A stretch of 64,000 nucleotides of DNA from an uncultured Clostridia bacterium (GTDB lineage: Bacteria > Bacillota > Clostridia > TANB77 > CAG-508). Location: positions 3,458 to 67,457 of the forward strand of contig CANRGN010000004.1 of the NCBI GenBank assembly GCA_947630235.1, given 5' to 3'. How positions within the stretch are numbered: position 1 is the first letter of the stretch; each line of letters starts with the position of its first letter. The notes beneath the pieces are model-generated. The model was not told the origin of the DNA. It searched no databases and saw only the letters and a program-made list of their open reading frames with translations. The translations under genes were made by a program, and so were the position numbers. Shown here one piece after another: positions 1 through 64,000 of this stretch.

Positions 1-1
1 G

Positions 2-3000
2 GATGAAGATACAAACATAATAACAGGAACTGTATCAGATCAATCTAAAGCAAAAATAAATGTAATATTTACAAATAATAAATGGTTATCAGGTGCAATT
101 AGCTTAGATAAATCTTTCATAGATAGAGAAAAGAGCTTCTCTGAAGCAGACTTACTAGAAGAAGTAAGTGACATTTATAGTGGAGATTATACATTTACAT
201 TTAATGTAACTGTAACTCCAGGTAAAGATTCAATGTTTGTTCATGATGGTGTTTCTTATCCAAATGAAGTTAATACACAATATGTAGAAACAGTAGAAAT
301 ACCAATTAAAGAATTTATAGACTTCTACAAAGACGAAAATAATAAAGGAATTCCTTATCCAATAATTGATAACTTAACAGTTTCTTGGCCAGATGGTAAG
401 AATGCTCCTACTTATGTTGTTAAAGAAGATGCAACAGGCGAATTCTATGTATCATCATTTGCAACTGCTGGTGTTGTTGAAGCTGTAGAATCTAAAAAGA
501 CAGGAAAAGAAATTACATCAAAAGATATACAAGTAAACCCAGATGAGTTAAATAAAGTTTCAATTGTAAATGATTATCAGGAAAGTCGTAGAAGAGCATG
601 GCAATTAGTTACTGAAATGGGTGGTATTGTTTGGGATGATGTTGAAATACCAAATAAAGTTATTACTGAAGAAGATACTGACATTAAAGGCGGACATGAT
701 GGTAGATATGTTGATGGTGGATATCATGTAGGTGATACTGTGCAATTTTATGATACACCACTTGAAGGAATTTATGTAAAAGTAGCTAGAGTACTATATA
801 GAAATGAAGATGGAAATCTTGTAGAATATGCAAGAACATATAATGGTGAGCCAACTTATATACTTAAATCTAGTGATGGCGAAGAACAAGAATTGGTTCA
901 AGATTCTATACCATTCTATTTCATGTTTGATAGAAATGTACAATATGATGTTACTGGCGAAGATGGACATTGGAGTGTTGATAAAATATCTGTTCCAGCG
1001 CTTACTGAATTAGAAGCAAATAGTGGATTAACATTCGAAAATGGATGGAGAATTAGATATGATGTAGAATTCTATTATGATGGTGTAACTTATGAACCAA
1101 CAGACTTCTTAGTAGATGCAGATGGAGATGTAGGTACGTACTTAGGGGAACCAAATGATAGTAAATACTTTAATAATTCATTTGCTATAGATAATGAAGA
1201 AGATAGAAATAACTATAATAGCAAATATTCAACAGTAACAGGCGATACTAAGATGGATGCAGATGGTAACTCTAAAGGTAAAATTGGTGATGCAACTGTA
1301 AATTATAAAGCAAGCATAAATAATGATTTTGCTACATCAGTTGGTACTGTTGATTTAGGTGTTAATAAAGACAATTATACAGAAGTATATAATAAAGCAA
1401 CAACTGCAAATGCTGGACTAAAATATTTCTTAAGTGATATTAGAAATGAAGATATTTTAGATATGGAATTATCTAATAAAGAATATGAATTTAGAATGGT
1501 TAAACGTGATGGAATTGAATATATAGAATATGAATACTATTTCATGCCAGTATTAAATTATGGATTAAATATCAACTTAGGATTAGTTAAAAAACCAAAA
1601 GCAGATGTAGAAGTTTCAAAATCAATTGAAGCAGCAACAATTATTATAAATGAAAAAGCTCAAGTTTATAAATTTGAAAATGGAAAAGCAAAAATTGCTG
1701 AAGGCGATTTAAATGAAGATATTCTAGATCAAATTAGTGAATTAGATGAAGATAGCCTAAGTGAAAATCATGATGGATTATTAAATATATATACATCAGA
1801 TTATGCATATAGAGTAAAAGCATATGGAGAAAATACTGATTTATATAATGCATACAATAAATTCTATAATGCTATATATGGACATAATGCAGATGAAGAT
1901 TCTGAAGAATTTAACAAGAATTTAATAAAATCTAAAGAGTTACAAATTTACTTAACATATAGAATTACTCTTGCAAATAATTCAATGTATGATGTAGCTA
2001 TTCATGCAATAGATGATTACTCAGAAAGTACATTAGAATATGTTGATGTTCTTAATGGATATAATGCTGATAAAGAGGGAACTCAATTAGAAAGTACTCC
2101 AGGTTTATATGCATATATTACTGAAGAAGATTATGGTACAGGAGACGATGATAAAGCAAAATTAACAAACTTATTCGATAAAAATAAAGCTTGGTGGAAT
2201 TGGTCATTTACTGCTGATGAATATAAAGAAGAAGGATTTGCTGGAAAAGTTACAATAAATAATATTGATCATGTATTTAATAAAGCAACAATTGATCTTT
2301 CTCAATTTGATAAAGATTATGAAGGTTATAACTTACCTGCAAATAAACAAGCAAAATTCTATACAACATATCGTGTATCTGATTATGAGAAGATAAAAGA
2401 TGGTGAATTTGTATTAGGAGATAAGAGAAATTATGCAGAAGTTTCAAGCTTTACAGCATACTATGAAGGTAATCCAGCTGCTGTAATTGACGAAGATTCA
2501 GCTCCAGCTAACTACAACTTATCACAAAACACATATACAGTTCATGAAGATGATACATCTTATGGTCAAGTAAATATTGGAACAAAATCTAATAATACTA
2601 GATCAATATCAGGTACAGCTTGGTTAGATAGAGAAGATATAAATACCGAAGAAAATAATGGACAAAAATTAGGTAATAGTAAAATTGATGATGATGATTA
2701 CAGATTAAAAAATATTACAACTAAATTAGTTGAAGTTGTAGATATACCAACAGTTGACGATAGTGGAAAAGTAACAAATAATTATACTGAATATGAATAC
2801 TATTGGGATACTGGTTCAGAAGTTAAGACAACTCAAGACGGAAATTATTATATTAACTCAAATAAAATAGATGGTATGTTAACTAATGGATTAGTTGCAG
2901 GTAACTATGAAGTAAGATTCTTCTATGGAGATAATTCTAAAGTTGAATTATATAATAAAGACGGTAGAGTTGAAAATGATTCAAATTATCCAAAAATCAA

Positions 3001-4780
3001 TGGTATAGATTACAAAACTACAGCTTACGAAAAGAATATTAGTTTCGATGATTATGTAAATAATGAATGGCTAGATTTAGATAGCTCAGAAGGAGACAAC
3101 GAAGCTAGAGACAACGAAGCTAGAAGATTAGCATTGATTGAAAAAACTCAAGTATTAAATAATAAGAATACAGCAATATTCAATGTGGCAAATTATGATT
3201 CAAAAGATGAATATGTTAAAGCTTCAAAATCAAGATTAGATTATGAAACATTAAATACAGATGTACCAAATTTTGAAAGTGATTATGCAAATTATATGAA
3301 TCAATTATTTGTAAAACCAAGTTATGATAATTCAAAAACAGCTTATAATGGTATAATAAATGCAGATAATTATACAATGTTTGCAGATTCAGCTAAGATT
3401 AACTTGAAAGTTGAGAAAAAAGGCAATGATAAAGAAGAAAGTAATAGTGGAAATGCTATTGAAAATGTAAACTTCGGTCTTGAAAAGAGATCAAAGACAA
3501 ATATTATCTTAGACAAACAAGTTAAAGAAATTACCTTTACAAATACTGAAAATGAATTCTTCCATGTAGAGTATGATATATACTATGGTACAGAAGAAGG
3601 CTTCTTAGGCAATACGGAAAATAATTCTGATATTGAATACAATGAAATATCAAACGGATTATGGGTAGCCTTAGTTCCTAAAGCTGATACATTACAAGGA
3701 ATGGACATTTTAACTAAAGTTAATGATTCTTTAAAAGAAGACGGAACTAGAGAACAAGGATTCTTATATGTAAATGTTGATTCATTAGTATTACAAGATT
3801 TAAATGTAACTATTAAATATCAAATAACAGCAATTAATTTAAGTGAACCAGATACTTATGGTGATCAACTTGATAAGATAATGAATATTGATATAATTGA
3901 TGCTCGTGAAAAATCATTTGATAGAGCTATTGAAGAATTAAGTTCTCCTGATTATGTTTTAGTAAAAGCAGATGATAAATCTGGATTATTAAAACATGAA
4001 GAATCAGAAGATATTACAAATAAAGATTCTGATAAGCCTCAAGTATATAAAACATATGGTAAATATTTAGGACATACTTATTATCAAGGATTTGGAGATT
4101 GGACAACAGATGTTGATAAGATAGTTAAGACAACTGTTCGTCAAGTGGTTGAATATGTAGATAATGATATTTCAATATTAAATAACAGTGATGCTACAGA
4201 AAATCAAGAAAGATGGAATATTATTAAATCTAATGATAGTAATTTAATGAATTACATTGATAAAAATGTATTTGTAAATGGACAAATCTTAAATGAAATA
4301 GAACAACCTTATGGAGATAATCATATAGCAATAACAAATACTTCTGATACAGAGTTTGTTAAAGCATTAACACCATTAGCTTATACAGGACATGAAGAAA
4401 ATAAGTCTTTAGAAGAGGAAGATAAAGGTGTTCAAGCAATAACTTATATAACTTTATCAGATACAAAATCAGCTACTGATATAGGAGATTATGGTGTAGA
4501 CAATTATGCAGAGATTGTAGAAATTGAAAATCCAGTTGGTGGAAATAGAGAAGTAGGTGTTTATGGTAACTTTGATCCTAGAGGAGGAGCTACATCTACT
4601 AAAGAAGTAGATGAAACATCAACAGAAATTGTTACATTATCACCTCCAACAGGTAATATAGACAATGACAGAAAAACAGCAACAGCAATAGCAATAATAA
4701 TAGCATTTGCTCTTGTATCTGGAGCCGGAACTGGAATAGCATTAAAAATATCACAAAAACGTAAAAACAATAAAGAATAA
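2..4780 (+). CDS. Large cell-wall-anchored surface protein, 5' end cut by the window edge (the ORF-track Met at 233 is internal)
   Basis: The frame is open from nt 2 with no stop before 4778-4780. It contains an SdrD-B/Cna-B-like segment (GTAWLDREDIN...GNYEVRFFYGDN). The C-terminus is SPPTG, then a hydrophobic helix (AIAIIIAFALVSGAGTGIAL), then a basic tail (KISQKRKNNKE), which is an (S/P)PxTG sortase sorting signal. Confidence 0.8.
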   Translation, partial: DEDTNIITGTVSDQSKAKINVIFTNNKWLSGAISLDKSFIDREKSFSEADLLEEVSDIYSGDYTFTFNVTVTPGKDSMFVHDGVSYPNEVNTQYVETVEIPIKEFIDFYKDENNKGIPYPIIDNLTVSWPDGKNAPTYVVKEDATGEFYVSSFATAGVVEAVESKKTGKEITSKDIQVNPDELNKVSIVNDYQESRRRAWQLVTEMGGIVWDDVEIPNKVITEEDTDIKGGHDGRYVDGGYHVGDTVQFYDTPLEGIYVKVARVLYRNEDGNLVEYARTYNGEPTYILKSSDGEEQELVQDSIPFYFMFDRNVQYDVTGEDGHWSVDKISVPALTELEANSGLTFENGWRIRYDVEFYYDGVTYEPTDFLVDADGDVGTYLGEPNDSKYFNNSFAIDNEEDRNNYNSKYSTVTGDTKMDADGNSKGKIGDATVNYKASINNDFATSVGTVDLGVNKDNYTEVYNKATTANAGLKYFLSDIRNEDILDMELSNKEYEFRMVKRDGIEYIEYEYYFMPVLNYGLNINLGLVKKPKADVEVSKSIEAATIIINEKAQVYKFENGKAKIAEGDLNEDILDQISELDEDSLSENHDGLLNIYTSDYAYRVKAYGENTDLYNAYNKFYNAIYGHNADEDSEEFNKNLIKSKELQIYLTYRITLANNSMYDVAIHAIDDYSESTLEYVDVLNGYNADKEGTQLESTPGLYAYITEEDYGTGDDDKAKLTNLFDKNKAWWNWSFTADEYKEEGFAGKVTINNIDHVFNKATIDLSQFDKDYEGYNLPANKQAKFYTTYRVSDYEKIKDGEFVLGDKRNYAEVSSFTAYYEGNPAAVIDEDSAPANYNLSQNTYTVHEDDTSYGQVNIGTKSNNTRSISGTAWLDREDINTEENNGQKLGNSKIDDDDYRLKNITTKLVEVVDIPTVDDSGKVTNNYTEYEYYWDTGSEVKTTQDGNYYINSNKIDGMLTNGLVAGNYEVRFFYGDNSKVELYNKDGRVENDSNYPKINGIDYKTTAYEKNISFDDYVNNEWLDLDSSEGDNEARDNEARRLALIEKTQVLNNKNTAIFNVANYDSKDEYVKASKSRLDYETLNTDVPNFESDYANYMNQLFVKPSYDNSKTAYNGIINADNYTMFADSAKINLKVEKKGNDKEESNSGNAIENVNFGLEKRSKTNIILDKQVKEITFTNTENEFFHVEYDIYYGTEEGFLGNTENNSDIEYNEISNGLWVALVPKADTLQGMDILTKVNDSLKEDGTREQGFLYVNVDSLVLQDLNVTIKYQITAINLSEPDTYGDQLDKIMNIDIIDAREKSFDRAIEELSSPDYVLVKADDKSGLLKHEESEDITNKDSDKPQVYKTYGKYLGHTYYQGFGDWTTDVDKIVKTTVRQVVEYVDNDISILNNSDATENQERWNIIKSNDSNLMNYIDKNVFVNGQILNEIEQPYGDNHIAITNTSDTEFVKALTPLAYTGHEENKSLEEEDKGVQAITYITLSDTKSATDIGDYGVDNYAEIVEIENPVGGNREVGVYGNFDPRGGATSTKEVDETSTEIVTLSPPTGNIDNDRKTATAIAIIIAFALVSGAGTGIALKISQKRKNNKE

Positions 4781-4799
4781 TGCTAAATAATAAATAAAA

Positions 4800-4833
4800 A
4801 AGTAAGTCGCAAAAAGCGACTTGCTTTTTTTTT
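4800..4833 (+). terminator. Intrinsic terminator after the surface-protein gene
   Basis: Hairpin aagtaagtcgc-aaaaa-gcgacttgct followed by a T8 run. Confidence 0.8.
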
Positions 4834-5020
4834 ATTTATTTTTATTAAATACTTGTCTTTTTAGATAAATTATAATAGAATATAGAAAAAATTTAAGGTT
4901 TTTTTATTTAAATTATCACAAAATGAAGAGAACTTTTATAAAATAAAACTTAAAAATGACAAAAAAGAAATTTTAAAATTGTTATAGTTTTATATTATAA
5001 ATGTATTGAGGTGGTTAAGG

Positions 5021-5614
5021 ATGTTTCAAAGTAGTAGTAAAGAAGCAAGAGATACAAATGAAAATATTAATATAAAAGATATAACTAAAGAAATATTTAA
5101 AATTCAAAATATAATAATTTATATTCTAACATTTTTAATTTCAATGGTATCTATTAGAAATGAGGTATTACCATTTGGATTAGCAATTATTGCGGCATGT
5201 TTAGGAACTGAAATTCCAATTGCAATGGTATTTATCGTTTCTGGATTATCAACAATTATTTTTCAAGGGCTAAGTGGCTTCGGAGTATTTTTCTTTACAT
5301 GTTTAATTTACTTTTTAATGATATTAATTCTAAAGCCAAAATATTCAATAGAAGAAAGAAACGAAATTGTAAAAACAGGTGGAAAGTTATTTTGGTCTTG
5401 TTTTATAGTTAGTTTCATAAATAATATTAGAGGATCATTTTTAATTTATAATTTATTTATGGGAATAATTATCTCTGTATTAACATATTGTTTCTATAAA
5501 ATTTTTGTTAATGGAATTGTTGTTATTAGAGATTTTGGAACAAAAAAAGCGTATACTTTAGAAGAACTTATACGGAGCATCTATAATTATAGGAATTGCA
5601 AGTACAGCTTTTAA
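5021..5614 (+). CDS. spoIIE: Stage II sporulation protein E, N-terminal membrane fragment (frameshifted gene, part 1)
   Basis: Polytopic hydrophobic N-terminus. RBS gaggtgg lies 6 nt before ATG 5021. The frame ends at 5612-5614, but the hydrophobic sequence continues in the +1 frame. Confidence 0.75.
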   Translation: MFQSSSKEARDTNENINIKDITKEIFKIQNIIIYILTFLISMVSIRNEVLPFGLAIIAACLGTEIPIAMVFIVSGLSTIIFQGLSGFGVFFFTCLIYFLMILILKPKYSIEERNEIVKTGGKLFWSCFIVSFINNIRGSFLIYNLFMGIIISVLTYCFYKIFVNGIVVIRDFGTKKAYTLEELIRSIYNYRNCKYSF

Positions 5615-5618
5615 TGGG

Positions 5619-7439
5619 TTGAATATTTTAGGTGGATTAAGCATTAGTAATATAATTATAATTTTCTTAATTTTATTATTAGGTTGGAAAAATGGAATGT
5701 TACTTGGAGGAGTATCTGGTGTTGCAATTGGATTATCTGTTGGAATAATAGGCTTTGTTACTCCAATTCAAATTGCTGGTTTTGCCGTTGCTGGAATTTT
5801 AGCTGGTTTCTTAAATAGATTTGGAAAAATAGGTGTAATTATTGGTTTTATACTAGGAAATGGTATTTTAACATATATGTATAGTGGAAATATAGAAACA
5901 ATAATATATTTTAGAGAAATATTTATTGCTTCAATTGGACTTTTACTTGTTCCTTCAAATATAAAAATAGATTTAGAAGATATTATTGGAAATTATAAAT
6001 TAATTACTGATGAAGGAGAATATAGGCTTGAAGCAGATGCAGAAGTAAAAACTAAATTAAATGTAGTAGCAGAAGCATTAAATGAAATTACAAAAAAATA
6101 TACATCAGTTGAAGAAGAAGTTTCAATTGAAAATACAAAAGATAATTTTATTGAAATTTTAGAATCTAATATAGAAGATAAAAAAAATAATATTTTTTAT
6201 GATGAAATTTATAAAAATATAGATAAAATTGATGATGATATTTTTTATGTTCTACAACAAAAAGAAATAATTTTAGAGCAAGATTTAATAGAAATTTTTA
6301 GATTGCACAATAATTTTATTGCTAATCAATATGAATATATAAAAGAAGATTTAAAAGAAGTTGTTAATATAATTAATAAATCTTATAAAATGAATAATAT
6401 AGATAATGCAAAACAAGAGCAAAAACAGGCTCAAAACATCAAAATTGTTAATGAACTAGAAAATGTAAAAAAAATAATTTCTGATGTAGCGAAGAATGTG
6501 GAACAAGAAAAATCACCTGAAATTAAAAAATTGGAAAAAGAAATAGGAATTGTTTTATTAAAAAAGAATTTAGATATTGAAGGAGTTAGATATAAAAAAA
6601 TACAAAATGGTAAGATTGTTATTGACATAAAATTAAAATATACAGATGAATTAAGACAAAGAGAAAAAATTGTTAATATTTCTGATGCCATTTCAAAAAT
6701 TGTTGGAAAAAAAGTTATATTTCAAAAAGATAGAAGAAATATTAAAAATGATATATATATTCAAACCTATTCTACAGAGGACAAATTTACTATTCAAATT
6801 GGAAAGGCTAAATTAACAAAAGATGATAGTAATTTTTCAGGAGATAGTAATTTAGATTTAAAGCTTGATGATGGAAAATATTTACTTGCTATTAGTGACG
6901 GAATGGGAACAGGGTTAAATGCTAGAGAGACAAGCTCTACAGTATTAAAAGTGTTAAAAAACTTTTTATCTGCAGGTTTTGAAAAAGAGAAAACTTTAGA
7001 ACTTATAAATTCTAGTTTAAATTTAGATTTAAATGAGGAAATGTATGCGAGTCTTGATTTAGCGATTTTTGATTTATATGAAGGAAACCTATATAGTATA
7101 AAAAATGGATCTAGTAATACTTATATTAAGAATAAAAAAAATATTCAAATTTTAAAATCAAATCAAATGCCTTTAGGTATTGTAAATCAAATTACTTTAT
7201 CTGAAACATTGGTTAAATTAGTAGATGGAGATATAATAGTATTAGCGAGTGATGGCATAATTGAATCAAGTGATATATCTAAAAATGATTGGTTAGAAGA
7301 ATTTCTAAAAAATGCTACAACAAATAATGTTCAAAAATTGGCTGATTTAATATTAGCTGAAGCCATTGATAATAGCTACGGAGTAGCACATGATGATATG
7401 ACAGTTATTGTTGCAAAAATTATGAAAAAAAATAAATAA
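5619..7439 (+). CDS. spoIIE: Stage II sporulation protein E, remaining TM segments plus PP2C phosphatase domain (frameshifted gene, part 2; this frame is open from 5562)
   Basis: C-terminal PP2C motifs LAISDGMGTG, VLASDGIIES and HDDMTVIVAKI. TM helices precede a central coiled region, the typical SpoIIE architecture. Confidence 0.85.
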   Translation: MNILGGLSISNIIIIFLILLLGWKNGMLLGGVSGVAIGLSVGIIGFVTPIQIAGFAVAGILAGFLNRFGKIGVIIGFILGNGILTYMYSGNIETIIYFREIFIASIGLLLVPSNIKIDLEDIIGNYKLITDEGEYRLEADAEVKTKLNVVAEALNEITKKYTSVEEEVSIENTKDNFIEILESNIEDKKNNIFYDEIYKNIDKIDDDIFYVLQQKEIILEQDLIEIFRLHNNFIANQYEYIKEDLKEVVNIINKSYKMNNIDNAKQEQKQAQNIKIVNELENVKKIISDVAKNVEQEKSPEIKKLEKEIGIVLLKKNLDIEGVRYKKIQNGKIVIDIKLKYTDELRQREKIVNISDAISKIVGKKVIFQKDRRNIKNDIYIQTYSTEDKFTIQIGKAKLTKDDSNFSGDSNLDLKLDDGKYLLAISDGMGTGLNARETSSTVLKVLKNFLSAGFEKEKTLELINSSLNLDLNEEMYASLDLAIFDLYEGNLYSIKNGSSNTYIKNKKNIQILKSNQMPLGIVNQITLSETLVKLVDGDIIVLASDGIIESSDISKNDWLEEFLKNATTNNVQKLADLILAEAIDNSYGVAHDDMTVIVAKIMKKNK

Positions 7440-7454
7440 ATTTTGAAAGGTGTG

Positions 7455-7486
7455 GGCGATTATAAATCGCCTATTATATTTTTTTA
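7455..7486 (+). terminator. Probable intrinsic terminator after spoIIE
   Basis: ggcgatt-ata-aatcgcc hairpin followed by a T-rich tract (tattatattttttt). Confidence 0.5.
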
Positions 7487-7624
7487 GATGTTTTTAATTT
7501 CTAGAATTGGTTTATTTTTAAATATCTATTGTATTTTGCTAAATAAAATGGTATAGTATACCCATGAATATTGAACTTATAAATTCGTATGATTATAGTA
7601 ATCAATCTTAGAAAGAGGTTTAAA

Positions 7625-9151
7625 ATGAATAGAGTTAGTAATAAGGGAAATCATTATAATGTTGAACCAAAATTAAATATAAAAAAAGTAATAACAACTA
7701 TAATTGTTTTATTGGCAATAATAATGGTTATAATATCTATAAAAAGTGCATTAACAAAAAAAGTAACAACAAAAAATATTTCGGTTCAAACAACCTATTT
7801 TACTGTTTTTTCAAATGATAAATGGGGAGTAATAGATAATGAAGGAAAAAATGTAATAAATCCTGAATATGATGAAATGATTATAATTCCAGATAAAAAT
7901 AAAGATATATTCATTTGTACCTATAATGTAAATTATGAAACTGGAACTTATAATACTAAAGTAATTAACTCAAAAGGTGAAGAAATTCTTCTAGGATATA
8001 ATAATGTTGAGCCAATTGAAAATAATACGCAAAATAAAATCTGGTATGAATCTGAAGTATTAAAATACGAAAGTGATGGAAAATTCGGTTTAATAGATTA
8101 TGATGGTAAAGTTATACTAGCTCCAGAATATGATAATATATATGCTATGCAAGGAATAGAAAAAAGCATTATAGTAGAAAAAGATTCTAAAAAAGGTTTA
8201 GTAAATAGTATTGGTGAAACAATAATTGAACCAATTTATACTGAAATATCTAGTTTAACAGATAATTATTCAAATGGTTATATTGTAAAAGATGAAAATA
8301 ATAAATATGGAGTTATAAATCCAGATAAAAAAGTAGTATTAGAGAATAAATATGATTCTATAGATCATGTTTATGGAAGTAATATGTATGTTGTTACAGA
8401 AGTTGGAGTTCATAAAATAATTACTGCTACAGGTGAATCTGTTTTAGAAGGTGGATTTGATAATGTTGTATCAATAGATGGTGAATATATAGTAGCTGAA
8501 AAAGCCGGAAAGTATGGTATTATAGATAAAACTGGTACAGATATTGTTCCTGCTGATTATGAAAGTTTGAGCTATTGTTATGATAATAACTATATAGCTA
8601 AAAAAGATGGAAAATTTGGTATAATTGGAATAGATAATAGTGTAAAAATAGATTTTAAATATATAACTATGAGCCTTATAAAAAATGGCAATCTAATTCA
8701 AGCTGATAATGAGCAATATACTACAGAAATTATAAATAAAAATTTTGATGTAGTTTTATCTAATATAATAATTTCAGAAATAAATGAAGATAAAGGTTAT
8801 TTAAGAGTTAGATCAAATGATGAATATAAATATTATAATTTTAATTTAGAAGAAAAAACTGCCAAAGAAGTTTTACCTACAAGAACTTTATTTTTATATA
8901 AAGAGAATGGAAAATATGGATATGAAAATAATAATGGTGAAAAAATTGTAGATGCTATATATGATGATGCTAAGGAGCAAAATGAATATGGTTATTGTGC
9001 AGTAAAAAAAGATGGATTATGGGGAGTTTTAAAATCAGATGGAGCTGTTTTATTAAAACCTAGTGTTAATTTAAATGATTATTTATATATAGATTTTATT
9101 GCAGATTGGTATATGTATAATGATCTTAGTTTAAATGTTTATACAAAATAG
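7625..9151 (+). CDS. Membrane-anchored WG-repeat (KWG-type) protein
   Basis: RBS gaaagagg lies before ATG 7625. There is one N-terminal TM helix and at least 8 repeats of the form GK(Y/F/W)G(V/L/I)ID..G..(I/V)..P.YD. Confidence 0.75.
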   Translation: MNRVSNKGNHYNVEPKLNIKKVITTIIVLLAIIMVIISIKSALTKKVTTKNISVQTTYFTVFSNDKWGVIDNEGKNVINPEYDEMIIIPDKNKDIFICTYNVNYETGTYNTKVINSKGEEILLGYNNVEPIENNTQNKIWYESEVLKYESDGKFGLIDYDGKVILAPEYDNIYAMQGIEKSIIVEKDSKKGLVNSIGETIIEPIYTEISSLTDNYSNGYIVKDENNKYGVINPDKKVVLENKYDSIDHVYGSNMYVVTEVGVHKIITATGESVLEGGFDNVVSIDGEYIVAEKAGKYGIIDKTGTDIVPADYESLSYCYDNNYIAKKDGKFGIIGIDNSVKIDFKYITMSLIKNGNLIQADNEQYTTEIINKNFDVVLSNIIISEINEDKGYLRVRSNDEYKYYNFNLEEKTAKEVLPTRTLFLYKENGKYGYENNNGEKIVDAIYDDAKEQNEYGYCAVKKDGLWGVLKSDGAVLLKPSVNLNDYLYIDFIADWYMYNDLSLNVYTK

Positions 9152-9191
9152 TTAATATAACTAATATGTTTTACAAAAGAAGGAAGGGAAT

Positions 9192-10454
9192 TTGGTGGAA
9201 CTAAAGAATAAATATCAATATACATATTTTGTATACCCGTATATAATTGATGAAACAAAATATGAAAAATATATTTTTAGATTATTTAAAGATAAAAAAT
9301 GTGAATATAGAATTTTTGAAAAAGAAAAAGATTACGATATGTATTCATATTTTCTACCTCAGATCAGAGCAGATTTTTTTCCAACATTTGAAATTAGAGA
9401 TGAGAAATTAAAGGAATTTAAAAATTTTAAAAAGGAAAAAAAGGCAAAGATTGTTTCAAAACACAATTGTGCTTGTTTTACTTATTATCTTGAAAAAGAT
9501 ATAAAAGGAAAAGTAGATAATGATGATGGTATATTTTTTAATATAGAAAAAATAGATATTATTTGTTTCAAAACAGGGATATGTTTTTTTGCTATGAAAA
9601 CTATTTTAGATACAGATTCAAGTTTTGGAGACTTATTAAATTTTAATTATAAATTTAGAGATATAAATACAGAATTTCTATCACTAAAAAACTACGAAAA
9701 TATAAAAATTCAAACAGATGTATTTGAAGATGTATCTGATATTTCAGAGCTTATATCTAGAATAACTGGTTTAGATAAAAATAAAGAGTCAATTACGAAA
9801 GAATTATCAGATTCAAAATTTTATACTTATTCTTATACTTGCATGGAAAGAGATTATTGGAATGAAAAGAATAGCTTTCAAAACTTGGAAAATGATTTTT
9901 ATAAATATGCAAATGTTTTACCTAGTAATTATGCATCAGATTTTAATAAAGAAAATTTAGAACATAATTTATATATATTAGATAAATTAAAGTATACCAG
10001 AACAGGTATTACCAAACTTAGCTCAAATATGATTTGTTCTGCAATTGATACTTATAATTTTACTAAATTACCTTATGAATATGAAAATCAATATTTTTTC
10101 ACTTATATTTTAGGGCTATATCAAAAAATATTCTTAAAGAAAATGAATTTAGAATTTAAAGATTATAAAAAAATTCCTAAATTAAGAGAGAAATTTATAA
10201 ATTTTACCAAAGTATTTTGGGAAAAAGAAGTTACTTTAGTAGATAATGGAAATATATATTATAGAGCTTTAAAAAGAGTTTTAGAAGTTGATGATGTTTA
10301 TGATGAGGTAAAAAAGAAATATGAAGTTATTTACAAAGATTTAAATATTGAGAAAAATAATATATATTTCTCTATCATAATGATTTTATTATTTTTCTCT
10401 TTTATATTTAATACTGTTAATATACTTTTCCTAATTCATGTAATGTATGATTAG
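9192..10454 (+). CDS. Hypothetical protein with a C-terminal TM segment
   Basis: 420-codon ORF. RBS aaggaaggg lies before TTG 9192 / GTG 9195. The C-terminal hydrophobic helix is IYFSIIMILLFFSFIFNTVNILFLI. I recognised no family. Confidence 0.6.
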   Translation: MVELKNKYQYTYFVYPYIIDETKYEKYIFRLFKDKKCEYRIFEKEKDYDMYSYFLPQIRADFFPTFEIRDEKLKEFKNFKKEKKAKIVSKHNCACFTYYLEKDIKGKVDNDDGIFFNIEKIDIICFKTGICFFAMKTILDTDSSFGDLLNFNYKFRDINTEFLSLKNYENIKIQTDVFEDVSDISELISRITGLDKNKESITKELSDSKFYTYSYTCMERDYWNEKNSFQNLENDFYKYANVLPSNYASDFNKENLEHNLYILDKLKYTRTGITKLSSNMICSAIDTYNFTKLPYEYENQYFFTYILGLYQKIFLKKMNLEFKDYKKIPKLREKFINFTKVFWEKEVTLVDNGNIYYRALKRVLEVDDVYDEVKKKYEVIYKDLNIEKNNIYFSIIMILLFFSFIFNTVNILFLIHVMYD

Positions 10455-10495
10455 AAAATTAAAGTTAAATAGTATATATTAAAATAGAGGATAAT

Positions 10496-10858
10496 ATGCA
10501 AATAAAAACAGGAATAGATATTATAGAAATTGATAGAATAAAGCAAGCAATTGAAAAGTTTGACCAAACTTTTTTGCAAACAATTTTTACACAAAAAGAA
10601 ATACAATATTGTGAAAGTCATAAAATGCAAAAATACCAACATTATGCTGCTAGGTTTGCTGGGAAAGAAGCAATTTTTAAGGCCCTTAGTTCATATTATA
10701 CAGAATGTAAATGGAAAGAATTTGAAATTTTAAATGATGAAAAAGGTAGGCCTTTTATAAATCTAAAAAATAATAATATTAAAATAAGTTCAATAGATAT
10801 TAGCATATCACATTGTCAAAATTATGCAGTAGCAAATGTAACCGCTCTAATAGATTGA
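10496..10858 (+). CDS. acpS: Holo-[acyl-carrier-protein] synthase
   Basis: Size is 120 aa. Motifs GIDIIEIDRI, RFAGKEAIFKAL and ISISH match the AcpS 4'-phosphopantetheinyl transferase pattern. Confidence 0.85.
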   Translation: MQIKTGIDIIEIDRIKQAIEKFDQTFLQTIFTQKEIQYCESHKMQKYQHYAARFAGKEAIFKALSSYYTECKWKEFEILNDEKGRPFINLKNNNIKISSIDISISHCQNYAVANVTALID

Positions 10859-10992
10859 GAAAAATAATTTTATTTTAGTAATTGTTCGCTTTAAAATAAG
10901 AAAATGTTCACTATTGTTATTCAGTACAAAAGCTTTTCGCATATAGCCTGAATAAGAGCATTTTATAAATATTTAATAGGAGAAGATAATTT

Positions 10993-11760
10993 ATGGAATT
11001 GTTTGATTCACATGCTCATTATAATGATGAACGTTTTGAAACAGATATGGATGAAGTTATATTAAATAACTTTAATAATGGAGTAAAATACACAACCTGT
11101 GTTGGCTATAATCTAGAATCTAGTAAAAAGGCAATAGAAATTGCTAATAAATATGATAATATTTTTTGTACAGCGGGTATATCTCCAAATGATTTAAATG
11201 AAGATACTTTAGAAGAAATTAAGCAAATTGGAGAACTTGCAAAAAATAAAAAAATAGTAGCTATAGGAGAAATTGGGCTGGATTATTATTGGAATAAAGA
11301 TAATAAAGAATTTCAAAAACAAGTTTTTATTGAACAAATTAAGCTTGCAAATAAATTAAATTTACCTATAGCTATACATACTAGAGATGCAAGCATTGAT
11401 ACTATAGAAATTCTAAAAAATATTATGCCATGTAATAAAAAAGGAATTTTTCATTGTTGCCCATTAAATGTTGAGTTAATTAAAGAAGGAATTAAATTAG
11501 GATATTATATATCTTTTAGTGGAGTAGTGACTTTTAAAAATGCTAAACCAGAGTCTGCTATAAAACAAGTTCCGCTAGATAAAATACTTATAGAAACAGA
11601 TTCACCTTATTTAACGCCAGAACCTTTTAGAGGAAAAAGAAATGATCCTAGTAAAGTAGAATTTGTTGCTAGAAAAATTGCTGATATTTTAGAAAAAGAT
11701 TATGAAGAAATAGCTAGTATTACGTTAGAAAATGCTAAGAAAATTTATAATATTATTTAA
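10993..11760 (+). CDS. tatD: TatD-family metal-dependent hydrolase/DNase
   Basis: Motifs DSHAH, GEIGLDYYW, IHTRDA, FHCC and ETDSPYLTPEPFRGKRN. Confidence 0.9.
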   Translation: MELFDSHAHYNDERFETDMDEVILNNFNNGVKYTTCVGYNLESSKKAIEIANKYDNIFCTAGISPNDLNEDTLEEIKQIGELAKNKKIVAIGEIGLDYYWNKDNKEFQKQVFIEQIKLANKLNLPIAIHTRDASIDTIEILKNIMPCNKKGIFHCCPLNVELIKEGIKLGYYISFSGVVTFKNAKPESAIKQVPLDKILIETDSPYLTPEPFRGKRNDPSKVEFVARKIADILEKDYEEIASITLENAKKIYNII

Positions 11761-11894
11761 AATAAAAGTATTTATGCTGTAAATTCTTAGTAATAATGTT
11801 CAAATAATTTTTAATAAAAATAAGAATATTTATGTATTGTAATTTTTTATATATATGTTATAATAATTATATTATAAGATGGAGGTTTATAATT

Positions 11895-12446
11895 ATGGTA
11901 TGGGTTATATTAATTATTCTTGTTTTAATTATTGTAGCTATAATAGGAATATACAATGGATTAGTTGCTTCAAGAAATAGAGTAAAAAATGCATGGAGTC
12001 AAATTGATGTTCAATTACAAAGAAGGTTTGATTTAATACCAAATTTAGTTGAAACAGTTAAAGGATATATGAAACATGAAGAAGCTGTTTTAACTCAAGT
12101 TGCAGAACTTAGAACTGCATGGGCAAGAGCAGAAAAAGTTTCAGAAAAAGCAGAACTTAATAATCAATTATCAGGTGCATTAAAAACAATTATGGCAGTT
12201 TCAGAAAGTTATCCAGAATTAAAAGCTAATACAAACTTTTTGGAATTACAAGAAGAACTTAAAAATACTGAAAATAAAATTACTTATTCAAGACAATTCT
12301 ACAATGATACAGTTACAATGTATAATACTAAAATACAAACAATTCCTACAAATATTATAGCAGGAATGTTTGGTTTCACAGCAGAAGATTTATTTAAAGT
12401 TGATAGTGATGAAGTTAGAAAAAGTGTTAAAGTAGATTTTTCATAA
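11895..12446 (+). CDS. lemA: LemA family membrane protein
   Basis: RBS ggagg lies 9 nt before ATG 11895. An N-terminal TM helix is followed by NRVKNAWSQIDVQLQRRFDLIPNLVETVKGY, a typical LemA sequence. The longer ORF-track start has no RBS. Confidence 0.85.
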   Translation: MVWVILIILVLIIVAIIGIYNGLVASRNRVKNAWSQIDVQLQRRFDLIPNLVETVKGYMKHEEAVLTQVAELRTAWARAEKVSEKAELNNQLSGALKTIMAVSESYPELKANTNFLELQEELKNTENKITYSRQFYNDTVTMYNTKIQTIPTNIIAGMFGFTAEDLFKVDSDEVRKSVKVDFS

Positions 12447-12450
12447 AAAA

Positions 12451-12480
12451 ATTGAGGCGTTTGCCTCAATATTTTTTTTT
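12451..12480. terminator. Bidirectional intrinsic terminator between convergent lemA and the DUF84 NTPase gene
   Basis: attgaggc-gttt-gcctcaat hairpin with an A-run upstream and a T9 run downstream. Confidence 0.85.
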
Positions 12481-12502
12481 ACTATAAATAACTTTCTATA
12501 TC

Positions 12503-13039
12503 TTAAAAATTTAATTTTTTGAATTTTGAAGATATAGCACATACAATTGAATCAATAAATTCATCAGTTCTTGTATATGAACCATTTGTTAACAAACCAT
12601 TTGTTCCGATTTTACTCACTTCATCATCTGTATTTCCAACAAATTTTGCTACTACATCTGATAGTCTCTGTGATTTATTTATATTTGCTATAATTTCATC
12701 TGGCAATTTAACTTTTGCACTGCAACCATATAGATATTCTTTTGAAGCAACGTCATATATAACTGTCCATCCACAAAGAAAAGTACCATATTCGGATTTT
12801 GTTAAAATTCCTTCCATAGCTATATATAAATCACCATATTGATCTTGATTAATTGCATCATCTATACGATTTAAACAACCTTTTATTCCTTCATCGTCTC
12901 CAACAGGAGTTTCGGATACACCAGAATTAGTTTCCAATGATTTTATTTCAAAGTTATTGAAATATTCTCTCACAACAGCATTTACTGCATCATTTTTTGC
13001 TTTGTTTCTAGAACAAACTATTATTTTTTTATTTTGCAT
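12503..13039 (-). CDS. Non-canonical purine NTP phosphatase (YjjX/DUF84-like inosine/xanthosine triphosphatase)
   Basis: The pattern SGVSETPVGDDEGIKGCLNRIDDA ... GTNGLLTNGSYTR resembles E. coli YjjX (SGVPEQPFG..ETR.GA.NR ... GAIG..T.G.L.R). Confidence 0.6.
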   Translation of the reverse strand: MQNKKIIVCSRNKAKNDAVNAVVREYFNNFEIKSLETNSGVSETPVGDDEGIKGCLNRIDDAINQDQYGDLYIAMEGILTKSEYGTFLCGWTVIYDVASKEYLYGCSAKVKLPDEIIANINKSQRLSDVVAKFVGNTDDEVSKIGTNGLLTNGSYTRTDEFIDSIVCAISSKFKKLNF

Positions 13040-13187
13040 AATTTATCTCCCCATATTAAATTATTCTACAATTTAATTATTTCTCATTTTTTTACAAACA
13101 CATTATAACATTAAATTCTATTTTTTTCACTATTTTTATATATAATTCATTTTAGATTGGAGGTGAATTTTTTTAATAAAACTAACT

Positions 13188-13217
13188 GATGACTAGCACA
13201 AGTACTAGTCATCTTTT
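13188..13217 (+). terminator. Orphan intrinsic-terminator-like hairpin with no upstream + strand gene
   Basis: gatgactag-cacaagta-ctagtcatc followed by ttttatatt. Confidence 0.45.
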
Positions 13218-13402
13218 ATATTATTTTTATTACTTTCTAATACTATGATACTATATTTTATTTTGAAACTCAATTATTTATATACTAAAGTTTTAGGTTT
13301 TTATAGAGAATTAACATTATAAGTTAAATGTAATGAAAATTTAATAAAATTTTCAAAAATGTAGCCCCGTAAGTATTGATAAATAAACTTAAAATCAGGG
13401 TA

Positions 13403-13438
13403 TTAACAAACAAAGTTTTTTGTGGTATATGGTATAAT
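13403..13438 (+). promoter_or_regulatory. Sigma-A-type promoter of leader cassette A, with spacing disturbed by a 7-bp tandem duplication
   Basis: TTAACA (13403-08) is paired with TGgTATAAT (13433-38) at 24-nt spacing, or with TATATG (13426-31) at 17 nt. The paralogous copy at 62365-62393 has a clean 17-nt spacing. Confidence 0.55.
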
Positions 13439-13549
13439 AAAAGAGTAGGAATGTATTTTTTATAAAAAACTATAATTTTTTATTCTATATATAATGTTTT
13501 AAAGCAAAAAGCATAACAAAAGAAAATTTAGAAATACAAAGGAGAAATA

Positions 13550-13624
13550 ATGGAGTTAAAAATAATAATGGTTGAATCCCTTGTAGCTGTATATAGGGAT
13601 TGTTTTAAAATTAAAAGAATATAA
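13550..13624 (+). CDS. Leader mini-ORF A (24 aa, MELKIIMVESLVAVYRDCFKIKRI)
   Basis: RBS aaaggag lies 5 nt before the ATG. The ORF position, RBS and the E(S/T)LVAV core are shared with the copy at 62507. Its stop lies 7 nt before the terminator stem. Confidence 0.4.
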   Translation: MELKIIMVESLVAVYRDCFKIKRI

Positions 13625-13631
13625 AAATTCT

Positions 13632-13660
13632 GGTTAGGCAATATTGTCTAGCCTATTTTT
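13632..13660 (+). terminator. Intrinsic terminator of leader cassette A
   Basis: ggttaggc-aatatt-gtctagcc (8 bp including G-U pairs) followed by tattttt. It is conserved in cassette B. Confidence 0.65.
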
Positions 13661-13828
13661 GATGTTTTGAAATTTTAATTCATTATAGAAAAGCAATTCC
13701 ATTATATTACTTTGTTATTACAAATTGAAAATGATTATAAGAAGACTTAAAAATAGAGTTTTATTTTTATCAAGGGAAAGTCGAATTTTGTCAAATATAT
13801 AATTCAGATAAAAAGGAGGGAATATGAG

Positions 13829-14494
13829 ATGAAAAAGGTATTTTTAATAATATTTACGATATTGGTAGTTATTACACTTGTTTTTACTTTAAGAGAATGT
13901 AAAAACATTTTTGCATTTTATACTACGAATGATAAAATTACTAATTTTTTTAATGTAGGCCAAATAAGTGCAGAAGTAGAAGAACCAAATTATCAAGATA
14001 ATAAAGTTGTAAGACCAGGAGACGAAGTTGTAAAAGATCCAATATTATCTAATAATGGAAAAGTAGATAGTTATATAAGAGCTCAGGTATATGTCCCTAT
14101 ATCAGAAGAGATTAAATATGTAGATGAAAATGAAGAAATAGATGAGATAGAAAAAGAAATTGAGTTAGTATCTTATGATTTAAATGAAGGATGGGTTAAA
14201 GTAGAAGATAATAATTTTACTGGTTCATATGAAGATGGAAATGGCAATAAATATCATGTATATACCTATAAATATGTTAAGGATAATTTAGAAAAAATAA
14301 TAAAACCTGGAGAAAAAATAGAAAAGCCAGTATTTGATAAAGTGAAAATAATTAATTATTTAGATATGGATAAAGCAATAAATATAAAATTACATGTAAC
14401 AGCAATTGCAGTACAAGCAGAAGGAGGAACAGCAGAAGAAATGTGGTCATACTATATTAAGCAAAATGGAACTGGAATTGAAGGAGTGAAATAG
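13829..14494 (+). CDS. TasA/camelysin-like secreted protein with a SipW-cognate-type signal peptide
   Basis: RBS aaaggaggg. The N-terminus has an h-region plus FAFYTTND. The motif VVRPGDEVVKDPILSNNGKVDSYIRAQVYVP is shared by all six paralogues. Confidence 0.75.
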   Translation: MKKVFLIIFTILVVITLVFTLRECKNIFAFYTTNDKITNFFNVGQISAEVEEPNYQDNKVVRPGDEVVKDPILSNNGKVDSYIRAQVYVPISEEIKYVDENEEIDEIEKEIELVSYDLNEGWVKVEDNNFTGSYEDGNGNKYHVYTYKYVKDNLEKIIKPGEKIEKPVFDKVKIINYLDMDKAINIKLHVTAIAVQAEGGTAEEMWSYYIKQNGTGIEGVK

Positions 14495-15016
14495 ATGAAG
14501 AATAAAAATAAAATAAAAATTGTAATTATTGTAGCTATTATAATAATATTTATGTCTTTGGGAGTATATGGATATTTTATATATAAGAAGTCCGTAACGA
14601 ATAATATGGTTTTAGGGTATAACGATATAGAAGTTAATGAAAAGTATCAGCCACCATTGAAAATAGAAAAAGGTACAAGTTTTCAAAAAGAGCCTACTGT
14701 TACAAATAATGGAAATGTGGATTGTTATGTAAGGGTAAAATCTTTGGTATCAGATAGTAGAGTGGAGGATGGTTTAAGTATAGATTATGATAAAGAGAAT
14801 TATAAATATAATGAAGAAGATGGATACTATTATTATCAAAAAGTATTAAAACCAGGAGATACAACGGAGCCGTTATTTACAACAGTAGAGATATTAGAAA
14901 AAGCAAGTGATGATGTATTAAATGGATTTGAAATATATGTATATGCAGAATCAGTCCAAACAGTAAAAGATATGAATATGGAGCAAGTATGGAATTATTT
15001 TAATAAAACAGAGTAA
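14495..15016 (+). CDS. TasA/camelysin-like secreted protein (paralogue 2)
   Basis: The ATG abuts the previous stop (tagATG). Signal-anchor plus GYFIY, then EPTVTNNGNVDCYVRVK. Confidence 0.7.
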   Translation: MKNKNKIKIVIIVAIIIIFMSLGVYGYFIYKKSVTNNMVLGYNDIEVNEKYQPPLKIEKGTSFQKEPTVTNNGNVDCYVRVKSLVSDSRVEDGLSIDYDKENYKYNEEDGYYYYQKVLKPGDTTEPLFTTVEILEKASDDVLNGFEIYVYAESVQTVKDMNMEQVWNYFNKTE

Positions 15017-15053
15017 TAAAAAAATATTACAAAAGAAGGGAGGAAGAATACAT

Positions 15054-18000
15054 ATGAAAAATATAAAAGAAAAAATAAATAAAATTATTTCATTAGTATT
15101 AGTAATATTAATAATATTCACTTCGCTTCCATGGGATGTAATTGCGTATGATGATGGATTACTAAACAATAATATAGAGAAAGTAGAGAATTCAGATATA
15201 TTAAATATAAAAGAAGAGAGTTTACTAGATGCGGAAAATGAAAATGTAAATTCAAATATGATAGATATAGAGAATGATAGTGTCGATTTGAATTTGGCAG
15301 ATAAAGAGGTAGCAAATGATAATTCAAATTTATTAGATAAAGAGAATGTAACAGAAAATGATAATTTAAATACAAATATCATAGATGATGAACTATCTAA
15401 CGAAACAATCGAAAATAGCAATACAAATAATCAAGACACTAACCTAGAGGATAAAAATATAATAGATTCAGAAAATATATCAGCTAGCAACGAAAATAAC
15501 AATATAAGTGAAATGCCATCTGATAATATAGATGAAATTTTAAAATTAAACGTGGCTCAAAGTTCAAATACTGCTGATATACCAAATGAAATGGCAGGCA
15601 CAGGAGATGGATTTAAAGTACAATTACGTTGGGGTGGAACAACTGCCCCTAAGTATACGTGGAATTCAGAAAAAAGTGAGAAAAGAGTAATAAAGTTAAC
15701 ATTTTATTATCAAAATGAGGTAGCAAAAAAATCTTATAAAAAAGATGAAATAAAAGTAACTATACCTGGAATAGGAAAATTAAATAGATCAAGTATAATT
15801 AAAGCAACAGATATAGCAGCAGATGTATATGGAGCAACTGAATTAAAAAGAGATTGGTCTTATCAATATAATTCACAAACTGATACATATACTTTTTTTA
15901 ATAATAAAGAAATAGAAGCAGGTTCAACATTTAATGGTTCATTTGAAATGTTATGGCAATTTAGTTCAAGAGAATGCGTAAATGGATATGTTCAAAATTT
16001 AAAAGCCACATTAATAGATGGTGATAAAACTGTAGAAACACAAGAATTAACTTTGAATTATACATCAAAAAGAGATGAGTTTAATATAACAAAAACAGCA
16101 AAATCAATAACAAGTGCTGATGGTTTAAGTAAGTATGTAGAAGAAGGAAAAACTGTATCTGATTATGCATGGGTTCAATATACTTTTAAATATGGTTTAA
16201 AAAATGAATATTCAAGAGCTTTAAAAACAAGATATTTTATTGATACATTACCAGAAGGATGTGTTATTGCAAAAGATACAAATGTTATAAAAAATGAAGA
16301 TAAAACTGTAAGTTATAGAATAGATGAAAGTTCAGTATTAGAAGGTTCTACAAGAGAATATTCTATCATTGTTGGATATCCAGAAAGTTATATGGAGCGA
16401 ACAATGGATAATACAGTTTACTTATATGGAACATATAAAGATGAAACAGAGAATGTTTTACTAGATAAAAATACAGTTTCAGTACAACTTGAAAAAATAC
16501 AAGATCAATTAGTAGGAATTGTTCCAGGAAAAAATATGACTCCAGATTCAGTATATAAGGAAGCTTTAAATGGAGATATTAATTTTTCAGCTAGTTTAAC
16601 TGCAACTTCAACAGTGAGTTCAGAAAATAATGAGGAATATACTATAACTATAACAGATGATTTATTAGAAATATATAATGAGACAGATGATGAAGAAAAA
16701 TATACAAGATTAGATGATGACGAATATAAATTTACAAGTGTAACAGTTCCAGGAAAAAATAATTTTGTAAATGCAAATGGATATACAATTGCAGATGGAA
16801 ATTATACAGTAACTATAAAAGCATTATATAAAGATAATGTGAGTACAAGAGGTTTAGATAAATATGAAGAAGTATATAAAGGAGCTTGGGGAAAAGATAG
16901 TATAACTCAAACACTTGAAAAAGAAGCAGTAGCAATAAGAGTAGAGGTAAGTGGATTATTAGAAAGTATAAAATCTTTTAATGTAACTGTAAAAGGTGTT
17001 ATAAATGTAAGCGAAAATGTTAAAAATTCAGTATATTCAAATCCAAAACAAATTATAAACTATGATTTTGCAGAGTTATTGGATAAAGATGGAAAGTCAT
17101 TATCATATGAAATAGATTATTCAGATAAAAGAATAGAAGAAATAGATTCAAAAATTTACGGAAGAAAAGTATCAAGAAATAAAGATGTAATACAAATAAA
17201 AGAATATACTCCAGCTCCAGGAACATACTCAGCTCATGCTGATATAGAACCATTTAGAGTAGATGAAAATGTAGAGTATTTTACAACAACATTAAATTAT
17301 TCTGTTTCTGTAAATAACAAAGATAAAAAAGAAATAAAAGAAGTAGAAATATATGGAGTAACAGGAAAAGATGAATTAGAAACACTAATTGAAAAATTAA
17401 AATTAACTTATAGTGGTTTATCATTTAAAAATGCACTATCTAGTGATGTTGATATGATAGATTATTTAGAAGAAAAAGCAACTATAAATAAAAATGGAAA
17501 AGAAATATCAATAAAATTTGATTTTTCAGATAATCCAATTGTTTCAACTAATTTTTCATTAGGCTATAAAGTAGATGCAAGATTAAATTATGAAGAATAT
17601 TATAATTCAACAGATCCAACTTATAATATAACTACATATGCTTATTTAGATAATGGTGGTTTAAATGCTCAAAGTACAGGAACTTATAATTCAAAAATTA
17701 TGTCAACAGCTGTAGACTCAGAAAGTATATTATTAGCTTTAGCATCACATCAACAACTAATAAAAATGGTAAAAACAAAATACAGTGGAGAATTTGTACA
17801 AGAAGATGCGGTATCACCAGTGGATTCAGAATATACATATAGATTAAAATTAAGGAATGGTTATAATACTTTAGAGAAAACTGAATTTGTGGATATATTA
17901 GAGCATGCAGAATTAACAGTGGTTGACGGAGAAAATCCATATAAAGAATCAGAATGGTATGGAAAATTTAAAAATGTAGATACAAGTTATATTGAGTCTA

Positions 18001-21000
18001 AGAATTTAGTACCACAAGTTTATTATGCTAATTCAACTAATCCAAGTGAAAGTGACTGGAACCTAATGACCAAAAATGAAAATGGTATTTGGACAGCGGA
18101 AAATCAAGATGTAAAAGCAGTAAAAGTAAAAATAGAATCAGGTATTGCAGAAAATTCAATTGTATATGTAGATATTAATATGACATCTCCAAAAAATACA
18201 GAAGTAGATAAGAAAACATATAATACATATACAATATCTTGCGAAGCTGTAGATTTATATACAGGATTGAAATCAACATATATGAAAAATTTACCAAGTA
18301 ATGTTGTAGAGGTACGTTTAGTAGAAAAGGAATATAACTTAGTAATTACCAAAACAGATGCTACAAGTGGAAAAAAACTTGCAGGTGCAGTATTTGCAAT
18401 TTATGATGAAGATAAAGAAATAAAATTAGGAAATATTACAGGGATACTTGGAGATACAGTTATAAAAGGTTTAAAAGAAGGAACATATACAATAAAAGAA
18501 AAAGTAACACCATTAGGATATGAAACAATAGATGATTATACATTAACAATAAAAGATGGAAAGTATACATTAAAATGTGGAGAGAAAGTGTTACAAAGTG
18601 AAGTTCTAATAGATTTACAAGAAACTATACCAACAATTTCTATAATTATAGAAAATCACAAAAAAACTGGAAGTATAAAAATACATAAAATAGATGAATA
18701 TCTAACTTCAGAAAAAGAAGAAGTTCCATTAGAAGGAATTCAATTTGATTTATTGACAACAGATGGCAAGGTAATATATACAGATACAACAGATGAAAAT
18801 GGATATATTACTTTTCAAAATTTAGAATGGGGAAATACATATATAGTAAAAGAGAAAGAAAAACAAAACGGATATAAATTAGCATTAGAAAATGTATATT
18901 TAAGTAGATTAGTAATAGATAAAGAAGTTGATATAAAAAACATTAGGGAGACAGGCAGTGTAACACTTGTTAAACAAGATGAGTTAGATGAATCAATAAA
19001 ATTAGCGGGTGCAAAATATAAATTATATGCAGAAAAAGATATTTATGATAAGGACGGAAATATTTTGTATAATCAAGGTGATTACATACAAGAAGCAATA
19101 ACTAACGAACAAGGTGAAGTAACGTTTGATGAATTAATTTGGGGAGATTATTATTTACAAGAAAGCGAAACTGTATATGGTTATGACTTATCTGAAGAAA
19201 AATATTCTTTCACAATTAGTGCAGAAAATGTGGAAAACTCAATTCAATTTACAGAGAAAGAAAAAAGAAGTAAAGCTAAATTACAATTGATAAAAGTAGA
19301 CGAAGATGGTAGCTTTTTACCAGGAGCAGAATTTGGATTGTTTAAAGGAAATGGAGATGAAGATGGCGATCAGATAATAAATAGAAATGTGGAAACTGGG
19401 GAAGAAGAGTTAACATTCACATCTCCAGAAGCAACAGTGGATACATACGGATGGAAACAAAATGATGATGGAACATGGCAGAGTGAAAATTATAAAAAAA
19501 GTAATTCTACTGCAACAATGGTATCAAATGAATTTACATTAAAGTATGATGGAAAGATAAGTTTTGATTGGTCAGTATCATCTCAAGGAGTATCAAATGA
19601 TTACGTATATTATACAATTATAAGCGAAGATATTGAGAAATCAATAGGAGGAGAAGAAACTAAAATAGGAGGAACAACAAGAGGATATGGATATGACTCA
19701 TTAACGTATGATAGAGTAGTACTACAACTAGAAAAAGGAACATACAAAATAAAATTCATCTATAAAAAAGATGATTCATCAGATAGTTCGTTAGATAGTG
19801 CATATGTAAAAAATGCAAAAGTATCATATGAACAAATAGAAGAATTTCCAAATATTACGGATTCAAATGGATTGTTAAATATAGAAGGATTGGAATGGGG
19901 AGAATACTATATACAAGAAATAAAACCACCACAGGGGTATGTAATAGATAATGCAAAATATAGATTTTCAGTAAATAGGGAAACATTTAAAGATGGTCAT
20001 AAAGCTGTAACTACAGTATCAAATGTGATGACAGGTGAACAGATATCAAAAATAAAAAATACTAGAAAAAGGGGAAAAGCAACTCTAATAAAATATAGAT
20101 ATGATGAAGAAGGAAATGAAACAACAGAAGCATTAGAAGGAGCTGTATATGAGTTATATTCAGCAGATGGAAAAATAGTAAATACACAAACAGAAAATGG
20201 AGAAGCAGTAACTGAACATACAACGAATGAAGAGGGAAAAATAACAGTAGATAATCTAGATTGGGGAAGTTACTATTTCCAAGAAAAACAAGCACCGGAA
20301 GGATATAGTATATCTGATAAAAAGATAGCATTTGTAGTAAATGGTAAAAATGTAGATTTTGAACAACAATTGGTAGCATATGATAAACAAGAATCAGGAG
20401 AAATAAAAATAAACAAAACAATAAGTGCAGAAAGCATATATAATGGACATGGAAATGCAACATTTATATTCAAAATAGTAGGAAAAGATAAAAATGGTAT
20501 AGAAAAAATTGTACAATATAGAACAGTAACATTTACAGAACTAGATTTAGAAAATATTGATGAACATGGAAATATAACAAAAACTATAACAATGCAGGAT
20601 ATACAAGCATACACATACGAAATAACAGAGGAAGCAAATTATCGATATGAATTAGATGTAATAACACCTGGAAAAAATGCAAGTGTGGATGGTAACAAAG
20701 GAATAATAGATTTATCACAAGTTACAGAAAAAAAAGAGGGAGAAATAACTTTTTCAAATAACAAAAATAATAATAGCTTATTATCAGATAATGGATTAAT
20801 AACAAATTCAGTACAAAGTCAATATTACTTAATTGGTATATCTGCCGAACCAAAGAAAGATAATTATGAAGTTGGAAATGAGTTAACAGCTGAGGATTTT
20901 ATATATACACTATACTATTCAGGAGGACAAGAAGAAGTAAAAGAATTAAGAGAAGGAATAACTTTTAATGGAAAATCTACGTATTCAGAAGAACAAATAG

Positions 21001-23132
21001 GAAGCTATATAACCAAAATAGAATATACATTAGCTGGAAGAAAATATGAAACAGAAACGATAACTAATTGGATAATGCCAAATGATTATTTTACATATAA
21101 AATGGTAAGTAACAAAGAAAATACGATAGTAATAACAGGAATAAATGAAAAATATATATCACCAGAGATATTGTATATACCAGGTGAATATAATGGATAT
21201 AGGGTGAAAAGAATAGGATATAATTCTGTTAATTCAGGTGATAGTAATAATGGTAAATTTAAAAATATAGATAATGTAATATCAATAGAAATATCAGAAG
21301 GTATAGAAGAGATAGGAGCATATACATTTTTTAATTATTCAAAAATTCAAAAAGTTAATTTTCCATATACAATAACATATATAGGAAAACAAGCATTTTA
21401 TAATTGTAGTAAATTAGAAAGTATAGATTTGAGTGAAACACAAATAACAACTATAGGAGATGGTGCATTTAGTTCTTGTAGTAATTTAGAAAGCATAGAT
21501 TTGAGCGAAACACCACTAACAACTATAGGAAGCTCATTTAGTTCTTGTAGAAAATTAGAAAGTATAGATTTAAGTAAAACCCAATTAACAACTATAGGAA
21601 GTAATGCATTTTATAATTGTAGTGGATTATCAAATATAGATTTACCAAATAGTGTAACCAGTATAGGAAATACAGCATTTCGTGATTGTAGTAAATTAGA
21701 AAGAATAGATTTGAGTAAAACCCAAGTAACAACTATAGGAAGTTCTGCATTCGAATCATGCAATAAATTAAAAAGTGTAGGTGAGATACCAAATAGTTTA
21801 GAAAGCATTGGTAGTCGAGCATTTAGAAGAAGTGGATTGCAAGAGATAGATTTAAGCAATTGCAAAGTAACAAAATTAGAAGGTAGTATGTATGATTATG
21901 GTAATCTGTATGGTGTTTTTTCTGAATGTAAGAGTCTAGAGAAAGTAAAGTTACCTAAGAATTTAACTATAATAGGTAATTCTACATTTGGAAGTTGTAG
22001 TAATTTAACTAGTGTATATATATATAATAATGTAATAAGAATAGATGCAAATGCATTTTATGGATGTAGTAGCTTAACAAGTATAGAAATACCAAATAGT
22101 GTAACAACTATAGGAGATTATGCTTTTAGAGGATGCAGTGAATTATTAGGTATAGAACTACCAGATAGTGTGACAAGCATAGGAAATTCTGTATTTAATG
22201 GATGTAGTAATTTATCAAATATAAATGTAGTAGAAGAAAGTAAATATTATATTAGTGTAGATGGAATATTATATGATAAAGAAATGACAACGTTAATACT
22301 GTATCCTGGAGGAAAAATAGATAAAACTGAATTTTCGATACCAAGTAGTGTAACAACTATAGTAGATTCTGCATTTTATGGTTGTAGTAGCTTAACAAGT
22401 ATAAAAGTTCCGAATAGTGTAACAAGTATAGGAGCTTATGCATTTTATAAGTGTAGTGTTTTAGATAGTATGGATTTAAGTGAAACACATATAACAAGTA
22501 TAAGTAATAATTCATTCGAAAGTTGTAGTAAACTATCAATAGTAAAGTTACCTGATGGAGTAATAAGTATAGGCTCTGATGCATTCGAAAGTTGTAGTAA
22601 ATTATTAAGTATAGAAATACCAAATAGTGTAACAAGTATAGGAACAGATGCATTTTTTAATTGTAGTAGCTTAGAAAGTATTGATTTAAGTAAAACGAAG
22701 ATAACAAGTATAGCAACAAGGGCTTTTGAGTGGTGTAGAAAATTAAAAAGTATAGAACTACCAAGTAGCGTAATAAGTATAGGAAATTCTGCATTTGATG
22801 GTTGTACAAATTTAGAAAGTATAGATTTAAGTAAAACAAAGATAACAAGTATAGGAAGTTCTACATTTTCTGGATGTAGTAATTTAGTAAGTATAGATTT
22901 AAGTAAAACAAAGATAACGAGTATAGAAACTTCTACATTTTATAGTTGTAAAAATTTAGCAAGTATAGAAATCCCAAATAGTGTAACAAGTATAGGAAAT
23001 TTTGCATTTAATAGTTGTAATAACTTAACAACAATAAAATTCTACGGAACAAAAGAAGCATTTGAAGCAATCACTGTAGGTTCAGATAATACTCCTTTCA
23101 CTAGTGCACAAGTAGAATATATCTCAGAATAA
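15054..23132 (+). CDS. Giant (2692 aa) secreted adhesin: Asn/Asp/Glu-rich linker, several Cna-B/SpaA-type domains, and a C-terminal BspA/TpLRR-type leucine-rich repeat array
   Basis: RBS gaagggagg. The N-terminal signal is IISLVLVILIIFTSLPWDVIAYDD. Cna-B units include NLVITKTDATSGKKLAGAVFAIYD...GTYTIKEKVTPLGYE and GSVTLVKQDE...WGDYYLQESETVYGYDL. There are many (about 30) repeats of roughly 23 aa like IPNSVTSIGNxAFxGCSSLxSIDL. No LPxTG/SPxTG signal is present. Confidence 0.9.
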   Translation: MKNIKEKINKIISLVLVILIIFTSLPWDVIAYDDGLLNNNIEKVENSDILNIKEESLLDAENENVNSNMIDIENDSVDLNLADKEVANDNSNLLDKENVTENDNLNTNIIDDELSNETIENSNTNNQDTNLEDKNIIDSENISASNENNNISEMPSDNIDEILKLNVAQSSNTADIPNEMAGTGDGFKVQLRWGGTTAPKYTWNSEKSEKRVIKLTFYYQNEVAKKSYKKDEIKVTIPGIGKLNRSSIIKATDIAADVYGATELKRDWSYQYNSQTDTYTFFNNKEIEAGSTFNGSFEMLWQFSSRECVNGYVQNLKATLIDGDKTVETQELTLNYTSKRDEFNITKTAKSITSADGLSKYVEEGKTVSDYAWVQYTFKYGLKNEYSRALKTRYFIDTLPEGCVIAKDTNVIKNEDKTVSYRIDESSVLEGSTREYSIIVGYPESYMERTMDNTVYLYGTYKDETENVLLDKNTVSVQLEKIQDQLVGIVPGKNMTPDSVYKEALNGDINFSASLTATSTVSSENNEEYTITITDDLLEIYNETDDEEKYTRLDDDEYKFTSVTVPGKNNFVNANGYTIADGNYTVTIKALYKDNVSTRGLDKYEEVYKGAWGKDSITQTLEKEAVAIRVEVSGLLESIKSFNVTVKGVINVSENVKNSVYSNPKQIINYDFAELLDKDGKSLSYEIDYSDKRIEEIDSKIYGRKVSRNKDVIQIKEYTPAPGTYSAHADIEPFRVDENVEYFTTTLNYSVSVNNKDKKEIKEVEIYGVTGKDELETLIEKLKLTYSGLSFKNALSSDVDMIDYLEEKATINKNGKEISIKFDFSDNPIVSTNFSLGYKVDARLNYEEYYNSTDPTYNITTYAYLDNGGLNAQSTGTYNSKIMSTAVDSESILLALASHQQLIKMVKTKYSGEFVQEDAVSPVDSEYTYRLKLRNGYNTLEKTEFVDILEHAELTVVDGENPYKESEWYGKFKNVDTSYIESKNLVPQVYYANSTNPSESDWNLMTKNENGIWTAENQDVKAVKVKIESGIAENSIVYVDINMTSPKNTEVDKKTYNTYTISCEAVDLYTGLKSTYMKNLPSNVVEVRLVEKEYNLVITKTDATSGKKLAGAVFAIYDEDKEIKLGNITGILGDTVIKGLKEGTYTIKEKVTPLGYETIDDYTLTIKDGKYTLKCGEKVLQSEVLIDLQETIPTISIIIENHKKTGSIKIHKIDEYLTSEKEEVPLEGIQFDLLTTDGKVIYTDTTDENGYITFQNLEWGNTYIVKEKEKQNGYKLALENVYLSRLVIDKEVDIKNIRETGSVTLVKQDELDESIKLAGAKYKLYAEKDIYDKDGNILYNQGDYIQEAITNEQGEVTFDELIWGDYYLQESETVYGYDLSEEKYSFTISAENVENSIQFTEKEKRSKAKLQLIKVDEDGSFLPGAEFGLFKGNGDEDGDQIINRNVETGEEELTFTSPEATVDTYGWKQNDDGTWQSENYKKSNSTATMVSNEFTLKYDGKISFDWSVSSQGVSNDYVYYTIISEDIEKSIGGEETKIGGTTRGYGYDSLTYDRVVLQLEKGTYKIKFIYKKDDSSDSSLDSAYVKNAKVSYEQIEEFPNITDSNGLLNIEGLEWGEYYIQEIKPPQGYVIDNAKYRFSVNRETFKDGHKAVTTVSNVMTGEQISKIKNTRKRGKATLIKYRYDEEGNETTEALEGAVYELYSADGKIVNTQTENGEAVTEHTTNEEGKITVDNLDWGSYYFQEKQAPEGYSISDKKIAFVVNGKNVDFEQQLVAYDKQESGEIKINKTISAESIYNGHGNATFIFKIVGKDKNGIEKIVQYRTVTFTELDLENIDEHGNITKTITMQDIQAYTYEITEEANYRYELDVITPGKNASVDGNKGIIDLSQVTEKKEGEITFSNNKNNNSLLSDNGLITNSVQSQYYLIGISAEPKKDNYEVGNELTAEDFIYTLYYSGGQEEVKELREGITFNGKSTYSEEQIGSYITKIEYTLAGRKYETETITNWIMPNDYFTYKMVSNKENTIVITGINEKYISPEILYIPGEYNGYRVKRIGYNSVNSGDSNNGKFKNIDNVISIEISEGIEEIGAYTFFNYSKIQKVNFPYTITYIGKQAFYNCSKLESIDLSETQITTIGDGAFSSCSNLESIDLSETPLTTIGSSFSSCRKLESIDLSKTQLTTIGSNAFYNCSGLSNIDLPNSVTSIGNTAFRDCSKLERIDLSKTQVTTIGSSAFESCNKLKSVGEIPNSLESIGSRAFRRSGLQEIDLSNCKVTKLEGSMYDYGNLYGVFSECKSLEKVKLPKNLTIIGNSTFGSCSNLTSVYIYNNVIRIDANAFYGCSSLTSIEIPNSVTTIGDYAFRGCSELLGIELPDSVTSIGNSVFNGCSNLSNINVVEESKYYISVDGILYDKEMTTLILYPGGKIDKTEFSIPSSVTTIVDSAFYGCSSLTSIKVPNSVTSIGAYAFYKCSVLDSMDLSETHITSISNNSFESCSKLSIVKLPDGVISIGSDAFESCSKLLSIEIPNSVTSIGTDAFFNCSSLESIDLSKTKITSIATRAFEWCRKLKSIELPSSVISIGNSAFDGCTNLESIDLSKTKITSIGSSTFSGCSNLVSIDLSKTKITSIETSTFYSCKNLASIEIPNSVTSIGNFAFNSCNNLTTIKFYGTKEAFEAITVGSDNTPFTSAQVEYISE
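21280..23040 (+). repeat. Coding tandem array of roughly 69-nt (23-aa) BspA-type LRR units inside the giant adhesin
   Basis: agtatagatttaagtaaaaca / ccaaatagtgtaacaagtatagga recur with a period of about 69 nt. Confidence 0.75.
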
Positions 23133-23186
23133 AATATCATAAAAAACTCACTTATACAAATACCTCACAAATTTTTCCAAAAAAAA

Positions 23187-23219
23187 ATCTGGACAGGCAG
23201 TTAACTATCCTGTCCAGAT
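23187..23219. other. 11-bp perfect hairpin preceded by an A9 run (terminator-like, with polarity that fits the minus strand)
   Basis: atctggacagg-cagttaactat-cctgtccagat. The A-run at 23179-23187 lies upstream and no T-run follows on the + strand. Confidence 0.4.
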
Positions 23220-23274
23220 GAAAATATAAATAAAATTTCAAAAGATAAAATCTATTATTAGGAGGTGGATTCGA

Positions 23275-23919
23275 ATGAAAAAATTAAATAGTAAAGCAAA
23301 ATCAATTATAGCGGGAATTAGTGCATTAGCTGTAATAGGAATTTCTGGAATTGTTGCATATTTTACTGATACTGTAGAAGTAAAAAATCATTTAACAATG
23401 GGGATAGTTGATATTGATTTAAAAGAATATACGTTAAATGAAGATAATGAAAAAGTGGAATGGAGTGATAAAGTAGATATTGTGCCTGGGGAAGTGATTA
23501 GTAAAATACCAGAGATTAACCTAGTTAGTGGTTCAGTTGATTGTTACATAAGAGCTAAGGTGTAAATTAATTGTAGGGATTCTGAATTGCAAGAGAAATC
23601 TGAGATGTTAAAGTTGGAGAATCTTAATGTTGATGAAGAGAAATGGTTTTATTGTGAAGAGGATGGATATTTTTATTATAAAACTATTTTAACAGATAAA
23701 TCAGATCCAGTGGTGCTATTTTCAGAAGTTGAAATTCCAGCAGATTTAGATAATGTATGGTCATTAGAAGAATTTACTATAGATGTATCTGTAGATGCAA
23801 TTCAAAGTAAAAACTTTAAACCTAATTTTGAAGAGGGTTCAACTACTCCATGGCTAGGTATTGAGAAAGAAGATATACAAGAATGTATTTATCCAGAACA
23901 TGTAAAGTATGAAGATTAG
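23275..23919 (+). pseudogene. TasA/camelysin-like paralogue 3, interrupted by a single in-frame TAA (23563-23565)
   Basis: ORFs 23275..23565 and 23587..23919 are in the same frame. Together they align colinearly with the 33482 paralogue (DCYIRAKV*INCRD versus DCYVRVKIVVQYNG; ...VDAIQSKNFKPNFE versus VEAVQSKNFEPDYN). The N-terminus carries the canonical GIVAYFTD. Confidence 0.75.
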
Positions 23920-24077
23920 GATATTATTAAAAAGAGGGAGGAATGAGGAGGCTAAAAAAGAAAAAAATTTAGTAAATAATGCAATAGAAAGTATATACTC
24001 AGGAGATAAAATTTATTTTATGATTACTATATTAGTATTATGAATAGTAATTATAGTTATAAAGAGGAGGGATACTT

Positions 24078-24767
24078 ATGAAAAATAAAACTAAAGCGAT
24101 ATTAGGAACTATATCTGTATTAGCAGTATTTGGAGTAAGTGGAATATTGGCTTATTTAACAGATAACGATAGTGCAACTAATAAATTTGTAGTAGGAAAA
24201 GTTAAAATCGAATTGGAGGAGCCAAAATGGGATAAAGCAGAAGATACAAATAATAATAATATTCCAGATTATGCAGAAAATATTTCTCCAAATGCTAGGA
24301 TTCAAAAAGATCCTCAAGTAACAAATACAGGAAAAAATTCTGCATATGTATATTTAAAAGTTACTGTTCCAGTAAAATACGTAATTTCAGCAGAACAGGA
24401 TGGAACAATAACAAATAATGGTCAACAAGCTACTCAATTATTTTCATATACTCCAAGTAGTAAATGGACACAAATTGAATCAAAAAAACAAGAGAATAAA
24501 AAAACTAATGAAAGAAATGAAGAGATAATTGACTCTTATACATATTTCTATTATTACAATGAAAAATTAGAACCAGGCGTTACAACAGAGCCATTATTTG
24601 AAACCGTAGTATTTGCGAATGTAATAGAAGGACAAATAGATTTAGCAGATTTACAAATAGATATAGATGCCTATGCTATTCAATCAGATAATTTACCTGA
24701 AAACACAAATATAGAAGAAGCATTTAATATTTATTTAAACCAAAATAAACAAGAGGAATCTATATAA
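24078..24767 (+). CDS. TasA/camelysin-like secreted protein (paralogue 4)
   Basis: RBS agaggaggg. Motifs SGILAYLTDNDSATNKFVVGKVKIELEE and DPQVTNTGKNSAYVYLKVTVP. Confidence 0.8.
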   Translation: MKNKTKAILGTISVLAVFGVSGILAYLTDNDSATNKFVVGKVKIELEEPKWDKAEDTNNNNIPDYAENISPNARIQKDPQVTNTGKNSAYVYLKVTVPVKYVISAEQDGTITNNGQQATQLFSYTPSSKWTQIESKKQENKKTNERNEEIIDSYTYFYYYNEKLEPGVTTEPLFETVVFANVIEGQIDLADLQIDIDAYAIQSDNLPENTNIEEAFNIYLNQNKQEESI

Positions 24768-24778
24768 ATGAACGTGAA

Positions 24779-24827
24779 GTGAAAAAGTAAATGCAATTCT
24801 GTAAAGTAAATGCATTTACTTTTTCAC
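24779..24827 (+). terminator. 17-bp perfect stem-loop after the TasA-like cluster (possible terminator, no T-tract)
   Basis: gtgaaaaagtaaatgca ... tgcatttactttttcac. Confidence 0.4.
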
Positions 24828-24868
24828 TTGACGCTATATAAATGAAAATTAAAAAATTCTGAAAAAGC

Positions 24869-24896
24869 TTGACAAACCTACAAATTATGGTATAAT
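24869..24896 (+). promoter_or_regulatory. Sigma-A promoter upstream of rpoB
   Basis: TTGACA, 16 nt, then TGgTATAAT, about 335 nt upstream of the rpoB start. Confidence 0.6.
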
Positions 24897-25231
24897 AGAT
24901 ATGATTTTATGTCAAAGTTATAAAAAAGGAAGGTATGTATATGTTTTCTGTTTATTTTAAGCATGTTTATTTAAATAATTTTATATAAAAAAACATCTTA
25001 AAATAAAAAATATATACATATTTTCCTTTTTGTATTTTAATTTAAATCAAAATTTTTTTAATCTTGTATACAAATTATTTTAAGAGAGGAATTAAATAAA
25101 AGTGGAACTATAAATTCAACTTTTCTTTGGCAGGGGGAAGTAGTTTTTATAACAACCTTTTATTTAAGAGGGACTCTTAGAAAATTTATATAAATAAGCC
25201 TGCTAAAATTTAATAAAAAGGGTGGTAAGTT

Positions 25232-28200
25232 TTGGGAAAAGTAAATTTAAAAGATATCGAGCACGAGAAATGCGTACGTAAAACCTTTTCTAGAATAGGT
25301 GACTTTATCGATATACCTAATCTTATTAAGGTTCAAAAAGATTCTTACGAATGGTTTGTAAAAGAAGGATTAGGAGAAGTTTTAAAAGATATTTCTCCTA
25401 TAGTTGACTATAGTGGTAACCTAGTTTTAGAATTTTTTGATTACTACATGGAAGAAAAAACAAAATACAGTTTAGAAGAAGCAAAAGAAAGAGATGCTAC
25501 TTATGCAACAAGATTACATGTTAAAGTTAGACTTATAAATAGAGAAACAGGAGAAATTAAAGAACAAGAAATTTATTTAGGTGATTTCCCTCTTATGACA
25601 GATAGTGGTACCTTCGTAATAAATGGTGCAGAGAGAGTTGTAGTTAGCCAGCTTGCTCGTTCTCCAGGATGTTATTATGATTCTGTTTATGATAAAACTG
25701 GTAAAAAAATATATACTTCTACAATTATGCCAATTAGAGGAGCATGGCTTGAATATGAAACAGATAGTAATGATGTGTTTTATGTTAGAATTGATAGAAC
25801 AAGAAAATTACCTGTTACTTCATTATTAAGAGCAATCGGCCTTGATACAGATGAAAAAATTCTTGAATTTTTTGGAGATGAAGATAAATTATTAGCTACA
25901 ATTGCAAAAGATCCTATAAAAAATGCAGATGAAGCTATAATTGAAATTTACAAAAAATTAAGACCAGGTGAACTTCCTACAGTTGATGCTGCTAGAAATT
26001 TGTTTGATGGATTATTCTTTGATAGTAGAAGATACGATTTAGCAAAAGTTGGTAGATATAAATATAATAAAAAATTAGGCTTAGCTTCTAGAATAGTAGA
26101 TCAAATTGCTTATGAAGATATTATAAATCCAGAAACAGGAGAAGTTTTTGTTGAAGCTGATAATAGAATTTCTAAAGAAGTAGCTAAACAAATTCAAGAT
26201 TCTGGTATAAATGTTGTTAATGTAAAAGTTGATGATAAAAAAGTTAAAGTAATTGGAAATGGAACAGTTGATATTAGAGCTTATATAGATCCAAAACTTG
26301 CAGATGAATTAAAATTCAAAGTTGATGTTAATTATGGTATATTACAACATATTTTAGAAACTACTGATAAAAAAGATTTAAAAAAGGTTTTGGAAGAAAG
26401 ATACGAAGAACTTGTTCCAAAACATATTGTTACTGAAGATATACTTGCTTCTGTAAATTATTTATTAAATTTAGATCATGATTTAGGAAAAATAGATGAT
26501 ATAGACCATTTAGGAAACAGAAGAATTAGATGTGTTGGTGAGTTATTACAAAATCAATTTAGAATTGGTTTAACTAGATTAGAAAGAGTTGTTAGAGAAA
26601 GAATGACAATTCAAGATTTAGATGTTGTTACTCCTCAAACATTAATTAATACTAAACCTATAACATCATCAATTAGAGAATTCTTTGGAAGCTCTCAACT
26701 TTCTCAATTCATGGATCAATGTAATCCACTTTCAGAACTTACTCATAAAAGAAGAATTTCTGCTCTTGGACCTGGTGGTTTATCTAGAGAAAGAGCTGGA
26801 TTCGAGGTTCGTGATATTCACTATACTCACTATGGTAGATTATGCCCAATAGAATCTCCAGAAGGACCTAACATTGGACTTATCTCTGCTTTATCTACAT
26901 TTGCTAGAATAAATGAATATGGTTTTGTTGAAACACCATATAGAAAAGTTGATAAAGAAACTGGTAGAGTTACAGATGAAGTTGTATATATGACAGCTGA
27001 TGAAGAAGATGGATGCATTATAGCTCAAGCTTCAGAGCCAGTTGACGAAAATAATGTATTTATAAATAAAAGAATTAGAGTTAGACATTTAGATGAAATC
27101 AAAGAGGTTCTTAAAGATCAAGTTGATTATGTAGATGTTTCTCCAAAACAATTAGTTTCTGTTGCTGCTGCCATGATACCTTTCTTAGAGCATGATGATG
27201 CTAATCGTGCCCTAATGGGTGCTAACATGCAACGTCAAGCTGTTCCTTTAATGATATCTGAATCTCCAATGGTTGGTACTGGTATCGAATACAGAACTGC
27301 TAAAGACGTTGGAGTTATGATATTATCTGAGGAAAATGGTGAAGTAATAAAAGTTACTGGTGACGAAATTGTTATAAAAGGTGAATCAGGTAAAAAGAGA
27401 ACTTATACATTAAGAAAGTTCAAAAGAACAAATGGTGGTACTTGTATAAATCAAAGACCAATTGTTAAAGAAGGCGAATTTGTTAAGAAAAATGATGTAA
27501 TTGCTGATGGTCCTGCTACAGATAAAGGTGAAATGGCTCTTGGTAAAAACTTACTTATAGCTTTTGCTACATGGGAAGGTTATAATTACGAGGATGCTAT
27601 ATTATTAAATGAAAGATTAGTTAAAGAAGATGTTTTAACTTCACTTCATATAGAAGATTATGACTGTGAATGTAGAGATACAAAACTTGGTCCTGAAGAA
27701 ATTACTAGAGATATACCAAACGTTGGTGAAGATGCTTTAAGAGATTTAGATGAAGATGGTATTATTAGAATTGGTGCTGAAGTTAAACCAGGAGATATAT
27801 TAGTTGGTAAAGTTACTCCAAAAGGAGAAACAGAACTTACTGCTGAAGAAAGATTATTAAGAGCTATCTTTGGTGAAAAAGCTAGAGAAGTTAGAGATAC
27901 TTCTTTAAGAGTTCCTCATGGTGAACAAGGAACAATTGTTGATGTTAAAGTTTATACTAGAGAAAATTCTGATGAATTAGGTCCTGGTGTAAATAAAATA
28001 ATTAGAGTTTATATAGCTCAAAAAAGAAAAATATCAGTTGGAGATAAAATGGCTGGTCGTCATGGAAATAAAGGTGTTATTTCTAGAATACTTCCAGTAG
28101 AAGATATGCCATTTTTACCAGATGGAACTCCAGTTGATGTTGTATTAAATCCACTTGGTGTTCCTTCTCGTATGAACTTAGGTCAAGTTTTAGAGGTTCA

Positions 28201-28951
28201 CTTAGGAGCAGCTGCAAGACTTCTTGGATGGAAGGTTGCTACACCAGTTTTTGATGGTGCTTCTGAACAAGATATTGAAGATATGCTTGAAATGGCTGGA
28301 TTAGAAACTAATGGTAAAACAGTTTTATATGATGGTAGAACAGGAGATCCATTTGATCACCCAGTTACAGTTGGTGTTATGTATATGTTAAAACTTCACC
28401 ACTTAGTAGATGATAAAATTCATGCTCGTTCAACTGGTCCATACTCATTAGTTACTCAACAACCTCTTGGTGGTAAAGCACAATTTGGTGGACAAAGATT
28501 TGGAGAGATGGAGGTTTGGGCATTAGAGGCTTATGGTGCTGCTCATACACTTCAAGAAATTTTAACAGTAAAATCAGATGATGTTGTTGGTAGAGTAAAA
28601 ACTTATGAAGCTATTGTTAAAGGTGAAAATATTCCAGAGCCAGGAATACCAGAATCTTTCAAAGTTTTAATAAAAGAACTTCAATCTTTAGGATTAGATA
28701 TAAAATTATATAACGATAAAAATGAAGAAGTTGAAGTTAAAGAAAATGCAGAAGAAGGCGTTGTTAGCCTTGATGAAACTAATGATATAGATGATAGTGA
28801 TTTAGAATCTGAGAATTTAACAGAAGTTTCTGAGGATGATTTAGACGATGAAAATTTAGAAGAAGACTTCTATGAAAATATACTTGATGATGAAAATATC
28901 AGAGAAGAAGATATATTAAGAGACTTAGAAAATTTAGATGAAGAAGAATAA
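25232..28951 (+). CDS. rpoB: DNA-directed RNA polymerase subunit beta
   Basis: Hallmark segments [38 protein letters not shown] and [19 protein letters not shown]. Size 1239 aa. Confidence 0.98.
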
Positions 28952-29071
28952 TTTTTAGTTAATTTAATATTTTAAATAAATTAATTTATTTATCTTTATG
29001 TTATGTACAGCTGTGTAAAAATAAATTATGTAGTTTAAAAACAAAATTTAATTTAGGGGGCTACTTTAAAA

Positions 29072-46861: not shown

Positions 46862-48202
46862 ATGGATTACGGAAAAATACCACCACATGATATAGAAGCT
46901 GAACAAGCTATTTTAGGAAGTATGCTTACAGATAAAGATGCTGTTATTAGTTCATTAGAAAAATTAAAATCCCAAGATTTTTATAGAGAAGATAATAGAG
47001 AAATTTTTGAAGCTATTTTTAATTTATATTCAAAATCTTTACCTGTAGATATAGTAACTGTAAAATCCGAGTTAGTTGAAATGGGATCTTTTGAAAGAGT
47101 TGGAGGCTTTGAATATTTAGCAGAACTTCCAGATAAAGTTCCTACAACAGCTAATGTTGATATGTATATAAAAATAGTACAAGAAAAATCAATGATGAGA
47201 CGATTAATTGAGATGTCTAATGAACTTATTGCGTTAGGGTATGACGAATCTGAAGACGTGGATAGTATATTAGATGTAGCAGAGAAGAAAGTTTTTGCTC
47301 TATCTCAAAATAAAAGTTCAAAAACATATTTTTCTATGAAGGAGATTTTAGCTGCTTCTCTTGCAGAACTTGAAAAATTATATAATCAAAAGGGTATAAT
47401 AACTGGTCTTACAACTGGTTTTGCAGATTTAGATATGATGACAGCAGGGCTTCATGAATCTGATTTAATTATAGTTGCAGCAAGACCTGCTATGGGAAAA
47501 TCAGCTTTTGCAATAAATCTTGCTACTAATGCTGCAGTTAAAGCAAATAAAGGAGCTGTAATTTTCAATTTAGAAATGTCTAAAGAACAGGTGGCAAATA
47601 GAATTTTATGTAGTGAGGCTTTAGTTGATAGTAATAAAGTTAGAACAGGAAAGCTTGATGATGAAGATTGGATGAAAATTGCTACAGCTACTAGTAGCTT
47701 ATCAGAAGCTCCTATTTATATAGATGATACACCAGGTATTACAGTAATGGAAATTAGAGCAAAGTGTAGAAAATTAAAATTAGAAAAAGATATAGGATTA
47801 GTTGTAATAGATTATTTACAATTGGTTTCTGGTTCTGGTAAAAGAAATTCTACACGTGAGCAAGAAATTTCAGAAATAAGTAGATCATTGAAAATTCTTG
47901 CTAAGGAATTGGATATACCAGTTATTGCTTTATCACAATTATCTCGTAGTGCAGAAAAAAGAGATGATAAAAGGCCAATGCTTTCAGATTTGAGAGAATC
48001 TGGAGCAATAGAGCAGGATGCAGATTTAGTAATTTTCCTATATAGAGATGATTATTATAATCCTGATAGCGAAGAAAAAAATGTTGCGGAAGTAATTATA
48101 GCAAAACACAGAGGTGGATCTACAGGAACAGTAAAATTATCATGGTTACCAAATTATACCAAATTTGGTAATTTAGATAGATATCATGGAGAAGAGATGT
48201 AG
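46862..48202 (+). CDS. dnaB: Replicative DNA helicase
   Basis: PPHDIEAEQAILGSML, Walker A ARPAMGKSAF, IDYLQL and LSQLSR. RBS ggagg lies 5 nt before ATG 46862. Confidence 0.95.
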   Translation: MDYGKIPPHDIEAEQAILGSMLTDKDAVISSLEKLKSQDFYREDNREIFEAIFNLYSKSLPVDIVTVKSELVEMGSFERVGGFEYLAELPDKVPTTANVDMYIKIVQEKSMMRRLIEMSNELIALGYDESEDVDSILDVAEKKVFALSQNKSSKTYFSMKEILAASLAELEKLYNQKGIITGLTTGFADLDMMTAGLHESDLIIVAARPAMGKSAFAINLATNAAVKANKGAVIFNLEMSKEQVANRILCSEALVDSNKVRTGKLDDEDWMKIATATSSLSEAPIYIDDTPGITVMEIRAKCRKLKLEKDIGLVVIDYLQLVSGSGKRNSTREQEISEISRSLKILAKELDIPVIALSQLSRSAEKRDDKRPMLSDLRESGAIEQDADLVIFLYRDDYYNPDSEEKNVAEVIIAKHRGGSTGTVKLSWLPNYTKFGNLDRYHGEEM

Positions 48203-48211
48203 AGGATAATA

Positions 48212-49264
48212 ATGATAGAAGATGATGTTATAAATACAATAAAAAAATATAATCTAATAGAATCTGGTGATAAACTTGTTTTAGGAGTATCTGGTGGACC
48301 AGATTCTATTTGTATGCTTCAAATTTTAAATAAATTAAAATCAAAATTAAATTTTGAAATTTTTGTTGCGCATATAAATCATGGAATAAGAGAAAATGCA
48401 AAATTAGATGAGGAATATGTTTTACAATTTTGTGAAAAAATAAATGTAAAATGTTTTGTATTAAAAGCTAATGTAAAAGATTATTCTATCAAATTAAAAA
48501 AAGGATTAGAAGAAGCTGGCAGAATAATAAGATACGATTTTTTTAATAAAATTATGAAAGAGACAAATTCTAATAAAATAGCTATTGCGCATAACATTAA
48601 TGATAAAGTAGAAACAATACTTTTAAATATCCTTAGAGGTTCAGGACCAAGTGGACTTAAAGGAATACTTCCAAAAAATGGAATTTATATAAGGCCACTT
48701 ATAAATATTAAAAGAGAAGATATTGAGGAGTATACAAAAAATTTAAATCCTAGACATGATGAATCTAATGATGAAAATGAATTTTCTAGAAATAAAATTA
48801 GAAATATTGTTATACCATATATAAAAAAAGAATTTAATCCAAATATTATTACTACTATAACAAGATTATCTAATTTAATTTCAGAGGAATCTGAATATTT
48901 AGATTTAGAAACTCAAAAAATATATGAACAGATATTAATAGAAGAAAAAAATTTAAATTTAGAAGTATATAATAATGATAATAAGACTAAAATTATATCA
49001 TGCGATATAAACAATGAAGAAAAAGCTCCTACAGTAATTCTAAATTTAAAAGAATTTAATAAGCAAGATATAGTTATTCAAAAAAGATTGATATTATTTT
49101 CTATAAAAAAGATATTTGGAACTACTTTGGGAATAGAAAAAATTCATATAGATGATATAATTAAGCTATGCAATAAAGCAGAAGGAAATAAATACTTAAC
49201 TCCAAATAAACATACGAAAATTTTAATAAAAAATAATAAAATTGTTATATTTAAAATACTTTAA
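48212..49264 (+). CDS. tilS: tRNA(Ile)-lysidine synthase
   Basis: PP-loop motif LGVSGGPDSICML. The gene lies upstream of ftsH. Confidence 0.85.
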   Translation: MIEDDVINTIKKYNLIESGDKLVLGVSGGPDSICMLQILNKLKSKLNFEIFVAHINHGIRENAKLDEEYVLQFCEKINVKCFVLKANVKDYSIKLKKGLEEAGRIIRYDFFNKIMKETNSNKIAIAHNINDKVETILLNILRGSGPSGLKGILPKNGIYIRPLINIKREDIEEYTKNLNPRHDESNDENEFSRNKIRNIVIPYIKKEFNPNIITTITRLSNLISEESEYLDLETQKIYEQILIEEKNLNLEVYNNDNKTKIISCDINNEEKAPTVILNLKEFNKQDIVIQKRLILFSIKKIFGTTLGIEKIHIDDIIKLCNKAEGNKYLTPNKHTKILIKNNKIVIFKIL

Positions 49265-49387
49265 TAATCCGTAGCAAGAGCCTAGAAACACAATATTACA
49301 GCAATATTTCTTTTTCAAAAAACTATTGCTATTAAATTTTTGGTATGCTATATTTTATTCAAATGAAAATTAGAGGAGGAAAAAAAC

Positions 49388-51190
49388 TTGAAAAAAGGAA
49401 TTAGAAATTTGGCAATGTGGCTAGTTTTAATAATTCTTGCAGTTGTTATATTTAGTGCAGCTATGAACAATGCTTCAACTAAAATGAATTATTCAGAACT
49501 TGTAAATAATATTGCTGCAGGAAAAGTAGAAAAAATAGTATTATCATCAGATGGTACAGTAGCAGATGTTACAATTAGTGATGATAATGTAGCTAAAGAA
49601 GTTACAATACCTAGTGTTGATAATTTAATGAATCAAATTAATCAAAAAATGGTGGATGGAGCAATTGAACTTGATCAGGAAGAAACTTCAATGATAGTTA
49701 CATTATTAAGTGTATTTTCACCAGTATTAATTCTTATAGTATTTTTAATATTCTGGGTATTATTAATGAATCCAAATCAAGGAGGAAAAAATTCTTCAAT
49801 GACATTTGGAAAGAGCAAAGCTAGAATGATTAATAATACAGATAAAACAAAAGTTACATTTAAAGATGTTGCTGGTGTAGATGAAGAAAAAGAAGAATTA
49901 GAAGAGATTGTAGAATTTTTAAAATCACCAAAAAAATTCACAGATATGGGTGCTAGAATACCAAAAGGTGTTTTACTTGTTGGTCAACCTGGTACAGGTA
50001 AAACATTACTTGCAAAAGCTGTTGCAGGAGAAGCTGGTGTTCCTTTCTTTATAATAAGTGGATCGGATTTCGTAGAAATGTTCGTTGGTGTTGGTGCATC
50101 AAGAGTTAGAGATTTATTTGATCAAGCAAAGAAAAATGCACCATGTATTATATTTATAGATGAAATTGATGCTGTTGGTCGTCAAAGAGGTGCTGGACTT
50201 GGTGGAGGACATGATGAAAGAGAGCAAACATTAAATCAATTATTAGTTGAAATGGATGGTTTTGCTGCAAATGAAGGTGTTATAGTTTTAGCAGCTACAA
50301 ATAGACCTGATGTTTTAGATAAAGCATTACTTAGAGCAGGAAGATTTGATAGACAAATTGTTGTTGGAAGCCCTGATGTTAAAGCTAGAGAACAAATATT
50401 AGAAGTTCATGCTAGAAAGAAACGTTTAGCAAGTGATGTTGATTTAGGTACAATAGCTAAAAATACAGCAGGTTTCGCTGGTGCAGATTTGGAAAACATA
50501 TTAAATGAAGCTGCTTTACTTGCTGCAAGAAGAAATAAGAGTGAAATTGGAATGGTAGAAATAGAAGATGCTATGGTTAAAGTTACAATGGGACCTGAAA
50601 AGAAAACAAAAGTAATTAGTGATAAAGAGAAAAAACTAGTTGCTTTCCATGAAGCTGGTCACGCTGTTGTAAGTAGATTTTTGCCAACACAAGACAATGT
50701 GCATCAAATTTCAATAATACCTAGAGGTATGGCTGGTGGATATACTATGTATAGGCCATCTGAAGATAAATCATTTATGTCAAAATCTGAAATGGAAGAA
50801 AATATAGTATCTTTACTTGGAGGTAGAGTTGCAGAACAATTAGTTTTAGGAGATATATCTACTGGTGCAAGCAATGATATTGAAAGAGCTACAAAAATTG
50901 CTAGAGCAATGGTTACAAAATATGGTATGAGCGAAGTTTTAGGAGCTATTCAATATGGTTCTGGTCAAGAAGAAGTATTCTTAGGTAGAGATTTTGCACA
51001 AGGTAAAGACTTTAGTGAACAAACATCAGCTTTAATAGATTCAGAAGTTAAGAAGATAGTTGATACAGCATATCAAACTGCAGTTAAATTATTAACAGAC
51101 AATATGGATAAATTACATGCAGTAGCTACTGTTCTTATGGAAAAAGAGAAAATTGATGGAGTTGAATTTGAGGAAATAATGAATAAATAA
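49388..51190 (+). CDS. ftsH: ATP-dependent zinc metalloprotease FtsH
   Basis: Walker [24 protein letters not shown], the SRH region, and zinc site HEAGHA. TTG start after RBS aggagga. Confidence 0.97.
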
Positions 51191-51211
51191 TTAACTGTAA
51201 AAAGTTTTAAG

Positions 51212-51242
51212 AAAAATGAGCGAAAATTTCGCTCATTTTTTT
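51212..51242. terminator. Intrinsic terminator after ftsH, embedded in a longer palindrome of about 33 bp per arm
   Basis: aaaaatgagcg-aaaattt-cgctcattttttt, with outer arms ctgtaaaaa...tttttacag. Confidence 0.85.
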
Positions 51243-51306
51243 CTTAGAAATTTTTACAGTTATTTGCTTTAATTATAGTGGTTATAATTTTAAGCAAATA
51301 GACAAT

Positions 51307-51348
51307 AAAAAAACACATCTGTAACTTGATGGTTTGATGTGTTTTTTT
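51307..51348 (+). terminator. Second intrinsic terminator
   Basis: aaaaaaacacatc ... gatgtgttttttt. Confidence 0.7.
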
Positions 51349-51492
51349 ACATATTAAACTGGCAAACTACGTTTGTGGTTTCTTCATTTTCTATATTTAG
51401 TATATAAATTCTTTAATTTTTTGTCAATCACTTTTTTACTCTTACAAGTTTGATTATATTTATAAAGAAAAAATATCATAAATAAAAAGTTT

Positions 51493-51537
51493 AAATAGGA
51501 AATAGGTGAATAACCACTTATTTCCTATTTATTTTTT
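51493..51537 (+). terminator. Third intrinsic terminator, immediately upstream of the kinase/helicase operon promoter
   Basis: aaataggaaataggtg-aataac-cacttatttcctattt followed by atttttt. Confidence 0.75.
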
Positions 51538-51540
51538 CTA

Positions 51541-51569
51541 TTGAAAAAAAATTTTTTTATTGATACAAT
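51541..51569 (+). promoter_or_regulatory. Sigma-A promoter of the six-gene operon
   Basis: TTGAAA, 17 nt, then TGaTACAAT, 29 nt upstream of ATG 51598. Confidence 0.55.
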
Positions 51570-51597
51570 ATAAAAAAATATATTTAGGAGAACGATT

Positions 51598-53253
51598 ATG
51601 GAAAAAGAATATTTGAATTATTTAAAGTTTTTATCTGCTAATTCAAATGTAACTGTTAGGGAAAAATTATATCCTATTATTGAATATGTATGCTTGAATT
51701 TAAAAGATGATTGTAAAGGAGCTATAATTAAAATTAGGGAATTTCTAAATCTAATGGAAAAATGTATAGGAAGCTCTAAAATTAGAAAAGCTCACTTAAG
51801 TGATACGGAGTTGGGATTAATAGATGAATTCAAAAATTTAAATGAAAATGAACCATTTTCTGAAGATTTGTATTCTAAAGAATTGAAACTTTTAGAGATA
51901 ATTTATAAAGTATGTTCTAAATTTTTGGGAAGAAAAGAATATATTTCTTATTTTAGCTGTTTAGAAAAATATAATGATATATATAGTAAAGTTAAAAGTT
52001 GTATAAGAAATTACAAAGTGGATCCCGTTACTTCTGTTAGTGATTTAAGAACTGCTTTGGTTAATTTTTGCCATTTAGTTGAAAAAAGAGAACATCAAAA
52101 TATTCCAAGAGGTACTGGAGAAAATAAAGCTGCTATAGATATGTTAAAAAAACTCAATATGATAAATAGTTCGGAAAAAGAGATTTTTGATGAGTTAATT
52201 TCAAATAGAAATTCACTAACATATAATGATGCTAATAATAAAAAGACAATAAATAAAGTTATAAATGAAAATGGAGAGATAGAAAACGATTTAGAAATCC
52301 ATAGATATGTAAGGAATTTACATGATGCTTTAATAATTTTTTATAGATTGGTAAATAGATATTTTACTAGTCATTATAATGAAAATTTTGACTTCCCAGA
52401 AGAATACTTTCCTATAGGTGATGCAGAAGTATTATATGCTGAACCAAATAGAGACAGACAATTTGGTCAACATAATTGTACATATTATATTAAAAAACCA
52501 GGTGGATATGAAGGATTCAGTCAAGAAGCAATTATTAGGGAATATGCTGATATTGAATTAGAAAATAATTTAAATCATAATAACACAGGTGTAATAATAA
52601 CTCAAAATTTAGAATATGAGGAAGATAAGAAATATTTTTTAGATGAGTTTAGTATTCCTACAGCAAATACTTCTTATTATAAATATATTGGATATCATAG
52701 AAATAAAGGATACATACCTTTAAAATATGCTATGAATCTTACAACTAAACAAGCAACAGAAGTTTTAATTCAAATTGCAAATGCACTTGAAGTTTTGAGA
52801 AAGGTTGAGCCAGTTATATATCATAGAAATTTAAGTACTCAAACTATTTTATTTAAATTTGATAGAGAAGGAAAAGTAAATATTAAAATTGGATATTTCG
52901 AGTTAATTAAGATAAATAGTGAGCAACCGACAGTTAGTGATAGAATTAGAGAAAATAATTTTCTTCCTAAAGAGGTTATGCACAATGCTGATATTAGAAA
53001 TAGAAATTATGATTGGTCTAAGTTTGATATATATTCTATGGGAATAATATATTTATATTTATTACTTCATAGAGAGGTTAGCATTATAGGAAGTGTTGAG
53101 AATTATATGGATAATTTAACAGAATTAGTAAATTCTATTGACGTAGATAAGGATATTAAAGATTTAATTATAAGTATGTGTAATTTACCTTTATTAAGAT
53201 GTAATTTAGATACATGTATACAAAAATTAAAAGAAATTAATGAAAAAATATAA
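51598..53253 (+). CDS. Helical N-terminal domain fused to a degenerate protein-kinase-like (pseudokinase) domain
   Basis: RBS aggaga. The C-terminal half keeps the kinase scaffold but has altered catalytic motifs: YHRNLSTQTILF (HRD to HRN), IGYFEL (in place of DFG), LPKEV (in place of APE) and DIYSMGIIYLYLL (the DxWSxG-like helix F). Confidence 0.65.
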   Translation: MEKEYLNYLKFLSANSNVTVREKLYPIIEYVCLNLKDDCKGAIIKIREFLNLMEKCIGSSKIRKAHLSDTELGLIDEFKNLNENEPFSEDLYSKELKLLEIIYKVCSKFLGRKEYISYFSCLEKYNDIYSKVKSCIRNYKVDPVTSVSDLRTALVNFCHLVEKREHQNIPRGTGENKAAIDMLKKLNMINSSEKEIFDELISNRNSLTYNDANNKKTINKVINENGEIENDLEIHRYVRNLHDALIIFYRLVNRYFTSHYNENFDFPEEYFPIGDAEVLYAEPNRDRQFGQHNCTYYIKKPGGYEGFSQEAIIREYADIELENNLNHNNTGVIITQNLEYEEDKKYFLDEFSIPTANTSYYKYIGYHRNKGYIPLKYAMNLTTKQATEVLIQIANALEVLRKVEPVIYHRNLSTQTILFKFDREGKVNIKIGYFELIKINSEQPTVSDRIRENNFLPKEVMHNADIRNRNYDWSKFDIYSMGIIYLYLLLHREVSIIGSVENYMDNLTELVNSIDVDKDIKDLIISMCNLPLLRCNLDTCIQKLKEINEKI

Positions 53254-53271
53254 AAGGATTGAGGAAAGAAT

Positions 53272-54111
53272 ATGGCAGATTTAGATTATAATTTGAGAAG
53301 AAAGTATAATAGAATTGATACAATACATGAAAATCCAAATACTAATGTTAAGTTTTGGATTGGAAAAGATGAAGTTTTATGTAGACTAGTTGGGATAAAG
53401 GAGTTTCCATTACAAAATGATAAAGAAAATCAAGTAAGAAATGAAATAATAACTAATATTAATTTTTCAAGAATAACACCATATATTCCACAAGTATATG
53501 AATATTTTGTGGATTATAGAAATAGAAAAATATATATTGTTTCTGAATATGTTGGTGAAAAAAATTTAAGAAAAGCAATAAATAATAATGAAATAAATGA
53601 AAAAAAAGCATTTGATATTATTGAAAAATTAATTTACATATTAAATAGTATTCAAAAAAAATTTAACCACATAAATCATAGAGATTTAAAACCTGAAAAT
53701 ATATTATTAGATAAATCAGGAAATGTATATTTAATAGATTTTGGATTGACTGCTATACCTTTAATTTATGGTGAGGGAACAAATGGATATAAAGCACCAG
53801 AACAAAGCAATGGAAGATCAGCTGATGGATTTTTGAAGGTAGATCAATATGCTTTAGGAATAATGTTTTGTGAATTATTATTAGGATATCTTCCTACATA
53901 TGGAACTGATTTTTTAAATGGAAATTCTGAAATGAGAGAACAATTTCCGTTAGTTCAAAATTTAAAAGCTAAAGGATACACAAATAATTTCGTAAATTTC
54001 ATATTTAAATTAATAAATAATAATCCTAGTGATAGGTATCGTAATATGGAAGAGGTTTTATTTCAATTGAAAGGTTTTAAAAAGAATAATTATGGAAAAG
54101 CTAAAAGATAA
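53272..54111 (+). CDS. Hanks-type Ser/Thr protein kinase (catalytic domain only, weak Gly-loop)
   Basis: LVGIKEF (VAIK Lys), HRDLKPENILLD, IDFGLT, GTNGYKAPE, DQYALGIMFCELLLG and PSDRY. Confidence 0.85.
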   Translation: MADLDYNLRRKYNRIDTIHENPNTNVKFWIGKDEVLCRLVGIKEFPLQNDKENQVRNEIITNINFSRITPYIPQVYEYFVDYRNRKIYIVSEYVGEKNLRKAINNNEINEKKAFDIIEKLIYILNSIQKKFNHINHRDLKPENILLDKSGNVYLIDFGLTAIPLIYGEGTNGYKAPEQSNGRSADGFLKVDQYALGIMFCELLLGYLPTYGTDFLNGNSEMREQFPLVQNLKAKGYTNNFVNFIFKLINNNPSDRYRNMEEVLFQLKGFKKNNYGKAKR

Positions 54112-54236
54112 AATAAAAAATAGATTATTTAAAATGAGTATAGCAAATAACAAATATGATTTGCCTGTAAAACTAGATAAAGATTTCTTTAAAAGAGAAA
54201 ACGCTGAAAAAAATAAAATGATAATAAGGAGATAAG

Positions 54237-57200
54237 ATGGAAAATCGTTTATGGCCAGATAACCAATATCTAAATTTAAATGATATAAGTCCAAATAAAA
54301 GTATTGATTTTTATTTTACTAGTGTATTAGATAAATTAATAGAAACATATAAAGAAAATAGAGTAAAATCTTTATTAGAACATACGGCATCAAAAGGTTA
54401 TTTTTTAATTTATTATAGAGAAGATTCTAATCATGAACCTACTATTAACATATTAATTGATAATCTTTTGGATGATAGTATTGATGATTTAGTTTTTACT
54501 GTTGCATTAAGTAGAAATATTGAAGCTAATGAAGAAGATGATGAAAGAAGATTGATGATTACATATTCTCAAGAAAAAGATATAAATACTGGACATTATA
54601 TGGCTGAAAGCGGTATTTTGGTAAAATGTAATAATATTTCATTTTCTCGAATTGCAACAGGTGGTAATTTAACTGTATATGGAAATAAAAAAAGTGAGAG
54701 TTTTAATCCAGAAGAGTTATTTAATATTTTTAAAGAAAAAAGATTGCACAAGGTTGAAAAAAAAGAAAGTAAAAAAACTATTTGTAATGAATGGGCAAAT
54801 ATTTTAAAATATGCAAAAGATTTTACAGATCTGGAAGATAATCTTGAAAGAATAGCTTTAGTATCAAAAACAACTTTAAATTATACTAAATTTGAAAGTG
54901 TTTTTCAAAATGTGGATTCTGATGTTAGATATAAATTTTTTGTAGATAGTATAGGAAAACAAGGATATGAAAAAGGAATAGGAATAGATATAAATGATAC
55001 CTTTGGAACATTAAAAAGACCAATCGGAGGTAAGATTTCTGAAATAGATAAGAATGAAAATAGTATTGTTGTTTCTTTCCCTAATCAAATTAGTGTAGAA
55101 AAAATTCCTACAAGTGGAACTATTTCTCTTACATATACTAATGTTCAATCTCGTGTTAGAAATAATGTTATTTCATCTATGAGAAATTTAGAAAAAGGTG
55201 AATATTTAAATGATATTTTTGCTAATGGAGGAAAATGTTTAGAATTTGAAAATATTGATTTAAGTGCTTTAGAAGAAAAATGGAAAAGAAAGCAACAAGA
55301 AGTTGATAGGATTAAATCTCTACCTAAAGAAGAACAGAAGAATTTTAAGATTGATTATCCACCTACAGATTCTCAACAAATAGCTATAAAAAATGGTATA
55401 AAAGCAAAAGATTTTTATTTAGTTTGGGGACCTCCTGGAACTGGAAAAACAACTGTTATATTGGAATGGGTAAATTATTTTGCTAGTCAAGGAAAAAAAG
55501 TTTTAATATCTTCTCAAAATAATAAAGCAGTTGATAATGTATTAGAACGTTTACCAGAAGAAATAAGAGAAAATAGTATTAGAATTGGTAACGAAGATAA
55601 AATTCAAGAAAATAATAGAGAAGTTTGGTATCAACAAAAAGTAAGTAGTTTAAGTAATTTATTAGAAAAAAATGTTGAAAAGAATAAGGTATTATTTGAT
55701 GAAAAAATTACAGGGATAAAAGATAAACATAAAAAATTAAAAGAGTATCAAAATGAATTTGAAAAATTATTTAGTAATTATAATTCTGATATTTTAAATA
55801 AAATTATTGGTGATTTTAATTATTTTTTAAAAATGGCAAAAGAAACGTATTTAAAATACATTAATGTTTCTATGGAAATAGAATATATTGAAAATAAGAT
55901 TCCTAAATTACCTTTTTTAAAAATTTTTTTTAAAAGTAAATATAGAGATAAATATTATACTCAAAAAGCATTAGTAAATTCTTATAATAAGTATATTGAT
56001 GCAATTTTAGATATAGATAAGGAAATGATTGTAAATGATTTAGAAGAATTTATTAAAACACACGAATTTGTAGATAAAAATGTAGAATCTTTTTATGTTA
56101 GTAGAATGACAGATATAGGGTTTATAGTAAGAGTAAAAGATTATCTGAATAATAGTATAAAAGAATGTGAAAAAGTAATTGAAGAATTAGAAGTTTTAAT
56201 TCAAGGAAATAAAGAATGGGAAGAACAAATTAAAAAAAGAAATGATGCAATAACTTCAGAAATTATTTTAAAATCAACAAGAGTAGTAGGTGCTACTTGT
56301 ATAGGAATAAGTACTAGAAGAATATTTCAAAATATTGATTTTGATATTTCTATAATAGATGAATCAGGTCAAATTCAATTGCATAATGCTTTAGTTCCTA
56401 TGGCTAGAAGTAATAAAACTATTATGTTAGGTGATCACAAACAGATTCCACCTAGTCCAAAAGAAGAAATTTTATCTGTTATAAAAGAGTTAGGAATACC
56501 TCTTGAACAGAAATTATATGAAAATAGTTTCTTTGATTATTTATATACAGATTTAATTGATGAAAAAAATAAAACTATATTAGATACACAATTTAGAATG
56601 CCAGGTGAAATTGCGGATCTTTTATCAATATATTTTTATGAGAGTAAATATAAATCAGCTGAATTTAAAAGAGGGTTACCTCCTTTAGTAGATTTTCTTG
56701 AAAAACCATTTTGTTTAATTGATACTTTGGATTATGGAAAAATGAGGTTTGAGAATAGCAAAGAAGAAGGAGGAGGAAGAGTAAATAAGCTTGAGTGTGC
56801 AATTATTATAGATTTAGTTGAATATTTACTCGATAATAATAAAGTTGAGAAAAATGAAATTGGTATAATAGTTCCGTATAAAGATCAATTAAGATATATA
56901 AGAAAATCTTTGAATGAAAGATTTAAAAATAAATATCAGGCTTCAGAAATTAAAGATATGGTTGGTACATTAGATAGTTTTCAAGGACAAGAACGTGATT
57001 TAATTATATATGGAATTACTAGAAGTAATAAAAGACCACCAGATAAACAAAGAATAGGATTCTTATCTGAACTTAGAAGATTTAATGTAGCCTTATCTCG
57101 TCCTAAAAAACAAGTTGTTATTGTTGGTGATTTTGAGTTTTTAAAAGAATGTGAAAATGAAGGAAATGTGAAGATTGATGATGATATAAATGATGATCAA

Positions 57201-57362
57201 TATACATATAAACCAAGTACTGAAAAAGATTTTGGTGAATTTGTAAAAGCTATGTATAAAGACGTAGTAGAAGATAAGAAGGGAAGTTTTATAAAATCTA
57301 AAGATTTATATAGAAGAATTGGTAAAGGAGGTCCTAAATTTGAGCAAAAAAAGCAAAAATAA
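54237..57362 (+). CDS. Upf1/DNA2-like superfamily 1 helicase (AAA_11/AAA_12 type) with an uncharacterised N-terminal region of about 390 aa
   Basis: Motif I WGPPGTGKTT, Ia SSQNNKAVDNV, II IIDESGQ, III LGDHKQIPP, IV LDTQFRMP, V LDSFQGQERDLIIY, VI RRFNVALSRPK. Confidence 0.85.
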   Translation: MENRLWPDNQYLNLNDISPNKSIDFYFTSVLDKLIETYKENRVKSLLEHTASKGYFLIYYREDSNHEPTINILIDNLLDDSIDDLVFTVALSRNIEANEEDDERRLMITYSQEKDINTGHYMAESGILVKCNNISFSRIATGGNLTVYGNKKSESFNPEELFNIFKEKRLHKVEKKESKKTICNEWANILKYAKDFTDLEDNLERIALVSKTTLNYTKFESVFQNVDSDVRYKFFVDSIGKQGYEKGIGIDINDTFGTLKRPIGGKISEIDKNENSIVVSFPNQISVEKIPTSGTISLTYTNVQSRVRNNVISSMRNLEKGEYLNDIFANGGKCLEFENIDLSALEEKWKRKQQEVDRIKSLPKEEQKNFKIDYPPTDSQQIAIKNGIKAKDFYLVWGPPGTGKTTVILEWVNYFASQGKKVLISSQNNKAVDNVLERLPEEIRENSIRIGNEDKIQENNREVWYQQKVSSLSNLLEKNVEKNKVLFDEKITGIKDKHKKLKEYQNEFEKLFSNYNSDILNKIIGDFNYFLKMAKETYLKYINVSMEIEYIENKIPKLPFLKIFFKSKYRDKYYTQKALVNSYNKYIDAILDIDKEMIVNDLEEFIKTHEFVDKNVESFYVSRMTDIGFIVRVKDYLNNSIKECEKVIEELEVLIQGNKEWEEQIKKRNDAITSEIILKSTRVVGATCIGISTRRIFQNIDFDISIIDESGQIQLHNALVPMARSNKTIMLGDHKQIPPSPKEEILSVIKELGIPLEQKLYENSFFDYLYTDLIDEKNKTILDTQFRMPGEIADLLSIYFYESKYKSAEFKRGLPPLVDFLEKPFCLIDTLDYGKMRFENSKEEGGGRVNKLECAIIIDLVEYLLDNNKVEKNEIGIIVPYKDQLRYIRKSLNERFKNKYQASEIKDMVGTLDSFQGQERDLIIYGITRSNKRPPDKQRIGFLSELRRFNVALSRPKKQVVIVGDFEFLKECENEGNVKIDDDINDDQYTYKPSTEKDFGEFVKAMYKDVVEDKKGSFIKSKDLYRRIGKGGPKFEQKKQK

Positions 57363-58560
57363 AAATACCGAAAAAGTACATTTTGGTTTTAATGTAATAG
57401 AAGATTTTAAAAAATTTATAGATGAACATCCTCAATTAGGGGCTCCAAAATATTTTTATTATCTAGCATATCCTATAGCAAAAGTGGAATTAGATATAAT
57501 GGAAAATGTTATAGAGAATTTTGAGGTATTAGAAAAATATATTTTAACTTTTTTTATTTCGTCTTCAATAGATTTTAGTGATATAGAAAACATTACGGGA
57601 ATACCAAATGAAACTATAAAATCTGTTTGTAAAACATTACAAGTTACTGGTCAAATTGATAATGACTTTAAAATTACTAAATTAGGAAGAAAATCTTTGA
57701 AAGAAAGTAAGAAATATACAAATGTAAAAAGAAGAATGATGGTTTTAGTAGATGGAGTTACTGGTGTTATTTTAGACGAAAGTTCTATATATGAGAAGTT
57801 TATGAAAGAGGGACAAGTTACAGCTTATAAAAAAGTACCAATGCTAATTCCAAAGGAAAACTTTACGGAAGAAAATTTTTCACAATTTTATGAAAATTTA
57901 AATTTTAATGATGAAGATGTTATATCAACAAATTTTGATTCAATAAATAGAGCTAATCCAATAGGTTTGTATTATATTCCTCTTTATTTTGTGGGGTTCG
58001 AAAATTTAAAATCACCACTTCTACTAAAAGAGTTTAATAAAAAATTTGCTCCAGTATATATAGTAGAAGATGATAGAGAATTATTTAGAGAAAAATGTTT
58101 GTGTGTAAGTAATAAAAATATAGATTTATTAGAAAAAGTGCTTAAAGAAATTTCTTCATATTATAATAAAAAAGAATTAAAATCTTTCTTAAAGGAAATA
58201 GATGGTGTTAGTTTAGAAAATGAATCTTTTGTAAGACATGTAAAAGCTGGTAAGAAAATATCAGGTAAAGAATATTCTGTACCAGACGAATATATAGGAG
58301 AAAATGAATACTCAGAATATCCTGTGCCTTTAGAATATGTAAATGGTTATATATTTTATTTTCAAAAGGATTATCAAGAACCAGAGAATGATTCTGATAC
58401 TGAAGATGAAAATAATAATAATGAAAATGGAGATAATGAAATTGATGAAAATAGTGATGGAATTGAAGATAATAAAGAAAATTCAGAAAACAATGAAATA
58501 AAAGTAAATGATAATGAGAGTGATGAAATAGAATCTGATGAAAACAAGGAGGAAAATTAG
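57340..58560 (+). CDS. Hypothetical protein with a putative winged-helix segment and a long Asp/Glu/Asn-rich C-terminal tail
   Basis: RBS aaaggagg lies 8 nt before TTG 57340. The track start at 57319 is in the same frame. The gene overlaps the helicase stop by 23 nt. A wHTH-like stretch is FEVLEKYILTFF...IENITGIPNETIKSVCKTLQVTGQI, and the tail is ENDSDTEDENNNNENGDNEIDEN.... Confidence 0.6.
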   Translation: MSKKSKNKNTEKVHFGFNVIEDFKKFIDEHPQLGAPKYFYYLAYPIAKVELDIMENVIENFEVLEKYILTFFISSSIDFSDIENITGIPNETIKSVCKTLQVTGQIDNDFKITKLGRKSLKESKKYTNVKRRMMVLVDGVTGVILDESSIYEKFMKEGQVTAYKKVPMLIPKENFTEENFSQFYENLNFNDEDVISTNFDSINRANPIGLYYIPLYFVGFENLKSPLLLKEFNKKFAPVYIVEDDRELFREKCLCVSNKNIDLLEKVLKEISSYYNKKELKSFLKEIDGVSLENESFVRHVKAGKKISGKEYSVPDEYIGENEYSEYPVPLEYVNGYIFYFQKDYQEPENDSDTEDENNNNENGDNEIDENSDGIEDNKENSENNEIKVNDNESDEIESDENKEEN

Positions 58561-58562
58561 TT

Positions 58563-58973
58563 ATGGATATTCTTCTTATATTACTAAAATTTTTTCTTCA
58601 GTTTTGTCTTATATGTTTGGGATTTTGTGTTGGATTGGTATGGTTATGTATAAAATTTGTTGCTAAGCTTATATGGAAGTTAATATTAAATATTCCAAAT
58701 ATATTAAAAGCTTTATTAGGCTTTTGTTGGAAATTGATAAAATCGATTGGTGCAGGAATTTGGAAATTAGTTTTAAAGATACCAGATGGTTTAAAATTTA
58801 TATTTTCAAAATTGTGGAATTTAATAAAATATATATTTTCACATATATGGACGGGGATAAAATTTGTATTTTCTCATATATGGATGGGAATAAAATTTGG
58901 TGCTAACTGGCTTTTGAATTTTATAAAGCGGAATTCCTGGTTATATAAAATTAGCTATATTATTTGTATATAA
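58563..58973 (+). CDS. Small membrane protein built from Trp-containing amphipathic repeats
   Basis: The ATG lies 2 nt after the previous stop, and its RBS aaggagg sits inside the upstream gene. An N-terminal TM helix is followed by repeats of the type (I/L)W(K/N)L(I/V)L.IP and IFSHIW.GIKF (the latter twice in tandem). Confidence 0.6.
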   Translation: MDILLILLKFFLQFCLICLGFCVGLVWLCIKFVAKLIWKLILNIPNILKALLGFCWKLIKSIGAGIWKLVLKIPDGLKFIFSKLWNLIKYIFSHIWTGIKFVFSHIWMGIKFGANWLLNFIKRNSWLYKISYIICI

Positions 58974-59010
58974 TATATATACTAAATATTTATTTGTAGT
59001 TAGCCCGCAA

Positions 59011-60129
59011 ATGATTGCATTTTGGGTAGTAGTAACTTTAATAGTTATAATAAGTATTATAAGAGATAAAGAACTTAATTTTTTTGAAATGATATGTTTT
59101 GGAATATTGTTTTTTTCAATTGGACTATTTTTACCAGGTATTTTGCCTTTTACTTTAAGTGTTCACTGTATGGCTATTAAGAATATATGGATACCAGTAT
59201 TAGTATTTTTTATAATTGCAATATTGTCTTTCTTAAGTATAATTTTTACAGAAAAAGATATTCTTTTAAGAAATTATCTTCCTGTATTTTTTAGTTATCT
59301 TGTTGCCAGTGAACTTATAGAATTTATATTTAATGATAATATGGCATTTAAAATTTTAAGATCTGTATTAGTAACCATAAGTTTTGCAAATTTATATGTT
59401 ATTATTGAAAAAAAAGTTTATTTTAAATTTTTTAATTTTATTATGATAGGGATTACATCATATCTATATGTTTTTGGTTACAAATTATTTTTTATACCTT
59501 TGATATTTTTATTTTTAAAAGAAACATATTTTCATTTAGCAAATTTTGAAGGCAGTTTGAAAAATAATCATGAAAGATTTAAAGTTTTACATTGGATAAT
59601 GTTTTTATTAAATTTAGGAAGCTTACATTTTGTTAATTGTTATCTTAAAGGTTCAAAATTATTAAGTATTTCTAATGGTGAAATATTATTATTAAGTGTT
59701 TATTTTATAATAATATTTAAATATTTTTCTATAAAAATCAGAATAGAAAAAATTTCTAATAATTTAGAAAATAAATTAGTAAGTATTAATGAATTGAATA
59801 GTACATATTCTGTAGCTAATGTAAAAATTAAATTAGATATAAATTATGTAGATGGTTATATTTTGTACAATATAAATGAAAAAAAATTATATATTATTAC
59901 TGGTAATGAATTTGCAGAAGATTTTCTTGATTATGCATTAGTAATAGATAATATTGAAAAAGTATACCAAAGAAATAGAATATATATTATTAAAAATTCT
60001 TTAAATCAAGAAATAATGGTTGATGATATTAATAATTCGATTAATAAGAACTTTTTTGGAAATATTCTTCTTGAAGAAAGTATTGAAGAAAGTGAATTAT
60101 TTGATTTAAAAAATGTTTTATATAATTAA
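59011..60129 (+). CDS. Polytopic membrane protein (about 8 predicted TM helices) with a soluble C-terminal domain of about 120 aa
   Basis: 372-codon ORF, co-directional, 37 nt after the previous gene. The start has a weak or absent RBS, so the start is uncertain. Confidence 0.55.
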   Translation: MIAFWVVVTLIVIISIIRDKELNFFEMICFGILFFSIGLFLPGILPFTLSVHCMAIKNIWIPVLVFFIIAILSFLSIIFTEKDILLRNYLPVFFSYLVASELIEFIFNDNMAFKILRSVLVTISFANLYVIIEKKVYFKFFNFIMIGITSYLYVFGYKLFFIPLIFLFLKETYFHLANFEGSLKNNHERFKVLHWIMFLLNLGSLHFVNCYLKGSKLLSISNGEILLLSVYFIIIFKYFSIKIRIEKISNNLENKLVSINELNSTYSVANVKIKLDINYVDGYILYNINEKKLYIITGNEFAEDFLDYALVIDNIEKVYQRNRIYIIKNSLNQEIMVDDINNSINKNFFGNILLEESIEESELFDLKNVLYN

Positions 60130-60131
60130 TT

Positions 60132-60176
60132 GTCAGATGGACGTAGCAGATTCTACTTCCATCTGACTACTTTTTT
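60132..60176 (+). terminator. Intrinsic terminator closing the six-gene operon
   Basis: gtcagatgga ...16 nt... tccatctgac followed by tactttttt. Confidence 0.8.
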
Positions 60177-60346
60177 GTATATTTTTTATATTTCTAAACA
60201 TATTATATATTATAATATTTCGTCAAATATTATATAGACTTTGGAGGTTTAAATCCACCTCTCTCGTGTTTAAAATATACCAACCATAAAGAAAATTTAA
60301 TAAAATGAAGTAATCATCTATATTACAGAGTTCCTTTTATATAGTG

Positions 60347-61702
60347 TTATCCTAGTAATCCAGTCATATATACTGGCAAATAGACTATTCCTTTTTCTTC
60401 TTTATAATCTCCTGTATGGATAATGTATGGAGTGTCTAAATATTGTTTGTATTTTTTTATAAATTTATTTAATGAATTTGTTGTATAATTTTTACCTGAT
60501 TTCACTTCTATTGGTGAAATATTATGCCTACTTGTAATTTTACTTTTTTGAACTAAAAAATCAATTTCCATTCTATCTAAGTTATTTTCTCTTGAAGAAT
60601 TCGAGTAAAAATACAAACCATTTCCATTTGAGACCAACATTTGTGCAACTATATTCTCCATGAACATTCCTTCATTGAACTCTAATTTGTCAAATAATAT
60701 TTTTTTATATATTTCTTCACTCATTATACCTTTTTCATCAAAAGTATGTGAAATTAATAGACCAGTATCCCCCATATAGCATTTCATTGATACTAAATCT
60801 GTATTCATTTTAAGACCAACATTTGGTTCTGTAGTGTTAAATGCATTGTTAACAATCATGCTATCATTTAACCAAAAAATGGCATCATCATAATCTCTAT
60901 ATTTTGCACCTTTTTCTATTGATGCTAGTTTAAATTTTTTTTCATGTTTTTGTAATTGCGAAGGAATTTGATTGAATATACTTCTTACTTTTAAAGAATA
61001 ACCTCCTGTATGTTTTGCAATATCATCTTTATATAAATCCAATATTATTCTTTTTTGTCTATCAACTTGATTAAAATCTTTTGTTTTTGCAAATATTTCA
61101 ACTGCTTGAGGCATTCCTCCAACTAACATATATTGTCTAAATAAATCCATTGCCTTTCTGTGTATTAGCTGACCTACTTCTTTTTTATCACCATACAACT
61201 TTTTTATTGTTGGCATAAGAGTATTATCACCAAGCGCCCATAAGAATTCTTCAAAATCTAATGGATACATTTTTATATGTTCTTCTTCAGATGGGATTAA
61301 AATATCTTTTACATTTTCTTTTATAGAAATTAATGAGCCAGTTTCTATATAGTCATATCTTCCATCTGCAACTAAGTGTTTTATTGCTGATCTTGCTCTT
61401 GGAAACAATTGAACTTCATCTAAAATAATTAAGCTATCTCGTTTATATAGCTGTACTGAAAAGTATGTAGATAGCATCATAAAAAATGTGTCTAAATCGT
61501 CTAAATATTGATTAAATAAGTCTTTTACTTTGTCATTTGCTTTACTAAAATCTATTAGTATATATGATCTATAATTATTTTTTGCAAATTCTTCTGCAAT
61601 ATAACTTTTTCCAACACGTCTTGCACCTTCTATTAAAAGTGCAGTTTTTCCACTGCTTTGTTTTTTCCATTCTACTAACTTATCATATACCTTCCTTTTC
61701 AT
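60347..61702 (-). CDS. AAA-family ATPase of the AAA_14/DUF4143 type
   Basis: Walker A EGARRVGKS and Walker B IILDEVQ. The overall length and the C-terminal IDF...EVK motif are typical of DUF4143 ATPases. RBS ggagg lies 9 nt before ATG 61702. The track start at 61744 lacks an RBS. Confidence 0.75.
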   Translation of the reverse strand: MKRKVYDKLVEWKKQSSGKTALLIEGARRVGKSYIAEEFAKNNYRSYILIDFSKANDKVKDLFNQYLDDLDTFFMMLSTYFSVQLYKRDSLIILDEVQLFPRARSAIKHLVADGRYDYIETGSLISIKENVKDILIPSEEEHIKMYPLDFEEFLWALGDNTLMPTIKKLYGDKKEVGQLIHRKAMDLFRQYMLVGGMPQAVEIFAKTKDFNQVDRQKRIILDLYKDDIAKHTGGYSLKVRSIFNQIPSQLQKHEKKFKLASIEKGAKYRDYDDAIFWLNDSMIVNNAFNTTEPNVGLKMNTDLVSMKCYMGDTGLLISHTFDEKGIMSEEIYKKILFDKLEFNEGMFMENIVAQMLVSNGNGLYFYSNSSRENNLDRMEIDFLVQKSKITSRHNISPIEVKSGKNYTTNSLNKFIKKYKQYLDTPYIIHTGDYKEEKGIVYLPVYMTGLLG

Positions 61703-61740
61703 AACACGATTCCTCCAATACATATATCTATTTATATGAT

Positions 61741-61866
61741 ACACTTTTTCAAGATTTATTTCAAGTACATTTTACACCTTTTCAAAGTTTTTATACAACA
61801 TTTTTTACACCTTTTCAAGGTTTTTATATAACATTTTTTTACACCTTTTCGAGATTTTTGACAAAA
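61741..61866. repeat. Three to four tandem 31-34-bp repeats upstream of the ATPase gene, each carrying TTGAAAAGGTGTAAAA on the minus strand
   Basis: attttacaccttttcaaagtttttatacaac / attttttacaccttttcaaggtttttatataac / atttttttacaccttttcgagatttttgac. On the minus strand adjacent units form TTGAAA, 17 nt, TATAAA. Confidence 0.8.
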
Positions 61867-62364
61867 AATGCCTTTTGCGGAGCTATGTTCTTAGAGCATG
61901 GCTCTATTTTTCTTTTTATATAAAAACTATAAAGAAATATTATCAAATATATATATATATTTGTTCTAGATGGTAATTTATTTAGATTTCCTTCTTCTAA
62001 ATCTGTTTCTAAAATTTTTTCATGTGTATCATATAATTTAGGTGAACTAGAAATTGGAATTACTATTTTCAATTTTCTTTCTTCTATTTCATTTTTATTA
62101 TTCAAATTTCAGTATATGTATATAATAAAAACAAATATTCTTGAAAGTCAATAGGATTTTTTACATTTATATTGACGTTCCTTTGGCTACTTTTGATTAA
62201 TAAGGAAATTTTTAGTGCAATTTTTGAATTATGTTACAGAAATGTTACAAAAATACATATGAAAAATTGTGTAAACATAATAAGTAAAATGTAATGAAAA
62301 AATAATAAAATGGCATAAAAAGATGAATCCGTAAGCCTATATAATTTAATGAAAAATAAGGGTA

Positions 62365-62393
62365 TTAACAAACAAAGTTTTTTGTGGTATAAT
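62365..62393 (+). promoter_or_regulatory. Sigma-A promoter of leader cassette B
   Basis: TTAACA, 17 nt, then TGgTATAAT. The surrounding sequence gggtattaacaaacaaagttttttgtggtat is identical to cassette A. Confidence 0.65.
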
Positions 62394-62506
62394 AAAAGAG
62401 TAAGATAAGATTTTTTATAAAAATTGATAATATTTTACTTTATATATAACAAGTAAAATTAAAATTGCATAACAAAAGAAAAATATAGAAATACAAAGGA
62501 GAAAAA

Positions 62507-62608
<102 letters not shown>

Positions 62609-62643
62609 TACCCTTTAAAAGAAGAAAAAAATATAAAAATTTA

Positions 62644-62670
62644 GGTTAGGCAATTTTGTCTAGCTTTTTT
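62644..62670 (+). terminator. Intrinsic terminator of leader cassette B
   Basis: ggttaggc-aatttt-gtctagc(t) followed by a T6 run. It is homologous to the terminator at 13632. Confidence 0.65.
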
Positions 62671-62950
62671 GTGATGTTTAAAAATATCAAAATATAAAGA
62701 AAAATATAGTGATGATAAAAATATAGCTAAGGATTGAGATTCGATTATTAGATATAGATAGCTATTTTTTATTCGATATGGAATTTGTTTACTAAAATAT
62801 CGGAATTTTAAATAATCAACTTATTTGAGTTTTTAATGTATATAGATTATGTTTATACTCTTTTGCTATTTATGAAAGTGTATATGTAAAGGTTTATAGG
62901 TAAAGCCATTATTAAAAACCTAAATATGTTATACAAGGATTGGTGATAAT

Positions 62951-64000
62951 ATGAAAAAGAACAGTAGAAAAGTATTAATAGTAACATGGATTTTAGTGGT
63001 GATAGTTATATTAGTTGTATGTGTAGTGGTAGTAATGAAAAATAATCAATGGTTTGGAAGAGAAGAAGTAACTAAAACTGCTAATGGGGGAAAGGCAGAT
63101 ATGTTGGCGGATACATATGAAGATGCGACTGAAAATAAAAAATCTAACCCAGATGCAGAAACAAAGAAAAAAATAATGGAAGAATTATCAAAAGGATGGG
63201 ATTATAGTAAAGTAACAGCTGTTGAAGTAAAAATTAGTAGTAATAATACTGATGGAAGTGAAAGTAATGTAGTAAACAGTGAGAAAAATGGTGAAACAGA
63301 AACAATGAAAATTCCTGTTCCAGTAGGATATACAGCATCACAAATAGAAGGAGAGAATACAGTTGATGGCGGATTTGTAATATATGAAGGAAGCGAATCT
63401 GTAACGTCTGATAATAAAGAAACAGCACAAAAAGAAAGAAACCAATGGGTATGGGTGCCAGTATATAATCCAAGTGATATGTATGGAGTAGATAGTAATG
63501 GAAAAATGTGTGGAAAATTATATAATTTTGATAGCAATGGAAGAACTAATGATAATTGGTCTGAGAAAGAGGGAAAAATAAATATAACAAGTAAAACTGG
63601 TGATAGAGAGCCTGACTTGTTAAGTAGTTATGATAAAGATGATTATCTATCAAGATATTTATCTGAAACAGATAAAGAACAGTTAGGTAAAGAATTAAAA
63701 AATACATTTGAAAAAACAATAGAAAGCATAAAAAAATATGGTGGCTTTTATATAGGGAGATATGAAACAGGTGGATTAAATGGAACAGCAAAGGTAGTAA
63801 AAGGAGATACAGATATATCAAGTCAAACATGGTATACAATGTATGAAAAATGTAAAGCATTAAAAGGTGAGAATAGAAATGTAGAAACAAGTATGATATG
63901 GGGATGCCAATGGGATAGAACATTGCAGTGGCTTGTGGATACGAAAACTAAAGAATATAAAGACGTAGGCTTAGATTCTATTGATTGGGGAAATTTTTTA
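62951..64000 (+). CDS. Membrane-anchored secreted protein, 3' end cut by the window edge; tentatively FGE-sulfatase-like domain
   Basis: ATG 62951, then 350 codons with no stop to the window end. There is an N-terminal TM helix. Motifs IPVPVGY, NQWVWVPV, GGFYIGRYE and MIWGCQWDRTLQWL are reminiscent of SUMF1/FGE-type domains. The ORF is absent from the ORF track only because it has no stop. Confidence 0.65.
   Translation, partial: MKKNSRKVLIVTWILVVIVILVVCVVVVMKNNQWFGREEVTKTANGGKADMLADTYEDATENKKSNPDAETKKKIMEELSKGWDYSKVTAVEVKISSNNTDGSESNVVNSEKNGETETMKIPVPVGYTASQIEGENTVDGGFVIYEGSESVTSDNKETAQKERNQWVWVPVYNPSDMYGVDSNGKMCGKLYNFDSNGRTNDNWSEKEGKINITSKTGDREPDLLSSYDKDDYLSRYLSETDKEQLGKELKNTFEKTIESIKKYGGFYIGRYETGGLNGTAKVVKGDTDISSQTWYTMYEKCKALKGENRNVETSMIWGCQWDRTLQWLVDTKTKEYKDVGLDSIDWGNFL

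Follow-up and report, generated by a model that had tools for sequence, protein, structure and literature searches.

The locus

The window, that is the whole 64,000-nucleotide stretch of DNA analysed here, is chromosomal DNA of a spore-forming Firmicute in which SpoIIE, rpoB and rpoC are present. The source organism has been seen only in low-coverage ENA metagenome assemblies of gut type, and its closest relatives in GTDB are uncultured Clostridia MAGs. Two regions of the window on the same strand, 13280-13720 and 62240-62740, can be aligned pairwise with 80% column identity. The pair of paralogous cassettes that the original prediction had placed at 13316-13690 and 62276-62700 is thus real; the two are referred to below as copy A and copy B. 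Their features are as follows.

Copy A
13326-13339, + strand: upstream conserved box AAATGTAATGAAAA, identical in copy B
13367-13373, + strand: upstream conserved box CCGTAAG, identical in copy B
13398..13450, + strand: promoter block, with -35 box TTAACA (13403-13408) and extended -10 TGgTATAAT (13430-13438)
13445..13549, + strand: leader of ~105 nt, AT-rich and unstructured (fold z-score -1.24), with SD GGAG (13541-13544)
13550..13624, + strand: leader ORF of 24 aa, MELKIIMVESLVAVYRDCFKIKRI, with stop TAA 7 nt 5' of the terminator stem
13574..13591, + strand: decayed motif GAATCCCTTGTAGCTGTA, then TATAGG in place of a CA tract
13632..13660, + strand: strand-specific intrinsic terminator, a 9-bp stem with G-U pairs (13632-13653) and then a T-tract
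13829..23132, + strand: downstream operon (Pfam and family searches)
13829-14494, + strand: camelysin/TasA-like protein (PF12389, 28.4 bits, cut-off 22.5)
14495-15016, + strand: BsaA-like protein
15054-23132, + strand: LRR/SpaA surface protein of 2692 aa

Copy B
62287-62300, + strand: upstream conserved box AAATGTAATGAAAA, from the alignment
62329-62335, + strand: upstream conserved box CCGTAAG, from the alignment
62360..62393, + strand: promoter TTAACA (62365-70)-17-TGgTATAAT (-10 at 62388-93), 11/12 matches, with TG
62400..62506, + strand: leader of ~107 nt (fold z-score -0.55), with SD GGAG (62498-62501)
62507..62608, + strand: leader ORF in the present frame, 33 aa, MMKKMNFNIQTPETLVAV(HT)7H, with TAA at 62606-62608, 35 nt before the stem
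62543..62560, + strand: 18-nt motif GAAACCCTTGTGGCTGTA, directly 5' of the tract
62561..62604, + strand: hypervariable (CA)22 tract, half of ORF B
62643..62672, + strand: intrinsic terminator, stem 62643-62666 and then a T-run
62647..62649, + strand: TAG stop of the long frame (n = 0 mod 3), inside the 5' arm of the terminator
62951..64000, + strand: gene for an N-terminally anchored protein, running off the window

Three blocks are identical between the copies, the promoter, the SD and the terminator, with diverged sequence in between. The window contains the 28-nt promoter block GGGTATTAACAAACAAAGTTTTTTGTGG exactly twice (at 13398 and 62360), as against no occurrence in 100 shuffles, and the terminator GGTTAGGCAATWTTGTCTAGC likewise exactly twice (at 13632 and 62644); a search for the promoter, the terminator and the other shared blocks found no third copy of the cassette within the 64 kb. 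The common layout that had been proposed, a promoter, a leader of about 110 nt, a strong ribosome-binding site, an ORF of 24 or 33 codons and an intrinsic terminator, is found in both copies, and the number of such terminator sites expected from shuffled sequence is 0.0-0.2. The near-consensus extended -10 promoter ascribed to both applies to copy B. In copy A a 7-nt duplication of TGGTATA (13423-13436) places the -35 box 24 nt from the -10, and this copy retains the extended -10 only.

The two upstream boxes are a possible upstream promoter or operator. The combination AAATGTAAT..CCGTA(A/G)G is also found 5' of sipW in two loci from other assemblies (L020 and L016), and AAATGTAAT alone in a third (L019). 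An exact 22-mer of the promoter block has no match in the GTDB genome collection and an exact terminator 21-mer none in the metagenome collection, which indicates that these blocks are species-specific and not shared beyond the source organism. The leader blocks, too, lack conservation outside the source species, and an nhmmer profile built from both copies matches other loci in the SD-ORF-CA part only, not in the promoter or leader.

Downstream genes

The PF12389 match bears out the TasA-like label originally given to the protein encoded at 13829. The FGE-like label given to the 62951 protein holds at one remove: the 349 aa that lie within the window have no Pfam match, but homologues pass the PF03781 cut-off. 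The protein is homologous to one encoded at locus L118 (E=6e-15) and to a protein of class I, described below (L121, E=2e-8). L118 and a further locus, L056, encode anchored proteins with an FGE-sulfatase domain above the Pfam cut-off, and both carry the module upstream.

The distance between terminator and downstream gene, predicted to be 170-280 nt, is 169 nt after the T-tract in copy A and about 275-285 nt in copy B. Gaps of this size make independent promoters possible for the downstream genes of the window. Weak promoter-like sites and two Spo0A-box-like sequences (13779-13797) lie 5' of 13829, and the latter pair suggests that the TasA-like gene may have its own control. A strong promoter is found at a third TasA-like cluster in the window (33482-42362), which lacks both leader ORF and terminator.

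A hypervariable CA tract in the leader ORF of copy B

The (CA)22 tract that makes up half of ORF B was absent from the description in the original prediction. The ORF starts 5 nt after its SD, as in copy A, and where it ends depends on the number n of CA units. With n = 0 mod 3 the peptide ends in (HT)nLIPFKRRKKYKNLG (...LIPFKRRKKYKNLG*) and the stop is the TAG at 62647-62649 within the 5' arm of the hairpin. With n = 1 mod 3, as in the present allele (n = 22), it ends in (HT)7H at the TAA 35 nt upstream of the stem, and with n = 2 mod 3 in TNTL at a stop 25 nt upstream of the stem.

Another sample of the same species (L017) carries (CA)5 instead of (CA)22; the product of its neighbouring ATPase gene and the 400 nt that precede the tract are both 100% identical. 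The flank of the L017 allele differs from that of copy B, which has a premature TAA where L017 has AAA, and in two of its three frames the ORF extends to the stem. All tract lengths were taken from assemblies of short reads; (CA)5, however, is far below the length that k-mer collapse would give and is accompanied by linked SNPs. A concatenated peptide query found only the L017 peptide, while a search with the long-frame peptide found two further members, located at two genomic places in one sample and differing only by (HT)3 versus (HT)5.

Copy A has no tract. In a related strain (L005, 92%) the tract is absent as well, and the ORF is kept by way of an in-frame 3-nt deletion and a synonymous change.

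The wider family of CA modules

Scanning with the pattern GGCTGTA(CA)7 returned at least 120 loci among the metagenome matches listed and 56 viral contigs in IMG/VR, a sample that is biased by the requirement for GGCTGTA and at least seven CA units. Matches of high GC content resemble ordinary microsatellites and were set aside. Among the matches listed, 137 low-GC loci have an SD, an ATG, 5-20 codons, the motif and then (CA)7-25, the tract lying in a short ORF that should be strongly translated. Alleles whose flanks are nearly identical (no more than 4 mismatches over 65 nt) were grouped together, and in 18 of the 20 groups with two or more members, among the matches listed, n differs between samples. 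The split of n mod 3 is 35/40/46 among the matches listed, so that the three frames are about equally populated, and one phage allele ranges from n = 10 to 17 across 11 contigs. Alleles that differ in nothing but tract length, with an almost even spread over the three frames, are the hallmark of slipped-strand phase variation.

In related species (L006-L015), a small ORF whose tract ranges from (CA)10 to at least (CA)13 is followed by a terminator, sipW and a TasA-like gene. In L006, whose TasA-like protein is 65% identical, an SD and a small ORF of the form ATG-27 nt-(CA)11 are followed by a 21-bp terminator, sipW and the TasA-like gene; in nine further samples with the identical TasA-like protein the contigs start in or at the tract, with n = 10, 11, at least 12 or at least 13. 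Two other loci, L021 and L022, were uninformative, owing to a contig of insufficient length in one case and to a group II intron insertion upstream in the other.

The family motif reads TGAAA[G/C]CC[T/G]TTG-N-GGCTGTA and is present in 58 non-redundant low-GC metagenome loci among the matches listed and in all 56 viral loci. Conservation extends to all its positions but the one free N, and 3-nt periodicity is absent. The ORF enters the tract in frame 0 in most loci (E-S/T-L-x-A-V-HT..), in others in frame 2 (MNKTAKALRLY-TH.., ..LKPAWLY-TH..) or frame 1 (MNKPANRCGC-TH..), the changes being due to one-nucleotide indels between the ATG and the motif. As the motif is conserved as DNA and read in three frames, there is no conserved peptide, and what had been described as an E(S/T)LVAV peptide core is instead a nucleotide motif. 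A 4-bp mini-hairpin (AGCC/GGCT) was considered as the cause of its conservation and rejected, as it is lost in the ACCC and ACCG variants. The motif ranges over Firmicute chromosomes, phage genomes of ~35 kb and Bacteroidota-like loci; the same motif, tract and terminator occur in three loci with a GC content of 0.41-0.49, Bacteroidetes-type promoters and lipoprotein genes.

The loci fall into classes according to what follows the tract. In class I (13 of 70 non-redundant loci among the matches listed) the n = 0 mod 3 frame runs into a protein of 150-606 aa, which makes the tract part of the protein's own coding sequence (for example L028, L066, L112 and L121). These proteins have a pilin-like hydrophobic anchor (..KKGITLVALVITI..), and their alleles are ON about as often as OFF.

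Class IIa, with 24 non-redundant loci among the matches listed, copy B included, has a short ORF followed by an intrinsic terminator; terminators in the related loci were called by a simple in-house script. In 17 of the 24, one frame and no other extends to the hairpin, the other two stopping 23-82 nt before it; the remaining seven lack this one-frame geometry. Class IIa loci precede SipW-type signal peptidases (L006, L051) and FGE-domain anchored proteins (L056, L118). In several of them the next gene begins 19-62 nt after the T-tract, a spacing that leaves no room for a promoter of its own, so that the gene can be transcribed only via read-through.

Class IIb comprises most phage loci: a terminator is absent and the SD and ATG of the next gene lie 30-40 nt past the tract, an arrangement that suggests translational coupling. 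The phage module sits between tail-fibre or minor-tail genes and XhlA, holin or lysin genes. A search of cultured phages in GenBank and INPHARED returned no match to a phage-type locus.

It is conceivable, and we put it forward tentatively, that the motif is a functional DNA or RNA element which forms, with (CA)n, a portable and horizontally spread phase-variation cassette. The role of the motif might be to determine how often slippage occurs or to attract a dedicated factor, and the cassette might serve as the N-terminus of a protein, as the leader of an attenuator or as an upstream ORF with translational coupling.

A proposed switch in the leader

It seems reasonably likely that both regions of the window are promoter-leader ORF-terminator modules gating transcription into surface-protein genes, and that copy B is switched by CA slippage. 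Among the cis-regulatory options raised in the original prediction, a leader-peptide attenuator fits best: an SD and ATG open the ORF, the leader is unstructured, the stop of one frame lies in the 5' arm of the terminator, and the layout recurs. With its hypervariable (CA)n tract, the module is better explained as a phase-variable switch that acts stochastically than as a sensor. The main argument for an action in cis is that the module before a TasA-type operon and the module before an FGE-type anchored protein both recur independently.

Replication slippage would add or remove one CA unit and so shift the reading frame of the leader. In copy B with n = 0 mod 3 the ribosome would read to the TAG in the 5' arm and block the hairpin, and RNA polymerase would enter the 62951 gene (ON). 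At the other tract lengths (n = 1 or 2 mod 3) the ORF ends 35 or 25 nt upstream, the hairpin would form and transcription would stop (OFF or low). We read the n = 22 allele of the window as the OFF state, which slippage by a single unit would turn ON, and the tract of copy B probably makes expression of the downstream gene switch randomly between on and off. The anatomy, the tract polymorphism, the frame geometry and the recurrence across loci are observed; that translation into the hairpin would relieve termination we infer from the analogy with pil1 of Streptococcus gallolyticus. Coupling between ribosome and RNA polymerase is regarded as loose in Bacillus, which would make ribosome-dependent antitermination less effective.

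Copy A lacks the tract, and its motif has decayed; it cannot switch, and only copy B can. Judging from its sequence, copy A would be a leader and terminator in a fixed state that does not switch, and this is the weakest part of our account. A ribosome terminating 7 nt before the stem would partly cover its first bases, which may give constitutive partial read-through into the TasA-like operon.

Alternative explanations

The units might instead be stand-alone small-protein genes whose His-Thr-rich peptides are functional, for example in metal binding or signalling, and phase-variable in copy B, with a terminator that has no effect in cis. Each unit does combine a promoter and a terminator of its own with a strong SD and an ATG, the gaps to the next gene in the window are long, and L005 retains the ORF in spite of its in-frame indel. 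Yet conservation ahead of the tract is at the DNA level, with three frames in use across loci and no conserved peptide; the C-terminal parts differ in frame among copy A, copy B and L017; and the leader peptides are without a match in Pfam or NCBIfam. Many relatives, moreover, have the next gene 19-62 nt past the terminator or the module fused to a protein, and we regard an independent role of the peptides as unlikely.

We give the same low probability to the view that the two regions are decayed relics, left over from the 5' ends of genes in which the CA module was formerly in frame as in class I, that they now stand apart from any gene, and that they resemble each other only through recent duplication or gene conversion. 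Decay would account for the loss of the tract in copy A and for the premature TAA of copy B relative to the AAA of L017, and class I fusions to homologous proteins do exist. It is harder to reconcile with promoter, SD and terminator blocks that are 100% identical while the sequence between them has diverged, with a terminator that overlaps the stop of the long frame, as at 17 independent loci, and with the recurrence of this layout before genes of the same families at other loci.

Every frame of a CA repeat encodes alternating His (CAC) and Thr (ACA), here in a leader ORF 5' of a terminator, and stalling at these codons could report amino acid supply as in the his and thr leaders. Such a classical attenuator is very improbable: leader folds of both copies predict no alternative antiterminator structure, the downstream genes are surface, secretion or phage-tail genes and not genes of amino acid biosynthesis, the tract is hypervariable with two of its three frames ending directly past it, and copy A is without a run of His and Thr codons.

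The least credible of these readings is a small regulatory RNA or riboswitch-like leader acting by structure or base-pairing, for which the non-coding blocks conserved between the copies and a UCCC-type motif in the ORF region might be cited, and against which stand leaders that fold no better than shuffled sequence, a motif mini-hairpin that is not kept in variants, and leader blocks that are not conserved beyond the source species. An Rfam covariance scan of both copies returned nothing at the gathering score or at E<=1, its sole match being a 16.5-bit chance hit far below the gathering score. The initial failure to recognise a known riboswitch, T-box or leader class agrees with that scan, and the small-RNA option offered alongside it finds no support there or in the fold z-scores. 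A type I toxin-antitoxin system was rejected on account of a polar peptide B, the absence of a hydrophobic peptide and the absence of an antisense promoter common to both copies, and a RiPP precursor or quorum-sensing peptide on account of the absence of a maturase, regulator or transporter nearby and of a conserved peptide.

Implications for gut bacteria and their phages

The principle of a hypermutable repeat in a leader ORF combined with a terminator is already known from one streptococcal species. To our knowledge, the phase-variable systems mapped to date in gut commensals are mainly invertible promoters and methylation switches. We found no report in the literature of a CA/His-Thr module or of repeat-based switching of sipW/TasA-type loci in Clostridia, and repeat-based phase switches in Clostridia are undescribed as far as our literature search showed. 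If the phase-variable leader is read correctly, the CA family would provide a simple, stochastic on/off control in many uncultured Firmicutes of the gut and in their phages; it would govern biofilm-fibre (SipW/TasA-like) operons, large adhesins and phage tail-region genes, that is the surfaces seen by host immunity and by phages. A mechanism known from a single streptococcal species would become a broad and recognisable sequence family that can be searched for in metagenomes, and its ON or OFF state could be read directly from sequencing reads. The tracts also carry a warning, as assemblies break or mis-call genes at them.

Comparison with known systems

In the pyrBI operon of enterobacteria the leader ORF extends into the attenuator hairpin, and a closely following ribosome blocks the terminator; the system senses UTP via polymerase pausing. 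The long frame of copy B resembles it in running into the hairpin and differs in that what varies is the reading frame, as determined by a repeat in the DNA.

In Campylobacter phages, hypermutable poly-G tracts are found in phage genes. The phage loci of the CA family are similar in placing a simple sequence repeat in tail-region genes, a source of phenotypic diversity, and the 56 viral contigs carry the CA module by tail-fibre genes; they differ in the type of repeat and in having the tract in an upstream mini-ORF.

In systems such as Neisseria opa, a dinucleotide or pentanucleotide tract close to the start codon switches the frame of the surface-protein gene. In Helicobacter pylori oipA, CT repeats at the 5' end of a surface-protein gene bring about translational SSR phase variation (PMC10564699). 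The class I relatives work in exactly this way, with a tract near the start codon that switches the frame. The tract of the window is unlike both systems in that it resides in a separate upstream ORF before a terminator, and the window ORFs end before the downstream genes. The switch must consequently act on transcription or polarity and not on the frame of the protein itself.

The closest parallel is the pil1 locus (and pil3) of Streptococcus gallolyticus, a pilus switch in which, by experiment, a short leader peptide ORF that ends 39 bp before the hairpin gives low expression, and long frameshifted leaders that end within or after the hairpin give high expression, as the ribosome prevents the hairpin from forming (Danne et al. 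2014, PMC3894217). Both systems consist of a promoter, an SD-ATG leader ORF with a hypermutable non-triplet repeat, an intrinsic terminator and a surface-fibre operon, and both belong to Gram-positive gut organisms. In both, the short frames end about 25-39 nt before the hairpin and the long frame in or after it. Copy B shares with the pil1 type a promoter, a co-oriented leader ORF with SD and ATG, a variable non-triplet repeat, a terminator and a frame-dependent stop; copy A, from which the tract is absent, lacks the variable repeat. The repeats differ, CA (2 nt) as opposed to GCAGA (5 nt), and sequence homology is absent, so that the two are analogues and not homologues. The CA family has in addition a conserved 18-nt flanking motif, and its targets are SipW/TasA-type fibre operons, anchored FGE-domain proteins and phage tail-region genes rather than the sortase pili of pil1. 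Unlike pil1, finally, the CA module is present in multiple copies within genomes and is spread over many species and their phages.

Upstream elements of the sipW/TasA-like operons

Upstream of the main promoter, both paralogous promoter/leader ORF/terminator modules of the window, copy A (13316-13690, preceding a TasA-like operon) and copy B (62276-62700, preceding an anchored FGE-type protein gene), carry a pair of short boxes, which are listed here together with the other features of this section (window positions, forward-strand numbering).

Features around the two modules and the second SipW/TasA-like cluster
13326-13373 and 62287-62335: boxes AAATGTAAT ... CCGTA(A/G)G, preceding the main promoter
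13779-13797: two Spo0A-box-like sequences, AGTCGAA-TTT-TGTCAAA, directly 5' of the TasA-like gene
33090-42362: second SipW/TasA-like cluster, encoding a 386-aa protein, a 216-aa TasA-like protein, an S26 peptidase and surface proteins of 1606 and 598 aa
61947-61960: (AT)7 tract some 330 nt 5' of copy B, within a doubtful 88-aa minus-strand ORF

In other species, too, sipW/TasA-like operons have these boxes in their upstream regions (loci L020, 3230-3280; L016, 2628-2670; L019, 3262), and the boxes may represent a shared promoter or operator. At L020 a short terminator, which has a T10 run, stands between the boxes and sipW, just ahead of the gene. The second of the Spo0A-box-like sequences is a perfect TGTCGAA in the 92%-related strain L005 (about 262-280), and TGTCGAA also occurs upstream of sipW in L021 and L019. 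In one further relative a group II intron, comprising a reverse transcriptase and a structured RNA, sits directly 5' of sipW (L022, 1-2460). The second SipW/TasA-like cluster of the window has a strong predicted promoter (33090-33118) and lacks both a leader ORF and a terminator.

Two metagenome contigs of the same strain (L002 and L004) end within the identical promoter block (window about 13411-13456), breaks that are consistent with this block being repeated in the genome. A strong, bidirectional terminator-like hairpin (13188-13213; GATGACTAGCACAAGTACTAGTCATC) precedes copy A by about 130 nt. It is flanked by T-runs on both sides and immediately preceded by the sequence GGAGGTGA; no obvious gene end coincides with it. 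The (AT)7 tract upstream of copy B is also found in L017, the same species from another sample.

Elsewhere in the window, spoIIE (5006-7439) apparently occupies two ORFs, 5006-5614 and 5619-7439, which jointly span consecutive parts of the SpoIIE_N model; the split could reflect a frameshift, a stop codon or a sequencing error.

The CA module in other bacteria and in phages

The CA module, a motif and (CA)n tract within a short ORF proposed to act as a phase-variable switch, recurs at other bacterial loci. Three of them (L043, L079 and L119; GC 0.41-0.49), with Bacteroidetes-type promoter motifs and lipoprotein genes, carry the same motif (GAAACCCGCGTGGCTGTA) together with a tract of (CA)12-21 and a terminator hairpin, in every case upstream of the lipoprotein gene. 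At L059 (3837-5950) the module occurs twice, both times with (CA)18, once at the start of each of two tandem paralogous surface-protein genes. The module is likewise encountered in a group of related phages whose genomes measure about 33-39 kb (IMG/VR contigs L145-L200), where it separates the tail-fibre genes from the lysis cassette and precedes a small gene of unassigned function (MIPQ..., 109-164 aa); downstream of the module in L164 there are five paralogous small genes (MSKSIK...).

Follow-up and report, generated by a model that had tools for sequence, protein, structure and literature searches.

Do the six co-directional genes that follow ftsH in this stretch of DNA make up a new kind of defence system, as the preliminary description had proposed, or a variant of one that already has a name? 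Within the window, by which we mean the whole stretch of 64,000 nucleotides that was analysed, an ORF check recovered all six genes at the coordinates and lengths first reported for them, and the re-measured intergenic gaps of 18, 125, 2 and 37 nt were also right. The features of the block are as follows.

51216..51537, + strand: terminator triplet downstream of ftsH, three intrinsic-terminator hairpins with T-runs (51216-51242, 51306-51349 and 51492-51537).
51541..51569, + strand: promoter-like site, TTGAAA-17-TACAAT with a TG-extended -10, 29 nt 5' of gene 1.
51598..53253, + strand: gene 1, predicted pseudokinase of 551 aa, "K450" family (Pfam Pkinase, STK part of PADLOC MkoA, family alignment).
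53272..54111, + strand: gene 2, predicted Hanks-type Ser/Thr kinase of 279 aa, "K280" family, catalytic domain alone (Pfam, PADLOC, family alignment).
54092..54235, + strand: micro-ORF of 47 aa, MEKLKDKIKNRLFKMSIANNKYDLPVKLDKDFFKRENAEKNKMIIRR, overlapping the kinase stop region and ending 1 nt before the helicase ATG.
54237..57362, + strand: gene 3, Upf1-like SF1B helicase of 1041 aa, MkoA-like (Pfam, PADLOC, Foldseek).
57340..58560, + strand: gene 4, protein B, 406 aa from a TTG start at 57340 (alternatively 413 aa from 57319).
58563..58973, + strand: gene 5, orphan small membrane protein of 136 aa (hydropathy, repeat layout).
59011..60129, + strand: gene 6, orphan polytopic membrane protein of 372 aa (hydropathy).
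60132..60176, + strand: strong intrinsic terminator closing the operon, a 10-bp stem and a 4-bp stem, then a T-run.

The limits of this unit are clearly marked. All four terminators proposed earlier, three upstream and one downstream, were present. When folded against shuffled controls, the hairpins gave -14.1 kcal/mol (51216-51242, z -5.4), -16.4 kcal/mol (51306-51349, z -4.9), -20.9 kcal/mol (51492-51531, z -7.0, also recovered by the terminator scan) and -20.8 kcal/mol (60132-60167, z -6.2), and by reading of the sequence every one of them (4/4) is followed by a T-run on its 3' side. The triple terminator shields the operon against upstream transcription, and inside the operon neither the terminator scan nor folding found a terminator upstream of 60132. 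The proposed promoter was located as a sequence match (10 of 12 positions plus TG) and is plausible; because such matches occur at chance frequency in this AT-rich region (97 found versus 92 expected), all of its support comes from its position. Together with the component assignments given below, the terminators bear out an insulated operon of defence-type components. The GC content of the block equals that of the neighbouring DNA and its surroundings are core genes (rpoBC, gdpP, dnaB, tilS, ftsH), hence nothing points to its recent acquisition. Mobile-element genes were not found beside the block, and a PDC-S01 ATPase adjoins it (PADLOC).

The first two genes had been read as one mutated and one intact kinase, which their motifs and alignments of 41 and 42 family sequences, respectively, confirmed. 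According to its conservation profile, protein 1 consists of a lineage-specific region (residues 1-100), an N-terminal region conserved in the family (about 100-250) and a degenerate protein-kinase fold (about 290-550). It matches Pfam Pkinase with the C-lobe only (7.7e-09) and the STK part of the PADLOC MkoA profile at 2e-14. Its motifs are altered to HRN at 409 and YFE at 433. None of the 41 family sequences has Asp at either the catalytic or the DFG position, while HR and F-[ED] persist as markers; from this pattern protein 1 is predicted to be a genuine pseudokinase throughout its family. Protein 2 carries HRDLKPEN at 136, DFG at 156 and APE at 175, and matches Pfam Pkinase (1e-28) as well as the PADLOC profiles PD-T4-6 (9e-30), mad6 and the STK part of MkoA (1.3e-18). 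Lys43, Glu58, Asp138, Asn143, Asp156 and Pro176-Glu177 (APE) are invariant in 42/42 family sequences, and these intact residues predict an active Hanks-type kinase.

The gap between genes 2 and 3 has the reported length of 125 nt but is not empty, as it holds the 47-aa ORF at 54092-54235 that had been overlooked. The RBS of this micro-ORF is weak. It is homologous to a 42-aa ORF at the equivalent site in locus L007; ORFs of 42-72 aa that end at the helicase start and have an LP-x-x-[LI]-[ED] core in common occur in 31 related loci, and gene callers annotate genes of 45-56 aa at this site in L003, L004 and L006.

Gene 3 was correctly taken for an Upf1-like SF1 helicase, as borne out by Pfam (AAA_11, 2.9e-41; AAA_12, 7.9e-41) and Foldseek. 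The protein also matches the IGHMBP2-family profile (1.1e-64) and PADLOC MkoA (E = 6.7e-107). Walker A (GPPGTGKT, 398-405), DE 708-709, Q712, R920 and R947-R955 are invariant in 24/24 homologues. Its N-terminal part of about 390 aa had been regarded as a domain of unknown kind. This holds for the beta-rich domain at 15-150, but not for residues of about 184-372, which form a Upf1/IGHMBP2 stalk and 1B barrel ahead of the RecA1/RecA2 core with its long insertion (378-965). Accordingly, the N-terminal model found IGHMBP2 as its best Foldseek match (2e-4), followed by Upf1, Senataxin and Dna2.

Protein B has two possible starts, and its first description had mixed them: the -23 nt overlap with the helicase gene fits the TTG at 57340, which has the RBS AAAGGAGG and was chosen by the gene caller on L001, while the length of 413 aa fits the first in-frame start at 57319. 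The wHTH-like segment and acidic tail noted before were recovered, the former by profile and the latter as disorder in the model. In detail, a beta-hairpin and winged helix form an MkoB-like N-terminal module, after which come a small subdomain towards the C-terminus and, at 365-413, a disordered tail of poly-acidic/Asn composition. The match to PADLOC MkoB (1.9e-12) covers only profile positions 5-203 of 610. Across the B family, 65 of 66 members match MkoB and 56 of 66 match wHTH-PRTase_assc, and hhalign aligned the family with the canonical PLD-bearing Nostoc MkoB (pNPM2) at a probability of 96.5% over the N-terminal part only. The AF2 model has pLDDT >85 over most of residues 25-290, and Foldseek matched only a MarR-like wHTH of about 60 aa in it.

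The reported lack of a PLD or other nuclease stood up to motif scan, Pfam and structure search. HxKxxxxD is absent from all six frames of 51000-60400, Pfam detected PLD in 0/66 B-family members, and Foldseek found no nuclease fold in the protein B model or the helicase N-terminus. With the PLD missing and a low-complexity tail closing protein B, the block might be taken for a decayed, non-functional remnant of type I Mokosh, all the more as an MkoB-like protein of a C. botulinum plasmid likewise lacks HxKxxxxD. We consider this extremely unlikely. The identical PLD-less split architecture is found in about 45 species, the catalytic residues of kinase and helicase are invariant, the pseudokinase pattern is consistent, and all ORFs are intact with good RBSs; such invariance, spread and intactness point to purifying selection instead of decay.

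Comparison across genomes showed which genes belong together. The order pseudokinase, Hanks kinase, micro-protein, helicase and B is kept in about 45 loci (L003, L004, L006, L007 and 43 species genomes have it), with helicase and B fused in L021. Thus the gene-neighbourhood check proposed earlier succeeded for genes 1-4 (plus the micro-ORF) and failed for the two membrane genes, for which 47 related loci yielded no homologue. The cassette occurs patchily in Bacillota, Gamma- and Betaproteobacteria, Atribacteria and one archaeal (Methanosarcinales) MAG.

Upf1-like helicases take part in eukaryotic RNA quality control. A housekeeping or regulatory module for RNA surveillance and signalling, which would control RNA turnover or stress responses and not immunity, could therefore be imagined, and the core-gene surroundings, the matching GC and the lack of adjacent mobile-element genes suit it. 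In a scan of the flanks run without a control, moreover, many related loci had no strong defence neighbour. Nevertheless, this reading is unlikely in our judgement. The patchy, cross-phylum distribution with helicase identities of about 31-36% speaks against it, as do profile homology specific to both Mokosh proteins and a variable slot past B that resembles effector-swapping defence systems. In the same uncontrolled scan, Cas, CARF and PDC genes turned up here and there beside related loci; with the CBASS system that adjoins the canonical Mokosh comparator locus (Nostoc pNPM2), defence neighbours are present at several loci.

The two membrane proteins have the features first ascribed to them by hydropathy and repeat layout. 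In protein 5 a hydrophobic anchor at the N-terminus precedes about nine amphipathic repeats, each of 11 residues and with Trp at periodic positions; Pfam and PADLOC gave no match, and PHROG gave weak ones only (7e-06), to repeat regions of tape-measure proteins. Residues 1-245 of protein 6 hold about 8 hydrophobic segments, and a soluble domain of about 125 aa makes up its C-terminus; Pfam, PADLOC, NCBIfam and PHROG gave no match, and a metagenome scan found no homologue. An independent assembly of this organism contains the same gene call.

Abortive-infection systems commonly use membrane effectors. It was thus conceivable that the six genes together make up a single defence system, new and unnamed, with these two proteins as dedicated effectors, and the tightly spaced, terminator-bounded unit without a nuclease would agree with it. 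However, the cassette to which four of the six belong corresponds to Mokosh type I components and normally lacks a membrane gene, and the full set is known only from assemblies of this same organism, so that we regard this proposal as very unlikely. A conserved six-gene unit is contradicted by the missing co-occurrence of genes 5 and 6 elsewhere.

A milder reading is that the five-gene core is the entire system, that its sole output comes from the kinase, or else from host factors that the helicase recruits, and that genes 5 and 6 are chance neighbours before the terminator. Besides their lack of homologues and of any defence-family match, B is the last gene in most loci (nothing is coupled downstream in about 25/45), and gene 6 is low in GC (18.7% versus about 24%) and lacks an obvious RBS. 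On the other side, gene 5 starts 2 nt past the B stop with a strong RBS (AAGGAGG), no internal terminator intervenes, and membrane proteins recur at this position. The position after B is indeed a variable slot. CorA-like membrane proteins occupy it in about six loci (directly 3' in L010, L011, L036, L037 and L039; in L022 the gene lies on the other strand), Hsp70-like genes in L014, L025 and L045, and nuclease genes in L030 (PD-(D/E)xK) and L031 (EEP). In Natranaerofaba, B carries a fused 5-TM domain, the one TM fusion among 88 B representatives. Given this slot, accessory membrane effectors are plausible by analogy, and the core-only reading, though it deserves serious attention, remains a tentative one. 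That proteins 5 and 6 truly work with the cassette is itself somewhat doubtful; they would be dispensable for the core, since most family members carry no such gene.

We therefore favor, at a probability of roughly 55%, a chromosomal cassette directed against phages and akin to type I Mokosh, but disaggregated and nuclease-less; this figure includes the following mechanism and its accessory effectors. The defence role is inferred from homology and genomic context. The functional unit would comprise the pseudokinase, the Hanks kinase, the micro-protein of about 47 aa, the MkoA-like helicase and protein B. In line with the hypothesis made for Mokosh, ATP-dependent sensing of a phage RNA, or of an RNA/DNA intermediate of replication, may be the task of the helicase and the putative nucleic-acid-binding protein B. 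With no nuclease to fire, the signal would pass to the kinase, for which the pseudokinase would serve as allosteric partner or scaffold, while the micro-protein would be either a regulator or a substrate. The kinase may then phosphorylate host or phage proteins and halt infection in a Stk2-like way. Proteins 5 and 6, probably coupled translationally to B within the same terminator-bounded unit, would most plausibly serve as an accessory effector specific to this lineage, damaging or depolarising the membrane and so leading to abortive infection. This step is drawn from analogy, because both proteins are orphans, gene 6 lacks an RBS, many loci are uncoupled and TM fusions are rare.

For Mokosh, experiments have established a defence function that depends on the PLD and on the ATP site of the helicase (Millman et al.). 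Since the PLD is essential there, a PLD-less relative may differ in action or rely on a host nuclease. The link to Mokosh suggested at first proved right by PADLOC: the helicase matches MkoA, both kinase-fold proteins match the STK segment of the MkoA profile, and B matches the N-terminal third of MkoB. As the core thus maps onto Mokosh type I components, the claim of a wholly undescribed system falls, and the operon is better viewed as a variant of a named system than as a new kind. It should be further pointed out where the two differ. Type I MkoA joins kinase and helicase in one protein, whereas they are separate genes here and the helicase carries no fused kinase; Mokosh is defined by its PLD nuclease, which this cassette lacks family-wide; MkoB and protein B have only the N-terminal wHTH module in common; and two orphan membrane proteins are added to the Mokosh-like core. 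Judged by its sequence, the operon is a previously undescribed Mokosh variant with split kinase and helicase, a nuclease-less core and two orphan membrane genes.

The operon occupies positions 51598-60129 of the plus strand. All six co-directional reading frames proposed in the preliminary description were recovered by the ORF listing, as follows.

51598-53253, plus strand: gene of protein 1 (pseudokinase), 551 aa
53272-54111, plus strand: gene of protein 2 (Hanks kinase), 279 aa
54237-57362, plus strand: gene of protein 3 (Upf1-like helicase), 1041 aa
57319-58560, plus strand: gene of protein 4, here called B, 413 aa
58563-58973, plus strand: gene of protein 5 (membrane protein), 136 aa
59011-60129, plus strand: gene of protein 6 (membrane protein), 372 aa

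The 23-nt overlap previously claimed between the helicase and B genes agrees with an alternative TTG start of B at 57340, which has AAAGGAGG upstream, gives a product of 406 aa and was chosen by the gene caller on an independent assembly. The promoter-like element TTGAAA-17-TACAAT with TG was present at 51541-51569, and such matches occur at chance frequency in this 24% GC region (97 observed versus 92 expected). Three upstream and one downstream terminator hairpins could all be read in the sequence. The upstream hairpins fold at -14.1, -16.4 and -20.9 kcal/mol and the downstream one at -20.8 kcal/mol; compared with shuffles, the z scores of all four lie between -4.9 and -7.0. The quoted motifs were found as well.

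The 125-nt gap described between the kinase and helicase genes is not empty. It holds a 47-aa ORF (54092-54235, the micro-ORF), which begins within the 3' end of the kinase gene and leaves a single base between its stop and the helicase ATG. This micro-ORF is homologous to a 42-aa ORF at the same site in the closest related locus, L007 (MEKLKDK...NLPVK is common to both), and gene callers annotate 45-56-aa genes at the same position in three other loci. In total, 31 related loci contain 42-72-aa ORFs ending at the helicase start. [quoted passage not shown] A 78-aa antisense ORF (54058-54294, minus strand), whose peptide is low-complexity and hydrophobic, overlaps both the micro-ORF and the helicase start and is reported by no gene caller, so it was treated as probably spurious.

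The preliminary description had presented the operon as a candidate undescribed system. This view could not be maintained, as the core maps to Mokosh type I by matches to the PADLOC profiles of MkoA and MkoB, the two proteins of that system. We therefore read the cassette, i.e. proteins 1-4 together with the micro-protein, as a split, PLD-less relative of Mokosh with a probability of about 0.85, an assignment based on profile searches. Type I Mokosh comprises a helicase-plus-STK protein and a PLD nuclease partner, and mutating the ATP site of the helicase abolishes defence, as does mutating the PLD site (Millman et al. 2022). Type II (MkoC, which includes E. coli YjhR) joins an N-terminal helicase to a C-terminal PLD in a single chain and has no kinase. 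Mokosh is widespread, and a prokaryotic equivalent of the piRNA pair MOV10L1-PLD6 of animals has been proposed in it. The literature searched describes it as helicase plus PLD and as "incompletely characterized".

Protein 3 carries AAA_11 and AAA_12 domains, with ATPase motifs that are invariant among homologues. It matched the MkoA profiles PDLC03920 (6.7e-107, residues 167-982) and PDLC03921 (1.8e-80) and, partially, MkoC (2.2e-35). PADLOC gave no Nhi match. The N-terminal region of about 390 aa had been regarded as unknown. For residues ~184-372 this no longer applies: according to an AlphaFold2 model of residues 1-372 (pLDDT 74.6) and Foldseek, they correspond to the stalk and the 1B beta-barrel known from Upf1-like helicases, with matches to IGHMBP2 (2e-4) and Upf1 (3e-3) and also to Senataxin and Dna2. 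Residues ~15-150 form an additional beta-rich domain with neither a Foldseek nor a PADLOC match. Because its conserved positions are mostly hydrophobic or structural, the N-terminal part does not resemble an enzyme active site. More than 500 relatives of protein 3 were found at E <= 1e-10; the best 120 are nearly all 1000-1085 aa long, and among these 120 a Pkinase domain on the helicase polypeptide is absent.

The Hanks kinase is instead a separate gene product of 279 aa (protein 2, Pkinase 1e-28). The catalytic set is present, namely the beta3 lysine K43, the alphaC glutamate E58, D138, N143, D156 and the APE motif at 175-177. All of K43, E58, D138, N143, D156 and Pro176-Glu177 are invariant in the 42 aligned family members, and the Ala of APE is kept in 37 of them. 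No GxGxxG, the canonical glycine-rich loop, was found upstream of K43. By its catalytic residues, protein 2 is a Hanks-type Ser/Thr kinase. Protein 1 matches the kinase C-lobe only (Pfam Pkinase 7.7e-09). Across its 41 orthologues the place of the catalytic Asp is taken by M, A, L, N, S or F and that of the DFG Asp by K, N or Y, with no Asp at either site, and the HR of HRD is retained in 38-41 of the 41. Since HR is kept and both Asp positions are consistently substituted, protein 1 is a conserved pseudokinase and not a decayed copy. Its conservation profile shows residues 1 to ~100 to be lineage-specific and ~100-250 to be conserved across the family.

Both kinase-fold proteins match the STK segment of the PADLOC MkoA profile (protein 2 at 1.3e-18), and protein 2 also scores 9e-30 on the PADLOC PD-T4-6 models. 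As protein 2 is homologous to the STK part of MkoA, the STK domain of Mokosh type I is present here in trans. The locus could alternatively be taken for a dead Mokosh remnant, but the active sites are conserved family-wide and this explanation is scarcely credible.

B matched the PADLOC MkoB profile PDLC03922 (1.9e-12) at profile positions 5-203 of 610 only, scoring 45 bits versus 226 bits for canonical MkoB, and hhalign of the B family against Nostoc MkoB (96.5% probability) aligned only B 43-153 with MkoB 23-136. As the profile-sequence match is restricted to the N-terminal parts, B appears to be the MkoB N-terminal module without the nuclease. An AlphaFold2 model built from a 66-sequence alignment (pLDDT 74, and above 85 across most of residues 25-290) shows a winged helix flanked by long beta-hairpins, then a C-terminal subdomain of small size and an acidic tail that is disordered, and its sole Foldseek match was a MarR-like wHTH of ~60 residues. 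The wHTH is of the type represented by the PRTase_III-A, CARF and Csa3 models.

The B family could be recovered only by exhaustive HMMER search, which gave 89 representative clusters, mostly of 410-440 aa; a word-indexed search with B alone and then with a 5-sequence profile matched only B itself and one other protein, and a metagenome scan with protein 4 gave no confirmed relative. Of 66 aligned members, 65 match MkoB, 56 match wHTH-PRTase_assc and none matches the Pfam PLD families. HxKxxxxD occurs in 2 of 88 representatives, which is the chance level, and is absent from all six frames within 51000-60400. The earlier claim that HxKxxxxD and other nuclease signatures are missing is borne out: the motif search of the block, Pfam (66 members) and hhalign detected no hidden PLD or other nuclease in B or the helicase N-terminus, and two AlphaFold2/Foldseek runs revealed no nuclease fold there either. 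The PLD-less state is ancestral to the B family and not a local loss. Single TM segments considered in other B proteins turned out to be the hydrophobic beta-strand YYPIA..VEV of the conserved domain.

Four neighbourhoods of helicase relatives share the same order, in which a 440-530-aa protein is followed by a ~280-aa kinase, then by a tiny ORF, the helicase and finally a ~410-aa protein, and blastp showed their genes to be homologous to proteins 1-4. A one-genome-per-species scan with the helicase yielded 43 loci, mostly from Bacillota (Paenibacillus, Bacillus, Ornithinibacillus, Tissierella, Ruminococcus, Selenomonas and Centipeda); the others come from Idiomarina, Aliidiomarina, three Betaproteobacteria, an Atribacteria MAG and a Methanosarcinales MAG. 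When all ORFs of 47 related loci were subjected to iterative profile searches, two kinase-fold genes were found in 44 loci and B in 45, and no ORF was homologous to protein 5 or 6. The gene layout of the cassette is uniform across loci. Given this uniform layout of kinase-fold pair, helicase and B without proteins 5 and 6, the conserved unit is five genes. Hence the six-gene set originally put forward does not stand as a unit, the neighbourhood check finding co-occurrence of proteins 1-4 only and proteins 5 and 6 missing elsewhere. That all six genes make up one wholly new system is contradicted by this lack of co-occurrence and is very improbable.

The conserved synteny of the cassette genes suggests translational coupling. 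Locus L021 of Mesobacillus selenatarsenatis SF-1 (7509-11702) encodes a helicase-B fusion of 1397 aa, with MkoA matches at 239-971 and the MkoB N-terminal module at 1045-1233, which is independent evidence that helicase and B work together. The closest locus, L007, ends inside B.

The preliminary description had named the membrane proteins as the likely effectors. In protein 5, a hydrophobic anchor at the N-terminus precedes some nine amphipathic repeats of 11 residues with periodic Trp, and its sole matches are weak PHROG ones to the repeats of tape-measure proteins. Protein 6 combines about eight hydrophobic segments with a C-terminal domain of ~125 residues that is soluble, and gave no match in Pfam, PADLOC, NCBIfam or PHROG searches. 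Both were found only in assemblies of the same organism, and scanning metagenomes with protein 6 gave no match. Protein 5 starts 2 nt past the B stop behind a strong RBS, protein 6 has no visible RBS, and the sole terminator near the membrane genes lies after protein 6. The 2-nt gap, the strong RBS and the position of the terminator make it plausible, by analogy, that proteins 5 and 6 serve as an accessory membrane effector. A functional link of the two proteins to the cassette is conceivable at somewhat under even odds, and that the membrane genes are passengers is less likely than not.

At other loci the position after B is variable. No coupled gene follows B at ~25 loci. A CorA-like membrane protein is encoded directly after B in L010, L011, L036, L037 and L039 (gaps of -28 to 138 nt) and on the opposite strand in L022. 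These CorA-like genes are recognised by the PADLOC models for CRISPR type III-associated CorA (down to 1.9e-23). They adjoin the cassette in Bacillota as well as in Idiomarina-type Gammaproteobacteria, and the stretches examined around them show no evident CRISPR-Cas genes. Proteins 5 and 6 themselves have no PADLOC or Pfam CorA match, and their TM segments are N-terminal. In three Lachnospiraceae/Butyrivibrio-type loci (L014 11881-13395, L025 11897-13435 and L045 11839-13353), a truncated Hsp70-like ATPase of 504-512 aa (HSP70 ~1e-132, weak PADLOC PDC-M61B match) is encoded 0-55 nt after B and followed by a further gene common to all three; the Hsp70-like gene may be another accessory module of the cassette. 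One locus has a PD-(D/E)xK PDC-S26 gene after B and one an EEP nuclease/phosphatase. The B protein of Natranaerofaba carboxydovora, a single case of 88, bears a C-terminal 5-TM extension after an acidic linker, and homology of this TM domain to protein 5 or 6 was rejected (best E = 0.18). Taken with the CorA-like genes of sister loci, the orphan membrane proteins suggest that effectors are swapped between helicase-based modules and those associated with CRISPR type III.

The operon lies in a core chromosomal region, with rpoB, rpoC, gdpP, dnaB, tilS and ftsH upstream in the window, and its GC content equals that of the neighbours, giving no sign of foreign base composition. Neither a CRISPR array nor a cas gene is found within the window, Rfam gave 0 hits, and the operon context contains no cyclic-nucleotide or SAM-AMP signalling component. 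Carriage by phage or prophage was considered and rejected, as IMG/VR holds no relatives and GenBank phages yield generic helicase-core matches only. Convergent with the operon is a gene for an AAA_14 and DUF4143 ATPase (60347-61744, minus strand), which matches the PADLOC candidate PDC-S01 over its full length (4e-112); cassette and ATPase form a small two-system patch downstream of ftsH.

An uncontrolled scan of the flanks of related loci revealed scattered Cas1, Csm3/Cas7, CARF, NERD-UvrD and PDC genes, a defence-type context that is suggestive at most. Downstream of the cassette in L003, a cluster at 14855-19140 encodes a TraG/TrwB-like coupling ATPase, a ClpP-like protease and a Card1-like (CARF nuclease) protein, and looks like another defence-type module. 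A role in defence is predicted for the cassette and is considered probable. The competing explanation, that the cassette serves housekeeping RNA surveillance or signalling, is at odds with its patchy, cross-phylum distribution, its Mokosh homology and the variable slot after B, and is unlikely.

Several other features of the window were observed. A 33-bp tandem repeat (61740-61859, ~3.6 copies with 80-91% matches; consensus TTTTACACCTTTTCAAGGTTTTTATACAACATT) covers the start of the DUF4143 ATPase gene and the stretch just upstream of it, and could be a regulatory or operator-like array. A perfect intergenic (AC)23 dinucleotide microsatellite at 62560-62605 precedes the next gene and may be a phase-variation tract. 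From ~62951 to 64000 the plus strand carries an ORF that begins MKKNSRKVLIVTWILVVIVILVV... and is open at the window end; its product is a signal-anchored, Ser/Thr/Glu-rich secreted protein, and the strong purine skew of 62500-64000 arises from this ORF. There are also three very large plus-strand ORFs (15054-23132, 35795-40615 and 233-4780). The 2692-aa product resembles a surface adhesin, with domains of the BspA-type LRR_5 and SpaA/SdrD-like kinds, the 1606-aa one carries Listeria-Bacteroides repeats, and the 1515-aa one has no Pfam match.

Any mechanism has to start from a Upf1-type ATPase and a kinase that are both intact, a pseudokinase that is fixed, a partner whose wHTH is shared with MkoB, and the absence of a nuclease. 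Following the Mokosh hypothesis (Millman et al.), helicase and B would sense phage RNA or an RNA/DNA intermediate. The kinase would provide the read-out, and the micro-protein might be its regulator or substrate. The pseudokinase may act as an allosteric partner or scaffold, for which eukaryotic kinase/pseudokinase pairs are a model. Phosphorylation would lead to infection arrest, as is reportedly the case for the defence kinase Stk2 of Staphylococcus. A downstream effector, where present, would also be activated, and would be membrane-active at the window locus. It is tentatively suggested that the cassette forms a distinct defence family that arose from Mokosh or in parallel with it, with a kinase/pseudokinase read-out of nucleic-acid sensing by the helicase, no nuclease and a plug-in effector slot after B, which would accept CorA-like channels, fused TM domains, Hsp70-like ATPases, nucleases or orphan membrane proteins.

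The cassette represents a natural dissection of Mokosh, in which kinase, helicase and MkoB N-terminal module are separate, the nuclease is gone and a dedicated pseudokinase and a micro-protein are added. If it defends, a helicase-kinase axis can give immunity without PLD, the role of the kinase and the purpose of the MkoB N-terminal module would be revealed, and separable components would be at hand for biochemistry. It should be pointed out that HMM-based annotation may call such loci "Mokosh type I" despite the missing defining nuclease.

In the literature searched, no description was found of a split or PLD-less Mokosh or of a pseudokinase/kinase/helicase/wHTH cassette, and none of the queried genera appear with a Mokosh label in the supplementary tables of Millman et al. 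The Nostoc pNPM2 comparator, whose Mokosh locus adjoins a CBASS operon, has a fused STK-helicase of 1184 aa (MkoA 8.8e-214) and a 475-aa MkoB with PLDc_2 at 337-464 and HRKQVVCD at 419. The Clostridium botulinum plasmid pCB111 (L051, NC_025146.1) has a fused STK-helicase and, at 7446-8774, a 442-aa partner that aligns over the full length of the second PADLOC MkoB model, PDLC03923 (7e-48), and contains neither HxKxxxxD nor a Pfam PLD match. Thus at least one member covered by existing MkoB models has no detectable PLD, and this may extend to a whole subfamily. PLD-less loci like the present one may already be labelled Mokosh by automated tools, given that the MkoA and MkoB models match and one MkoB model covers the C. 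botulinum member.

Compared with other known systems, the cassette shares single components. Stk2 and PD-T4-6 have a Hanks kinase in common with it, but they are stand-alone kinases with their own sensor regions, whereas protein 2 is a bare catalytic domain inside a helicase/pseudokinase/wHTH cassette. Nhi likewise uses a COG1112-type SF1 helicase for defence, as a single protein with a fused nuclease. CorA effectors of CRISPR type III have a soluble N-terminal domain and two C-terminal TM helices, a topology opposite to that of proteins 5 and 6; about six related loci have a CorA-like gene at the slot after B. Eukaryotic Upf1, IGHMBP2, Senataxin and MOV10L1 have the stalk, 1B barrel and RecA fold in common with protein 3, but unlike MOV10L1-PLD6 the bacterial helicase is kinase-associated, has a different N-terminal domain and lacks a PLD6-like partner. 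Mokosh type II has the Upf1-like helicase core in common with the cassette, which is multi-gene and PLD-free. Unlike in Mokosh type I, the kinase is a separate gene here (fused in the canonical comparators L051 and L052), a conserved pseudokinase gene is added, the genes of kinase and helicase have a micro-ORF between them, the helicase is extended at its N-terminus by a beta-rich domain of ~150 aa, B is without a PLD domain or HxKxxxxD family-wide, and two membrane genes are appended at the window locus. Like Mokosh type I, however, the cassette encodes a Upf1-like COG1112 helicase that includes, upstream of its core, the region specific to MkoA, together with a Hanks kinase that has its homologue in the STK part of MkoA and, directly downstream of the helicase, a partner with the MkoB N-terminal beta-hairpin and wHTH module, in the same helicase-then-partner gene order as the Nostoc Mokosh locus.
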